Assembly (NCBI RefSeq): GCF_032444005.1
Contig: NC_091284.1
Location: 673,878,001-673,942,000 of the forward strand
Length of the DNA: 64,000 bases
Direction: 5' to 3'
DNA from: Ranitomeya imitator
Lineage: Eukaryota
Shown: piece by piece, positions 1 to 64,000 of the stretch
Layout of the letters: the number at the start of each line of letters is the position of its first letter
Numbering within the stretch: the stretch's first letter is position 1
Notes under the pieces: generated by a model
Seen by the model: the letters and a program-made list of their open reading frames with translations, nothing else
Databases searched by the model: none
What the model was told of the DNA's origin: nothing
Position numbers and translations under genes: made by a program

Positions 1-122
1 GTTCCCGTCCGGAGCGCATTCCAAGGCAGTTCTTACCGAGACTCCTAACTGTCGGTCGGTGAGAATCTTCACTTCTCGGGTCTCTCGTCCGCGCTCTTTG
101 TGAACGTCCTTCTTGAGCAGCC
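1..122 (+). other. 5' UTR portion of alpha-tubulin exon 1 (TSS probably at or upstream of the window start)
   Basis: Pyrimidine-rich GC-rich sequence directly upstream of GCAGCCATG (Kozak-like) and the GTAAGT donor; no core promoter visible in the window. Confidence 0.6.
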
Positions 123-125
123 ATG
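123..125 (+). CDS. tuba1: Alpha-tubulin exon 1 (ATG only)
   Basis: GCAGCC-ATG|GTAAGT. A start codon followed immediately by an intron is the conserved vertebrate TUBA structure; splicing to 9155 gives [13 protein letters not shown]. Confidence 0.9.
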
Positions 126-830
126 GTAAGTGATGTGAAGGGAGAGCGCCTGGCCGCCGCATCCTTGTCTAGCGGGCAGTGCTCCTCCCAAACCCTCCGC
201 ACTAAGCCCAGCCCGCCGTGCCCGTGCCGGCCGAGCGCCGTTATTCGGGCCGGGGCCTGCAGTGCGATGGGCTGTTAACCCCTTTGTGCCGGGCTCCGGT
301 GGTCACAGGCCGCGCGCTCTTTCGCTTGTGGCGCACGTGCACAGTCACGTGACCTGGACCGCTCCTTATCCGCGGCTTATAGCGGGAGGGCCTCGTGGAA
401 AGGCCGATAATTAGAGGGGCTTCCAGTGGGCGAAGCGCGGGTGGTCGGGGTGTGACTCTCGGGCCGCAGTCACGTGGCCGTGGTCCTGCTCAGCCGCTGC
501 AGCAGCCCTTCCCTATAACGGCCATAGATGGCGCCTGGCATGGGGGGCCTGGTGGGACTTGTGGTGGTCCCTGCAGGACCCTGGTCACGTGTCTGCCAGT
601 TCTGTCCCTTACAGGGGGTTGGGTCTGGTCCACTACAGAACCAGAGCATCCGCAGCACCGGATAGCAGAGGGGTCGTCCTATGTAATGGCCCCGCCTGTC
701 CCCAGGGGAAGCCATGACCCTGAGCCCACTGTTACCGGGGTCCTGAGCCCACCATTGCCGAGGAAAATGGCTGCAGCCTGATGGACAAAGAAATGGCCGG
801 CAGTCCGTCCTGTAGATTGTATGGAGCGTC
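126..830. promoter_or_regulatory. CpG-island-like 5' end of intron 1 with E-box and YY1-like motifs
   Basis: High GC/CpG density; CACGTG E-boxes (~334, GTCACGTGAC ~344-353, ~470); AGATGGCG (~526), AAAATGGC (~764) and AAATGGCC (~791) YY1-core-like motifs. Confidence 0.55.
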
Positions 831-975
831 ATCATGCACGGCCACCTATCAAGATTCCTGGACTGGTGGTCTCTTTGGGTGATCATTGGGGTCTTGGAGA
901 GATAATTGCCTATTTTGTGAAGTAGTGTTATTTTTTAGAGGGCCCCTATAATCTCCATTGTGGTTCTTACTCTAA

Positions 976-1474
976 GGCTACTTTCACACATCAGGTTTTC
1001 GCCATCAGGCTAAATCCAGCTAATTTTCAAAAAACGGATCAGGCGAATGTTGCTGCTGGATAGTTTTTTTTTTTCCCCCATAGACTTGTATTGGTGCCGG
1101 ATTGCATCGGATGACATTGGGTTTCGTCTGGTTTTCGCCGAATCCAGCAAACCTGCCGCTTCCAGTTTCTTGAAAAAAACGTCCATAGCAACGTTTTTTG
1201 TCTCTGGCGAAAAAGTCTGAAGTGCCGGATCTGGCGCTTTCGGCGGTTTGCTAGAATGGAAGCCTATAGGTGTCGGATCCGGCAGCCTGATCCGTTTTTT
1301 TAAACTGAGCATGCTCCATTTTTTTTTTTTTTTAATCCAATCTAGATGTGCTAGCGGGAACCGTCAAAAAAACGGATCTGTCACATTAGTTTTTCACAAT
1401 CTGTGCCGGATCCAGTTTTTCCAACATTCGCCAGATTTAGCCTGACACTGAAAACCTGATGTGTGAAAGTAGCC
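976..1474. mobile_element. PIF/Harbinger-type MITE
   Basis: 25-bp TIR GGCTACTTTCACACATCAGGTTTTC / GAAAACCTGATGTGTGAAAGTAGCC; TAA on both sides (973-975, 1475-1477). Confidence 0.85.
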
Positions 1475-2811
1475 TAAGCGTTACCAGTGGTGCTACCAGG
1501 CTGCAGTCCCTGTCTTATACTCGACCCGGTTTGTTTCTCCGGTGCCACTCCAGTCCTGCAGCGCCTTCTTGTGACCACAGCTCCTGAATGACCCGAAGTT
1601 GTGTCACAAGCTCTCTGTGCGAGTCATAGACTTGTATTGTGGCTTTTGGCTCGCTCATGAAACACTGGAGCCATCAGGCAGGTCGCAATCTGCCAGAGGC
1701 TGACAGGAGCAGCGGCGATGACGACTGCGGTGGGCGATGAATCTGACTAGCTACAGGGACCTAGTGGTAGAAGAAACACTGCAGTGATGCTGTAAAGGCT
1801 GGCTCCAGAGGAAACGCCCTTCATGATTGTGCAGAGTCTGATGGGGTAATGCTTCTATTACCACGATATGTGTATTACGGGGCGGCCTGACTCATGCCCC
1901 CGGGTAATACGGAGTGTAGCTGATGGCACAGCTTAGTGGTTGTGTACTTGCCCACCAGTGTCTAATGCCAGCTCAGAATGTGAAGGAGGGGCACAGCTCT
2001 CCAGTGATAAGGTGTGTGCTGTAGGATGAAGTCATTGCTTCCTGCTACTCGTGACTCATGATCTGCTCACTGGAGAGATCACAAAGGGCTCCTGGGTTCA
2101 CTGCTGGAGCATGTACAGGAGGGGTGACAGAAGCCCCCTATGTAATGTGCAGTGGGCAGTGTTTAGGAACATGGCGTTTATACAGTGTAGTGAATATTCT
2201 ATCTTGCACGTAGATTGTTTCTGGCCTTCTGACTTTCCTAATATGGTCCAGTAATGTAGGTTAACGCATTGAGCCTTTGCTCATGTTTAGTGGTATTATT
2301 CTGGAACTATTTTAAAGGGAAGCCATCATCAGGAAATGACCTATTGTTTAAATTGGATTGTCTGGTAATTGCCACAATACATGTTTGCTTAATTTTAAAG
2401 ATCAATATTTGTATTAAATAGAAATCTTGCAATGCTCACTCTGGCCAGTAGGCTTTTTTTGTAAGATTAACTTCCTGTTAAAGGAAACAATACATGGACA
2501 TTAATGGCCGGAGCCCGACCCCATGTTTTCTACTGTAGTCTGAGCAGGGGGTGTAAGTCAGGGGGAGCAGGGTTCGCTGTGACATCTTGTGATTGGTGGA
2601 TCCGGTTATCAGCTGTGAGTAGGTGTTACCCCCACATTGTAGTCGTGCCTCTAATAAGGAGCCTGCTCAGTTTGTTTTTTTTAACCAGAGTGCAAGTTGC
2701 AAAATTACACTAAACATTTTTCAGTGTAGGAAAGATTGTATGCAGTCTTCTGTTTTGTTTTGCCTTTTTTTTTTTTTTATGAAATATATTAAACACCAGA
2801 AACTGATTTGA

Positions 2812-3340
2812 AGGGAATCTGTCGCACAGTTTTTGCCATCTTTTGAAAGCCGCATAATTTAGAGGCAGAGACCCTTAAGGCTAGGGTCACATTGCGTTAG
2901 TGCAATCCGTTTAGCGCTAGCGGATTGCGCTAACGCAATGTTTTCTATGGGGCTGGGGTCGCGGTAACGTCCCCGCTCTCGCAGATCCCCGGTCTGCGAG
3001 AGCGGGGAACGGACCGCGGGCGCGCCAGGAATCACTAGCGCGTGCCGAACATGGCACGCGCTAGTGAAGCGCGTTCCCATTGCCTTCAATGGGCGCGTTA
3101 ACGGACGCGTTGCACGGCGTTAATTTCGCCGTTCAACGCTGTCCGTTAAACGCGGTCCCATAACGCAATGGGAACCCAGCCTTATTGCAGCAGTGTCACG
3201 GAGCTGTTTTTTTTTTTTTTTTGTAAAATCCCTTTTCTGCAGGAGATCCACTAGAGAAACCCTGGTGCCATGTCCTCCATATCCTTGAGCTCTGCATAAC
3301 CCTGCCCCACCGCTGACTGCACACTGTATACAGATTCCCT
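2812..3340. mobile_element. T2/Kolobok-type MITE (TTAA target) interrupted by a Harbinger MITE
   Basis: Termini AGGGAATCTG ... CAGATTCCCT|TTAA; left target degenerate (TTGA). Confidence 0.65.
2879..3181. mobile_element. Harbinger-type MITE (same family as 22579..22915)
   Basis: TIR GGCTAGGGTCACATTGCGTTA / TAACGCAATGGGAACCCAGCC; flanks TAA / TTA; internal hairpins. Confidence 0.8.
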
Positions 3341-4385
3341 TTAAACAGGTCACCTTCTAAAACATTCAATTTTCAAGAACATGACTTCTGATGCCAACAC
3401 TTGGCTAGGTGTGCACCATGTCATAGAATCAGATGAGTTGCCTATCTGCACTGCATGTTCTTCATATAACGCACCTGTCATCATAGAGCACACTGTATCC
3501 TTCTCCCACAATGAATATAGGGCTTGGTATAAGATCGGTCACTTCTGTAGGGTGAGCAGATGTGGGGAAACGAGGGTTTAGCTCAAAGTTCTATCCTTGG
3601 AAGCTTTACTTTATCTTGATTTGGCTTCTATAAACAGTTTAACAAAAAATGAATGACCATTAAAAACATTTGCCTCATCACATGACTTCTTAAAAATAAA
3701 CGTAGCTGGGGTGATCAGCTAATTGCCCCACAATTTTATTTCTGCTCCTAAGGTTGAGGGGTGCTATGATTGCACTGCCAGCAGCAGATAGAAATCCTTG
3801 TATTTTGGGATGGAGGAGTAAAGGAGGCAATGTATATCAAGCTTAGTCTGTTCCATCAGGGATGCCATGTATGTGGCAAATGAGTGATCCATTTAATAAT
3901 TTTCACTGGTGACTGCTTTTAAAGGCCTTATTCTAGTAAGTTTCTTAGCTTGGCCCAGGTCACATGTTACCTGATTGCCATTTTCTGGCTATTAGCACAG
4001 GTCCTGAAGCATACAGCTCATGTTGGAGGTTTGTCTTTAGATGTCCTGGCTGGTAAGAGATCTACTCATGCGCCACATAATGCCGTCACAGCACGTGTGC
4101 ATAGATTATTTCAGCTTCACTATAGTGGGGTTGATCCTGCTGCTGCCATCCTGGCATTCCTCGGTGAGTCAGTGCTAGGAAATGTGCTGGTTTCAGCCGG
4201 TTTATAGTGTAGAACAAAAATTAGTATGTGAGGCATATGATTAGGCTTCACCAGGCAGAACAATGGGGACAGACTGACTCAGGAGTGCCAGGGCCACTGG
4301 GGCAGAACATTCATCAATTGAGCTTTGTGCATCACGCTGGAAGCTGCTATGGGTTGGTGTAAAAAAAAAAAAAAATTTAAATTTA

Positions 4386-6076
4386 CCGTATATACTCGAG
4401 TATAAGCCGACCCCCCCCCCCTAATTTTGCCACAAAAAACTGGGAAAACTTATTGACTCGAGTATAAGCCTAGGGTAGAAAATGCAGCATTTACCGGTGA
4501 ATTTCAAAAATAAAAATAGATGCTCCATACCGTTCATTATTGCACCATAGATGCTCCATATACAACTGTGCTATATAGAATGCTCTGCACCGTTGATTAT
4601 GGCCCCATAGATGCTCCTTATAATGCTGTGCCATATATGCTCTGCACCTTTGATTATGGCCCCATAGGTGCTCCTTATAATGCTGTGCCCCATATATGCT
4701 CTGAACCTTTGATTATGGCCCCATAGGTGCTCCTTATAATGCTGTGCCCCATATATGCTCTGCACCGTTGATTATGGCCCCATAGATGCTCCTTATAATG
4801 CTGTGCCATATATGCTCTGCACCTTTGATTATGGCCCCATAGGTGCTCCTTATAATGCTGTGCCATATATGCTCTGCACCTTTGATTATGGCCCCATAGG
4901 TGCTCCTTATAATGCTGTGCCCCATATATGCTCTGCACCGTTGATTATGGCCCCATAGATGCTCCTTATAATGCTGTGCCATATATGCTCTGCACCTTTG
5001 ATTATGGCCCCATAGGTGCTCCTTATAATGCTGTGCCCCATATATGCTCTGCACCTTTATGGCCCCATAGGTGCTCCTTTATAATGCTGTGCCCCATATA
5101 TTCTCTGCACCTTTGATTATGGCCCCATAGGTGCTCCTTATAATGCTGTGCCCCATATATGCTCTGCACCTTTATGGCCCCATAGGTGCTCCTTATAATG
5201 CTGTGCCCCATATATGCTCTGCACCTTTATGGCCCCATAGGTGCTCCTTATAATGCTGTGCCCCATATATGCTCTGCACCTTTATGGCCCCATAGGTGCT
5301 CTTTATAATGCTGTGCCCCATATATGCTCTGCACCTTTATGGCCCCATAGGTGCTCCTTATAATGCTGTGCCCCATATATGCTCTGCACCTTTATGGCCC
5401 CATAGATGCTCCTTATAATGCTGTGCCCCATATATGCTCTGCACCTTTATGGCCCCATAGGTGCTCCTTAGAATGCTGCTGGTGCTGCCATAAAAAAAAA
5501 AAAAAAAAATCACATACTCACCTCTCTTCTCAGGACGCCGGCGCTTTCAATAATTACCTGCTCCTCTGCGGCTCCGTCTCCAGCACTGACGCTCAGCAGA
5601 GGGCGCGCACTGACTACGTCACAGCGCCCTCTAACCTGAGCGTCATTGCTAGAGGACGCTGGAGACGGAGCGAGGAGCAGGTAATTATAGCGCTGCGCTC
5701 CCCTTACCTGCTGCGGCGCGGTCCCTGCAGTCCCTGGCTTCTCCTCCGCTGCAGCTTCTTCCTGTAATTGAGCGGTCACATGGCACCGATCATTTACAGC
5801 AATGAATATGCGGCTCCTCCCCTATGGGGGTGGAGCTGCCTATTCATTTCTGTAATAAGCGGTGCCATGTGACCGCTCAGTGCAGGAAGAATCTGCAGCG
5901 CCGGAGAAGCCAGGGACTGCAGGGACCGCGCTGGGAGCAGGTAAGTATGATTACACAGCCCCCGCTCCCCCTCCCCTGCTGACACCCGGGTATATGACTC
6001 GAGTATAAGCCGAGAGGGGGACTTTCAGCCCAAAAAAATGGCCTGAAAATCTCGGCTTATACTCGAGTATATACGG
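4386..6076. mobile_element. Non-autonomous Tc2/pogo-like DNA transposon carrying a minisatellite
   Basis: TA|CCGTATATACTCGAGTATAAGCCGA ... TCGGCTTATACTCGAGTATATACGG|TA; subterminal repeats of ACTCGAGTATAAGCC; no transposase ORF. Confidence 0.85.
4525..5470. repeat. Minisatellite with 55-59 bp units
   Basis: Unit GCTCCTTATAATGCTGTGCCCCATATATGCTCTGCACCTTTGATTATGGCCCCATAGGT (59 bp), with 57-bp and 55-bp deletion variants. Confidence 0.95.
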
Positions 6077-6659
6077 TAATTATATATTCGCATAACCTGC
6101 CCTCATCCTAAAGAGAACTGTTAGCTTCCAATCTGCTCCGTTACAGGAGATCACAAATGGTAGCTTTGCCAGATTAAGCTCATGAGGGACAGCAGTGCCC
6201 GGTGGGCTCAATTACCTTTATTTTGGTCTATTAGACTTGTGTGGCCTTTTATCTGACAAAATGCAGCCTGCTGCACTGTTTGATGTAAACAGGGCCATAA
6301 ATGGGTTATCCATTAATTTATTAAAGGGCTCTGGAAGGTGGAAAAGACTCCAAGACTGGAGCAGCTCTACTGCTCAGCTCTGCTTGTCCCACTGATGTGC
6401 TGGGATAAACAGCTGGGGGTGGGGGGTGTCATGTGAGCGCTGCAGCCAATCAGCTGGGTCACCCCCACCGAATGTTTGATCCCAGAAGACCAGTGAATGA
6501 TATAGGGAGATCTAAAGTTGCTCCCCCCTTCCCCTGGGTCTACTAATGTGTTGTTGGACAACTTTAGCACTTAACTATCAGCAGCTGACCATTATCTGTG
6601 AGTGGCTGCTGGGGCCCTTCTGTGTACAGTAGCCAAATTGGTGATCTTTTTATAGTTAA

Positions 6660-7374
6660 GGCCCCTTCACATTAAGCGACGCTGCAGCGATACCGACAAC
6701 GATCCGGATCGCTGCAGCGTCGCTGTTTGGTCGCTGGAGAGCTGTCACACAGACCGCTCTCCAGTGACCAACGATGCCGGTAACCAGGGTAAACATCGGG
6801 TAACTAAGCGCAGGGCCGCGCTTAGTAACCCGATGTTTACCCTGGTTACCATGCTAAAAGTAAAAAAAACCAAACACTAGATACTTACCTACCGCTGTCT
6901 GTCCTCCAGCGCTGTGCTCTGCTCTCCTCCTGTACTGTCTGTGAGCCGGAAAGCAGAGCGGTGACGTCACCGCTCTGCTTTCCGGCTCACAGACAGTACA
7001 GGAGGAGTGCAGAGCACAGCGCTGGAGGACAGACAGCGGTAGGTAAGTATCTAGTGTTTGTTTTTTTTTACTTTTAGCATGGTAACCAGGGTAAACATCG
7101 GGTTACTAAGCGCGGCCCTGCGCTTAGTTACCCGATGTTTACCCTGGTTACCAGTGAAGACATCGCTGGATCGGTGTCACACACGCCGATCCAGCGATGT
7201 CAGCAGGAGTCCAGCGACGAAATAAAGTTCTGGACTTTATTCAGCGACCAACGATCTCCCAGCAGGGGCCTGATCGTTGGTCGCTGTCACACATAACGAT
7301 TTCATTAACGATATCGTTGCTACGTCACAAATAGCAACGATATCGTTAACAATATTGTTATGTGTGAAGGTACC
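6660..7374. mobile_element. Harbinger-type palindromic MITE (family shared with 14339..14994)
   Basis: Termini GGCCCCTTCACA / TGTGTGAAGGTACC, TTAA on both flanks; long internal inverted repeat centred on GGTGACGTCACC (~6960-6971). Confidence 0.85.
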
Positions 7375-8599
7375 TTAAGCCTCTTATCGGGATTTTTCTA
7401 AGTAAACCGAAGGCATTGTCAAGTTGGTGTTACACTGATTAAAATGATACCTGGTTGAAGAAATCTGTCTTGTGGTTTAACTCAAAACTGCAAACCAATA
7501 TTAATGAGATTCTTGGGCTCTGGAGCGGCCTGTGGGGGGATTTTTTGCTGCTCTGGCCTCGTCGTCATTTTTGCTTAAATAACATATCACTGAACTGTCA
7601 GTAACTTGCCTCCTATGTTAAATACTGTACTTGCGCAGTTAAGTGTTCTAAAAAAATAAAAAGTAAAATAAATAAAAACTTCAGCAAAATGGCAGCACAT
7701 GTGCAGTAGTGTCTCTCTGCAAGCGATTTTGTTAATCTGCAGAAGCCCTGCCCACTGGTGATTAGGTAATTTGATTAAAAAAAAGTAGCCCAGCACTTGG
7801 GTTAAAATCTCTTAACTTTATTCACATATTCATAGAAGCTTTCATTGGCAATGATAACAGCATGTTCAAACCACCGATGCGTTTCGGACTAAGGGTAGCC
7901 CTGGTTCACAGTGTGCAGATAAAACTAACAATTGAATTCAAGGCTGCAAATCTGACACATCACCATAAATATATAGCCAAATTCTGATGAGCATTATCGA
8001 TGGTAGAGAACATATATCATATCAAGTCAAAATTGTACGCAAATATATCTGACCATTTACCACCTTGGCATGGATATATGGATAACTGCAAAAAATACAT
8101 CAATATACAAAGAACCACCAGGCAGTCATAGAATCCAACAGTATAACAGCTTTATTAAACGTATATCAATAAAAACATCACGTCAAACGGACATGCAAGA
8201 TGGCAACAAGATGTCACCAGCATCAAGAAACTGCCCAAGGTTGGGGGAATCCCTGGTTGGGGATAGATATATATATCACACATGTATAGAATATAGCAAC
8301 CACAGGTAAATGGAACAAGTATATGTATTCGAGGTAACAAATATGTAATCAAGGTACATGCTCCATTGCTGCAGTAGTAATAGATGATAATGCAGTAACT
8401 ATATACATACATACGGAAATTCTCATGGCAAACAATTGTAGGTCATATACAGTCTCATATAGAACTTTGGGCACCCCTGGTCACAATGACTGTTGTGGAT
8501 AGTTAAGCAAGTTGAAGTTAAAATCATCTCTAAAAAGCCTTACGTTATAGGCCATTTTTTCTGTTAGACAAAAATATATACTAATGTTTTACATTTTAA

Positions 8600-8995
8600 G
8601 GCTGGGATCACACATGCGAGGAGAAATACGGCCGAGTCTCGCATGTTAATACCTGACATTTTCGCCGTCACTCAGGAGCGGAGTGTGAGGCCGCAGAGCA
8701 ATAATAATAATAATAATTTTATTTATATAGCGCCAACATATTCCGCAGCGCTTTACAAATTATAGAGGGGACTTGTACAGACAATAGACATTACAGCATA
8801 ACAGAAATACAGTTCAAAACAGATACCAGGAGGAGTGAGGGCCCTGCTCGCAAGCTTACAAACTATGGGGAAAAGGGGAGACACGAGAGGTGGAGCAATA
8901 CATGGAGCTGCACGCTCCTGAGTGACGGCAGCAATGCCATGTATTAACATGCAAAACTCTGCTGTAGTTCTATGTAAGCATGTGTGATCCCAGCC
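8600..8995. mobile_element. Harbinger-type MITE interrupted by a LINE 3' fragment
   Basis: TIR GGCTGGGATCACACATGC / GCATGTGTGATCCCAGCC; TAA/TTA flanks; same family as 46645..46838. Confidence 0.8.
8704..8892 (-). mobile_element. 5'-truncated L2-type LINE 3' end
   Basis: Reverse complement ends ...GTAAAGCGCTGCGGAATATGTTGGCGCTATATAAATAAAA(ATT)n like 63770..63831; apparent 8-bp TSD GAGCAATA at 8696-8703 and 8893-8900. Confidence 0.75.
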
Positions 8996-9124
8996 TTAAA
9001 AATTGCAAAGGAATATGGGCACATGCAAAAGTTTGGGTTAATTTTTACTAATATTAAACGTTTATCAAGGGCATTTGATCACTATTAAAAGATCAGTTCC
9101 ATTTTACTATACTGCATAATGTGA

Positions 9125-9451
<327 letters not shown>

Positions 9452-9511
9452 TGAAAGTGTATTGATTGTTTTCACTTTAGGGAGTGTGTAAATCCTTAAA
9501 CCTCTTGATGA

Positions 9512-9706
<195 letters not shown>

Positions 9707-9721
9707 TAGCAGATTCATTAA

Positions 9722-10738
<1,017 letters not shown>

Positions 10739-10801
10739 ACATTTAGGTAAAATGTGCCTTTTTTCCCCCTCAAGCTAAAGCCTTCCATCTTATATTTTCT
10801 A

Positions 10802-10807
10802 AATAAA
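10802..10807 (+). terminator. Polyadenylation signal of alpha-tubulin
   Basis: AATAAA about 64 nt after the stop codon, followed by T-rich sequence. Confidence 0.75.
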
Positions 10808-11682
10808 GTTCCATTTAAAATATGGTTCCTAATAAGTTATGGCTGTTTTTAATTTGAAGTTGCAAAGATGTATGAAATGAGCTGCTAAAAACTTCCAGTA
10901 CAGTGGAAATCTGTACACTGACTTATGTAAAGCATATTCCACTAAAATGAATACAGAAGCAATGATGTCCTAGGCTGTAATTTATTCCAGTTTGCTTGGT
11001 CATGATGTAGCTTTTAATGTTTTCCCTGTTAATCACTTCAAGTTTCTCAATGGTTTCACTTACAATCTGTGCACACAGCCCCAAGCAATAACTGCACTGG
11101 GAGACCCATGTCCCTGAAAGTGATCTGCCAGATAGGTGGTGAGTGAGGGACATTGTCCTACGTTGCTGCACTTGCTATTCATTTATACTAGAGAAAATCA
11201 TTGTATAAATCTGAAATGGCAAAATTCTCCAAGCAAGTATGGATTTATTCAGAATTAGTGCCTTTTATATACAGATCATTTAGTTTTTGGGTATAAAATC
11301 CTGATTGTAGGCTTCCTTAACATCAAAGATATTGCTACACACTTTAATGGGTTATGAAACCTATTCTTTTGAATTGCCACTTGGGTGACACTTCATCCAT
11401 GCTAATTTAGTGTTCTTTGTAGCAAACAAGGCAACATTTTGGCCTTCCTCCAGTGGACATCACTAATTGAACATTAAGGTCTCAAGACTGGTGTTTCGGA
11501 GAAAAGATGACTTTGTGGTACATATGAGTAGCTGTAAGGATGTATGTACAGTAGTTGCATAGGTAAAACTACTCTGTAGCTGACATCCTATCCAGATTCT
11601 TCCTCCTGGGACAATATGTTTATTTGAGTATACTTTAGGGTTGGAGGACTTGTGGACACTTGTCTGCAGCCCTGTACATTAA

Positions 11683-12041
11683 GGCTATGTTCACACTTTG
11701 CAGATTCCACTGCGGATTTTTCTGCAGCAGAATTCCAAAATCCGCAGTGAAAACCCGTCGCGGTTTTTACTGCGGATTTATCGCGGTTTTTACTGCGTTT
11801 TCTTCTGTGGATTTTCATCTGCAGTTTTCTATTGGAGCAGGTGAAAATCCGCAGAAAAGTGACATGCTGCGGAATGTAATCCGCAGCGTTTCCGCGTGTT
11901 TTTTTCCGCAGCATGTGCACAGCGTTTTTTGTTTCCCATAGGTTTACATTGTACTGTAAACTCACGGGAAACTGCTGCGGATCCGCAGCGGTCAAATCCG
12001 CTGCGGATCCGCAGCAAAATCCGCAAAGTGTGAACATAGCC
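11683..12041. mobile_element. Harbinger-type MITE
   Basis: TAA|GGCTATGTTCACACTTTGC ... GCAAAGTGTGAACATAGCC|TAA; internal CCGCAG/CTGCGG short repeats. Confidence 0.88.
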
Positions 12042-13609
12042 TAATGGAGATCTCAATATTGGATTCTCACTTGGTCTCATTGAATGAATTGGGGAAATTG
12101 ACACTTGAAGGAAATTAGGGCTTCTCAATCTATTGGGGGTTCACCAGACCAATCCATCTAATGTTTAGAACTCGGTGTAGGCTGTATTCACACACAGGAG
12201 TGTTACCATCTCAAATTAAGTTGTTGTTTTTTTTAGTGTTACCCTATTTACTTTCATTTCCTGTCTTTTTGTTTTCCTTTCCCTTTTATATGCTATTATT
12301 CCAAGCCAATAAAACCGCCACAGCTGGTCATCATATAAAGTTGCCATGAGCAGAAAACACTAATCAGAACAGGATGTTCTGAGTCACACAATTGTCTCCA
12401 CAGCACCATAGAGCTGATTCTACTCCTTAGTCATCCAAAATGCATCATAAACGCAGTGTTTTGGCCAGCAATTGGCCTTTTTCAAGCACAAACAAAATGG
12501 CAGATCAGAACAGGCTGTTGATGTGCTGGCTACATGTAACGGACTGTCTGTGCTGAATGACTTTTTTCAAATTACAAGTGCTTGTGCATTTTGGCATGGA
12601 CAAACATTTAAGTGCATCTTTTTGCTTGTTTTCCATCCATCTCTACCTCTATGAAGCCATAACTGTCAACTAGAGGGTAGAGATTTAGGGGAAGGTGCAC
12701 TGAAAATATTTGACCTTGCCATGGTGCACAGAACGCTTGTACTTGGTTTGAACAGTCTTTGGCACATCCTTAATGACTGATCGTTTGCTTCTGCTAGGGT
12801 AAAGCAGCCTGCCATGACACAATGTGTGCAGCTTACAAACTTTCTGTAAGCCAAAAGTGTTCTGGTGTAACATACAACTAATATTGATGAATTTGCTGGA
12901 GGAGCCATGCTCTTTTCTGCCTTTGATTTACCCACTTTAGCAGGGCTGGTGGAAACATCAAAAGATGCAAAAAAAAAAAAAAGTTGTGCATATTCAGCTG
13001 CCACTTATTTACAATGTTCAAGAATGTTTTCTGTCAACACACCCAGATGCTGTAGAAGATAAGATTGTACAGAACACAGGAAAACTGCAAGAGGAAGTAG
13101 TGGTGGGAAGATGCCGGCTGGAATAATTGAGCATGGTTTGGTAACCAGATACAGAGTACCATTGACCTCGATGGCTTCAAAAAGCTATAATTTAAAATCT
13201 ATAAATGCATACATATGTCCTATGCAGATTTTTTTTTTTAATAATTCTAGGCATTGGCTTTGGAGGCTCAATCATGAATTCTGTCAGACTTGATGGGGAG
13301 GGATAACCTGAGTCTTAGTGCTACTTTATTTACTGGGTTGAGGAGGTGAGACATGTGCAATACATATCACACGGTACACAACAATACCGTAGAGGGCCTA
13401 TTTCAGCTCTAGGGGGTAATATGAACAGGACAAGGATGAAACCAGGTTAAGTTTATCTTTTTATGGGCATATCAACTATTGTCTTGCATACTGTATTAGT
13501 GGTTTAAAGGGTAAATGGGGCTAGAAGTACCTTCCAATAGGTAATACACTCGGAGCATGCCCACGCTGCTGTGTATTAGGTCTCCATACCTGATATAGAG
13601 AAACTAATA

Positions 13610-13710
13610 AAAAAAAAGTCTAGCACTCATCTTCAGCAAAAGTGGAATAGATTTATTTGTAGCACTTGAAACGTTTCAGTCCAAAGGGACTTTCATCAGT
13701 CATGTGCTAA
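13610..13710 (-). ncRNA. Penelope-like pseudo-LTR fragment with a minimal hammerhead ribozyme motif (13661..13708)
   Basis: Minus strand AGCACATGA-CTGATGA-A-AGTCC(CTTT)GGACT-GAAA-CGTT-TCAAGTGCT, then AATAAA and GAGTGCTAGACTTTTTTTT. Confidence 0.65.
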
Positions 13711-14338
13711 TGATAGCCAGTAGGGCTGTGTTCATGGGAAAAGAAACAGTACCCGATCAATGTACAAAGACGCCGCCACTCTAGGGCACAAAGGATAGGA
13801 GTAACATAACTTGGGCAGAGTGCTAATAGGGTGGGGCGATGACCACCTATAAAGTAAAACCTGCAGTCTGAGGATGATGGTAACAGGAGAAAAAGAGGCA
13901 CGACCTCCAGACACGGAATCCACAGCAAGTCTCTTTGATATAGAGAAACTGTCCTAAAGGGGTTGTCAGGTTACAACAGTTATCATCTATACAGAATCGA
14001 TGATGGCTTACTGATAGGTGGGTGCCCCACTGCTGGGTCTTAACACTGATTGACAGACTCCTGGACCTGCTGAAGCACAGGCCAGCATGAAATGGCTGTC
14101 TTATTTTGAAGGTGCTTACTCTCTACAGCCGGCTTTTATTATGTAAATAAAGATGTTGAATTTTACAGAACTGGTGAGTGCTATTATTTTTTTCTAAAGT
14201 ATATAATACATGATGCACATTCACTGAACTAAGATGATATTATGGGGTAAAAACAACAAAACTCCAATTTGAACATGTATTGTGGTGGAAATTCCATTCG
14301 CAAACAATTGTAGGTCACCCCCGGTCAATTACTGTAAA

Positions 14339-14994
14339 GGTACAGCTACACTAAACGACTTGCCAACGATCACGACCAGCGATACGACCTGGCCGTGATC
14401 ATTGGTAAGTCGCTGGGGAGCTGTCACACAGACAGCTCTCTCCAGCGACCAACGATCAGGGGAAAGACTTCGGCATCGTTGAAACTGTTTTCAACGATGC
14501 CGAAGTCCCCGGGTAACCAGTGTAAACATCGGGTTACTAAGTGCAGGGCGGCGCTTAGTAACCCAATATTTACCCTAATTACCATTGTAAAAGTTTAAAA
14601 AAAACAAAACACTACATACATTCTGATGTCTGTCACATCCCCCGCCGTCAGCTTCCCGCACTGACTGTCAGCGCCGGCTGCAAAGCAGAGCACAGCGGTG
14701 ACGTCACCGCTGTGCTCTGCTTTACAGCCGGTGCTGACAGTCAGTGCAGGGAAGCTGACGGCCCGATATTTACCCTGTTTACAAGTGAACACATCGCTGG
14801 ATCAATCCAGCGATGACAGCGGGTGATCAGCGACCAAAAAAAGGACCTGGTCATTCCCCAACGATCTCCCAGCAGGGGCCTGATCGTTGGTCGCTGTCAC
14901 ACATAACGAGATCGTTAGCGGGATCGTTGCTACTCCACAAAAAGCGTGACGTTACAACGATTTCGTTAACGAAATCGTTATGTGTGAAGGTACC
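14339..14994. mobile_element. Harbinger-type palindromic MITE (second copy of the 6660..7374 family)
   Basis: Right terminus TATGTGTGAAGGTACC identical to 7359-7374; shared internal motifs; central TGACGTCA at 14699-14706. Confidence 0.8.
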
Positions 14995-16389
14995 TTTACT
15001 GTGAACAGTTAAGCGAGCTGAAGATTACATGATCTGTAAAAGAGATAAAGATGACACATTTCCTTTGTATTTTAGGCAAACAAATATATATTTTTTGCAT
15101 TTTAACAATTACAAAAAGGGACAGAACAGAGATTCTGGAGGCGCTTCCATCTGACAGGTGGGATCCCAATTATAACATACCTCCAGCTATAAACTGGAAA
15201 GGTGGAAGGACTGCTTTTTGTGTGTCGAACTAGTTTATTCTAAAATGTTGCAGTCATCATGGATACCTGTCATACTGCACACTCCAGCTATATTCCACGT
15301 TGGCCTCCGTATGGGTCAATTATAGCACAATGGGCACTGTCACCGTCATGCATATAGGACACTGCTCTAAGCAGCACATGTTCCTCATCATAGAGACAGA
15401 CTGCTTTGGGGTGACCTGTGGGTAGGTCTTTCCTTGGTTTCTATGGCTTAGAGCAGGAAGGTAAGACTCTGCCTACAGTTCTGTCCCGGAGCACGGGCAT
15501 CTCATTAACCGGAAACTTTTGACCCTGATTACACAAGAACCATAAGATGGATTTCTTCACCCCAGGTATCGTTTTAATCAGTATAACATCTGCAACCTGA
15601 CAATGCCTTTAGTTTACTTTGCAAAATCCTGCTTCTTAGAAACTGAAACAACGGCATAGACTCCGGCTTAGTGTAATAAGGACTGAGTATAGAAAAGATC
15701 CATAATAAAAAAAATATATCTTGGAACAAAACGATTAAAAAGAGTGTCATACAGGGGACGCTGATTGGCAAACACTATCCCAGAATGAAGGATATTATAA
15801 TATAGATGGAGTAATTAAACATTGAGAACGTTGTGATCCCCCCATCCAAATGAACACATAGTAAACCTGGTATATTATATATGTAAAGCAAGGAGTCACT
15901 TAAGCAGATCAGAAAGGTGTTTGGTCAGTTAAATTTGCATCTGATCAAATATGAGGGCCATACTGTCCAGAGTCAAAAAAAAGTCCTATTGTTCCCATAT
16001 GACATTCCAGTGAAAACTAATAGCATGTGCATAAAGTATAGAGCTATGAAATGAGGGATTGTATTACAGCCTAGACAAATAGGTATACAATTGTATCAGT
16101 ATTATATCCCAATAGCCTCCCAAGTTAATGTTCACCATAAAAACCCCTCTAGACAGCAGGAATACCTTGTAAATATAGATGATGACAGCCTAGGATGGGA
16201 TGACCAGCTCGGCGATCCCACACCTCGACTCGCATTTCGCTGCCAGATTATTCCAAACATGGCCTTCATGGAAGAATCATCAGAAGAAAACCTCACCTAC
16301 GTCCTCACCATAAAATTCAGCGGCAGAAGTATGCAAAATAACATCAAAAGTCTGACACATTTTAGAAACAATTGTAAATGGACCTTTAC

Positions 16390-19300
16390 CCCTCAGGGTG
16401 GTTTGCATGTTAATGGCCAGGCCAATTTTTGCAGTTCTGACCACTGTCACTTTATGAGGCTATAACACTGGAACGCTTCAACGGATCCCGGTGATTCCGA
16501 GAATGTTTTCTGTGACATTGTACTTCATGATAGTGGTAAACTTTCTTCAGTATGACATGCGTTTATTTGTGAAAAAAATGGAAATTTGGCAAAAATTTGG
16601 AAAACTTCACAATTTTCAAACGTTGAACTTTCATGCCCTTAAATCTCATAGATATGTCACAAAATAGTTCATAAATAACATTTCCCACATGTCTACGTAC
16701 TTTACATCAGCACAATTTGGAACTGACTTTTTTGTTAGCGCGGTTTTGTTAGTGCGGTTTTTCATTTTTCCAATAAAATTTACAAACCATTTTTTTAGGG
16801 ACCACATCACATATGAAGTCACTTTGAAGGGTCTGTATGAAAGATGATACCCAAGAGTGACACTATTTAAAAAAACCACCCCTCAAAGTGCTCAGAACCA
16901 CATTCAAGATGTTTATTAACCCTTCAATTGCTTCACAAGAAAATTTTTATTTTTTAATTAACATTTAAGTGTTTTTCAAAAAAAAAAATTTGATTTCAGA
17001 TCCAATTTTTTATTTTTACAAGGTGACAGGAAAAAATGGACCCCAAAATTTGTTGTGTAATTTCTCCTGAGCATGCCGATACCTCATATGAGGGTGAGTA
17101 CCACTGTTTGGGAGCACGGCAGAGCTCGGAAGGGAAGGAGCGCCATTTGGCTTTTTGAATGCAAAATTTGCTGGAACGATTGGTGGACACCATGTTGTGT
17201 TTGGAGAACCTCTGATATGCCTAAACTGTGAAAATCCTGCAGAAGTGACACCATTTTGGAAACTAGACCTGTAAGGAAACTAGATATGTGGTGAGCATAT
17301 TGAACCCTTAAGTTTATAATGTTGAGCCATAAAAATAAAAAAATCAAATTACCCCACAAATATGTTTTTAGCACCAAATTTTGCATTTTCATAAGGGCAA
17401 TGGGAGAAATTACACCATGCCATTTGTTGTACAATTTCTCCTGAGTGCGCCGATACCCCATATGTGGGGGAATACTACTTTTGGGGCACACTACAATGCT
17501 CAGAAGGGAAGAGGTGCCATATTAGAGTTCAGATTTTGCTGGAATGGTTTGATGGTACCCTGAGGTGCCAGAACAACAGAAACCCCCTATATGTGAACTC
17601 ATTTTACAAACTACACTCCCCAATGAATTCATCTAGGGGTGCAGTGATCATATTGACACCACATGTGCCTCACAGAATTTGATACCACAGAGCAGTGAAG
17701 GAAGAGTAAATTACATTTTTCCCAGTAAAATGTTTTAGCCCCAAGTTTTTAATTTTTCTAAGGGTTAATAGGGAACTTTTTTTTTTTTTTACAACAAAAT
17801 GAGGTCCATTTTTTCCTGAGTGTGCCAACACCCTACATGTAATCGGAAAATATTTTTCAGGCACAGTGCAAAGCTCAGAAGGCAAGGAGCATCAGTGTCA
17901 CGATCAGCTGCGGCCGCCAATGCGGCCCAGCCCATAGACGCCCCCAAGCCGACCAACCTCAGAAGGCCTGGGGCACGCGTCCCCCGGGGATGCAATACGG
18001 ACCCTTTAAACCGCAGAGGGGGACCCGGACCCGAACTAGGGGGAGGGCAGAGACCGGGGTTCTGTGGCATCTGAGCATGTGGACAAGGAAAGAGACGTAG
18101 GACTTTTGATTACACCGATACTTCATGTATAGAGAAAGTAAAGTTTACTAAAGTAAAGTCACACAGTATATAAACAAAACAGTATATAAACAAAGCATTT
18201 GAAGTACACACCCTAACCCTGATAAAAGCAGGGGAGGTGTGGCCACGCACACACAGTGCAGGTTCTGAGGCTCAGGGCACCTGGCTGAGACTGCATGCAC
18301 TGACCCACGTGGAAAGTCATGCACCAACTGCAAATGACCTCGCAACCAGGGACCGCACACGAGGAAGGTATGCAGCAGGGCAAATACCTAAATGCCCATG
18401 TACGACTGCGCAGCAGAGCAGGGAGCTGAGAAATCTCCATTAAGGTAACAGCCAGCAGTATCCCAGCTCAAATTAGAGGGAAAAGAGTAAAGGGTTAAAG
18501 CAAACATGCATTGTCATGCCGAAAACCAGAGACAGACAGACCGGCATGACAATCAGATTTTACTGTTATGGTTTGCAGGTGCCATGACCCACTCGGAGAG
18601 CCCATGAGGTGTCAGAAGAGCAGAACCCCCCCATAATTGACCCTATTTCACAAACCACCTCTCAATTCATCCAGGGGTGCAGTGATCATATTGACACAAT
18701 GGTCGTGTCACAGAATTTTATACCATTGGGCAGTAAAGCGAAAATAACTACATTTTTACCTCCAAAATTTTATTTTAGGCCCACATTTCACACAAATGGG
18801 TAAAAGTGACACCAAAATTTGTCCCACAGTTTCTCCTAAACGTAGCAACACCCCATATGTGGCTGTACAATACTACTTAGCCATACGGAGAGACTTGGGA
18901 GGGACGGAGCACTATTTGCCTCCTGGAGCGCAGATTTTCCTAGAACAGTTTGTGGATTCCATATAAAGAGGCACTAATTGCTAGAAGAGCAGAATCCCCC
19001 CTCGAGTGATCCCATTTGTGAAACTATACCCCTTGGGGAATTTATCTACAGGTGTAGTGACAATTTTGACTATGGGTATTTTCCAGAAACAAGCAGCAAT
19101 GAATGTTGCCGAGTGAAGATTGCAAACTGCCGTTGTAGTGATCAGTACGTTATGCCCAGCCCGTGCTTCTGGAGGTATACACCCATAAGTTAGGCGGGCT
19201 CTCAGCGCTTCAGAAATGCCAAACGTGGGCACATTATGTGGTTTAGGTACACTGTGGGGCTCAGAAGGGAGGGGGGCATTTGGATTTGGGAGCGGAGAAT

Positions 19301-20070
19301 TTGCTGAATTTCTTTTGATGAGTGAGGAGCCATTTTGCTTTTCCAGAGCCTTTGTGCTACCAGTAACGTATAAGCCCCCTATATTTCCGTTAACAGATGA
19401 CAAACCCGAGTGAGGACTTGTGTTTTTTGTGGATTGAGTTGAAGCTTTTATTGGGAACATTTTACCTAATATTTGTGATCACATTTATCCGGTGCTCTAC
19501 GCTGACCACTTACTTTGGGGTTTCCTTTCCATCTAATTCTCTGAGTGACGTGATTTAGATAAACCACTGAAGGAGCCATTCACTATAATGAGGCAGCAGA
19601 GGTACTCTGGACTCCGTCTGGCTTCTGTTCAGCTGTGTCCTTCTTTTCACAAGTGCACAAAACTGTGGCCAACGGCACTTTTATGCAATCCTAAAAAGAC
19701 AGACACTGCCGGATCACAAGCCCTATGGCGTCCACAGTGCCTCCATCTGCCTCATTATAGGGAATCTTCATATAGAGGTTCTGTCTGAATCACGTATGTC
19801 AGAGATTTACACAGAAACCCCAGTGTAAGACCTCAACTCAGAGCACAGGATAAATGTGCGCTGAGCCTTACTGCAATCTTTGGGAGGCGGAATGAAAAAA
19901 TCAACACCAGCTGAAGAATTGGTTTTATTTATTTTTTACGCCGTTCCTCATGAAGTATATGTGATTAGGCCACTTTATTCTTCGGGTCGGTGCGATTACA
20001 GCGATACCAGATTTAAAGTTTTTATGTTTGGTTGCAGCCACACACTAAAAGATGCTTCTTTTTTTCCATT
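16390..20070. mobile_element. Degraded non-autonomous TTAA-type (piggyBac-like) element with internal ~400-bp repeated modules
   Basis: Recurring modules (AATTTCTCCTGAG..CCCCATATGT, GCTCAGAAGGGAAGGAGC, AGTGACMCCATTTT) near 17050, 17430, 17810 and 18830; shares sequence with 22522..28500. Boundaries approximate. Confidence 0.5.
17896..18551. mobile_element. Solo LTR (656 bp)
   Basis: TGTCA...TGACA termini with a perfect 5-bp TSD ATCAG (17891-17895, 18552-18556). Confidence 0.88.
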
Positions 20071-20074
20071 ATTC

Positions 20075-22330
20075 CCAAGCATGCGATAGATGGGAAGTGA
20101 CCTGCCCTGTAGAACAGAGAGATTGCCTTGGAAGGGAAGAAACACCAAGATATGGGGGTCAAGTCCACTAATTCATCTAGCATGGCGCCATCCGAAGATT
20201 TCTCACCACAGTAGTGGGTTATCCCTAACCTCCACTTGGACCTCGGCTTGTCGTAGGTGAAGCAGAGCAGGGAGACTAAAAGGTCTACCCATCACCTCAT
20301 CTATTGGACTATTGGTGAAGCTGGTGAAGGCATAGATCCAGTCTAGGGAGTGGCAGAAGACAGCCGCTATACTGTGTAGACATATATTAGGGAGATTAAG
20401 GCCACCTAAGGATTTAGTTTGTTGCAGCTTAAAAATACTAATTCTAGAGCCCCAATTTGAGCCCCAAATTAATTGACGGAAGACTTTTGTTAAAAGACTG
20501 TCATCAGCTTTAGATAATAGAACCGGCAACTTCTGTAAGGGAAAAAGTATTTTATGGAAAGAGATCATTTTAATCAGATGGGCCTCGCCCTCAAAGGACA
20601 GTTTAAGGGATTTCCAGGATTGTATTTCTTGTACAACTGCAGAAATGGGTTGAACATTCAGTTTATAGATTTCATGGGGGTTTAAGGGTAGGTAGACCCC
20701 CAAGATAACACAGGGAGTCTCTCCTCCACTGGAAGGGGAAAGGGAATGACCATCATTTCTGAGCAGCTTTGAAGATAGCTAGAGGATGAGATTTGTTGTA
20801 ATTTATGTGAAATCCCAAAACTGCTCCAAACTCTTTAAAGGCATTTATTATAGAAGGAATGGACTCCTTAGTGTTGGCTATCATGAGTAAAATATCAGCA
20901 ATTGCCAATGTTTTAAGCATATGGTGACCGATCCCAATACCCCCAAAGGAATGGATCATCTCCAGGTATCTCAGCTAAGGGTCCAGAGCAATATTAAATA
21001 ACAGGGGACATTCCTGCCTCGCACCCCTGAAGATGGAAAAAAACATTGACTGAATACCATTGAGCCAAATTGAAGATTGAGGGTTTTTGTAAATTGTCCT
21101 TACAAAGTTGAAAAAGGTAAAGCCAAACAATCTATACTTAAGGGTTCGGATGAGGTGAGACCAAGATACTCGATCAAAGGCTTTATCAGCATCAAGGCTG
21201 ACCAGTATATGCTGCTTAGCTTTAGCCTGGTAACTATGTGTAATGGCAGCCAATGCCATCCTAATATTATATGTGATAGCTCAACCATGGACAAAACCCA
21301 TTTGAGATGAGGTGAGAATATCAGGAAGTTAGACTGAAGTCTATTAGCCATGATTTTGGTAAGCAATTTAAAAATCAACGTTTAGGAGGGAGATCGGATG
21401 CTACGAGGAAGGGAAAAGCGGGTCCCTGTCTGGCTTTAGCAACAAAGATAAACAAGATTAAAAAGAGAAGTAAGGTGGGGAGTGAGTAAAGGTTGTAACA
21501 TTTTATAAAATTCAGTCGAACACCCATCTGGGCTAGGTGCTTTAAGCAACTTTGAAGTCTTGGTGACTGATCTTGCCTCCCCAGGAGAAATCGGCTGATT
21601 TAAAATTTCCCTTTGGGAAGCGGAAAGTTTTGGTGGATCAACCTTATGTAAAAATTTGTATCCATCCTCCCGGAAGTCTAGGGATGGCACATTAAGGTCT
21701 GCATAAAATCTCTAAAAACAGCACAGATTTGAGTCAGGTCACGGATGATAGAGCCATCGGGTAATGCAATATTAGAGACTCTAGTAGCCGCTTTGGATGG
21801 CTTTGTTAGGGATGCCAAAAGATGGCCCGGTTTATTACCCCACTGAAAATATTGATTGTGTTGATGAGCTAACTAATTGTATGCCTGTTCATGCAGTAGG
21901 TTGTTTAAGTTTTGTTTAGCTTTAATGTAAGCCTCTCTGAAGGAGGGAGTATTATGTAATTTAAACTGTCTATATGATTGAGTAAGCCGGTCTAAGAGAG
22001 TCCACAGGGAGGACAACAATTTATTTTTTTTCTGGGATACAAAGGAGATAATATGTCCCCTAAGCACCGTCTTAGCAGAATAAGTTGATATCTTCTAGGT
22101 GTTCCAGGTTATCCTCCACAAAAGTCTTCCACCAACCAGTCATATAGCGATTGAAGTCATCCGAAGTGTAAAGACATGAGGGAAAACGCCAACGAAAAGA
22201 TACAATTCTACTAGTGGGGAGTTCCAAAGTAAGTAAAACCGGAGTGTGTTAAGTGGATAACCATACATTAACTCTCAAGACCATATACTGCAAGAAATAT
22301 GGAAAATGTACATTCCACTAAGCAGGTGCG
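20075..22330 (-). pseudogene. Degraded L1-clade LINE ORF2 (RT region)
   Basis: Broken frames contain KAPSPDGCSTEFYK, VSLDADKAFDRVSW, RGARQECPLLFNIALDP and FGAVLGFHINYNKS; many stops and frameshifts. Confidence 0.85.
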
Positions 22331-22578
22331 ATTGACATGATGATGTGACTGCATTGTAGAGCACCAGGCGAATGGAAGCGAGGTTAGTATGTGTTGTTTT
22401 TTTTTTTCATGTGGGGGCTCAAACGCTATATGAGGTTATGTGGGGCTCATCCTGTTTATAGAGAGGAATTGTAAAGAGAAAAGTCCAGCTCACCTATGTT
22501 CTATTCAGCTTGTGGAGTTAACCCCTTAGTGACGGAGCCAAATTTTTTAAATCTGACCAGTGTCACTTTATGTGAGAA

Positions 22579-22915
22579 GGCTAGGTTCACATTGCGTTAG
22601 TGGGTATCCGCTAACGGAATCCGTTACATAGCGCCACTAACGCAATGTAACAGATCCGTTAGCGCACCCATTGACCGCAATGTATGTAACGCATCCCTAA
22701 CGCATGTCATTATTGGCATGCGTTAGTGATGCTCCGTTATTTTGTGACGGACCTCGAACGCTGCCTGCAGCGTTTTTGGGTCCGTTCTCACTAGCGCAGA
22801 TCGGGCATCTGCGCTAGCGCGATCGTATAACGCGATCCCTTTTTGGACATTAGATTAACGCAGTCCGTTAGCGTATGCGCTAAACGGACTGCACTAACGC
22901 AATGTGAACCTAGCC
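22579..22915. mobile_element. Harbinger-type MITE
   Basis: TIR GGCTAGGTTCACATTGCGTTAGTG / CACTAACGCAATGTGAACCTAGCC, followed by TAA. Confidence 0.88.
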
Positions 22916-23315
22916 TAAGGCCGGCATCACACTAAAGAGTTTTATGGATGTATGACGTATGAGAGGCGCAAAAACTACGCATTGCACACGGACGAATGAT
23001 TCTCTAAGGGGCAGCTCCTATCTGCCGTATATTTCTCAGCTGTATTTTACGGGCGTTGAAAATCGCAGCATGCTGCGTTTGTCAGCGTATTGCGCAAAAA
23101 ATCCGCCAATTAAAGTCTATGGGGGCGAGAAAAATACGGATTACACACGGACTAACAGTGTGACTTGCGAGAAATAAGCAGCGGTGTTCTATAGAAAAGC
23201 CGGCAATTCAGTGCGGTGTACAGTAAAATCACACTGACAGGTTAGAATAGAATAGCTAAAATAAATGTCTACACATAGAATAGGTATATATATATGTCAG
23301 TGAGACACATATATA

Positions 23316-24923
23316 CAGTGGGGCAAAAAAGTATTTAGTCAGTCAGCAATAGTGCAAGTTCCACCACTTAAAAAGATGAGAGGCGTCTGTAATTTATATC
23401 ATAGGTAGACCTCAACTATAGGAGACAAACTGAGAAAAAAAAAATCCAGAAAATCACATTGTCTGTTTTTTTTAACATTTTATTTGCATATTATGGTGGA
23501 ATATAAGTATTTGGTCAGAAACAAAATTTCATCTCAATACTTTGTAATATATCCTTTGTTGGCAGTGACAGAGGTCAAACGTTTTCTGTAAGTCTTCACA
23601 AGGTTGCCACACACTGTTGTTGGTATGTTGGCCCATTCCTCCATGCAGATCTCCTCTAGAGCAGTGATGTTTTTGGCTTTTCGCTTGGCAACACGGACTT
23701 TCAACTCCCTCCAAAGGTTTTCAATAGGGTTGAGATCTGGAGACTGGCTAGGCCACTCCAGGACCTTGAAATGCTTCTTACGAAGCCACTCCTTCGTTGC
23801 CCTGGCGGTGTGCTCTGGATCATTGTCATGTTGAAAGACCCAGCCACGTTTCATCTTCAATGCCCTTGCTGATGGAAGGAGGTTTGCACTCAAAATCTCA
23901 CGATACATGGCCCCATTCATTCTTTCATGTACCCGTATCAGTCGTCCTGGCCCCTTTGCAGAGAAACAGCCCCAAAGCATGATGTTTCCATCACCATGCT
24001 TTACAGTAGGTATGGTGTTTGATGGATGCAACTCAGTATTCTTTTTCCTCCAAACACGACAAGTTGTGTTTCTACCAAACAGTTCCAGTTTGGTTTCATC
24101 AGACCATAGGACATTCTCCCAAAACTCCTCTGGATCATCCAAATGCTCTCTAGCAAACTTCAGACGGGCCCGGACATGTACTGGCTTAAGCAGTGGGACA
24201 CGTCTGGCACTGCAGCATCTGAGTCCATGGTGGCGTAGTGTGTTACTTATGGTAGGCCTTGTTACATTGGTCCCAGCTCTCTGCAGTTCATTCACTAGGT
24301 CCCCCCGCGTGGTTCTGGGATTTTTGCTCACCGTTCTTGTGATCATTCTGACCCCACGGGGTGGGATTTTGCGTGGAGCCCCAGATCGAGGGAGATTATC
24401 AGTGGTCTTGTATGTCTTCCATTTTCTAATTATTGCTCCCACTGTTGATTTCTTCACTCCAAGCTGGTTGGCTATTGCAGATTCAGTCTTCCCAGCCTGG
24501 TGCAGGGCTACAATTTTGTTTCTGGTGTCCTTTGACAGCTCTTTGGTCTTCACCATAGTGGAGTTTGGAGTCAGACTGTTTGAGGGTGTGCACAGGTGTC
24601 TTTTTATACTGATAACAAGTTTAAACAGGTGCCATTACTACAGGTAATGAGTGGAGGAAAGAGGAGACTCTTAAAGAAGAAGTTACAGGTCTGTGAGAGC
24701 CAGAAATCTTGATTGTTTGTTTCTGACCAAATACTTATTTTCCACCATAATATGCAAATAAAATGTGAAAAAAACAGACAATGTGATTTTCTGGATTTTT
24801 TTTTCTCAGTTTGTCTCCCATAGTTGAGGTCTACCTATGATGTAAATTACAGACGCCTCTCATCTTTTTAAGTGGTGGAACTTGCACTATTGCTGACTGA
24901 CTAAATACTTTTTTGCCCCACTG
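23316..24923 (-). mobile_element. Full-length IR/DR-type Tc1 transposon (1.6 kb)
   Basis: ~208-bp TIRs starting CAGTGGGGCAAAAAAGTATTTAGTCAG, with outer/inner direct repeats AGTATTTRGTCAG; left TA intact, right flank GA. Confidence 0.95.
23534..24556 (-). CDS. Tc1 DD34E transposase, open 340-aa ORF
   Basis: Paired-like HTH N-terminus with GRP-like SGAPRK; [15 protein letters not shown] and [11 protein letters not shown], with 34 residues between the second D and E. Confidence 0.93.
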
Positions 24924-24939
24924 GAAAAAAAAAATAATA

Positions 24940-24979
<40 letters not shown>

Positions 24980-26690
24980 CTAGCTATTGAACCCGTTCTA
25001 CGCCCGGGTGGCGAGCATTTATATTGGTATATTGTCTCCATCATGGTATGTGCTGCTCCATCCTGCGTCCCCATCCTGTCATGCGCTGCTCCATCCTGCG
25101 TCCCCATCCTGTCATGTGCTGCTCCATCCTGCGTCCCCATCCTGTCATGCGCTGCTCCATCCTGCGTTCCCTTTCCTGTCATGCGCTGCTCCCATCCTGC
25201 GTCCCCATCCTGTCATGCGCTGCTCCCATCCTGCGTCCCCATCCTGTGATGCGCTGCTCCCATCCTGTGATGCGCTGCTCCCATCCTGCGTCCCCATCCT
25301 GTGATGCGCTGCTCCATCCTGCGTCCCCATCCTGTCATGCACTGCTCCATCATGCGTCCCCATCCTGTCATGCGCTGCTGCATCCTGCGTCCCCATCCTT
25401 ATGTGCTGCTGCATCCTGCGTCCCCATCCTGTCATGCGCTGCTGCATCCTGCGTCCCCATCCTTATGTGCTGCTGCATCCTGCGTCCCCATCCTTATGTG
25501 CTGCTCCATCCTGCGTCCCCATCCTTATGTGCTGCTCCATCCTGCGTCCCCATCCTTATGTGCTGCTGCATCCTGCGTCCCCATCCTTATGTGCTGCTGC
25601 ATCCTGCGTCCCCATCCTTATGTGCTGCTCCATCCTGTGTCCCCATTTTTATGTGCTGCTCCATCCTGCGTCCCCATCCTTATGTGCTGCTGCATCCTGT
25701 GTCCCCATCCTTATGTGCTGCTCCATCCTGCGTCCCCATCCTTATGTGCTGCTGCATCCTGCGTCCCCATCCTTATGTGCTGCTCCATCCTGTGTCCCCA
25801 TCCTTATGTGCTGCTGCATCCTGCGTCCCCATCCTTATGTGCTGCTCCATCCTGTGTCCCCATTTTTATGTGCTGCTCCATCCTGCGTCCCCATCCTTAT
25901 GTGCTGCTGCATCCTGCGTCCCCATCCTTATGTGCTGCTCCATCCTGCGTCCCCATCCTTATGTGCTGCTGCATCCTGCGTCCCCATCCTTATGTGCTGC
26001 TCCATCCTGCGTCCCCATCCTTATGTGCTGCTGCATCCTGCGTCCCCATCCTTATGTGCTGCTCCATCCTGCGTCCCCATCCTTATGTGCTGCTCCATCC
26101 TGCGTCCCCATCCTTATGTGCTGCTCCATCCTGCGTCCCCATCCTTATGTGCTGCTGCATCCTGCGTCCCCATCCTTATGTGCTGCTCCATCCTGCGTCC
26201 CCATACTGCCTCTGACCCGCTCGGCGCCGAGTGCTGGGGGGCCTGAGCAGGCGGGGACACCGGCGCGCTGTGGGGGTCAGGTGCCGGTATCGCCGCCAGC
26301 TCAGGCCCCCCAGCACTTACTATACTCACCTGTCCGGCGTTCCATCGCTGCGCGCCGCCATCTTCCCGGTCTCCTGGCTGTGACTGTTCAGTCAGAGGGC
26401 GGCGCCGGCGCGCATTAAGCACGTCATCGCGCCCTCTGAACTGAAGGCCACAGACCGAAGACCGGGAAGATGGCGCCGCTCAGCGACGGAACGGGGACAG
26501 GTGAATATGGCCGATACTCACCCTCCTGGCGGTCCCTGCTTCTGCGGTGGAGATCGCGGTGTGTGTTCAGTGTGAACGCACACCGCGATCTCCCGGGAGC
26601 GTCGCTCTGTGAGGCCCAGACTGCGCCGGCGCTTGCGCTTGCGCAGTCTATAGAGGCTTCGGACAGAGTGACGCTCCCAGCGTTATATTA
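24980..26690 (-). mobile_element. Non-autonomous Helitron-like element with internal minisatellite
   Basis: Minus-strand 3' end ACCCG-GGCGTAGAA-CGGGT hairpin, 7 nt, then CTAG|T; inserted in a (TA)n tract with no TSD; 5' end merges into (TA)n near 26690. Confidence 0.65.
25050..26205. repeat. Minisatellite with 33-bp units switching to 31-bp units
   Basis: CCATCCTGCGTCCCCATCCTGTCATGCGCTGCT (33 bp), then CCATCCTGCGTCCCCATCCTTATGTGCTGCT (31 bp). Confidence 0.95.
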
Positions 26691-28620
26691 TATATATATA
26701 TATATATATAGATATAGATATATATTTATATTTAATACAGTGCTAGATAGCAGAAAAGCCGGTAATTCAATTGCCGGCTTTTCCTATCGCCTTCACAAAC
26801 CCAACATGATATGAGACATGGTTTACAGACAGTAAACCATTTCATATCCCTTATTTTTTTTTTACATATTCCTCACTACTAATGTTAAAAGTGTTGGTGT
26901 GTAAAATTTTGTGGCTCTAGCTGTTAAAATAAAGGGTTAAATCATCTTTCAGATGTGCCTTTTCTGGGGTGGCTGGGGGGCAGATGTTTTTAGCCAGGGA
27001 GGGGGCCAATATCCATGGTCCTTCTCTAGACTAGTAATATCTGCCCTCAGTCACTGGCTTTCTTACTCTGGCGGAGAAAATTGCGTGGGAGCCCACGCCA
27101 GTTTTTTCCATGATTTAACCCTTTATTTTAACAGCCACAAAATTTTGCACACACACTCTACTAACATTAGTAGTGTGGAATATGTTAAAAAAAAAGAAGG
27201 GATATGAAATGGTTTACTGTATGTAAACCATGTCTCATATCCTGTCGGGTTTGGGAAGGAGATAGGAAAAGCCGGCAATTGAATTACCGGCTTTTCTGCT
27301 ATCTATCGCTGTATTAAATATATATATATATATATACATATATATAGACTGCATATATGTTTTCACGAATATTTGAGCCTATGGATCCAGTCTATGTCCA
27401 TTTTGCAAGCGGCGAGAAAATTTAGCCGTACGGATTACATACGGATGAAATACGTATGACACACGGATAATTTTTGGAGAAAAAAATCGCATCCTCACAT
27501 TGAATACGGATCAATGTTCAGGAACTTTTCTGCGTTTTACGGCCGTAAAAAACGGACCGTATTTCCCTACGCTAAGTGTGACGCCGGCCTTACCCTGGAA
27601 CGTTTTAACAAATCCCAGTGATTTTTAGATTGTTTTTTTTGTGACACATTATACTTTATGACAATGGTAAATTTAGGTCGATATGTTTTGTGTTAATTTA
27701 TAAAAAAATATCAGAAATTTTAGAAAAATGTCAAATTTTTTTTTACAATTTTCAAACTTTGAATGATTATCCCTTTAGTCCAGATAGTCCTACCACTGAA
27801 AAACATTAATAAATAACATTTCCCACATGTCTGCTTCACATCAGCACAAGTTATAAAATGGTATTTTATTTTGTTAGCATTTTAGGAGGTTTAAAAACGA
27901 AGCAGTAATATTTCATTTTTTCAAGGAAATTTACAAAATTTATTTTTTTTAGGGACTTATCCATGTTTGATGTGCCTTTAGGGGTCCTATATATTAGGAA
28001 CCCCCCTAAATTTATACCATTTTAAAAACAGCACCCCTTGACATATTGAACACTGCTGTCAGGTAGTTTATTAACTCTTCAGGTGCTTTTTCAGGAATGA
28101 ATGCAAAGTGACATGACAGGAATTAAAAAGTGTGTTTATACCACCTAAATGTCGCTAACTTCTGAACAGATTACTACAGCAATCAGACTCTAAGGCCGCT
28201 ATTTGGTCATGAATTGCCATGGCAAACATCAGGACCACACAATCATGATCTGAGGGCACCAATTGGGATAAAGAGGGAGCTCCCACACTTTGTTAACCAT
28301 TTATAATGATGTAGTCACTATTGACAGCAGCATCTAAGGGGTTAAACAGATATGGACGGTGCAAACACTGATCGTGGCTGATGCAGCAAGTTGTCAGCTA
28401 TAGTGTACAGCCGACAGCTGCTGGATTGTCACCTGTATGGGGAGGCTATTCCCTTATATCTCAGGTCAGTTAAAAGACGTATTGGCGGCCATTAAGTTGT
28501 TTCAATCTTGGCGGCGCACGGAGTGCTGTGTTGGCAGCAAGCAGGAGATTCAAAGTAAAAATCCAGCGTCATGTCCATGAATAAAATAAATGTACATTCT
28601 TTATTAGTAGATCATATTAA

Positions 28621-28937
28621 AGGGACTATGTCACCTGAATTTGGAAGGAGCAATCTTCAGCCATAGGGGCGGGGTTTTCGGGTGTTTGATTCACCCTTTC
28701 CTTACCCGCCGACTGCATGCTGGCTGCAATATTGGATTGAAGTTCATTCTCTGTCCTCCATAGTACACGCCTGCGCAAGGTAAGATTGCCTTGTGCAGGT
28801 GTGTACTACGGAGGACAGAGAATGAACCTCAATCCAATATTGCAGCCGGCGGGTAAGGAAAGGGTGAATCAAACACCCGAAAACCCCGCCCCTATGGCTG
28901 AAGATTGCTCCTTCCAAATTCAGGTGACAGAGTCCCT
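28621..28937. mobile_element. T2-type palindromic MITE (317 bp)
   Basis: TTAA|AGGGACTATGTCACCTGAATTTGGAAGG ... CCTTCCAAATTCAGGTGACAGAGTCCCT|TTAA; inverted symmetry along its whole length. Confidence 0.9.
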
Positions 28938-31900
28938 TTAAAATCCTTTTCAAGGAAGGTAAGGTATGGACATAGGGGTGACCTGTATAGAGAGAGGCTG
29001 TATGGGTGCTCAAACTGTACACAAGGTGCTAAGTTTGGGCTCACACTGTATATAGTGGTATTGTGAGGGCTCATTTTCATGGTTGATGAAATCCGTCTTG
29101 TGGTTGTTGTTTAATCTTTATTTTCAGTTTTCAGTTAATAATATGCTCATGCTCCAGAATGGTCTGTCTTTATCTGGTGCTCTGCTTAGGTTTTCAAATT
29201 GATGGCTCCTGACAGGTGACTGATCCCTCAGTGACCTGCCCCTTATTTTACATACTGCATATAATATGTATTAAAAAAACACATTCAGCAAGTGGCGGCA
29301 CCTATAATATGCATTACATTATTTTATTTATTATTCTGAAAAAAAAACAATCTGTCTCAAAATGGCGCCGGCCACACCTGCACAGTGGCATCTACCGGCG
29401 ATTTGATAGATGCTACTGCGCAGACTCTGCCAGCTCCATTTTGCTAGAGGAAAAATAATTGTCTCCACCAAGATGGCGCCAATGTGTGACCCAATGTAGG
29501 ATTTGACTTATGACATTACATTTTCTAGGTCCCCAGTATATTGCTTTTGTGTCATGTTTTTAAGTGTTTTTAAATTTGTTGTTTTGGCTTGTTGTTTATA
29601 ATAAAAATCACCTTTGCTTCTCATTTTTGGTGATCACTGTCTCATACATAGTGCCTTTTTTTGTATTTGATATGTCTCACACTGGAAACACCCACTATTA
29701 TTTATAATTTTCTCTGGAGGCAAAGTCTCATGCAGATCGGTGTCCATAGTCCTGAACAGCTCACTTACATATAAGAAAAGCATGGATTTCTCTGGAATAA
29801 GATATCGGATCGCAGATATCAAGGTATCGTGTTATTCAGCTTCCTATGCTTTGCATGACCATATAGATGGCTTAGGAGGGTTGGCCTGCTGACAGATTAC
29901 CTTTAATTGTATGACTAGGATGATATACAATTTATGTCTCTAGGTTTGTGGGTTCTCCAACAAATCCATTGCTAATTTAAAATATAAACTTTTGTCCATA
30001 ATGTTACGCACGTGGTTGTGGAACCACGGTGCCACTGTCCATGGAGAGGCTGGAGGGGCATAACTAAGCATGCACCTAACTCTTCGCTAGAGCCCCTTAT
30101 GGTAGGGGTTAGATTTGGCTCCAGGTACACGCCAGGTTCTTCTCCAGGTGGACCCACGTAGCCATGGCAGCTTACCCCCACAGGGGAGCAGGAACGGCCA
30201 GTAATTGGTTAGCAGATTTGTACGGCACAAGTGTGACACCCCAGGTAACCGGTTGTCATAGTGATATTGCTTTCCTTTTGGGGAGGTTGATGTCATGCTT
30301 GGAGGCAAGGAGGATTCCCTTTAACAGGTAAAGCAAATACATGCAAAACATTCTGAATCCAGCCCAGAAGGGGGAGTTCTGAATCCGTATTCAGGGGAGC
30401 TTCCTCAGATGTATATACTGTATTTTGGTCTGGAGGAGGAGTTAGTGAGTTGAGCCAGGGACTTGGAGGTGAGAGGAGTGAGAGCAGATTGGAGCCGTGC
30501 AGCCACGTGTGTGCTGCAGCTCCAGTACGGAAGAGAACCAGAAGGGTTGCAGTGATAGTGAGCACTTGAGGGGAGAAGCAAAGGAGAAGAAAGGAGCTTC
30601 GAGGGGAACTGTGATTGGGCACCCTCTGCGCTGAAGCGCAGGAACCAGGCACTGGGAGCCTGAGGGTGTGTCGTACTTCACATCCCGCAGCAGAACCGGA
30701 AAGATAGAAGATTGTATGTCATCTGTCCGCACCCACACCCAAAGGTGCAACAGTACAGAGAGCCTGGGTCATGATAGAGACCCTGTAAAAAGGCTTGCAT
30801 TGCCCACCATACGGGTACTGTCTCAGGACAGGAGAGAGAGGACTTTGTAAGGGAGCCGCAGGCAGCAAGGACCTCAAATAAGAGCACGAGCAGGAAGGCT
30901 TACAAACCTCACCTGGGAGAGGGATCCACCATTGCCTCCAGGCTGGCCGGACCACATCAACTGTTGCTGGTACCCTGGACTGTGGCTTACTACAACCAGT
31001 AAACCAGGTAAAGAGACTGTAATCCTGTGTCCTCTGTTGTGAATTCTGATTTCGGGCTCCCTCCTGTGGTCATGAATGGTACTTCGGCTGGTTCTGTCCA
31101 TGGACTTTCTCTGATGTGTTTCTGAGTTTCCTTCCTCAGGTGACGAGGCTAATTCGTTAGTGGGCTGCTCTATTTAACTCCACTTGGATCTTTGTCCTAT
31201 GCCAGCTGTCAATGTTGTAGCATTGGTCTAGTTCGCTCCTGGATCTTCCTGGTTACCTGTTTTCTCCAGCAGAAGCTAAGTTTCGCTTTGCTTTTTTCTT
31301 GTTTGCTATTTTTTCTGTCCAGCATGCTTATGTGAATTTTGCCTTGCTTGCTGGAAGCTCTGGGACGCAGAGGGGCGCCTCCGCTCCGTTAGTCAGTGCG
31401 GAAGGTATTTTTCCCTGCACTCTCTGTGTGGCTTTTTAGGGTTTTGTGCTGACTGCAAAGTGACCTTTCCTATCTTCTGTCTGTTTAGTAAGTCGGGCCT
31501 CTCTTTGCTAAATCTATTTCATCTCTGTGTTTGTGATTTCATCTTACTCACAGTCAATATATGTGGGGGGCTGCCTTTTCCTTTGGGGAATTTTCTCTGA
31601 GGCAAGATAGGCTTATTTTTCCTATCTCTAGGGCTAGCTAGTTCTGAGGCTGTGACGAGGCGCCTAGGTCATGATAGGAGCGCTCCTCGGCTATTTCTAG
31701 TGTACGTGATAGGATTAGGGATTGCGGTCAGCAGAGGTTCCACTTCCCAGAGCTTGTCCTGTATTAATGTGCTATCAGGTCTTTTCTGGTGCTCTAACTA
31801 CCAGGTCCACTATTTGTTCTAACCAGCAGATCATAACAGTACAGCTGGCCAAAAGTATTGATGCATCTCAATAGAGGGATAAGTGAAGCTCTGAGACCAT

Positions 31901-31974
31901 TTTTTTTTCTTTGCAGCGTGTTCTGTCTCACTTTTCCCCTTTACCTCTGGGTGGTTCAGAACACAGGCGTAGAC

Positions 31975-34900
31975 ATGGACATTCAAGGTCTGTCCTCTTG
32001 GATGGATAATCTCACTACAAGGGTACAAAACATTCAAGATTTTGTGGTTCAGAATCCGATGTCAGAGCCTAGGATTCCAATTCCTGATTTATTTTTTGGT
32101 GATAGATCTAAGTTCTTGAATTTCAAAAATAATTGTAAATTGTTTCTAGCTTTGAAACCTCGCTCCTCAGGTGATCCTGCTCAACAAGTAAGGATCATTA
32201 TTTCTTTGTTACGTGGTAACCCTCAAGACTGGGCATTTTCCCTTGCTCCAGGAGATCCGGCATTGCGCGATGTGGATGAGTTTTTCCTGGCGCTCGGATT
32301 GCTTTATGACGAACCTAATTCAGTGGATCAGGCAGAGAAAATCTTGCTGGCTCTGTGTCAGGGTCAGGATGAAGCAGAGATATATTGTCAGAAGTTTAGA
32401 AAGTGGTCTGTGCTCACTCAGTGGAATGAATGTGCCCTGGCAGCAATCTTCAGAAAGGGTCTCTCTGAAGCCCTTAAAGATGTCATGGTGGGATTTCCCA
32501 TGCCTGCTGGTCTGAATGAGTCTATGTCCTTGGCTATTCAGATCGATCGGCGCTTGCGTGAGCGTAAAACTGTGCACCATTTGGCGGTACTATCTGAGCA
32601 TGGGCCTGAGCCTATGCAGTGTGATAGGACTTTGACCAGAGCTGAACGGCAGGAACACAGACATCGGAATGGGCTGTGTTTTTACTGTTGTGATTCCACT
32701 CATGCTATCTCCGATTGTCCTAAGCGCACTAAGCGGTTCACTAGGTCTGCCACCATTGGTACGGTACAGTCAAAATTTCTATTGTCCGTTACACTGATTT
32801 GTTCTTTGTCTTCCTACTCTGTTATGGCATTTGTGGATTCAGGTGCTGCCCTGAATTTGATGGACTTGGAGTATGCTAGGCGCTGTGGTTTTTTCTTGGA
32901 GCCCTTGCAACATCCTATTCCATTGAGAGGAATTGATGCTACGCCTTTGGCCAAGAATAAGCCTCAGTACTGGACCCAATTGACCATGTGCATGGCTCCT
33001 GCACATCAGGAGGATATCGGTTTTTTGGTGTTACATAATCTGCATGATGTGGTCGTTTTAAGGTTACCATGGCTACAGGTCCATAATCCAGTATTGGACT
33101 GGAAATCTATGTCTGTGTCCAGCTGGGGTTGCCAGGGGGTACATGGTGATGTTCCATTTTTGTCAATTTCGTCTTCTACTCCTTCTGAAGTTCCGGAGTT
33201 TTTGTCGGATTATCAGGATGTATTTGATGAGCCCAAAGCCAGTGCCCTACCTCCTCATTGGGATTGCGATTGTGCAATTAATTTGATTCCTGGTAGTAAG
33301 TTTCCTAAGGGCCGATTGTTCAATTTATCTGTGCCAGAACACGCCGCTATGCGGAATTATATAAAGGAATCCTTGGAGAAAGGCCATATTCGCCCATCGT
33401 CATCACCGTTGGGAGCAGGGTTCTTTTTTGTGAAGGATGGTTCTTTGAGACCTTGTATTGATTACCGCCTTCTTAATAAAATTACTGTCAAATTTCAGTA
33501 TCCTTTGCGGTTGCTGTCCGACTTGTTTGCTCGTATTAAAGGGGCTAGTTGGTTCACCAAGATAGACCTTCGAGGGGCGTATAATCTTGTGCGTATTAAA
33601 CGGGGCGATGAATGGAAAACAGCATTTAATACGCCCGAGGGCCATTTTGAGTACCTGGTGATGCCATTCGGGCTTTCCAATGCTCCATCAGTATTTCAGT
33701 CCTTTATGCATGACATCTTCCGAGAGTACCTGGATAAATTCCTGATTGTGTATTTGGATGATATTTTGGTCTTTTCGCATGATTGGGAGTCTCATGTGAA
33801 GCAGGTCAGAATGGTGTTCCAGGTCCTTCGTGCTAATTCCTTGTTTGTGAAGGGGTCAAAGTGTGTCTTTGGAGTTCAGAAGGTTTAATTTTTGGGGTTC
33901 ATTTTTTCCCTTTCTACTGTCGAGATGGACCCTGTTAAAGTCCAGGCCATTCATGATTGGACTCAGCCGACATCTGTGAAGAGCCTGGAAAAGTTCCTGG
34001 GCTTTGCTAATTTTTATCGTTGCTTCATCGCTAATTTTTCTAGTGTTGCTAAACCGTTGACTGATTTGACCAAGAAGGGTGCTGATGTGGTCAATTGGTC
34101 TTCTGCGGCCGTGGATGCTTTTCAGGAATTGAAGCGTCGTTTTTCTTCTGCCCCTGTGTTGTGCCAGCCAGATGTTTCGCTCCCGTTTCAGGTTGAGGTT
34201 GATGCCTCTGAGATTGGAGCAGGGGCTGTTTTGTCGCAAAGAAGTTCTGATTGCTCGGTGATGAAGCCATGTGCTTTCTTTTCTAGAAAGTTTTCGCCTG
34301 CTGAGCGCAATTATGATGTTGGTAATCGAGAATTGTTGGCCATGAAGTGGGCATTCGAGGAGTGGCGTCATTGGCTTGAAGGAGCCAAGCATCGCGTGGT
34401 GGTCTTGACAGATCACAAAAATTTGACTTATCTTGAGTCTGCCAAACGGTTGAATCCGAGACAGGCTCGATGGGCGTTATTTTTCTCCCGTTTTGATTTT
34501 GTGGTTTCGTACCTTCCGGGCTCTAAGAATGTGAAGGCTGATGCCCTGTCAAGGAGTTTTGTGCCTGACTCTCCGGGTGTTTCTGAGCCGGCAGGTATTC
34601 TCAAAGAGGGGATAATTTTGTCTGCCATCTCCCCTGATTTGCGGCGGGTGCTGCAAAAATTTCAGGCTGATAGACCTGACCGTTGCCCAGCAGAGAAACT
34701 GTTTGTCCCTGATAAATGGACTAGCAGAGTTATCTCTGAGCTTCATTGTTCGGTGTTGGCTGGGCATCCTAGAATCTTTGGTACCAGAGATTTGGTGGCT
34801 AGATCCTTTTGGTGGCCTTCTTTGTCACGGGATGTGCGTTCTTTTGTGCAGTCCTGTGGGACTTGTGCTCGGGCTAAGCCCTGCTGTTCTCATGCTAGTG

Positions 34901-36030
34901 GGTTGCTTTTGCCCTTGCCGGTCCCGAAGAGGCCCTGGACGCATATTTCTATGGATTTTATTTTGGATCTCCCCGTCTCTCAAAAGATGTCGGTCATTTG
35001 GGTGGTTTGTGATCGCTTTTCTAAGATGGTCCATTTTGGTACCCTTGTCTAAATTGCCTTCCTCCTCTGATTTGGTGCCATTGTTTTTCCAGCATGTGGT
35101 TCGTTTACATGGCATTCCGGAGAACATCGTTTCGGACAGAGGTTCTCAGTTTGTTTCGAGGTTTTGGCAATCCTTTTGTGCTAGGATGGGCATTGATTTG
35201 TCTTTTTCCTCGGCTTTCCATCCTCAGACAAATGGCCAAACCGAACTAACTAATCAGACGTTGGAAACATATCTGAGATGCTTTGTTTCTGCTGATCAGG
35301 ATGGTTGGGTGTCCTTTTTGCCGTTGGCTGAGTTTGCCCTTAATAATCGGGCCAGCTCGGCTACTTTGGTTTCGCCGTTTTTCTGCAATTCTGGTTTCCA
35401 TCCTCGTTTCTCTTCAGGGCAGGTTGTGTCTTCGGACTGTCCTGGTGTAGATACTGTGGTGAATAGGTTGCAGCAGATTTGGACTCATGTGGTGGACAAT
35501 TTGACATTGTCCCAGGAGAAGGCTCAGCGTTTCGCTAACCGCCGGCGCTGTGTGGGTCCCAGACTTCGTGTTGGGGATTTAGTTTGGTTGTCATCTCGTT
35601 ATGTTCCTATGAAGGTTTCCTATCCTAAGTTTAAGCCTCGTTTCATTGGTCCGTATAAAATTTCTGAGGTTATCAATCCTGTGTCATTTCGTTTGGCCCT
35701 TCCAGATTCTTTTGCCATCCATAATGTGTTCCATAGGTCGTTGCTGCGGAGATACGTGGCGCCTGTGGTTCCATCCGTTGACCCTCCTGCTCCGGTGTTG
35801 GTTGAGGGGGAGTTGGAGTATGTGGTGGAGAAGATTTTGGATTCTCGTATTTCGAGACGGAAACTCCAGTACTTGGTCAAGTGGAAGGGTTATGGTCAGG
35901 AGGATAATTCCTGGGTTTTTGCCTCTGATGTTCATGCGGCCGATCTGGTTTGTGCCTTTCATTTGGCTCATCCTGGTCGGCCTGGGGGCTCTCGTGAGGG
36001 TTCGGTGACCCCTCCTCAAGAGGGGGGTAC
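31975..36030 (+). pseudogene. Gag-pol polyprotein of Gypsy copy 1 (gag-CCHC-PR-RT-RH-IN-chromodomain), disrupted
   Basis: MDIQG start; CFYCCDSTHAISDC knuckle; FVDSGA protease; YLDD; RNase H DASE/ELLA/TDH; HHCC and DDE integrase; chromodomain LEYVVEKILDSR...YLVKWKGY..EDNSW. Nonsense TAA at 33886-33888 and +1 frameshift near 35035. Confidence 0.93.
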
Positions 36031-37126
36031 TGTTGTGAATTCTGTTTTCGGGCTCCCTCCTGTTGTCATGAATGGTACTTCGGCTGGTTCTGTCCATGGA
36101 CTTTCTCTGATGCCTGTGGGTGTTTCTGAGTTTCCTTCCTCAGGTGACGAGGCTAATTCGTTAGTGGGCTGCTCTATTTAACTCCACTTGGATCCTTGTC
36201 CTATGCCAGCTGTCAATGTTGTAGCATTGGTCTAGTTCGCTCCTGGATCTTCCTGGTTACCTGTTTTCTCCAGCAGAAGCTAAGTTTTGCTTTGCTTTTT
36301 TCTTGTTTGCTATTTTTTCTGTCCAGCATGCTTATGTGAATTTTGCCTTGCTTGCTGGAAGCTCTGGGACGCAGAGGGGTGCCTCCGCTCCGTTAGTCGG
36401 TGCGGAAGGTATTTTTTCTATTCGCCACGACAGCACCCACTAGAGAGAGGGGATCCGCCCCTAGGAACAGGAAACCTACAGAGAGATAAAAGGGGCGGCC
36501 CCCCCTCGCTCCTCAGTTGGTTTCCTGTTCCTAGATGGAGACCCACAGAGAAGACTCTATGGATAGGAAGAGGAAGACCTGCCTGGACTACCGCCTGTAC
36601 GACTCTGCTGAGCGGCAGGGGTTCCAGAAGCAGGTAGACAGAGTCGGGGGAATGATCCTGCGGGCTCCCCCCTCATCTGGTGCGGCTGACAGGCAGCCTG
36701 AAGTTATCCAACGGTCTCCCTGCTGGGACACCGTTGTGGAGACGCCGACAGTGCGGGTACCTGGTGCGACGTCCTCCGGTGTGCGTCTGGGCAGCGGTGA
36801 GACGGTTCCACGATACGAGGCCCTCCTGTCCCTCCAAGGTAAGAGGTGACATGGTGGGATGCAGCAGGCAGCGGCGTCTCCCGGCATACAGGACGCGGGC
36901 GCATGCGCAGTAGCGTCGGCGTCCCGGAAATGGAGAGGAACTTCCGGGGCACGGTGTTGGAGGTCATTTCCGGGGGAACCGCCATATTGGATTCCCCCAT
37001 GTGGTGCCATTACTCTAAACGCCGGATCTGTAAGTAAAAAAAAAAAAAAAAAGTGGAGACAAAGCAAGGGGTGTGTACATTACTACACTATAAAGTGTAG
37101 TCAGTTAAGGCAGTCAGTGTGCCATT

Positions 37127-38603
37127 ATGTCGTCCCAAGAGGAGGTCAGGGTGCACCCTATGGAAGAGCCATTAGTCCCTAGTGGTGAAGCCAGGAAAAG
37201 GAATAGTGGACACTCTAAAATAAGTGACTCCACTGATAAATCAGGAAGAAAATCCTCCCGTTCCACACCCCAAGCTAAGGCATCTCCGCAGCCGGTATAA
37301 ATATTACGCTGGGTGAGTGCGTATATAGCTTCACTGAAGCTTATATTGATTCCTTTGCTTATATTATTTCTAGGCAAAGAGGACGGGGAAGAGTAAGCAC
37401 AAACAATGTGCCATATGTACCGAACCCCTGCCTGACTCCTATCTTAAAAGTCTGTGTCAGGCATGTATAGACAACACCTTACGGCAGGAGGAATCGGTTA
37501 AAATGAATGAGATACGTCTCATAATTCGGGAAGAACTCCAGTCGTTGGGAGGTGGTTCTACTTCTTCAGTAAATATGGAGAAACGAAGGAGGAAAACATC
37601 CTCTCCTAGAGCTGACACATCAGCGGAGAGTGGGGAGGTCGACTCTGATATTTCTCAGCAATCTAATTCCTCAGAGGAAGAGGACTTCGTCTGTTTTCCA
37701 ACTGAGGGCATAAACAACCTAGTAAAATCAGTGAGAAATACGATGGGGGTGTCTGAATCAAAAGAACCCCAGACGCCACAAGAAGTTATGTTCGCTGGTC
37801 TTTCTCAGAAGAAAGGCCACGTATTTCCAATAAATCAGGCCATAAAAGATCTCGTTAAAAAAGAATGGAGTAGAGGTCAAAAGGGGTTGGTCCCAATATC
37901 CTGTAAGAGGCGCTACCCCTTTGATGATGAGGATTTGAATACCTGGGCCAAGATACCAAAAGTCGATGCGGCAGTTGCGTCTACATCTCGCCGTTTCTCC
38001 TTACCAGTAGAGGATGCAGGTTCCTTATCAGATCCTATGGACCGGAAATCAGACGCACTCCTTAAAAAATCGTGGGAGGCCTGTGTCACGGCATTCAAGC
38101 CGGCTATTTCAGCCACATGTACTGGCAGATCAATGCTAGTCTGGCTGGATCAGCTGGATCAGAAGATTAAAAGTGGCGTATCTAGAGAAAAATTAAGGGC
38201 ATCTATCCCTTTGATTAAAGGTGCTGCGGCTTTTATTTCAGATGCCTCAATTGATTCCCTCCGCCTGGCGGCCAGGACAGCTAATCTCGCTAATACGGCT
38301 CGGCGGGCTTTATGGTTAAAAAACTGGAAGGGGGATGCCCAGTCAAGATCCAAATTATGTTCCATACCCTGTCAGGGTGAGTACCTGTTTGGCACAGTCC
38401 TTGATGATATTCTCACTAAGGCGGGCGAGAGGAAGAAAGGATTCCCTAATCCCTTTATTCCGTCTTACAGAAGGGCGTTCAGGAAGCCACCATTCGGAAG
38501 AAAGGGAGGCTTCAGAGACAGGTGGAATAATAAGGATTTCAAACAAAAAGGAAATCTGTTTAATAAACGCCCCTTCAAGCCAACCGATAAATTCCATCAG
38601 TGA
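37127..38603 (+). CDS. DIRS ORF1 (gag-like); probably spliced join(37127..37294, 37374..38603), ~465 aa
   Basis: Open ORF 37503..38603 extends in frame upstream to an acceptor TTTCTAG|GCA at 37374 and includes C-x2-C-x12-C-x2-C; phase-0 donors at 37295 (GTATAA) and 37313 (GTGAGT). Splicing is inferred. Confidence 0.75.
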
Positions 38604-40494
38604 TATTTCTCCGGTGGGGGGAAGACTAAAACAATTCAGTCATCAATGGAAAGAAATAACAACTAATCAATGGGCTATTAAATTAACATCCTCAGGCCTC
38701 ACACTAGACTTTATTAAAACTCCTCCGGATTCTTTCCTTCTTACCACCTTAAGATCCAAGCCTCAGCAAGAGGCACTTGAAACCGAGGTTAAAACCCTCC
38801 TACGCAAACATGTCCTAGTAGAGGTTCCATCTTCTCAGATAGGGAGAGGTTTTTACTCTCCCTTGTTCCTGATTAGTAAGCCGGATGGCTCTTTCAGAAC
38901 TATAATCAATTTGAGGAAGCTGAATTCCTTTATAAAACCTAAAACATTCAAAATGGAATCCATTCGTTCAGCTATAAAAAATCTATTTCCAAATTGTTAC
39001 ATGGTAGTATTGGATCTAAAAGATGCTTACTACCATATTCCCATTCATAATTCACACCAACAATTTCTTCGGGTAGCAGTTTGTATAGAGGGGCAAATTC
39101 GTCATTTACAATATAGAGCAATGCCCTTCGGGTTATCTATGGCCCCAAGGATTTTTACTAAGATACTATCAGAAGTAATGTCCTTTTTACGGGTAAAGGA
39201 TACTTTGGTCATTCCATATCTAGATGACCTGTTGATTGTAGGAAAGAGCCCCCTACAGTGTGAGCAGAGATTACGGGAAGTAGTCATATCCTTACAATCC
39301 CTGGGTTGGCTAGTTAATTGGGAAAAATCTAGACTTCAGCCTGTAACGTGTCAAAGATTCCTTGGGCTCCTTCTGGATTCCGTTGACCAGATTTGTAAAC
39401 TGCCTGAGGATAAGAAATTCTCCATAGTTGATAAGGTGTCCTCAGCAATAAAAAGACGTAGTATGTCACTAAGACAGGTCATGTCATTGCTAGGCTTTCT
39501 AACATCGTGCATTCCTGTGGTACAGTGGGCACAGTTCCATACTAGGCAGCTACAAAAATTTGTATTGGAGGAGGACATTAAGAATAGAGGATGTCTGGAT
39601 AGAACAGTTTTTCTAACATCGGAAGTATTACACTCCCTTAGGTGGTGGTTGGATCAGAATAATCTTTCAAAGGGGGTTCTATGGGTAATCACTCCTTCTA
39701 GTGTTGTGACCACAGATGCTAGTCCTGAAGGCTGGGGGGCACATTTTCAGGATCAATGGGTTCAGGATCTTTGGTCCAGCTCAGATCTTAATAATACCTC
39801 GAATGTCAAGGAGTTGAGGGCGGTATATTACTCCCTTCTCCACTTTCTTCCCCAGCTCAGCGGCTCTCATACAAGAGTATTCTCCGACAACACCACTGCG
39901 GTGGCGTATCTGAACCATCAGGGAGGTACAAGGTCGGACAAACTCAGGGAGGTGGCATCAGACATCATGGAATTAGCCGAAGGTCATCTACTATCACTAT
40001 CGGCAGTACACATCAGAGGCACAGACAACTTTCGTGCCGATTTCCTGAGCCGTCATACTCTTCATCAAGGGGAATGGATGCTGAGCAGGAAGATTTTCAA
40101 GGCAATAACAGCTCGATGGGGTGTTCCTCAAATAGACTTGTTTGCCACAAGAGCCAACCGTCAAGTCAAGATGTTTGCCTCTCTAAACAGGGAGGACAAG
40201 CCAGACATACTCGATGCCCTCCAGACGCCATGGACATTCGATCTGGCCTATGCTTTCCCTCCATGGAATCTATTACCTATAGTAATAAGAAAAATAAGGG
40301 AGGAGGGCGCAAAAGTTCTGTTGATAGCCCCATTTTGGCCCAAGAGGCCATGGTTCTCATGGCTGAGGGCGATGTCAGTGTCAGATCCATGGATTCTGCC
40401 TCAGTCCAAGGACCTGCTCTCTCAGGGTCCATTCCTCCATCCTCAGGCAAAGGGCATGAACTTAACTGCCTGGAGTTTGAGAGGCGGTTACTAA
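38335..40494 (+). CDS. DIRS ORF2: reverse transcriptase - RNase H - adenine-methyltransferase-like domain
   Basis: VLDLKDAYYHIP, AMPFGLSMAPRIF, PYLDD; RNase H TTDAS/ELRAV/SDN/ADFLSR; C-terminal IDLFAT...YAFPPW. Open for 719 codons; true start uncertain. Confidence 0.92.
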   Translation: MPSQDPNYVPYPVRVSTCLAQSLMIFSLRRARGRKDSLIPLFRLTEGRSGSHHSEEREASETGGIIRISNKKEICLINAPSSQPINSISDISPVGGRLKQFSHQWKEITTNQWAIKLTSSGLTLDFIKTPPDSFLLTTLRSKPQQEALETEVKTLLRKHVLVEVPSSQIGRGFYSPLFLISKPDGSFRTIINLRKLNSFIKPKTFKMESIRSAIKNLFPNCYMVVLDLKDAYYHIPIHNSHQQFLRVAVCIEGQIRHLQYRAMPFGLSMAPRIFTKILSEVMSFLRVKDTLVIPYLDDLLIVGKSPLQCEQRLREVVISLQSLGWLVNWEKSRLQPVTCQRFLGLLLDSVDQICKLPEDKKFSIVDKVSSAIKRRSMSLRQVMSLLGFLTSCIPVVQWAQFHTRQLQKFVLEEDIKNRGCLDRTVFLTSEVLHSLRWWLDQNNLSKGVLWVITPSSVVTTDASPEGWGAHFQDQWVQDLWSSSDLNNTSNVKELRAVYYSLLHFLPQLSGSHTRVFSDNTTAVAYLNHQGGTRSDKLREVASDIMELAEGHLLSLSAVHIRGTDNFRADFLSRHTLHQGEWMLSRKIFKAITARWGVPQIDLFATRANRQVKMFASLNREDKPDILDALQTPWTFDLAYAFPPWNLLPIVIRKIREEGAKVLLIAPFWPKRPWFSWLRAMSVSDPWILPQSKDLLSQGPFLHPQAKGMNLTAWSLRGGY

Positions 40495-41510
40495 ATCTCA
40501 GGGGGTTTTCTAATGGGTTAATCGATACTCTTATGAAGAGCAGAAAACCTTCAACTACCAGGATTTATGTTAGAATTTGGAGGAAATTCCTTCAATTTCA
40601 TACTACACAATTTTCCTCTGAGATTCCTATATTTCAAATATTAGAATTTCTACAAAAAGGGCTGGAATTAGGGCTCTCCGTGAGCACTCTGAAGGTGCAG
40701 GTTTCAGCATTAGGAGCTCTTTTTAATCATGACATTGCAGGAAATAAATGGATATCCCGGTTTATATCCGCTTGTGAAAGATCAAAACCAATTAACATTC
40801 CTCGGGTTCCTCAGTGGGATCTTTCGATAGTTTTGAATGCATTAACACAACCACCTTTTGAGCCTCTCCATACAGCCTCACTAAAGAACATTTCTTTGAA
40901 GACTGTTTTGCTAGTGGCATTAGTCTCTGCCAGAAGAGTGAGCGATCTCCATGCATTATCTATAGATCCTCCCTTTTTAACGGTAACATCAGATAGGATA
41001 CTTTTAAAAACAGATCCTTGTTATCTCCCTAAGGTGGCTTCTACCTTTCATAGATCCCAGGAGATCTTGTTACCCACCTTTTATGAGAACCACTCAACTC
41101 CAGAAGAAGAAAGACTTCACACCCTAGATGTAAAAAGGTCTGTCCTAGCCTATTTAGAGAGAACTAGGGACTGGAGGAAGAGTAGGGCTCTCTTTGTGTC
41201 TTTCCAGGGTAAAACCAAGGGTGCCGGAGTCACAAAGAACACATTATCTCGCTGGATCAGAGAGGCCATAATCTTGGCGTATAAAGCTGGAGGGAAAGAT
41301 CCTCCAATGCATGTGGGAGCGCACTCTACAAGAGCCTTGTCGACTTCCTGGGCAGAAAGGGCGAATGTGCCAATAGACCTTATATGTAAGGCTGCAACTT
41401 GGTCTTCACCAAATACCTTCTATAAGCATTATAGATTAGATCTATCCTCTGCTTCTGATCTAACTTTTGGTGTATCGGTCCTTGACTCAGTAAACCCACC
41501 CAGTCTATAG
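40074..41510 (+). CDS. DIRS ORF3: tyrosine recombinase
   Basis: Catalytic R (SARRVSDL), H-x-x-R (HSTR), W (ATWSS) and Y (FYKHY); open for 478 codons and overlapping ORF2. Confidence 0.93.
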   Translation: MDAEQEDFQGNNSSMGCSSNRLVCHKSQPSSQDVCLSKQGGQARHTRCPPDAMDIRSGLCFPSMESITYSNKKNKGGGRKSSVDSPILAQEAMVLMAEGDVSVRSMDSASVQGPALSGSIPPSSGKGHELNCLEFERRLLNLRGFSNGLIDTLMKSRKPSTTRIYVRIWRKFLQFHTTQFSSEIPIFQILEFLQKGLELGLSVSTLKVQVSALGALFNHDIAGNKWISRFISACERSKPINIPRVPQWDLSIVLNALTQPPFEPLHTASLKNISLKTVLLVALVSARRVSDLHALSIDPPFLTVTSDRILLKTDPCYLPKVASTFHRSQEILLPTFYENHSTPEEERLHTLDVKRSVLAYLERTRDWRKSRALFVSFQGKTKGAGVTKNTLSRWIREAIILAYKAGGKDPPMHVGAHSTRALSTSWAERANVPIDLICKAATWSSPNTFYKHYRLDLSSASDLTFGVSVLDSVNPPSL

Positions 41511-42920
41511 TCTCTGCAATTCTCTCTAGTGGGTGCTGTCGTGGCGAATAGAAAATACCGGATTACGTACCGGTAATGCTCTTTTATAGAGCCCACGACA
41601 GCACCCGTTCACATCCCTCCCTTTTCTGTATATAGTTGCACATGGTGCTTGTTTGGTGAGGTGTAAATATTAGAAAGATATAATATGAGGTTGTAAATAT
41701 GTGTATATATGTATATACCTGAACCTGTTAACTAAAACTTGGCGGCGGTTCCTCCTATTCTCTGTAAAACAACTGAGGAGCGAGGGGGGGCCGCCCCTTT
41801 TATCTCTCTGTAGGTTTCCTGTTCCTAGGGGCGGATCCCCTCTCTCTAGTGGGTGCTGTCGTGGGCTCTATAAAAGAGCATTACCGGTACGTAATCCGGT
41901 ATTTCCCTGCACTCTCTGTGTGGCTTTTTAGGGTTTTGTGCTGACTGCAAAGTGACCTTTCCTATCTTCTGTCTGTTTAGTAAGTCGGGCCTCTCTTTGC
42001 TAAATCTATTTCATCTCTGTGTTTGTGATTTCATCTTACTCACAGTCAATATATGTGGGGGGCTGCCTTTTCATTTGGGGAATTTTCTCTGAGGCAAGAT
42101 AGGCTTATTTTTCCTATCTCTAGGGCTAGCTAGTTCTGAGGCTGTGAGGAGGCGCCTAGGTCATGATAGGAGCGCTCCACGGCTATTTCTAGTGTACGTG
42201 ATAGGATTAGGGATTGCGGTCAGCAGAGGTTCCACTTCCCAGAGCTTGTCCTGTATTAATGTGCTATCAGGTCTTTTCTGGTGCTCTAACTACCAGATCC
42301 ACTATTTGTTCTAACCACCAGATCATAACAGTCCTCTGTTAATTCTGGCACCACGCCACTCTAGCCAAACACACCGGGAGCCCTGGGGACCCAGTTTCAC
42401 CTGTGGATCTTTGCTGCAGCACCATTGCTCCCAGAGGACCCCTTTAAGCAAAGTCTGTCACCCCTGACCAAGTACCACAGGTGGCGTCACGAACTTTTAT
42501 TATTTTCGCAACCTCTTTATAGACTGTTCCTTTTACTTGGGTGCCCAGGGCAATGACCAGGTTGCCGCCACCGTGACCACCCCTTTAATAACGACCGAAC
42601 CTGGTACCTACGGCCCTGGCGGGCATTCTACAAGCAAGACAGGACAGGACAGGACCCCTGGACGACCAAAATACAGGATAGCAGCTGCAGATTCTCATGT
42701 CCAAGTTCAGACTGGGTAGACTAGCGGGCACAGGTACAGGACAGACGGATCAGAATCAGGACTCAGCATAGGCAGGACAGACTCGGGTATGGGAATAGCA
42801 GGGTGGACTGGGACAGGAATTGACTGGGCAGAATGGATCAGGAGCACTGAGACATTACAACTGACTAGTAGGAAACACTAGAACTAACTAAGTTGCTAAG
42901 TCATCTCCCAATAGAGGAGG

Positions 42921-43205
42921 ATAAATAAATAAATAATCTTTATTTTTATATAGCGCTAACATATTCTGCAGCGCTTTACAGTTATGCACACATTATCATC
43001 ATTGTCCCCGATGGGGCTCACAATCTACATTCCCTATCAGTATGTCTTTGGAATGTGGGAGGAAGCTCGAGTACCCGGAGGAAACCCACGCAAACACGGG
43101 GAGAACATACAAACTCCTTGCAGATGTTGTCCAAGGTGAGATTAGAACCAAGGACCCCAGTGCTGCAAGGCTGCAGTGCTATCCACTGAGCCACCGTGTT
43201 GCCCC
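42921..43205 (-). mobile_element. tRNA-derived V-SINE with L2-derived tail
   Basis: Minus strand GGGGCAACACGG-TGGCTCAGTGG (A box) ... GGTTCTAATC (B box); V-domain-like TCCCCGTG..GCGTGGGTTTCCTCCGGG; tail matches the L2 3' end; (ATTT)n. Confidence 0.85.
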
Positions 43206-43513
43206 ACGCCTGCCTTATATTCAAGACATCTCCCAGCTATTGGCTGGGGAGATCTTTAGCAGCACGTGCTCCCCAAGCCTACTCCCAGGAGACCTGTGTG
43301 CTGCGCTAAGATCCTGGGAGCAGACAGATGCCGAGGGAGTGTGGACGGTTAAGTATACACGCTGGCGTCCTTGCATTGGGGAAGTGGTGGCAGGGGCACC
43401 AGCGGTGTCCTAACACATAATAACTACAGCTCCACCCTTGTCCGATTGTTTATAAATTATTTTTTATTGTTTCCTTCAGTCAAACTGTTTATTGGTTAGA
43501 CAACTTGGTAGAA

Positions 43514-43727
43514 GCGATATCCAGCAACAGATCCGGAGAGTTAAGTATTAAAAACAACTGTAGATACCATATAATGACTAAGAACAAGTAGTTTGAAACG
43601 CGTCAGTCTGGTGCATTCCCAGGGATATGCATTTTTTATAAACATGTTAACATAAATTTTGTATCATTTTTTTTAAATAAACAGTTGTTTTTAATACTTA
43701 CCTCTCCGGATCTGTTGCTGGACATCT
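43514..43727. repeat. Inverted repeat enclosing GAAACGCGTC; probable Penelope-like remnant
   Basis: ATATCCAGCAACAGATCCGGAGAG..AAGTATTAAAAACAACTG and its reverse complement ~120 bp downstream. Confidence 0.45.
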
Positions 43728-46644
43728 CCTCTACCAAGTTATCTTCATTTCCTGCTGCTGACACAGGCTCTCATGTCCCTGCACTACCGGAGAACTTCAG
43801 TTTATGGGTGAGCTGGATAATAATATGTTTTTTCTATGTTTATTGGTTAGGTTTTTGTTCACTTAGGCAAATTGTGGCTTGTGTTATTGTTTCAAATGAG
43901 AACTTGTTTTAACTGGACAACACATCCGGTGAAGATGGCTGGCCCAAAACACAATAGATGATTAAAAATCAGAAAATAAATCAGAAAAATAATTGTTTTA
44001 TTAATGGATAAAAATAAGTTGATAAATTAACTTGAAAGGTCAGTGGAAGAACCTTTTCTTTTTCTTTAAAATGGCTTGTGATGCCATAAAGTAACAACAG
44101 ATCAAATACTTCTCTTGTAAATTGTAAATCTTTTTTTCTAATACTAAGCAATCACCCCCTCCATGAATTAATAATTAGCAGGTGGTTGTCTCATCAGTAT
44201 TTTGCACCTATTTTGCCGCCATCTTTTTTACATGGGTTTGCTGAATCCAATGCTTTAGTTCTGAGACCTGGGCAGGTAAACACTGCTGCTCTTTTTGCTG
44301 TGTTAGGCTAAGTGCACACGTTGCAGATTTTGATGCATTTCCAGAGCGTTTTTGGATGCACGGAATTGCATCAAATCTGCAGTGTAGTGCACAAGCAATG
44401 TTAGTCAATGGGAAATTGAGAATTGCTGTGCACGTGCTGTGGAAAAAAAGCTCGGATTTGCAGTGTTTTATTTTCCACAGCATGTCAATTCTTTTTGCGG
44501 ATCTGCAGCGTTTCTGCACCCATTCACTTACATTGAGTCAGGAAATCCGCAGCAAAACCTCAGGTTTAAAAAGATCAGCGGTTTTGCTGCAGAGTTGCCT
44601 GCGAGAAACGCTGCAGTGTGGGTGGAGACTATGTGTGTTGGCGAAGACTGTGTGTGTGTGTGGAGAAGATGTGCGTGTCTGTGTGTGGGTGTTTTTGTGC
44701 GTCTGCTGGGCTGTGTGTGTGCATGCGGGTCTGTTTGTGGGCAAGCATTGTCCGATGGGACTACTAGTCTCATCCGGCTAAGCCTGCCAGAGTGACAGCT
44801 AGCCGATGATGGGACAGCAGTAGTCCCATCATCCGGCTACTGTGAAAAAAAAAAAAAAAAACACATACAGAACATACTCACCAATCATCTAGTCCTCGAC
44901 ATTATCGATCACCTGAACCAAAAATAAAAATAATAAACCAACAGTATACTCCCTGTTGCCATGTAATCCATTTAATAACAAGTGTCCCACGACGATCTCC
45001 CGTGGAGAGCTGTCACATCAGAAGATGTGACCGCTCTCCAGGGGCTCCAGTGATACAATGACAGGAGGTAATCCTCCGCACTGTATCCCTCCGCCGCCGT
45101 GAGTTCAGCAGAGTTCAGCAGAGTTCATACTGTCACTTGTGGCACCGCTGTGTGGGAAAATTCTCACGCAGCAGTGCCGTAAAGTGAGAGCAATGAACTC
45201 AATGAACTCTCAGTGATAACACTGCAGGAGCCATTGTCTCCTGTCAGTGCATCGCAGGAGGCCTATAGAGCAGTCACATCTCCTGATGTGACTGCTCTAG
45301 AGGGGAGATCATCGTGGGACACTTATTATTAAATGGACTACATCAGACCAGGGAGTATTTGTGTTGGTTTATTATTTTTTTATTTTTTGCAGGAGATCGA
45401 GGGCGTAGCATGAATTGGCAGAACAATAATTATGGGAAAATTGTGTAGTGTTTTATTTAATTAAAATACTTTATTTGGCTGTGTGTTTATTTAACCCTTT
45501 CACAACTATAGGATTAATAATGGAGAGGTGTCTTATTGACGCCTCTCCATTACTAAGCCGGCTTGATGTCACCTTACAATACAAAGGTGACATCAACCCC
45601 ACAAATATTACCCCATATGCCACATCTACAGGGCAGTGGGAAGAAAAAGGCTAAGTGCCAGAATTGGTTAAAACAAACACATGCGCCATGCACATGGTGT
45701 ACAAGCATATAGGGACACCGTTCACACCATCAAGAAACTGAAACACAAAAAAGGCACAGTAAAACCAAAAAATACTCTGTTACAGAAAATATCAGTAAAC
45801 AGCAAGTGCTAGTGAAAAGATGGAAAAACACAGGGTATTTGGTTAATAAGTTTTTTGCAAAAAATGTATTTTAAGCCGCTCTACCAAACATCAAGGTATA
45901 CCCGTATTAGAGCAGTCCTAACTAATGTATGTAATCCCTATCTGATATATTTAAAAACCTGGTCACATGTATACTACCTGTATGAGTAGGATCCAGAAAG
46001 GAAATGTCCAATGTGGACACGTAGCATAGAACGGCTTTTATGTGCACGGCTCACAAGGAGGGGTGGGAACCTCCTTAGTCTTGTAGAAACAAGAAAACAA
46101 TTGGTTAAAACAAACACATGAGCCATGCACACGGTGAACAAGCCTGTGTCCACATTGGACATTTCCTTTCTGAATCCTGCTCATACAGGTACTATACATA
46201 TGACCAGGTTTTTAAATACATCAGATAGGGATTGCATACATTAGTTAGGACTGCTCTAATATGGGTATACCTTAGAGATGTGCCATTTCTGAGGCTACTG
46301 TGCGCTGGTGTTTGTAGCTGGGGGGCAATAGCCATGGCCCCTTCTTAGGCTATGAATATCAGCCCACAGCTGTCTGCTTAGAGTTTTCTGGCTATTAATT
46401 ATAGGGGGACCCCATGTCAGTTTTTTGGGGGGTCCCCCTATTTTAATAGCCAGTAAAGGCTAAATATACAGCTGCAGGCTGATATTCATAGCCTGGGAAG
46501 ATCCATGGGTATGAACCCCTTCCAAAGCTATAAACAGCAGCACCCAGTCGCTGGCTGTCGCTCTCTGGTGCAGAAAATTGCACGGGAGCTCATGCCATTT
46601 TTTTTTTCAATTTTTTTTTTCAATTAAACAGATATTGCATTTAA

Positions 46645-46838
46645 GGCTGGGGTCACACTTGTGAGAAACTTGCACGAGTCTCGCACCTCAATACCCAGCA
46701 CTGCTGCCGCCGTTCGGGACCGGAGTGTGCAACTGCATGTATTTCTATGTAGCTGAACGCTCTGGTCCGAGTGACGGCAGCAGTGCCGGGTACTGAGATG
46801 CGAGACTCGTGCGAGTTTCTCGCAAGTGTGACCCGGCC
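46645..46838. mobile_element. Harbinger-type MITE (family of 8600..8995)
   Basis: GGCTGGGGTCACACTTG ... CAAGTGTGACCCGGCC; palindromic interior. Confidence 0.8.
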
Positions 46839-46917
46839 TAGCGCAGATTTTGTGTGCGTGTCTTTAATTCTCTATGTACCATTTTATTATGTTTATTACT
46901 AAACATCGGGCTTGGTA

Positions 46918-47120
46918 TTATCTATCTATCCATCTATCTATAGATATATCTAGCTATAGCTATATCTATCTATCTATCTATAGATATATATATATCTATA
47001 GATAGTTAGTTAGATATATCTATAGATAGACTGATATACGTATATATATTGATAGACAGATAGATCGATAGATTGATCTATCTATAGATCTATCTATTAT
47101 CTATCTATCTATAGATCTAT
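46918..47120. repeat. Compound (TATC)n/(GATA)n/(TA)n microsatellite
   Basis: Visible tetranucleotide and dinucleotide repeats. Confidence 0.9.
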
Positions 47121-47123
47121 CTT

Positions 47124-47330
47124 CCCCACTCCATGAAGATGGCTGGACCATCATTGTAAATACATCATTGTAACTACACACCTGTACTTTGTATCTCCCC
47201 CACCTCATTGTAGATTGTAAGCTCTCACGAGCAGGGTCGTCTTATTTTGCTTTATTACTGTATTGTTAACATTGTTACCTATGACTGTTGTGTTTGAAAC
47301 TGTTAAACTGTAAAGCGCTGCGGAATATGT
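47124..47330 (+). mobile_element. L2 LINE 3' fragment cut by the assembly gap
   Basis: Near-identical to 63580..63790. Confidence 0.85.
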
Positions 47331-47544
47331 NNNNNNNNNNNNNNNNNNNNNNNNNNNNNNNNNNNNNNNNNNNNNNNNNNNNNNNNNNNNNNNNNNNNNN
47401 NNNNNNNNNNNNNNNNNNNNNNNNNNNNNNNNNNNNNNNNNNNNNNNNNNNNNNNNNNNNNNNNNNNNNNNNNNNNNNNNNNNNNNNNNNNNNNNNNNNN
47501 NNNNNNNNNNNNNNNNNNNNNNNNNNNNNNNNNNNNNNNNNNNN
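47331..47544. other. Assembly gap (214 N)
   Basis: Run of n. Confidence 1.
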
Positions 47545-49265
47545 AGGTTGGACACGAAATGACATCACAATTCGTTTTTTTGTTAAATAATAGATCTTTA
47601 TTTAGCCTACAAAATGCATTCAAATCCGCATGAAAATCCACATAAAAAATGCACCAAAAACGCATCAAATCCGCACTGATTTTTACCTTCTTTTTCTGCC
47701 AAGAGATGCAGAATCTGCAAAGAAAATTCCACAGGCTAATCTGCAACGTGTGCACATACTCTTAGTACTTGAACTTTTGTGGGAATTCTAATTCTTATTA
47801 TGATTTTGCTTTTAATTTAAGTTATAAATCTCCAAACGCTTTCTTCTACCAGTCTCATTTCTTTCTGTTTTATCATTGTTGTGTTGACACAATATGCCAT
47901 GGCTTCAATCAATCACTGATAACAATGGTGATTGCTGTGCTGTCAACTACTAATTGACTGCAACAGTCACATGTTAGGTCAACTTGGCATCGCTGGAATG
48001 AGATGAACAAATACTGACAGGGAAACCAGGAAAGTGTCATCACAAAGGAGGGAAAGTGAATTTTACTACGTGAAAGAAAAATAGTAATTTTAATAAATAA
48101 AAGGTGACTGGTGACCCCTTTACATTTGTTAAAGTGGAGAATTGCTCTGGTGGCCCTGGTATGTCCATTGTATTACACATACAGACATTCATTTAAATGG
48201 ATCCACCTACATGTCAATCAGGAAGACTGATAGGAACAGGGAAAGGCGGCCATATATACAGGTGCTTCTCACTAAATTAGAATATCATAAAAAAATAAAT
48301 TTATTTCAGTTCTTCAATACAAAAAGTGAAACTCATATATAGTCATGACAAACAGAGTGATCTATTTCAAGTGTTTATTTCTGTTAATGTTGATGATTAT
48401 GGCTTACAGCCAATGAAAACACAAAAGTCATTATCCCAGTAAATTAGGATAACTAATAAAAAAACACCTGCAAAGGCTTCTTAAGCATTTAAAAATGTCC
48501 TTTATTCTGTTTCAGTAGGCTCCAGAATCCTGGGGAAAACTGCTGATTTGACAGATGTCCAGAAGGTATTCATTGACACACGCCACAAGGAGGATAAGAT
48601 GCAAAAGGTCATTGCTAAAGAAGCTGGCTGTAGTATACGTATAGGGGAATATGGTGGATGATAAGATTAAAATTCTTAATTGAAATGTGAGGGGATTGTC
48701 TAATGAAACACGAAGAGCGTCGATTATGAACTATATTAGGAAGCAGGGACCAGATGTGATATGCCTTCAAGAGACACATTTGATTAACAAGAAGGTCGAG
48801 GTGTTGAAGAGAAGATGGATTGGGAGGGCATATCACTCCACATACTCCTCATATGCCAGGGGGGTATTGTTGTTGGTGAGAGCGTCCACACCCTTTGAGG
48901 AAATTGAAAGCCATGTCGACAGTGAATATGTTTTTTTAATCTGTAAAATATATGAGCAATTGTTATGTATGGTGGCCATATACATACCATCTCCATACTT
49001 GGTGAAGAAGATCCAGGAGGTGATAGAGTTGTACAAAAGGGGTGCGGTACTACTGTTATTAATTTTTGGCAATTTTAATAATATGATGGATGAGGGATAG
49101 AATAGGCATAAACAGGGAGTAGGAAAGGGTGGCCAGAAATTGACTTCATTTGGGAACTACAGTATGTGAAAGAGCTTGGAATGGTACACCTGTGGAGGGT
49201 AAGGAATGAGGATGTGGTGTGTTACTCCTGCTACTCTACTACTCATGGATCTCACTCACGAATTA

Positions 49266-51235
49266 CCTGTATTTTTCCGGACTATAAGACGCACCGGACT
49301 AAAGGCGCACCCAGGTTTTAGAGGTGGAAAATAGGGAAAAAAAATATTTGAAGCAAAAAAAATGTGGTAAAATATTTAATAACATAAATAACATACTATT
49401 ATATGTGGTGTTATTATATATAATAGTATGTTATTATGTTGGAAGCTGCGGGACCAGTGTGGTGTCTGTGAAGTACTGTATGAAGACGCTGGAGGGTGAG
49501 TATAAGAATGGGGGCACAGGGCTTATATTGAAAACACTACTCCAGCACTGCAAAATAACACTGGAGTGCTGCTTTAAAGGGAACCTGTCACCCCGTTTTT
49601 TGAGATTGAGATATAAATACTGTTAAATAGGGCCTGCGCTGTGCGTTACTATAGTGTATGTAGTGTACCCTGATTCCCCACCTATGCTGCGCAATACATT
49701 ACCAAAGTCGCCGTTTTCACCTGTCAATCAGGCTGGTCAGGTCGGGTGGGCGTGTTCACAGCGCTGTTTCTTCCTCAGCTTTACGTTGGTGGCGTAGTTG
49801 TGTCCGCATGTTGAGGTGACTAATCCACTGTGGGCACGTGAACAAGGAGTACGCGATCTGCGCTATCACCCCCTGTCATCGGTGGGGGCGGCCATCTTCC
49901 TGGGGCCACGCGTGCGCAGATGTAGTGCTCTGCTGCACGGGGCTTCAGGAAAATGGCCGCGGGATGCCGCGCGTGCGCACAAGAGATCGCGGCGGCCATT
50001 TTCCCAAAACCGAAATGCAAACTCGGCTTTGGGAAAATGGCCGCCGCGATCTCTTGTGCGCACGCGCGGCATCCCGCGGCCATTTTCCTGAAGCCCTGTG
50101 CAGCAGAGCACTACATCTGCGCACGCGCGGCCCCAGGAAGATGGCCGCCCCCACCGATGACAGGGGGTGATAGCGCAGATCGCGCGCTCCTTGTTCACGT
50201 GCCCACAGTGGATTAGTCACCTCAACGTGCGGACACCACTACGCCACCAACGTAAAGCTGAGGAAGAAACAGCGCTGTGAACACGCCCACCCGACCTGAC
50301 CAGCCTGATTGACAGGCGAAAACGGCGACTTTGGTAATGTATTGCGCAGCGTAGGTGGGGAATCAGGGTACACTAGATACACTATAGTAACGCACAGCGC
50401 AGGCCCTATTTAACGGTATTTATATCTCAATCTGAAAAAACAGGGTGACAGGTTCCCTTTAAAATCCCATGGGAGAACTATAACTCCCAGCATGTCCTGC
50501 AGATCCTATGACATGCTGGGAGTTATAGTTCACCAAAGGAGTGGCAGAGTGCTTTATTGTGTTTTGTAAAGACTAACCTCTTAATTGTGGCAGCCAGCCA
50601 CACTGTGGTGAGGTAAAAGCATCCCATGACTGCACACAGAGCCTACCCTCTTGTTTCCTTTCCAGAGCACAGGTTATGAGGAAGCTGCAGATTCTAGTGG
50701 GGAGCCTGAAGGACCTGTGATGATGTCAAGAAGAGGGAGGGCTCTGAGCTGCCATGTGATGCTCCAGCCCGCCCACTCCTGACATCAAACAGGTCCTGTT
50801 TGTGCACAGTACTCGGCGTCCAGCCCAGGCATGGCAGGCAGGTATGCAGCGATCTCCTCTCTCCTCTGGCCCCTGCTGCTGCTGCCTCCTCCTCCCCCGG
50901 ACACACAGATCTCCCCAGCAGCTGCAGGAATCGGCGCTGGGGAAGCCATGTGTGTCCCTGCTCAAGTGCAGTATTCATTTGCTGCTCCGGACTCACCGCT
51001 CAGCTGATAGGTGGGCGGGGAGCCGCTAATGAATATTCACTGCACTTCATCGGGACCACATGGTTTCCCCAGCACTGATTCTGGGCAGCGAGGACATCCT
51101 GAAGTGGCATGACAGTGAGATCCCACTCACTGCTGCCCCCCTCCCCACATGCTACATCCGTACCATAAGACGCACCCACACTTTCCTCCCAAATTTGGAG
51201 GAAAAAAAGTGCGTCTTATGGTCAGAAAAATACGG
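49266..51235. mobile_element. Tc2/pogo-like non-autonomous element inserted in the L1 endonuclease region
   Basis: TA|CCTGTATTTTTCCGGACTATAAGACGCAC ... GTGCGTCTTATGGTCAGAAAAATACGG|TA; removing it restores the L1 motif SRINLALGN. Confidence 0.85.
49578..50458. mobile_element. T2-type foldback MITE: 881-bp near-perfect palindrome
   Basis: TTAA|AGGGAACCTGTCACCC ... GGGTGACAGGTTCCCT|TTAA; equal-length arms around a 9-nt loop at 50014-50022. Confidence 0.93.
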
Positions 51236-53616
51236 TAATTTGGCGCTAGGTAATGAATTGTTGACACAATTGATTTGTGGAGTGGAATATCTTCCGAGAG
51301 TGATCTCGGACCATAAACCTCTGGAGCTGCTTATTAAAAAGGCCGCAGGGTGGTCTAGACAGGGGAGTGGGTGGAGGCTTCATCCACTATGGTTGCAACA
51401 TATTAATATGGAAGATATAAAGGGGGTGTTAGATGAATATTGGCAGATCAATGAAGGTAGTGCTGACAGGCGAGTGGTGTGGGATGCCATGAAGGTATAT
51501 TTGAGGGGGTCTTCTGTTTCGAGAAATTTCTAGATGTAAGTCTAAAACTAGATCGGAAGACAGGACAGTGATGGAGGCTGTAGAAAGGGCGGAAAGGGAA
51601 CTGATAGTGAACCCGTCAGTGGAGAGTCAGAACGGGCACAAGAAAGCTCAGGAGGGAGTCAACTAACTATATAAAGAAAGTAGAGAGGAAAAGAGCTTTC
51701 CAAAAGGCATGATTCTACGATGAGGGTGAAAGGGTGGGGCATTTGCTATCATTAGTGGCGGCAGCATAGAGGGAGTCCTCATTTGTATAAAAGCTGAAGA
51801 CGGAAGAGTGGACAGACGTGGTGGATGCGGAGGATATACTGGAAGATTTTAGATGGTTTTATGAGCAGCTATATTCCTCTGAGTCAGGAGCCTCATCGGC
51901 AGAGATAGAAGGATTTCTTGGGGTGGCGGGATTCCCTAGAATTGCAGAGAGTGACAGGAGGAGGTTGAAACAGCTATAATGTCTATGAGAAATAATAGGG
52001 CTCCGAAGGCGGACGGACTCCCGGGTGAGATCGATCTATAAACAGTTGGTTGAGATGGTAGCACCTAGACTAAAGGTGGTCTTCGAGGAGGCTTTGGAGT
52101 GTGGTGCACTGCTGTTGACCTTGAGGGAGGCTGTGATAGTGGTCATCCCTAAGGAAGGTAGAGATCTGAAGTTGGCAGAGTCCTACAGGCCCATTTAGTT
52201 GCTGACGGCGGATGTAAAAAATCTGGCCAAAACTATGGCCAACTGATTAATGAGTGTGGTGCAAGATCTTGTCCACTCCGATCAATCCGGATTTATGCTG
52301 AATAGGTCTACAGCAATAAACATACATAGACTCTTTCTTAATTTATAGCTGCCGTCGGATAACGGGGGTCGAAGGGTGATAGTGTCGTTGGATGCACGTA
52401 AAGCTTTCAACAGCATTGAATGGAGCTATCTTTGGAAGGTGTTGGAGTGCTTGGGATTTGGACCAACCTTCTTATCATGGATACAGCTGTTGTACACATC
52501 ACCAACTGCTAGGGTCAAAGTTAACGGGCAGACATCCAGACAATTCGCTCTTCATAGAGGGACCAGAAGGGGGTGTCCGCTGTCTCCGCTGCTTTTTGCG
52601 TTGGCAGTCGAGCCCTTGGAGGAGCCAATTAGAAAGGCAGCCTCGGTCAGGGGGTTTAAATATGGACCTATAGAGGAAAAAATAGCTTTATACACAGATG
52701 ATCTGCTTTTCCTGGAAGACCCTGATGAGTCCTTGTGTGATGAGCATCCTTGGGAGATTTGGGGTTATGTTGGGCCTGGAAATTAATTGGGAGAAATCCA
52801 AGATTCTAGCTGTGGACAGTAGTGATGTAGACCTTAGGATAGAGGGGGGTGGTAGTAGGTTGGCGTTTGTGCGGCAGTTCAAGTAACTGGCCATTAAGTT
52901 ATCGATCCCGCTCTCGAGCTATATAGACCTGAATCTGATCCCGCTACTGAATACTTTCAGAAACAAAGTGGGGGCGTGGTGTAGATTACATCTATCAGTA
53001 GTAGGAAGGGCAAATTTGACAAAAATGGGGGAATTTTAAAACTGGACGAGGTAAGGAATTCAATACATGGCCTAATTACAAGACTCACGAGTCCAAGTGA
53101 CTTTTGAGAATCTACAGGAGGAATATGAGTTATCTATGACCTGTAGATTTCAGTATAGACATCTCTGTCACGCTTACATAGCGCAGAGTAAGACACTTTC
53201 TATGAGGGTCCAAAAAGACATATTGGTGGACTATGTGTGTAGTTATGGGGGAACAAAAGGAGTTACGTCAGGTATTTATAAGGACTTAATGCACACCTTT
53301 TTAATCAATTACCCAATTAAGGCTAAAGAGAAGTGGGAAGATGAATTGGGACTTATAGAAGAGGATAAGTGGGAGGCAATTATGGAATACATACCTCAAT
53401 TGTCACTGAGTGAGCCAGGTAGAATATCACAAATATATATGTTCCATAGAATGTACAGGACCCCTGAAAGACTATATAGGGCAGGACTGAGACAGACTCC
53501 TGAATGCTCTCATTGTCAGGCTGATGGGGCCGGGACCTTACAATGTTGTGGCAGTGCTCCAGACTGGACCTCATACTGGACAGCGGTTATTAACAGTACA
53601 ATAAAGGGGGGGGGAT

Positions 53617-56600
53617 TGTTATGGACCTGGTGGTTAGGAGCACCCGAAAAGACCTGATGGTTAAACTAACAAGGACAAGCTCTGGGAAGTGGGAGCTCTG
53701 CTGACCGCAACCCCTAATCCTATCACACACACTAGAAATGGCCGTGGAGCGTTCCTGAGTCTCCCTAGATGCCTCTTCACAGCCTAAGAGCTAACTAGCC
53801 CTAGAGATAGAAAATAAAGCCTACCTTGCCTCGGAGAAATTCCCCAAAGGTAAAGGAAGCCCCCCACATATATTGACTGTGAGTTAAGATGAAAGTCACA
53901 AACACAGAAATGAAACAGGTTTCAGCAAAGGGAGGCCAGACTTACTAAACAGACTGAGGATAGGAAAGGTATCTTTGCGGTCAGCACAAAAAACTACAAA
54001 AAGACCACGCAGAGTGTGCAAAAAGACCTCCGCACCGACTCACGGTACGGAGGTGCCACTCTGCATCCCAGAGCTTCCAGCTAGCAAGGCAAAATCATGA
54101 TAGCAAGCTGGACAAGAAAACAATGAACAAATAATAAACTAGCAGGGACTTAGCTTCTGCTGGAGTAGACAGGTCACCAGAAAGATCCAAGACCGAACTG
54201 AACCAGTACAAGAACATTGACAGCTGGCATAAAGTAACGATCTGAGTGGAGTTAAATAGAGCAGCCAGCCAAAGAATTAAACTAAATCACCTGTGGAAGG
54301 AACCTCAGAAGCAGCAGCTCCACTCACAGCCACCAGAGGGAGTCCATGGACAGAACTCGCCGAAGTACCATTCATGACCACAGGAGGGAGTTCGATAACA
54401 GAATTCACAACAGTACCCCCTCCCCTTGAGGAGGGGTCACCGAACCCTCACCAGAGCCCCCAGGTCGATTAGGACGAGCCAAATGAAAGGCACGAACTAG
54501 ATCGGCCGCATGAACATCAGAGGCAAAAACCCAGGAATTATCTTCCTGACCATAACCCTTCCACTTGACCAGGTGCTGGAGTTTCCGTCTCGAAATATGA
54601 GAATCCAAAATCTTCTCCACCACATACTCCAACTCCTCCTCGACCAACACCGGGGCAGGAGGATCAACGGAGGGAACCATAGGCGCCACGTATCTCCGCA
54701 ACAACGACCTATGGAACACATTATGGATGGAAAAAGAAGCTGGAAGGGCCAAATGAAAAGACACAGGATTGAGAACTTCAGAAATCTTATACGGACCAAT
54801 GAAACGAGGCTTAAACTTAGGAGAGGAAACCTTCATAGGAACATAACGAGACGACAACCAAACCAAATCCCCAACACGAAGTCGGGGACCAACACAGCGC
54901 CGGCGGTTAGCGAAACGTTGAGCCTTCTCCTGGGACAATGTCAAATTGTCCACCACATGAGTCCAAATCTGCTGCAACCTGTCCACCACAGTATCCACAC
55001 CAGGACAGTCCGAAGGCTCAACCTGCCCTGAAGAGAAACGAGGATGAAAACCAGAATTACAGAAAAACGGCGAAACCAAAGTAGCCGAGCTGGCCCGATT
55101 ATTAAGGGCGAACTCAGCCAAAGGCAAGAAGGACACCCAATCACCCTGATCAGCAGAAACAAAGCATCTCAGATATGTTTCCAACGTCTGATTAGTTTGT
55201 TCGGTTTGGCCATTTGTCTGAGGATGGAAAGCCGAAGAAAAAGACAAATCAATGCCCATCTTAGCACAAAAGGACCGCCAAAACCTCGAAACAAACTGAG
55301 AACCTCTGTCCGAGACGATGTTCTCCGGAATGCCATGCAAATGAACCACATGCTGGAAAAACAATGGCACCAAATCAGAGGAAGAAGGCAACTTAGACAA
55401 GGGTACCAAATGGACCATCTTAGAGAAGCAATCACAAACCACCCAAATGACCGACATCCTCTGAGAGACAGGGAGATCTGAAATAAAATCCATGGAAATA
55501 TGCGTCCAGGGCCTCTTCGGGACTGGCAAGGGCAAAAGCAACCCACTGGCACGAGAACAGCAGGGCTTAGCCCGAGCACAAGTCCCACAGGACTGCACAA
55601 AAGAACGCACATCCCGTGACAAAGAAGGCCACGAAAAGGATCCAGCCACCAAATCTCTGGTACCAAAGATTCCAGGATGACCAGCCAACACCAAACAATG
55701 AACCTCAGAGATAACTCTACCAGTCCATCTATCAGGGACAAACAGTTTCTCCGCTGGACAACGGTCAGGTCTATCAGCCTGAAACTTCTGCAACACCCGC
55801 CGCAAATCAGGGGAGATGGCAGACAAAATTACCCCCTCTTTGAGAATACCCGCCGGCTCAGGAACACCCGGAGAGTCAGGCACAAAACTCCTTGACAGGG
55901 CATCAGCCTTCACATTCTTAGAGCCCGGAAGGTACGAAACCACAAAATCAAAATGGGAGAAAAACAGCGACCATCGAGCCTGTCTAGGATTCAACCGTTT
56001 GGCAGACTCGAGATAAGTCAAATTCTTGTGATCCGTCAAAACCACCACGTGATGCTTGGCTCCTTCAAGCCAATGTCGCCACTCCTCGAATGCCCACTTC
56101 ATGGCCAACAACTCTCGATTGCCAACATCATAATTGTGCTCAGCAGGTGAGAACTTTCTAGAAAAGAAGGCACATGGTTTCATCACCGAGCCATCAGAAC
56201 TTCTTTGCGACAAAACAGCCCCTGCTCCAATCTCAGAAGCATCAACCTCGACCTGGAACTGGAGCGAAACATCTGGCTGACACAACACAGGGGCAGAAGA
56301 AAAACGACGCTTCAACTCCTGAAAAGCCTCTATAGCCGCAGAGGACCAATTGACCACATCAGCACCTTTCTTGGTCAAATCTGTCAACGGTTTAGCAACA
56401 CTAGAAAAATTAGCGATGAAGCAACGGTAAAAATTAGCAAAGCCCAGGAACTTCTGCAGGCTCTTCACAGATGTCGGCTGAGTCCAATCATAAATGGCCT
56501 GAACTTTAACAGGGTCCATCTCGATATTAGAAGGGGAAAAAATGCAACCCAAAAATGAAACCTTCTGAACTCCAAAGAGACACTTTGACCCCTTCACAAA

Positions 56601-59310
56601 CAAGGAATTCGCACGAAGGACCTGGAACACCATTCTGACCTGCTTTACATGAGACTCCCAATCATCCGAAAAGACCAAAATATCATCCAAATATACAATC
56701 ATGAATCTATCCAGGTACTCTCGGAAGATGTCATGCATAAAGGACTGAAATACAGATGGAGCATTAGAGAGCCCGAATGGCATAACCAGGTGCTCAAAAT
56801 GGCCCTCGGGCGTATTAAATGCTGTTTTCCATTCATCGCCCTGTTTAATACGCACAAGATTATACGCCCCTCGAAGATCTATCTTGGTGAACCAACTAGC
56901 CCCCTTAATCCGAGCAAACAAATCAGACAGCAGCGGCAAAGGGTACTGAAATTTGACTGTGATCTTATTAAGTAGGTGGTAATCAACACAAGGTCTCAAA
57001 GAACCATCCTTCTTGGCCACAAAAAAGAACCCTGCTCCCAACGGTGATGACGACGGGCGAATATGACCTTTCTCCAAGGATTCCTTTATATAACTCCGCA
57101 TAGCGGCGTGCTCTGGCACAGATAAATTGAACAGTCGGCCCTTAGGAAACTTACTACCAGGAATCAAATTAATAGCACAATCGCAATCCCTATGGGGAGG
57201 TAGGGCACTGGATTTGGGCTCATCAAATACATCCCGGTAATCCGACAAAAATTCAGGAACTTCAGAAGGAGTGGAAGGCGAAATTGACAACAATGGAACA
57301 TCACCATGTACCTCTTGACAACCCCAGCTGGACACAGACATAGATTTCCAATCCAAAACTGGATTATGGACCTGTAGCCATTTCAACCCCAAAACGACCA
57401 CATCATGCAGATTATGCAACACCAAAAAGCGAATATCCTCCTGATGTGCAGGAGCCATGCACATGGTCAATTGAGTCCAGTACTGAGGCTTATTCTTGGC
57501 CAAAGGCGTAGCATCAATTCCTCTCAATGGAATAGGATACTGCAAAGGCTTCAAGAAAAAACCACAGTGCCTGGCAAACTCCAAGTCCATCAAATTCAGG
57601 GCAGCGCCTGAATCCACAAATGCCATAACAGAATAGGACGACAAAGAGCAAATCAGAGTAACGGACAAAAGAAATTTAGACTGTACCGTACCAATGGTGG
57701 CAGACCTAGCGAACCGCTTAGTGCGCTTAGGACAATCGGAGATAGCATGAGTGGAATCACCACAGTAAAAACACAGCCCATTCCGACGTCTGTGTTCTTG
57801 CCATTCAGCTCTGGTCAAAGTCCTATCACATTGCATAGGCTCAGGCCTATGCTCAGAGAATACCGCCAAATGTTGCACAGCTTTGCGCTCCCGCAAGCGC
57901 CGATCGATCTGAATGGCCAAGGACATAGACTCATTCAGACCAGCAGGCGTGGGAAATCCCACCATGACATCCTTAAGGGTTTCAGAAAGACCCTTTCTGA
58001 AAATTGCCGCCAGGGCACACTCATTCCACTGAGTAAGCACAGACCACTTTCTAAACTTCTGACAATATACCTCCACCTCATCCTGACCCTGACGCAAAGC
58101 CAGCAAGATTTTCTATGCCTGATCCACTGAATTTGGTTCATCATAAAGCAATCCAAGCGCCAGAAAAAATGCATCTACATCACGCAATGCAGGATCTCCT
58201 GGCGCAAGGGAAAATGCCCAGTCTTGAGGGTCACCACGCAACAAAGAAATAATGATTTTTACTTGTTGAACGGGGTCACCAGAGGAGCGGGGTTTCAAAG
58301 CAAGAAACAGTTTACAATTATTTTGAAATTCAGGAACCTAGATCTATCCCCAGAAAACAAATCAGGAATAGGAATTCTAGGCTCTAACATCGGATTCTGA
58401 ACCACAAAATCTTGAATGTTTTGTACCCTTGCAGTGAGATGATCCACACAAGAGGACAGACCTTGAATGTCCATATCTACACCTGTGTCCTGAACCACCC
58501 AGAGGTTAAGGGGAAAAGAAAGACAAAACACGCTGCAGAGAAAAAAAAAAGGTCTCAGAACTTCTCTTATCCCTCTATTGAGATGCATTAATACTTTGGG
58601 CCAGCTGTACTGTTATGGACCTGGTGGTTAGGAGCACCCGAAAAGACCTGATGGTTAAACTAACAAGGACAAGCTCTGGGAAGTGGGAGCTCTGCTGACC
58701 GCAACCCCTAATCCTATCACACACACTAGAAATAGCCGTGGAGCGTTCCTGACTCTCCCTAGACGCCTCTTCACAGCCTAAGAGCTAACTAGCCCTAGAG
58801 ATAGAAAATAAAGCCTACCTTGCCTCAGACAAATTCCACAAAGGTAAAGGAAGCCCCCCACATATATTGACTGTGAGTTAAGATGAAAGTCACAAACACA
58901 GAAATGAAACAGGTTTCAGCAAAGGGAGGCCAGACTTACTAAACAGACTGAGGATAGGAAAGGTATCTTTGCGGTCAGCTAGCAAGGCAAAATCATGATA
59001 GCAAGCTGGACAAGAAATCAATGAACAAATAATAAACTAGCAGGGACTTAGCTTCTGCTGGAGTAGACAGGTCACCAGAAAGATCCAAGACCGAACTGAA
59101 CCAGTACAAGAACATTGACAGCTGGCATAGAGTAACGATCTGAGTGGAGTTAAATAGAGCAGCCAGCCAAAGAATTAAACTAAACCACCTGTGGAAGGAA
59201 CCTCAGAAGCAGCAGCTCTACTCACAGCCACCAGAGGGAGTCCATGGACAGAACTCGCCGAAGTACCATTCATGACCACAGGAGGGAGTTCGATAACAGA
59301 ATTCACAACA
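53617..59310 (-). mobile_element. Gypsy/chromovirus LTR retrotransposon copy 2 (5' LTR 58611..59310; 3' LTR 53617..54412)
   Basis: TG...CA LTRs; PPT at ~54413-54430; GGGGAT duplicated at 53611-53616 and 59311-59316. Confidence 0.96.
54405..58106 (-). CDS. Open 1233-codon gag(C-terminal)-PR-RT-RH-IN-chromodomain frame of Gypsy copy 2
   Basis: CFYCGDSTHAISDC, FVDSGA, YLDD, DASE/TDH, HHCC+DDE integrase and chromodomain. The upstream gag start (ATG at 58474) is disconnected by a 1-bp deletion (~58322) and TAG at 58115-58113. Confidence 0.9.
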   Translation of the reverse strand: MLALRQGQDEVEVYCQKFRKWSVLTQWNECALAAIFRKGLSETLKDVMVGFPTPAGLNESMSLAIQIDRRLRERKAVQHLAVFSEHRPEPMQCDRTLTRAEWQEHRRRNGLCFYCGDSTHAISDCPKRTKRFARSATIGTVQSKFLLSVTLICSLSSYSVMAFVDSGAALNLMDLEFARHCGFFLKPLQYPIPLRGIDATPLAKNKPQYWTQLTMCMAPAHQEDIRFLVLHNLHDVVVLGLKWLQVHNPVLDWKSMSVSSWGCQEVHGDVPLLSISPSTPSEVPEFLSDYRDVFDEPKSSALPPHRDCDCAINLIPGSKFPKGRLFNLSVPEHAAMRSYIKESLEKGHIRPSSSPLGAGFFFVAKKDGSLRPCVDYHLLNKITVKFQYPLPLLSDLFARIKGASWFTKIDLRGAYNLVRIKQGDEWKTAFNTPEGHFEHLVMPFGLSNAPSVFQSFMHDIFREYLDRFMIVYLDDILVFSDDWESHVKQVRMVFQVLRANSLFVKGSKCLFGVQKVSFLGCIFSPSNIEMDPVKVQAIYDWTQPTSVKSLQKFLGFANFYRCFIANFSSVAKPLTDLTKKGADVVNWSSAAIEAFQELKRRFSSAPVLCQPDVSLQFQVEVDASEIGAGAVLSQRSSDGSVMKPCAFFSRKFSPAEHNYDVGNRELLAMKWAFEEWRHWLEGAKHHVVVLTDHKNLTYLESAKRLNPRQARWSLFFSHFDFVVSYLPGSKNVKADALSRSFVPDSPGVPEPAGILKEGVILSAISPDLRRVLQKFQADRPDRCPAEKLFVPDRWTGRVISEVHCLVLAGHPGIFGTRDLVAGSFSWPSLSRDVRSFVQSCGTCARAKPCCSRASGLLLPLPVPKRPWTHISMDFISDLPVSQRMSVIWVVCDCFSKMVHLVPLSKLPSSSDLVPLFFQHVVHLHGIPENIVSDRGSQFVSRFWRSFCAKMGIDLSFSSAFHPQTNGQTEQTNQTLETYLRCFVSADQGDWVSFLPLAEFALNNRASSATLVSPFFCNSGFHPRFSSGQVEPSDCPGVDTVVDRLQQIWTHVVDNLTLSQEKAQRFANRRRCVGPRLRVGDLVWLSSRYVPMKVSSPKFKPRFIGPYKISEVLNPVSFHLALPASFSIHNVFHRSLLRRYVAPMVPSVDPPAPVLVEEELEYVVEKILDSHISRRKLQHLVKWKGYGQEDNSWVFASDVHAADLVRAFHLARPNRPGGSGEGSVTPPQGEGVLL

Positions 59311-61489
59311 GGGGATGTGCTGTAATTGAAAATATGTGACCTTGTTGGACATTGCAATTTTCTGGACTCTGTTTCTTTGTTTGAATTTCGTTAATAAAAA
59401 TCTATCTGATTCAAGAAAAAAGAAGCTGGCTGTTCACAGAGTGCTGTATCCAAGCATATTAATGGAAAGTTGCGTGGAAGGAAAAAGGTGCACAAGCAAC
59501 CGGGATAACCACAGCCTTGAAAGGATTGTTAAGAAAAGGTCATTAAAAAATTTGGGGGAGATTCACAAGGAGTGGACTGCTGCTGGAGTCATTGCTTCAA
59601 GAGCCACCACACACACAGATGCATAGCCTACAAGTTGCAAGTGTAGCATTCCTTGTGTCAAGCAACTCATGATCAATAGACAACACTTTCTAGAAGTGTC
59701 TTACCTGGGCCAAGGAGAAAAATAACTGGACTGTTGCTCGGTGGTCCAAGGTGTTGTTATCACATGAAAGTATATTTTGGATTTCATTTGGATATCAAGG
59801 TCCCAGAGTCTGGAGGAAGAGTGTAGTGGCACACAATCCAAGCTGCTTGAGGTCTAGTTTCCACAATCAGTGATGGTTTGAGGAGCCATGTCATCTGCTG
59901 GTGTAGGGCCACTGTGTTTTATCAAGACCAAAGTAAGTGCAGCCGTCTACCAGGAAATTTTAGAGCACTTCATGCTTCCCTCTGCTGACAAGCTTTTTGG
60001 AGATGGAAATATAATTCTCCAGCAGGACTTGGCACCTGTCCACACTGCCAAAAGTACCAATACCTGGTTTAAAAACAACAGTATCACTGTGCTTGATTGG
60101 CCAGCAAACTCACCTGATCTTAACCCCATGAAGAATCTATGGCACATTGTCAAAAGGAAGATGAGAGACACCAGACCCAACAATGCAGACGAGCGGAAGG
60201 CTGCTATCAAAGCAACCTGGGGTTCTAAAACACCTCAGCAGGGCCACAGGCTGATCGCCTCCATACCACTCCGCATTGATGCAGTAATTGATGCAAAAGG
60301 ATCCCCAACCAAGTATTGAGTGCATTTACTGAACATACATTTCAGTAGGCCGACATTTCAGATTTTAAAATCATTTTTCAAGCTGGTGTTATAAAGTATT
60401 CTAATTTACTGAGATAATGTATTTTGGGTTTTCATTGGCTGAAAACTATAATCAACAACATAAACAAAAATAAACACTTGAAGTAGGTCACTCTGTTTGT
60501 AATGACTCTATAATATATGAGTTTCACTTTTTGTTTTGAATAACTGAAACTTTTTGATGATATTTAATTTAGTGAGAAGCACTTGTAAATAAGGAATAGC
60601 CAGGTATTGCTGTTGATAGCATGAGTTACGAATACATAGGCTTTATAGGGCAAGGTATTAGCCATAGAACTTACCATGTCTCATTCATTGGATTGGACTT
60701 TCCTTGGATCCTGTTTGTTTTTTGAACCAACCTGGATAGATGAGTTCGAATCTCTTTTTTTCTCTCCTTGATTCATTGGTTGATGCTGTTGATGCAAACC
60801 TTCAACCACTCACCCAATACGGTATATGTTGTCCATGGGCACGTTTCAAACGTGTCCATGTATGGACTATGGTGTATGGACCGGCAACGGTATTCCTAAT
60901 CCAAACTCAACAACATCATAGGCATATGTAAAGTTGTTGAGCTCAGTTCAGGAGATCCACTGCCGGTCAATACAGTACATCATGGTCTGCACTGGGATAC
61001 ACGGATGTGTGATACCGGCATTAGTTATTTTGGAACACATATTTGTTGTATGTGTTATCACAGTTTTCATGGATTTATATTAAATGTTCAGCTTTAAGGA
61101 TATATCTCACTACTTTTATTTGCTTTAGGTTTGTTTGGAGAGAATGAGGTTTGATATTTTAAATGGATATTCACCCCCAGTTTTATCACTTTGGAATAAG
61201 ATAGCTTATCTTGTGTGGATAGTTATCATTTATGAATCCAAAAACAGAACTAGATCCAGTAACATTGAGTAGGAAAATTTAACTTCTCTCTGCTAGAAGG
61301 ACTTACTATTTTCATAAAATGCAAATTTCACCATGTAAATAAGCTCTAAAGTTGCTTCTAGAGTTACTTCTACTGTATTGAGGTGGTTATAAACTGTGGT
61401 GTCATGTGACACTATTATTACTTAAAGGGGAAAGTTTTTTATTTCTTATACTGGCCATATACAGGAGATAGCTATCTATCAATCAAATG

Positions 61490-63831
61490 ATCTGGCTGTA
61501 CATCACTACAACGACACTCTTAGAAGCACCCTTGACCAAGTAGCTCCCCTCACCCTCAGAACCTCCAAACACAGAGTGAAACAGCCCTGGCTCACATCGC
61601 AAACCCGATTTCTCTAGTGATTCTCTAGGTGTGCTGAACGCTTATGGAGGAAAACTCGCACACCAGAAGACTTCATACACTTCAAATTTATGTTAAGGAC
61701 CTATAACTCTGCCCTTCACCTCGCCAAACAGTCCTACTACACCACCCTGATCTCCTCACTATCCAACAACCCCAAGAAACTTTTTAACACCTTTCACTCC
61801 CTCCTCAGGTCAAAAGCACAAGACCCTATCACAGACATTTGTGTTGATGACCTGGCCTCCCACTTTATAGAGAAAATAGACAATATCCGTCAGGAAATCC
61901 GCTCCCAGACACCAAGTGCAATGACTCCCATTCCTCCCTGCATCTCACCCTGGCTCACTCTCCACATTTGATCCCATCACAGAAGAAGAAGTCTCCAAGC
62001 TCCTCTGCTCTTCTTGTCCGACTACATGCACCACCGACCCCATTCCCTCACACCTCCTCCAGTCTCTCTCTCTAGTCGTCACAGCTCACCTAACTACAAT
62101 TTTTAATCTCTCCCTCTCCTCTGGCATTTTCCCCTCCTCCTTCAAACACTCTATCATTACTCCATTACTAAAAAAAACCACCCTTGATCCATCCTGCACA
62201 ACTACAGACCGGTCTCCAATCTCCCCTTCATCTCAATACTCTTGGAGCGCCTGATCTACTCCCGCCTTACCTGTTACCTCTCCACTCATTCCCTCCTAGA
62301 CCCTTCACAGTCCGGTTTCCACCCCCTACATTCCACAGAAACTGCACTCCTCAAGGTGACCAATGACCTTCTGACAGCTAAATGTAACGGTGACCACTCT
62401 CTGCTCATTCTCCTCGACCTCTCTGCAGATTTCGACATTGTTGACCACTCTCTCCTACTCTCTAGGCTCCAGTCACTAGGCATTAAGGACGCTGCTCTCT
62501 CCTGGTTCTCCTCCTACCTTTCTGACCGCTCCTTCAGTGTTCTGTTCTCTGGCTCCACTTCATCTCCTCTTCCTCTCACTGTCGGGGTACCTCAGGGCTC
62601 AGTCCTTGGCCCCCTTCTCTTCTCCCTCTACACAGCCCCAATTGGACAGACCATCAGAAGATTTGGCTTTCAGTACCATCTTTATGCTGATGACACACAA
62701 CTATATACGTCATCCCCTGACCTTACCCCCGCTGTACTACAGAACACCAGTAACTGTCTGTCCGCAGTCTCCAACATCATGTCCACTCTCTATCTGAAAC
62801 TCAACCTCTCCAAAACTGAACTTCTGCTCCCGCCTTCTACTAACCTTCCTAAATCTGACATTTCCCTCTCCGTGGGTGGCACCACAATAACACCCTGGCA
62901 GCAGGCCCGTTGTCTGGGTGTTATGTTTGACTCTCTTTTTCACCTCCCACATACAATCTCTTGCCCGCTCGTGCCGCTTACAACTAAAGAACATCTCTAG
63001 AATCCGCCCTTTTCTCACCATGGAGACAACAAAAACTCTCACTGTCGCCCTAATCCACTCCCACCTGGACTACTGCAATGCTCTATTAATTGGCCTCCCC
63101 CTTACTTGACTTTCCCCTCTCCAGTCTATCCTTAATGTGGCAGCCAGGGTCGTCCATCTGGCTAATCATTACTCGGACGTGTCCGCTCTTCGCCAGTCGT
63201 TACACTGGCTGCCCATTCATTACAGGATACAATTCAAAGTACTTGTTCTCACCCACAAAGCTCTCCACAGTGCGGCACCCCCTTACATCTCCTCCCTCAT
63301 TTCTGTCTATCGGCCTAGCCGACCGCTGCGCTCTGCAAACGACTTTCGACTAACCTCTGCACTAATCCATACCTCCCACTCCCGACTCCAAGACTTCTCC
63401 CGTGCTGCGCGAATCCTCTGGAATGCTCTACCCCAAGATATTAGGACCATCCACAACTTGCATAGTTTTAGGCGCTCGCTCAAAACACATTTGTTCAGAG
63501 CAGCCTATCACGTTCCCTAATCAAACTCATTTTTTGTTTGTTTGTGTGTAGCCCATTCACTATCTTCATCTACCCCTCACCCCCTGAAGATGGCTGGACC
63601 ATCATTGTAAATACATCATTATAAATACACACCTGTGCTTTGTATCTCCCCCACCTCATTGTAGATTGTAAGCTCTCACAAGCAGGGTCGTCTTATTTTG
63701 TCTTATTTTGCTTTATTATTGTATTGTTAACGTTGTTACCTATGACTGTTGTGTTTGAAACTGTTAAACTGTAAAGCGCTGTGGAATATGTTGGCGCTAT
63801 ATAAATAAAGATTATTATTATTATTATTATT
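61490..63831 (+). pseudogene. 5'-truncated L2 (CR1-group) LINE, degraded RT and 3' UTR
   Basis: [65 protein letters not shown]; (ATT)n tail. Confidence 0.92.
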
Positions 63832-64000
63832 CATTCAGCAGACAGCTATTGGTGTTGATTCCTCCATATTCATGTGCTCTAAAAGGGATGTGAGGAGAAA
63901 GCTGCTGCCAGACTCACTAGACAGCTGTTTATAACCCCAGAAAACAAAAAGGGTCAGGTGTTCAAATTCAAACTTGTCTAATCCTTCTTTTCCCCGACAT

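What the first reader, a model, noticed from the sequence alone, without database searches (positions are those of the whole stretch)
31171..31849. Self-priming (tRNA-independent) reverse-transcription signature in Gypsy copy 1
Seen: no TGG-type tRNA primer site follows the 5' LTR; the sequence is CA|GT-ACAGCTGGC (31841-31849). Its exact reverse complement GCCAGCTGT lies in the LTR at 31201-31209, 30 nt downstream of a TATA-like TATTTAA (31171), where a TSS is expected. The 2-nt spacer GT mirrors the AC between the PPT and the 3' LTR, predicting symmetric AC-TG...CA-GT cDNA ends. Established: fission-yeast Tf1 primes reverse transcription with its own 5' end, and the Tf1/sushi chromovirus group is proposed to share this. 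Inference: this amphibian family self-primes with a ~9-nt RNA 5' end looping over ~640 nt.
Basis: partly seen in the sequence, partly recalled or inferred. Interest (0 to 1): 0.8.

Follow-up and report, generated by a model that had tools for sequence, protein, structure and literature searches.

The report
Self-priming signature in frog chromovirus
A frog LTR retrotransposon carries, right after its 5' repeat, a 9-base site that pairs with the predicted first 9 bases of its own RNA, so it most likely starts reverse transcription with its own 5' end instead of a tRNA, which is real here but already the expected habit of this element group.

Summary
TATTTAA lies at 31171. GCCAGCTGT lies at 31201-31209, 30 nt after it. 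Its reverse complement ACAGCTGGC lies at 31841-31849, 2 nt past the 5' LTR (31035-31838). Taken alone the match is only modestly unlikely: 48 of 2000 LTR shuffles gave a 9-nt or longer match anywhere, and 0 of 2000 gave one at that position.

Comparison settles it. I examined nine elements: both window copies plus seven fetched chromoviruses with 37-55% protein identity. They carry seven different primer/PBS sequences. Each primer begins with G, 30-32 nt after a TATA-like box. Each is perfectly Watson-Crick complementary (63 of 63 pairs) to a site 1-2 nt after the LTR's terminal CA (TA in L009, whose LTR end was not confirmed). Seven of nine positions show compensatory changes. Folding predicts the 5'-end:PBS helix with probability of mostly 0.8-1.0. 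No element has a TGG-type PBS.

The element has a chromodomain integrase, and its nearest relatives are Ranitomeya imitator copies. Self-priming is already described as a common feature of the Tf1/sushi group, vertebrates included. This is therefore a new member of a known kind.

The transcription start site, the RNase H cleavage and the priming itself remain unmeasured.

The parts
31029..31034 (+). Target-site duplication of copy 1, left copy (GTCCTC, 6 bp)
   Evidence: Identical hexamer at 42331-42336 directly after the 3' LTR
31035..31838 (+). 5' LTR of chromovirus copy 1 (804 nt, TGTTG...TAACA)
   Evidence: 97.7% identical to the rejoined 3' LTR. Ends defined by TG/CA, PPT and TSD
31171..31177 (+). 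TATA-like box TATTTAA, the only one in the LTR
   Evidence: CTATTTAA or a similar AT box sits at the same distance in eight related elements
31201..31209 (+). Putative self-primer: predicted first 9 nt of the genomic RNA (GCCAGCTGT), with the start site inferred at G31201
   Evidence: Exact complement of 31841-31849. Lies 30 nt after the TATA T, with a pyrimidine at -1 and G at +1 as in all relatives
31556..31561 (+). AATATA followed by a G/T-rich run: the only poly(A)-signal-like hexamer in R-U5. This is a weak candidate for the R/U5 border
   Evidence: The block is conserved between the copies. Function not shown
31839..31840 (+). GT spacer between the LTR's CA and the PBS. Predicted to be the 2 nt that integrase trims from the cDNA end
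   Evidence: Present after both 5' LTRs. Copy 2's 3' LTR is followed by AT instead
31841..31849 (+). Primer-binding site ACAGCTGGC
   Evidence: Helix with 31201-31209 appears in the MFE and centroid structures, pair probabilities 0.93-1.00. Duplex energy -16.1 kcal/mol
31975..36008 (+). gag-PR-RT-RNaseH-IN-chromodomain coding region of copy 1. It is broken by an in-frame stop at 33886-33888 and a frameshift in the 34703-35052 overlap
   Evidence: ORF list. Pfam RVT_1, RT_RNaseH, Integrase_H2C2, rve, SH3_Tf2-1 and Chromo
36018..36030 (+). Polypurine tract AAGAGGGGGG followed by TAC, directly before the 3' LTR
36031..36416 (+). 3' LTR of copy 1, first part. It carries its own TATTTAA and GCCAGCTGT (36205-36213)
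41902..42330 (+). 3' LTR of copy 1, second part, after the nested insertion (junction uncertain by about 3 nt)
42331..42336 (+). Target-site duplication of copy 1, right copy (GTCCTC)
58611..59310 (-). 5' LTR of copy 2 (700 nt, with an internal deletion of about 100 nt). Self-primer at 59118-59126, TATA box inside 59146-59159
58600..58608 (-). PBS of copy 2 (ACAGCTGGC on the minus strand), 2 nt (GT) after its 5' LTR
53617..54412 (-). 3' LTR of copy 2, with the self-primer sequence at 54220-54228

Best explanation
Copies 1 and 2 belong to one family of vertebrate chromoviruses: Ty3/gypsy elements with a chromodomain integrase, in the Tf1/sushi kind. The family initiates minus-strand DNA synthesis by self-priming.

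Shown: the PBS 2 nt after the 5' LTR is exactly complementary to a 9-mer in the LTR that lies 30 nt after the only TATA-like box. The same layout, with different but always complementary sequences, is present in seven related elements.

Inferred: transcription starts at G31201. The first 9 nt of the RNA fold back over about 640 nt of R-U5 onto 31841-31849. The element's RNase H cuts the RNA just after the duplex, by analogy with Tf1, which is cut between nt 11 and 12. The freed 3'-OH is then extended through GT and U5-R. Plus-strand strong-stop DNA later copies the primer and rewrites the PBS. That rewriting explains why the primer and PBS stay perfectly complementary while diverging between families. 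Integrase would trim the GT, and at the other end the bases between PPT and TG, before insertion.
For: The motifs are exact and the LTR limits were fixed independently. A 9-nt or longer match was rare in shuffles: 48 of 2000 anywhere and 0 of 2000 at that position. Both window copies have LTRs only about 82% identical to each other, yet both keep the TATA box, the 9-mer and the GT+PBS unchanged. Across nine elements there are seven distinct primer/PBS pairs. All start with G, 30-32 nt after a TATA-like box, and sit 1-2 nt after the LTR end. All 63 of 63 pairs are Watson-Crick, and 7 of 9 positions show two to four pair types. Swapped partners average 5.6 of 9 pairs. A single-step compensatory example is GCCTGTTATT/AATAACAGGC (L005) against GCCAGTTATT/AATAACTGGC (L008). 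The helix is present in the MFE and centroid structures, with pair probabilities of mostly 0.8-1.0 and a low of 0.47 at one terminal pair, in all leaders. No element has TGG within 6 nt of the LTR. The element has Chromo and SH3_Tf2-1 integrase domains, and Ty3 is the best solved relative. The literature states that self-priming is a common feature of the Tf1/sushi group, with the first 11 nt of Tf1 RNA pairing with the PBS (PMC10085805, PMC7175516, PMC4600332, PMC6317226).
Against: No RNA data were available, so the start site at 31201 rests on TATA spacing and a pyrimidine/purine start dinucleotide only. Within the family the two copies are identical at both 9-mers, so covariation is shown only between families. 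More copies from Ranitomeya imitator could not be fetched. The two flanking duplexes of the Tf1 'pretzel' structure are no better than shuffled controls. The duplex is 9 bp, against 10-11 bp in relatives and 11 bp in Tf1. The loop, at 516-638 nt, is the longest seen. No canonical AATAAA is present in the LTR. The host tRNA set could not be searched.
Confidence: 0.85

Rival explanations
1. Chance complementarity. A 9-mer with a palindromic CAGCTG core happens to recur in the LTR, and priming uses something else.
For: 48 of 2000 shuffled LTRs gave a match of 9 nt or more somewhere. The core is palindromic.
Against: 0 of 2000 shuffles gave a match at the observed position. There is only one CAGCTG in the LTR. 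Seven independent sequences in relatives show the same positional rule with perfect pairing.
Confidence: 0.03
2. Priming by a host tRNA. The primer would be either a 3' end annealing at TGGCCAAAAG... (31846 onward) or an internal tRNA fragment complementary to 31841-31849.
For: A TGG exists 7 nt after the LTR. Half-tRNA priming is known in some copia lineages (PMC6317226). The host tRNA set could not be searched, and no tRNA genes were found in the window or the loci.
Against: An 8-nt gap between LTR and PBS would be unusual. Copy 2 has two substitutions in that putative 18-mer but none in the 9-mer. Relatives L003, L004 and L006 have no TGG at all in the first 25 nt. A tRNA primer gives no reason for each LTR to carry the matching sequence 30 nt after its TATA box.
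Confidence: 0.07
3. The LTR 9-mer is conserved as a promoter element, either an E-box (CAGCTG) or an initiator. Its match to the post-LTR sequence would have a different role, such as RNA packaging or dimerisation, rather than priming.
For: The 9-mer sits at the predicted start site and contains an E-box. The block is conserved between the copies.
Against: Relatives have no E-box at that site yet keep the complementarity. The partner lies exactly where a PBS must lie, 1-2 nt after the LTR end. No other PBS candidate exists.
Confidence: 0.05

Closest known systems
Tf1 and Tf2 of Schizosaccharomyces pombe (founding self-primed LTR retrotransposons)
   Same: Both are chromodomain-bearing Ty3/gypsy elements. 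The PBS next to the 5' LTR is complementary to the 5' end of the element's own RNA, and there is no tRNA-type PBS (PMC7175516, PMC10085805).
   Different: The duplex is 9 bp against 11 bp, and the loop is about 640 nt (the Tf1 loop length was not looked up). Support for the flanking 'pretzel' duplexes is lacking here. The host is a frog, and priming has not been shown experimentally.
Vertebrate V-clade chromoviruses (sushi-ichi of Takifugu, Amn-san of Xenopus tropicalis and relatives)
   Same: Same host range and domain layout. Self-priming has been proposed for vertebrate Tf1/sushi elements (Butler et al. 2001, as cited in PMC10085805, PMC4600332 and PMC6317226). The V-clade is reported in fish, amphibians and amniotes (PMC2774666). 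The seven fetched relatives share the layout of TATA box, 30 nt, then primer.
   Different: The family is distinct: its gag was found only in Ranitomeya imitator at 51-98% identity (most hits 73-96%), and the next best hits are 37-38%. It has a 2-nt spacer, where most fetched relatives have 1 nt. It has 6-bp TSDs against 5 bp, and the longest R-U5 among the elements compared. Reference sequences of sushi-ichi and Amn were not available for a tree.
Tj1 of S. japonicus and Tcn1-like elements of fungi and non-seed plants
   Same: Self-priming was predicted from the same kind of sequence evidence: an LTR segment complementary to the PBS (PMC4600332, PMC6317226).
   Different: These are distant hosts. 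Tj1 was shown to be active, whereas the window copies are both broken.

Membership tests
Tf1-type self-primed LTR retrotransposons (mechanistic class) | The PBS directly downstream of the 5' LTR is complementary to a segment inside the same LTR | tested here: met
   9 of 9 nt, 2 nt after CA, in both copies. Shuffle control
Tf1-type self-primed LTR retrotransposons (mechanistic class) | The complementary segment is the very 5' end of the element's mRNA | not testable with these tools
   No RNA data. Indirect support: the segment starts with G after a pyrimidine, 30 nt after TATTTAA, and the same spacing of 30-32 nt holds in all nine elements
Tf1-type self-primed LTR retrotransposons (mechanistic class) | Primer and PBS co-vary between related elements | tested here: met
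   Seven distinct pairs, 63 of 63 Watson-Crick pairs, and 7 of 9 positions with two or more pair types. Swapped partners average 5.6 of 9
Tf1-type self-primed LTR retrotransposons (mechanistic class) | Three-duplex 'pretzel' RNA structure around the primer:PBS helix (PMC10085805) | tested here: inconclusive
   The central helix is predicted with probability of mostly 0.8-1.0. The flanking duplexes are no better than shuffles, and only L004's U5-end duplex stands out
Tf1-type self-primed LTR retrotransposons (mechanistic class) | RNase H cleavage after the primer and extension from it | not testable with these tools
   Needs cDNA and primer analysis in cells or virus-like particles
Tf1/sushi group (Fungi/Vertebrates cluster of chromoviruses, V-clade) | Ty3/gypsy domain order PR-RT-RNaseH-IN with a C-terminal chromodomain | tested here: met
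   Pfam hits in order on copy 2's 1233-aa ORF and on copy 1's pieces. Ty3 Gag-Pol is the best PDB match, E 6e-131
Tf1/sushi group (Fungi/Vertebrates cluster of chromoviruses, V-clade) | Phylogenetic grouping with Tf1, sushi-ichi or Amn reference elements | not tested
   No reference sequences were obtainable through the tools. The nearest homologues are frog and fish chromoviruses at 40-55% identity, some with PEG10/RTL-type gag
tRNA-primed LTR retroelements | PBS starting TGG within a few nt of the LTR, complementary to a tRNA 3' end | tested here: not met
   The first TGG is 7 nt in and lies inside the self-complementary 9-mer. Several relatives have none
tRNA-primed LTR retroelements | Match of the PBS to a host tRNA or tRNA half | not testable with these tools
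   No host tRNA set. ARAGORN found no tRNA genes in the window or in nine loci. There were no Rfam hits in 31000-32000

The most novel reading that the evidence does not exclude
The base immediately 3' of the PBS is C in all ten elements examined, which carry eight distinct PBS sequences. The base before the predicted start site is T or C, so this C cannot extend the duplex. One reading is that it is a replication footprint of the capped 5' end of the self-primer. When plus-strand strong-stop DNA copies the primer to its end, reverse transcriptase may add a C opposite the cap G, and only genomes with C at PBS+1 would then transfer without a 3' mismatch. If so, the invariant C marks the exact transcription start from sequence alone. 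It would also show that the cap takes part in self-primed replication. This family's 6-bp target duplications and 2-nt spacer (relatives: 5 bp and 1 nt) would be a separate variant of integrase end-processing.
Probability: 0.15. Interest if true: 0.55.

Novelty: new member of a known kind. Interest (0 to 1): 0.3.

Why it matters
This is a clean, sequence-only demonstration that a young and abundant dendrobatid-frog chromovirus family carries the Tf1-type self-priming layout. The layout is TATA box, 30 nt, a primer starting with G, then R-U5, CA, 1-2 nt and the PBS. It is conserved, with compensatory change, across vertebrate chromoviruses of 37-55% protein identity. In practice this gives annotators a rule for finding the PBS and the likely start site in these elements, where LTR-finding tools that expect tRNA sites report 'no PBS'. 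It does not change what is known about how such elements replicate.

Tried and rejected
- Same-family copies from Ranitomeya imitator could not be fetched because the sample file is too large. A Dendrobates tinctorius gene model spanned too long a range.
- L007 held only 30 nt of its LTR, so its predicted primer could not be checked.
- The bacterial-type promoter/terminator scan is irrelevant to a Pol II LTR.
- Rfam gave no hit in 31000-32000.
- ARAGORN found no tRNA genes to test as primers.
- The search for Tf1-like flanking 'pretzel' duplexes with RNAduplex gave energies no better than shuffles.
- No canonical poly(A) hexamer was found in the window LTR, only AATATA at 31556.
- The original papers of Levin 1995, Lin and Levin 1998, and Esnault and Levin 2015 are not held. 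Butler et al. 2001 was not looked up and is known here only through citing papers.
Relatives have G, T or GT after the LTR end, and CTC, CTCC or TAC before TG.

Full report
**What is at the site.** The window holds two copies of one LTR retrotransposon family.

- Copy 1 is on the plus strand. Its 5' LTR is 31035-31838 (TG...CA) and its internal region is 31839-36030.
- Its 3' LTR is split into 36031-36416 and about 41902-42330 by a 5.5-kb nested insertion.
- Copy 1 is flanked by a 6-bp target-site duplication, GTCCTC (31029-31034 and 42331-42336).
- Copy 2 is on the minus strand. Its 5' LTR is 58611-59310, its 3' LTR is 53617-54412, and its duplication is ATCCCC.
- The coding region has Retrotrans_gag (weak), RVT_1, RT_RNaseH, Integrase_H2C2, rve, SH3_Tf2-1 and Chromo domains in that order.
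- The best solved relative is Ty3 Gag-Pol, E 6e-131. The element is therefore a chromovirus within Ty3/gypsy.
- Copy 1 is broken by an in-frame stop at 33886-33888 and a frameshift near 34703-35052. Copy 2 keeps a 1233-aa ORF but has lost the start of gag.
- The closest proteins in the public collection are Ranitomeya imitator copies at 72-95% identity. The gag of this family was found only in that species. The window therefore probably comes from a dendrobatid frog.

- TATTTAA at 31171 is the only TATA-like motif in the LTR.
- GCCAGCTGT starts 30 nt after the first T of that motif.
- The LTR ends with CA at 31837-31838. GT follows, then ACAGCTGGC at 31841-31849.
- The complementarity is exactly 9 bp.
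- GT is not part of the LTR, because copy 2's 3' LTR is followed by AT.
- The only TGG near the LTR is 7 nt in and lies within the 9-mer.
- In dinucleotide-preserving shuffles of the LTR, a match of 9 nt or more starting 0-4 nt after the LTR appeared somewhere in 48 of 2000 trials. It appeared within 3 nt of the observed place in 0 of 2000.
- CAGCTG occurs once in the LTR. In all 64 kb the two 9-mers occur only at the six equivalent LTR and PBS sites of the two copies.

Taken alone, the match is suggestive but not compelling. Its position is what makes it unusual.

**Within the family.** The LTRs of copies 1 and 2 are only about 82% identical. Even so, the TATA block, the block TATGCCAGCTGTCAATGTT and CA-GT-ACAGCTGGCC are unchanged. 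This is conservation, not covariation. More copies of the family could not be fetched.

**Between families.** This is the decisive evidence. I fetched DNA around seven related chromovirus genes with 37-55% protein identity: L001/L002, L003, L004, L005, L006, L008 from Eleutherodactylus coqui, and L009. I delimited their LTRs from the repeats, PPTs and target duplications. In every one, the sequence starting 1-2 nt after the LTR end is the exact reverse complement of a 10-11-nt segment inside the LTR. The LTR ends in CA in all but L009, which reads TA and whose LTR end was not confirmed. That segment begins with G, follows a pyrimidine, and lies 30-32 nt after the first T of a TATA-like box (mostly CTATTTAA).

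| Element | Primer segment in the LTR |
|---|---|
| Window copies 1 and 2 | GCCAGCTGT |
| L001 / L002 | GTTCAGTCTTG |
| L003 and L006 | GCGAAGTCTT |
| L004 | GCGGTTTATA |
| L005 | GCCTGTTATT |
| L008 | GCCAGTTATT |
| L009 | GCTGGTTTAT |

Over the first nine positions all 63 pairs are Watson-Crick, and seven positions show two to four different pair types. Primers paired with the PBS of another element average 5.6 of 9 pairs. L005 and L008 differ by one base in the primer and by the matching base in the PBS.

**Folding.** The 670-nt leader from 31201 folds with nt 1-9 paired to 31841-31849 in both the MFE and the centroid structure. Pair probabilities for that helix are 0.93-1.00 in the window copies and mostly 0.8-1.0 in the relatives, apart from 0.73 and 0.47 at two terminal pairs. 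The window's 9-bp duplex is the shortest but the most stable, at -16.1 kcal/mol against -12.2 to -15.3. A short adjoining helix, UGUUGU with AUAACA at the U5 end, is predicted in copy 1. The two flanking duplexes that make up the Tf1 'pretzel' were not better than shuffled controls, so that feature is left open.

**Mechanism.**

- Shown: the layout, its conservation and its covariation.
- Inferred from Tf1: the first 11 nt of Tf1 RNA pair with the PBS, and RNase H cuts between nt 11 and 12 (PMC7175516). The structure requirement is described in PMC10085805.
- By that analogy, transcription starts at G31201 and the 5' nine nucleotides pair with the PBS across about 640 nt.
- RNase H then cuts after the duplex, and the 3'-OH is extended through GT into U5 and R.
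- Plus-strand strong-stop synthesis copies the primer and so rewrites the PBS each cycle. That accounts for perfect complementarity alongside divergence between families.
- The GT after CA would be the two bases trimmed by integrase. The AC before TG fits this for this family. Relatives have other spacers, so the symmetry is not a rule.
- The R/U5 border is unknown. There is no AATAAA or ATTAAA in the LTR, only a conserved AATATA with a G/T-rich run at 31556.

**Rivals.** Chance is excluded by the positional rule across seven sequences. A tRNA primer cannot be excluded by search, because no host tRNA set was available and ARAGORN found none in the window or loci. It would, however, need an 8-nt gap. 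It is not supported in relatives that lack any TGG. It also gives no reason for the LTR to carry the matching sequence. A purely transcriptional role for the E-box-like 9-mer does not explain the complementary partner at the PBS position, and relatives lack the E-box.

[quoted passage not shown] It has been implicated from fungi to vertebrates (PMC10085805, PMC4600332, PMC6317226, all citing Butler et al. 2001, which is known here only through these citations). The vertebrate V-clade is reported in fish, amphibians and amniotes (PMC2774666). The finding is therefore a new member of a known kind. I did not build a tree with Tf1, sushi-ichi or Amn references because no such sequences were available from the tools. 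Group membership rests on the chromodomain architecture, the vertebrate chromovirus homologues and the shared priming layout.

**Verdict.** Confidence that the family self-primes is about 0.85. Novelty is low and interest is 0.3. The main residual uncertainty is the lack of any RNA or cDNA evidence.

Noticed in passing
window 36417-41901 (+): A 5.5-kb DIRS1-like retroelement is nested in the 3' LTR of copy 1. It has three overlapping open ORFs: a LAP2alpha-like gag, RVT_1, and a weak match to the tyrosine-recombinase family Phage_integrase. It also has 110-nt inverted terminal repeats (36414-36523 and 41766-41875, 95%) and a 54-nt internal complementary region (41553-41606 against 41851-41904). 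It looks intact and young.
   Followed up: partly
window 31029-31034 / 42331-42336 and 59311-59316 / 53611-53616: Both copies of this family have 6-bp target-site duplications (GTCCTC and ATCCCC). The fetched relatives L001, L002, L003 and L006 have 5 bp. The family also has a 2-nt rather than 1-nt spacer between CA and the PBS.
   Followed up: partly
window 31850 and 58599; L001-L009 at PBS+1: The base immediately after the PBS is C in all ten elements (eight distinct PBS types). The base before the predicted start site is T or C, so this C cannot extend the helix. It may be a footprint of the capped primer end. This is unexplained.
   Followed up: partly
window 58611-59310 versus 53617-54412 (-): Copy 2's 5' LTR lacks about 100 nt that are present in its own 3' LTR and in copy 1 (alignment columns 358-459). 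The two LTRs are otherwise 98-99% identical. Copy 1 has an extra 24 nt just before the LTR end relative to copy 2.
   Followed up: no
window 25310-26353 and 4515-5556: Two tandem arrays: about 1 kb with a 31-bp period, and about 1 kb with 55-59-bp periods.
   Followed up: no
window 47331-47544: A run of 214 N (assembly gap or masked). It was left untouched.
   Followed up: no
L004 (ENA contig, 6124 nt) and L005 (Logan contig, 4900 nt): L004 continues from the 3' LTR straight into a second leader and gag. That indicates either a tandem LTR-internal-LTR-internal array or an assembly collapse. L005 has a 30-nt overlap between its two ends.
   Followed up: no

What the first reader, a model, noticed from the sequence alone, without database searches (positions are those of the whole stretch)
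58600..59156. Independent copy conserves the same TATA+30 / PBS complementarity despite LTR divergence
Seen: on the minus strand, copy 2 has TATTTAA (59156-59150), GCCAGCTGT exactly 30 nt downstream (59126-59118), and CA|GT-ACAGCTGGC after the LTR (58608-58600). The spacer sequence differs from copy 1 (CCACTCAGATCGTTACTCTAT vs CCACTTGGATCTTTGTCCTAT), and the LTR bodies are visibly divergent. Conserved motifs and spacing in a diverged LTR suggest selection.
Basis: partly seen in the sequence, partly recalled or inferred. Interest (0 to 1): 0.7.

Follow-up and report, generated by a model that had tools for sequence, protein, structure and literature searches.

The report
Self-priming Gypsy retrotransposon in poison frog
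This jumping gene, one of tens of thousands of related copies in what is probably a poison-frog genome, carries at the spot where DNA copying starts nine letters that pair with the predicted first nine letters of its own RNA, and relatives change those letters on both sides together, so it likely primes itself without a host tRNA, a trick already known from yeast Tf1 and already proposed for this vertebrate group.

Summary
The motifs are at the stated coordinates. They belong to a young Ty3/gypsy chromovirus (PR-RT-RNaseH-IN-chromodomain). Copy 1 is a separate insertion of the same family (internal region 93.5% identical, LTRs 87%), not an independent replicate. The family has at least 21,130 LTR-PBS junctions in the genome. 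TATA and the 30-nt spacing are outliers. What is kept is the pairing: three large subfamilies use three different 9-mers, each matched by its PBS (95 of 108 copies perfect), and other chromovirus families (about 58% RT identity) use different 10-mers, also starting at TATA+30. This is the signature of Tf1/sushi self-primed reverse transcription, known from yeast and already proposed for vertebrate members. The transcript start and the cleavage are inferred, not shown. This scan noted the same signature before in other genomes. Side observation: this family makes 6-bp target-site duplications, its relatives 5-bp. New member of a known kind; low interest.

The parts
58611..59310 (-). Copy 2, 5' LTR (TG...CA, 700 bp; lacks 96 nt near 58976-58979 that its own 3' LTR has)
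   Evidence: 98.6% identical to the 3' LTR
59150..59156 (-). TATA-like box TATTTAA
   Evidence: conservation 0.99 over 108 copies
59118..59126 (-). Predicted first 9 nt of the transcript = predicted self-primer (GCCAGCTGT), TATA+30 to +38
   Evidence: pairing stops sharply at both ends; start site itself not measured
59111..59114 (-). TGTT at +13..+16, can pair with the AACA end of U5 (candidate flanking duplex)
   Evidence: 97-99% paired over 108 copies but invariant, so no covariation
58609..58610 (-). 2-nt GT spacer between LTR end and PBS; mirrored by AC between PPT and 3' LTR
   Evidence: 34 of 34 fully bordered copies have GT and AC
58600..58608 (-). Primer-binding site ACAGCTGGC, reverse complement of the self-primer; does not begin with TGG
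54405..58112 (-). Long ORF (1235 aa): protease, RT, RNase H, integrase, SH3_Tf2-1, chromodomain; the frame upstream, in the 5' part of gag, is broken in this copy
54416..54427 (-). Polypurine tract
53617..54412 (-). Copy 2, 3' LTR (796 bp), with the same TATA and 9-mer (54228-54220)
59311..59316 (-). 6-bp target-site duplication ATCCCC (other copy 53616-53611)
31035..31838 (+). Copy 1, 5' LTR, with TATA 31171-31177 and 9-mer 31201-31209
31841..31849 (+). Copy 1 PBS ACAGCTGGC after GT
36031..42330 (+). Copy 1, 3' LTR, split by a nested element at about 36417-41901; 6-bp TSD GTCCTC

Best explanation
This is a Ty3/gypsy chromovirus whose PBS is the exact complement of the nine bases that begin 30 nt after its TATA box, and it likely starts reverse transcription by self-priming as Tf1 does. 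Shown: the anatomy, the complementarity and its compensatory variation. Inferred: RNA polymerase II starts at TATA+30 (the G at 59126); the first 9 nt fold back over a leader of about 600 nt onto the PBS; the element's RNase H would cut after nt 9, freeing a 3' OH that sits 2 nt from the LTR end; RT would copy GT-U5-R from it, giving linear DNA ends with two extra bases (AC-TG...CA-GT) that integrase would trim. Selection on replicating lineages would therefore fix the TATA-to-primer distance (the primer must be the very 5' end) and the pairing, but not the letters.
For: Domains of a chromovirus; closest proteins are dendrobatid-frog, Xenopus and fish Gypsy polyproteins with a chromodomain. 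Perfect 9/9 pairing in 68 of 79 scored copies picked by a 5'UTR word that excludes both sites and in 28 of 30 subfamily-C copies; 95 of 108 together, against a mean of 33 and maximum of 50 in 10,000 shuffles, which ignore relatedness. Three large haplotypes differ at 3 of 9 pairs, each swapped on both sides; at least 3, 2 and 4 compensated changes on a tree of 138 LTRs built without the primer. Of 275 conserved candidate helices in the leader only this one has three doubly changed pairs, and pairing stops exactly at +1 and +9. In other chromovirus families (RT-RH about 58% identical) 12 of 17 copies with a called LTR end have a perfect, different 10-mer, 3 have one mismatch, 2 none (truncated or interrupted LTR); 14 of the 15 begin exactly 30 nt after a TATA-like box. 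Predicted pairing probability 0.94-0.99 in the copy 2 leader and 0.70-0.75 in copy 1. Literature: self-priming is described as common to Tf1/sushi elements of fungi and vertebrates.
Against: No transcript 5' end, cleavage product or cDNA was observed. The primer is 9 nt here against 11 in Tf1. The two flanking duplexes of the Tf1 'pretzel' are not supported by covariation: the post-PBS candidate scores no better than shuffles (-9.4 vs -9.7 kcal/mol) and the U5-end candidates are short or invariant. 13 of 108 copies are mismatched, and most rare PBS variants are uncompensated (0 of 24 at PBS position 4, 0 of 28 at position 5), as expected for mutations after insertion but not a positive sign. 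The three subfamily changes are shared by descent, so copy counts overstate the number of events.
Confidence: 0.92

Rival explanations
1. Shared descent only: the two window copies agree because they belong to one young family and nothing special is selected.
For: 87% LTR and 93.5% internal identity; each feature would stay identical with probability 0.29-0.39; the 9-mers are not conservation outliers.
Against: Explains the two-copy identity but not the double swaps at exact partner positions nor the different complementary 10-mers at the same positions in families at about 58% RT identity.
Confidence: 0.02
2. The 5'-end/PBS helix is a structural element (circularising or packaging the leader) and priming uses a host tRNA or tRNA fragment.
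For: The leader has other conserved helices, one 10-bp and one 5-bp stem with compensatory changes, so RNA structure is under selection here for other reasons too. A TGG occurs within the site in all three main haplotypes.
Against: A whole tRNA ends in CCA, so its site must begin with TGG next to the LTR (established knowledge); here TGG lies 8 nt after the LTR end in subfamilies A/B, 5 nt in C, and is absent from the compensated haplotype ACAGGAGGC. A site fixed by a host RNA should not change in step with the element's own 5' end. The helix ends exactly 2 nt from the LTR end, where a primer 3' end must lie. The host's full tRNA set could not be tested: the search returned 63 scored matches and the 6 loci scanned were all tRNA-Lys.
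Confidence: 0.05
3. Self-priming, but the covariation is produced mechanically: plus-strand synthesis copies the primer into the PBS in each cycle (as retroviruses copy the tRNA), so one mutation is followed by templated correction rather than by selection for a second mutation.
For: Compensated swaps recur in several backgrounds; copies with a variant primer in both LTRs and the old PBS exist (L088, L112), the expected intermediate.
Against: Only pairs 4, 5 and 7 and only A-U/U-A and G-C/C-G swaps were seen; no compensated transition among the rare variants at PBS positions 4 and 5 (0 of 52 scored). The chimeric PBS class I suspected of being partial primer copies is as rare as point mutation (about 12 against 9,815 subfamily-C copies) and carries C-type internal sequence. 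Recombination between subfamilies can also give recurrence.
Confidence: 0.3

Closest known systems
Tf1/Tf2 (Schizosaccharomyces pombe), Tj1, Tosmo1-3: self-primed reverse transcription
   Same: [quoted passage not shown]
   Different: 9-nt duplex instead of 11; leader loop about 600 nt; flanking 'pretzel' duplexes not shown here; in Tf1 the mechanism rests on experiment, here on sequence comparison only.
Vertebrate Tf1/sushi group (GyDB V-clade: sushi-ichi, Amn-ichi/-ni/-san; Butler et al. 2001, seen only as a citation)
   Same: Vertebrate chromovirus; Amn-san is reported as the most abundant frog LTR element with a chromodomain; self-primers described for the group in yeast and vertebrates.
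   Different: This family and its three primer/PBS haplotypes were not found described in the papers searched; it has a 6-bp TSD where the other sampled chromovirus families of this genome have 5 bp; its exact place relative to Amn-san or sushi-ichi was not tested on a tree.

Membership tests
Ty3/gypsy chromovirus | LTRs with TG...CA ends, TSD, PPT; domain order PR-RT-RH-IN | tested here: met
Ty3/gypsy chromovirus | Chromodomain at the integrase C-terminus | tested here: met
   PF00385 E 8.7e-10 at residues 1163-1210, after rve and SH3_Tf2-1
Tf1/sushi self-priming group | No tRNA-type PBS | tested here: met
   Site after CA-GT does not begin with TGG; TGG offset varies or is absent among haplotypes. 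tRNA fragments not excluded: full host tRNA set not obtained
Tf1/sushi self-priming group | PBS complementary to a sequence at the predicted 5' end of the transcript, kept by compensatory change | tested here: met
Tf1/sushi self-priming group | Transcript really starts at the self-primer | not testable with these tools
   Only assembled contigs were available; inferred from the fixed TATA+30 distance
Tf1/sushi self-priming group | Three-duplex 'pretzel' around the PBS | tested here: inconclusive
   +13..16 TGTT with the U5 end AACA pairs in 97-99% of 108 copies but is invariant; post-PBS duplex no better than shuffles
Tf1/sushi self-priming group | RNase H cleavage releases the primer | not testable with these tools
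   RNase H domain present; activity not testable
V-clade (sushi-ichi, Amn-san) | RT/IN phylogeny with the named V-clade members | not tested
   No named reference sequence was returned; nearest hits are frog and fish chromodomain Gypsy polyproteins at 40-55% identity outside dendrobatids

The most novel reading that the evidence does not exclude
In this 21,000-copy vertebrate family the PBS is rewritten from the self-primer in each replication cycle, so primer and PBS drift together as a private 'priming code'; the three codes may limit cross-priming between subfamilies, and the copy number makes the inheritance of the PBS in self-priming elements testable from one genome. The family's integrase has also shifted to a 6-bp stagger.
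Probability: 0.25. Interest if true: 0.45.

Novelty: new member of a known kind. Interest (0 to 1): 0.22.

Why it matters
Self-priming has been shown by experiment in fission yeast and proposed for vertebrate relatives from a few sequences. This family gives clean population-level support in a vertebrate: repeated compensatory swaps and a fixed TATA+30 start in several families. It also implies that one of the large repeat families of this genome would be out of reach of tRNA-fragment competition at the PBS. It does not reveal a new mechanism.

Tried and rejected
Sequence conservation of the 9-mers as the signal: rejected. Partial primer copying as the source of chimeric PBS sequences: rejected, frequency fits point mutation and the internal regions are of the same subfamily as the LTR. 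Post-PBS flanking duplex: no better than shuffles. RNA evidence: no RNA holder listed; the four runs laid were contigs, which cannot show a start site; no evidence either way. tRNA comparison: the genome search gave only tRNA-Lys arrays in the 6 of 30 loci scanned. My first border-calling script was noisy and was replaced. In one search the aligner misplaced one subfamily-C copy, so the counts quoted for pairing come from the position-anchored scripts. The primary Tf1 papers and one review were not held, so Tf1 details come from passages in later papers. No paper on a 6-bp TSD in vertebrate chromoviruses came up (the phrase had 0 occurrences in the 15 listed), and the strawberry poison frog genome paper has no mention of priming or PBS; other poison-frog genome papers were seen only as listings and their supplements were not read.

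Full report
Observation. A given 9-mer is expected at one site with probability 3.5e-6 and anywhere in the LTR with 0.002, so the complementarity is real.

What the element is. Copy 2 spans 59310-53617 with TG...CA LTRs that differ by 1.4%, a polypurine tract and a 6-bp TSD. Its long ORF carries protease, RT, RNase H, integrase, SH3_Tf2-1 and a chromodomain: a Ty3/gypsy chromovirus. Its frame is broken in the 5' part of gag. The nearest proteins are from dendrobatid frogs (mostly 80-96% identity over parts), then Xenopus, other frogs and fish (40-55%); the assembly is 5.96 Gb. The host is therefore probably a poison frog (inference). Copy 1 is a separate insertion of the same family: 93.5% identical internally, 87% in the LTR with 24 gap runs. 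Both copies are about equally young, so the LTR differences arose in replicating lineages before insertion. Exact LTR-PBS junction words occur 11,315 times for haplotypes A+B and 9,815 times for haplotype C.

Between the two window copies alone, each feature would stay identical with probability 0.29-0.39 (0.017 jointly, chosen after the fact), and the 9-mer lies in a longer identical block. I sampled 84 copies by a 5'UTR word that excludes both sites (first places on one chromosome, 4 without a TATA region and 1 with an unparsed PBS dropped) and 30 subfamily-C loci (one a duplicate), 108 in all. Mean conservation, weighted to genome proportions: primer 0.81, PBS 0.84, median 9-nt LTR window 0.85; 64% and 55% of windows are at least as conserved. 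TATA is 0.99 (top 1.5%; anchoring on it inflates this) and the 30-nt spacing holds in 108 of 108 (top 3%; the dropped copy had a shorter spacer).

What is conserved is the pairing. Three large haplotypes exist: GCCAGCTGT/ACAGCTGGC (39 copies), GCCACCTGT/ACAGGTGGC (27) and GCCTCCAGT/ACTGGAGGC (28); with one further compensated copy, 95 of 108 pair at 9 of 9, against 33 on average and 50 at most in 10,000 shuffles (the shuffle ignores relatedness). As a control for relatedness: 578 column pairs covary tightly between subfamilies, 57 are complementary in both states, only 4 lie in helices of 9 bp or more, and 3 of these are in this helix. Among 275 conserved candidate helices only this one has three doubly changed pairs, and pairing stops exactly at +1 and +9. 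Targeted searches for rare PBS letters (30 loci each of 153, 60, 133 and 86 matches) gave compensated primers in 9 of 27 and 4 of 30 scored loci at two positions and in 0 of 24 and 0 of 28 at the other two; the uncompensated ones fit mutation after insertion. On a tree of 138 LTRs without the primer, pairs 4, 5 and 7 change at least 3, 2 and 4 times between paired states (recombination may inflate this; one search shows LTR and internal trees differ for some copies). The truly independent replicates are other chromovirus families (20 loci picked from the best SH3_Tf2-1 matches; RT-RH about 58% identical): of 17 with a called LTR end, 12 have a perfect 10-mer, 3 one mismatch, 2 none; the letters differ between families; 14 of 15 start exactly 30 nt after a TATA-like box, and all 17 have a 2-nt spacer by the way the PBS was read.

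Mechanism. Shown: anatomy and covariation. Inferred: transcription starts at TATA+30 (the usual polymerase II geometry, established knowledge); +1..+9 pair with the PBS (predicted probability 0.94-0.99 in the copy 2 leader, 0.70-0.75 in copy 1); RNase H cuts after +9; RT extends the 3' end across GT into U5. The GT after the LTR and AC before the 3' LTR (34 of 34) fit linear ends with two extra bases for integrase processing. A tRNA primer is unlikely: the site does not begin with TGG, TGG shifts or disappears between haplotypes, and the site changes in step with the element's own 5' end; tRNA fragments could not be excluded by comparison. The Tf1-type flanking duplexes are unresolved: +13..16 TGTT pairs with the U5 end in 97-99% of copies but never varies, and a post-PBS duplex is no better than shuffles. 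No read data could show a start site.

Comparison with what is known. Tf1 RNA's first 11 bases pair with the PBS and RNase H cuts between bases 11 and 12 (PMC7175516, passages). [quoted passage not shown] Amn-san chromoviruses are the most abundant LTR elements of Xenopus (PMC4131045, passages). PMC3601003 and PMC2864245 were read as passages and add only that some chromoviruses use hairpin or self priming. Levin 1995 and 1996, Lin and Levin 1997 and 1998, Atwood-Moore 2006 and Butler 2001 were seen only as citations. Searches listed no paper describing self-priming in poison-frog elements; that is a statement about those searches only, and supplements were not read. Earlier notes of this scan report the same signature in other genomes; I did not test them and they did not change my reading; none concerned this element.

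Verdict. A real feature with a well-supported, already known explanation: a new member of the Tf1/sushi self-priming kind. The extras worth keeping are the repeated compensatory swaps in a 21,000-copy family, which make the inheritance of the PBS testable, and the 6-bp TSD. Interest 0.22.

Noticed in passing
window 59311-59316/53611-53616, 31029-31034/42331-42336; L081-L140; L061-L079: This family makes 6-bp target-site duplications (both window copies; 25 of 34 bordered copies exact, 4 more with one mismatch, 3 of 5 bp, 2 none), whereas 12 of 13 copies of the other chromovirus families have 5 bp.
   Followed up: partly
window 36417-41901: A nested element with LAP2alpha-like, RT and weak tyrosine-recombinase ORFs (DIRS-like; the label is from my knowledge of that domain set) sits inside the 3' LTR of copy 1.
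   Followed up: no
leader of the family, +163..172/+213..222 and about +456..460/+477..481 from the predicted start (numbering of L032): Two further stems with compensatory changes, and invariant long-range pairings +243..254/+518..529 and +154..163/+541..550, point to a selected fold of the long R/U5 leader. The 96-nt deletion in the 5' LTR of copy 2 removes part of this region.
   Followed up: partly
genome G000: 119,556 first-look candidates for the SH3_Tf2-1 domain: chromoviruses are very abundant. The 34 dated copies of this family have 0-2.4% LTR-LTR divergence, median 1.4%, a recent burst from already diverged subfamilies.
   Followed up: partly
L081, L293, L294: A subfamily-C lineage has a 4-nt tandem duplication of the primer's 3' end directly after the primer.
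   Followed up: no
window 9722-10738 (+): Tubulin coding exon: the host gene of the window.
   Followed up: no
window 23316-24923: Tc1/mariner transposon with 128-nt inverted ends and a 366-aa frame with transposase domains.
   Followed up: no
window 4515-5556, 24992-26353, 6779-7152, 49573-50463: Minisatellites (55-59 nt and 31-34 nt units) and several long fold-back inverted repeats.
   Followed up: no
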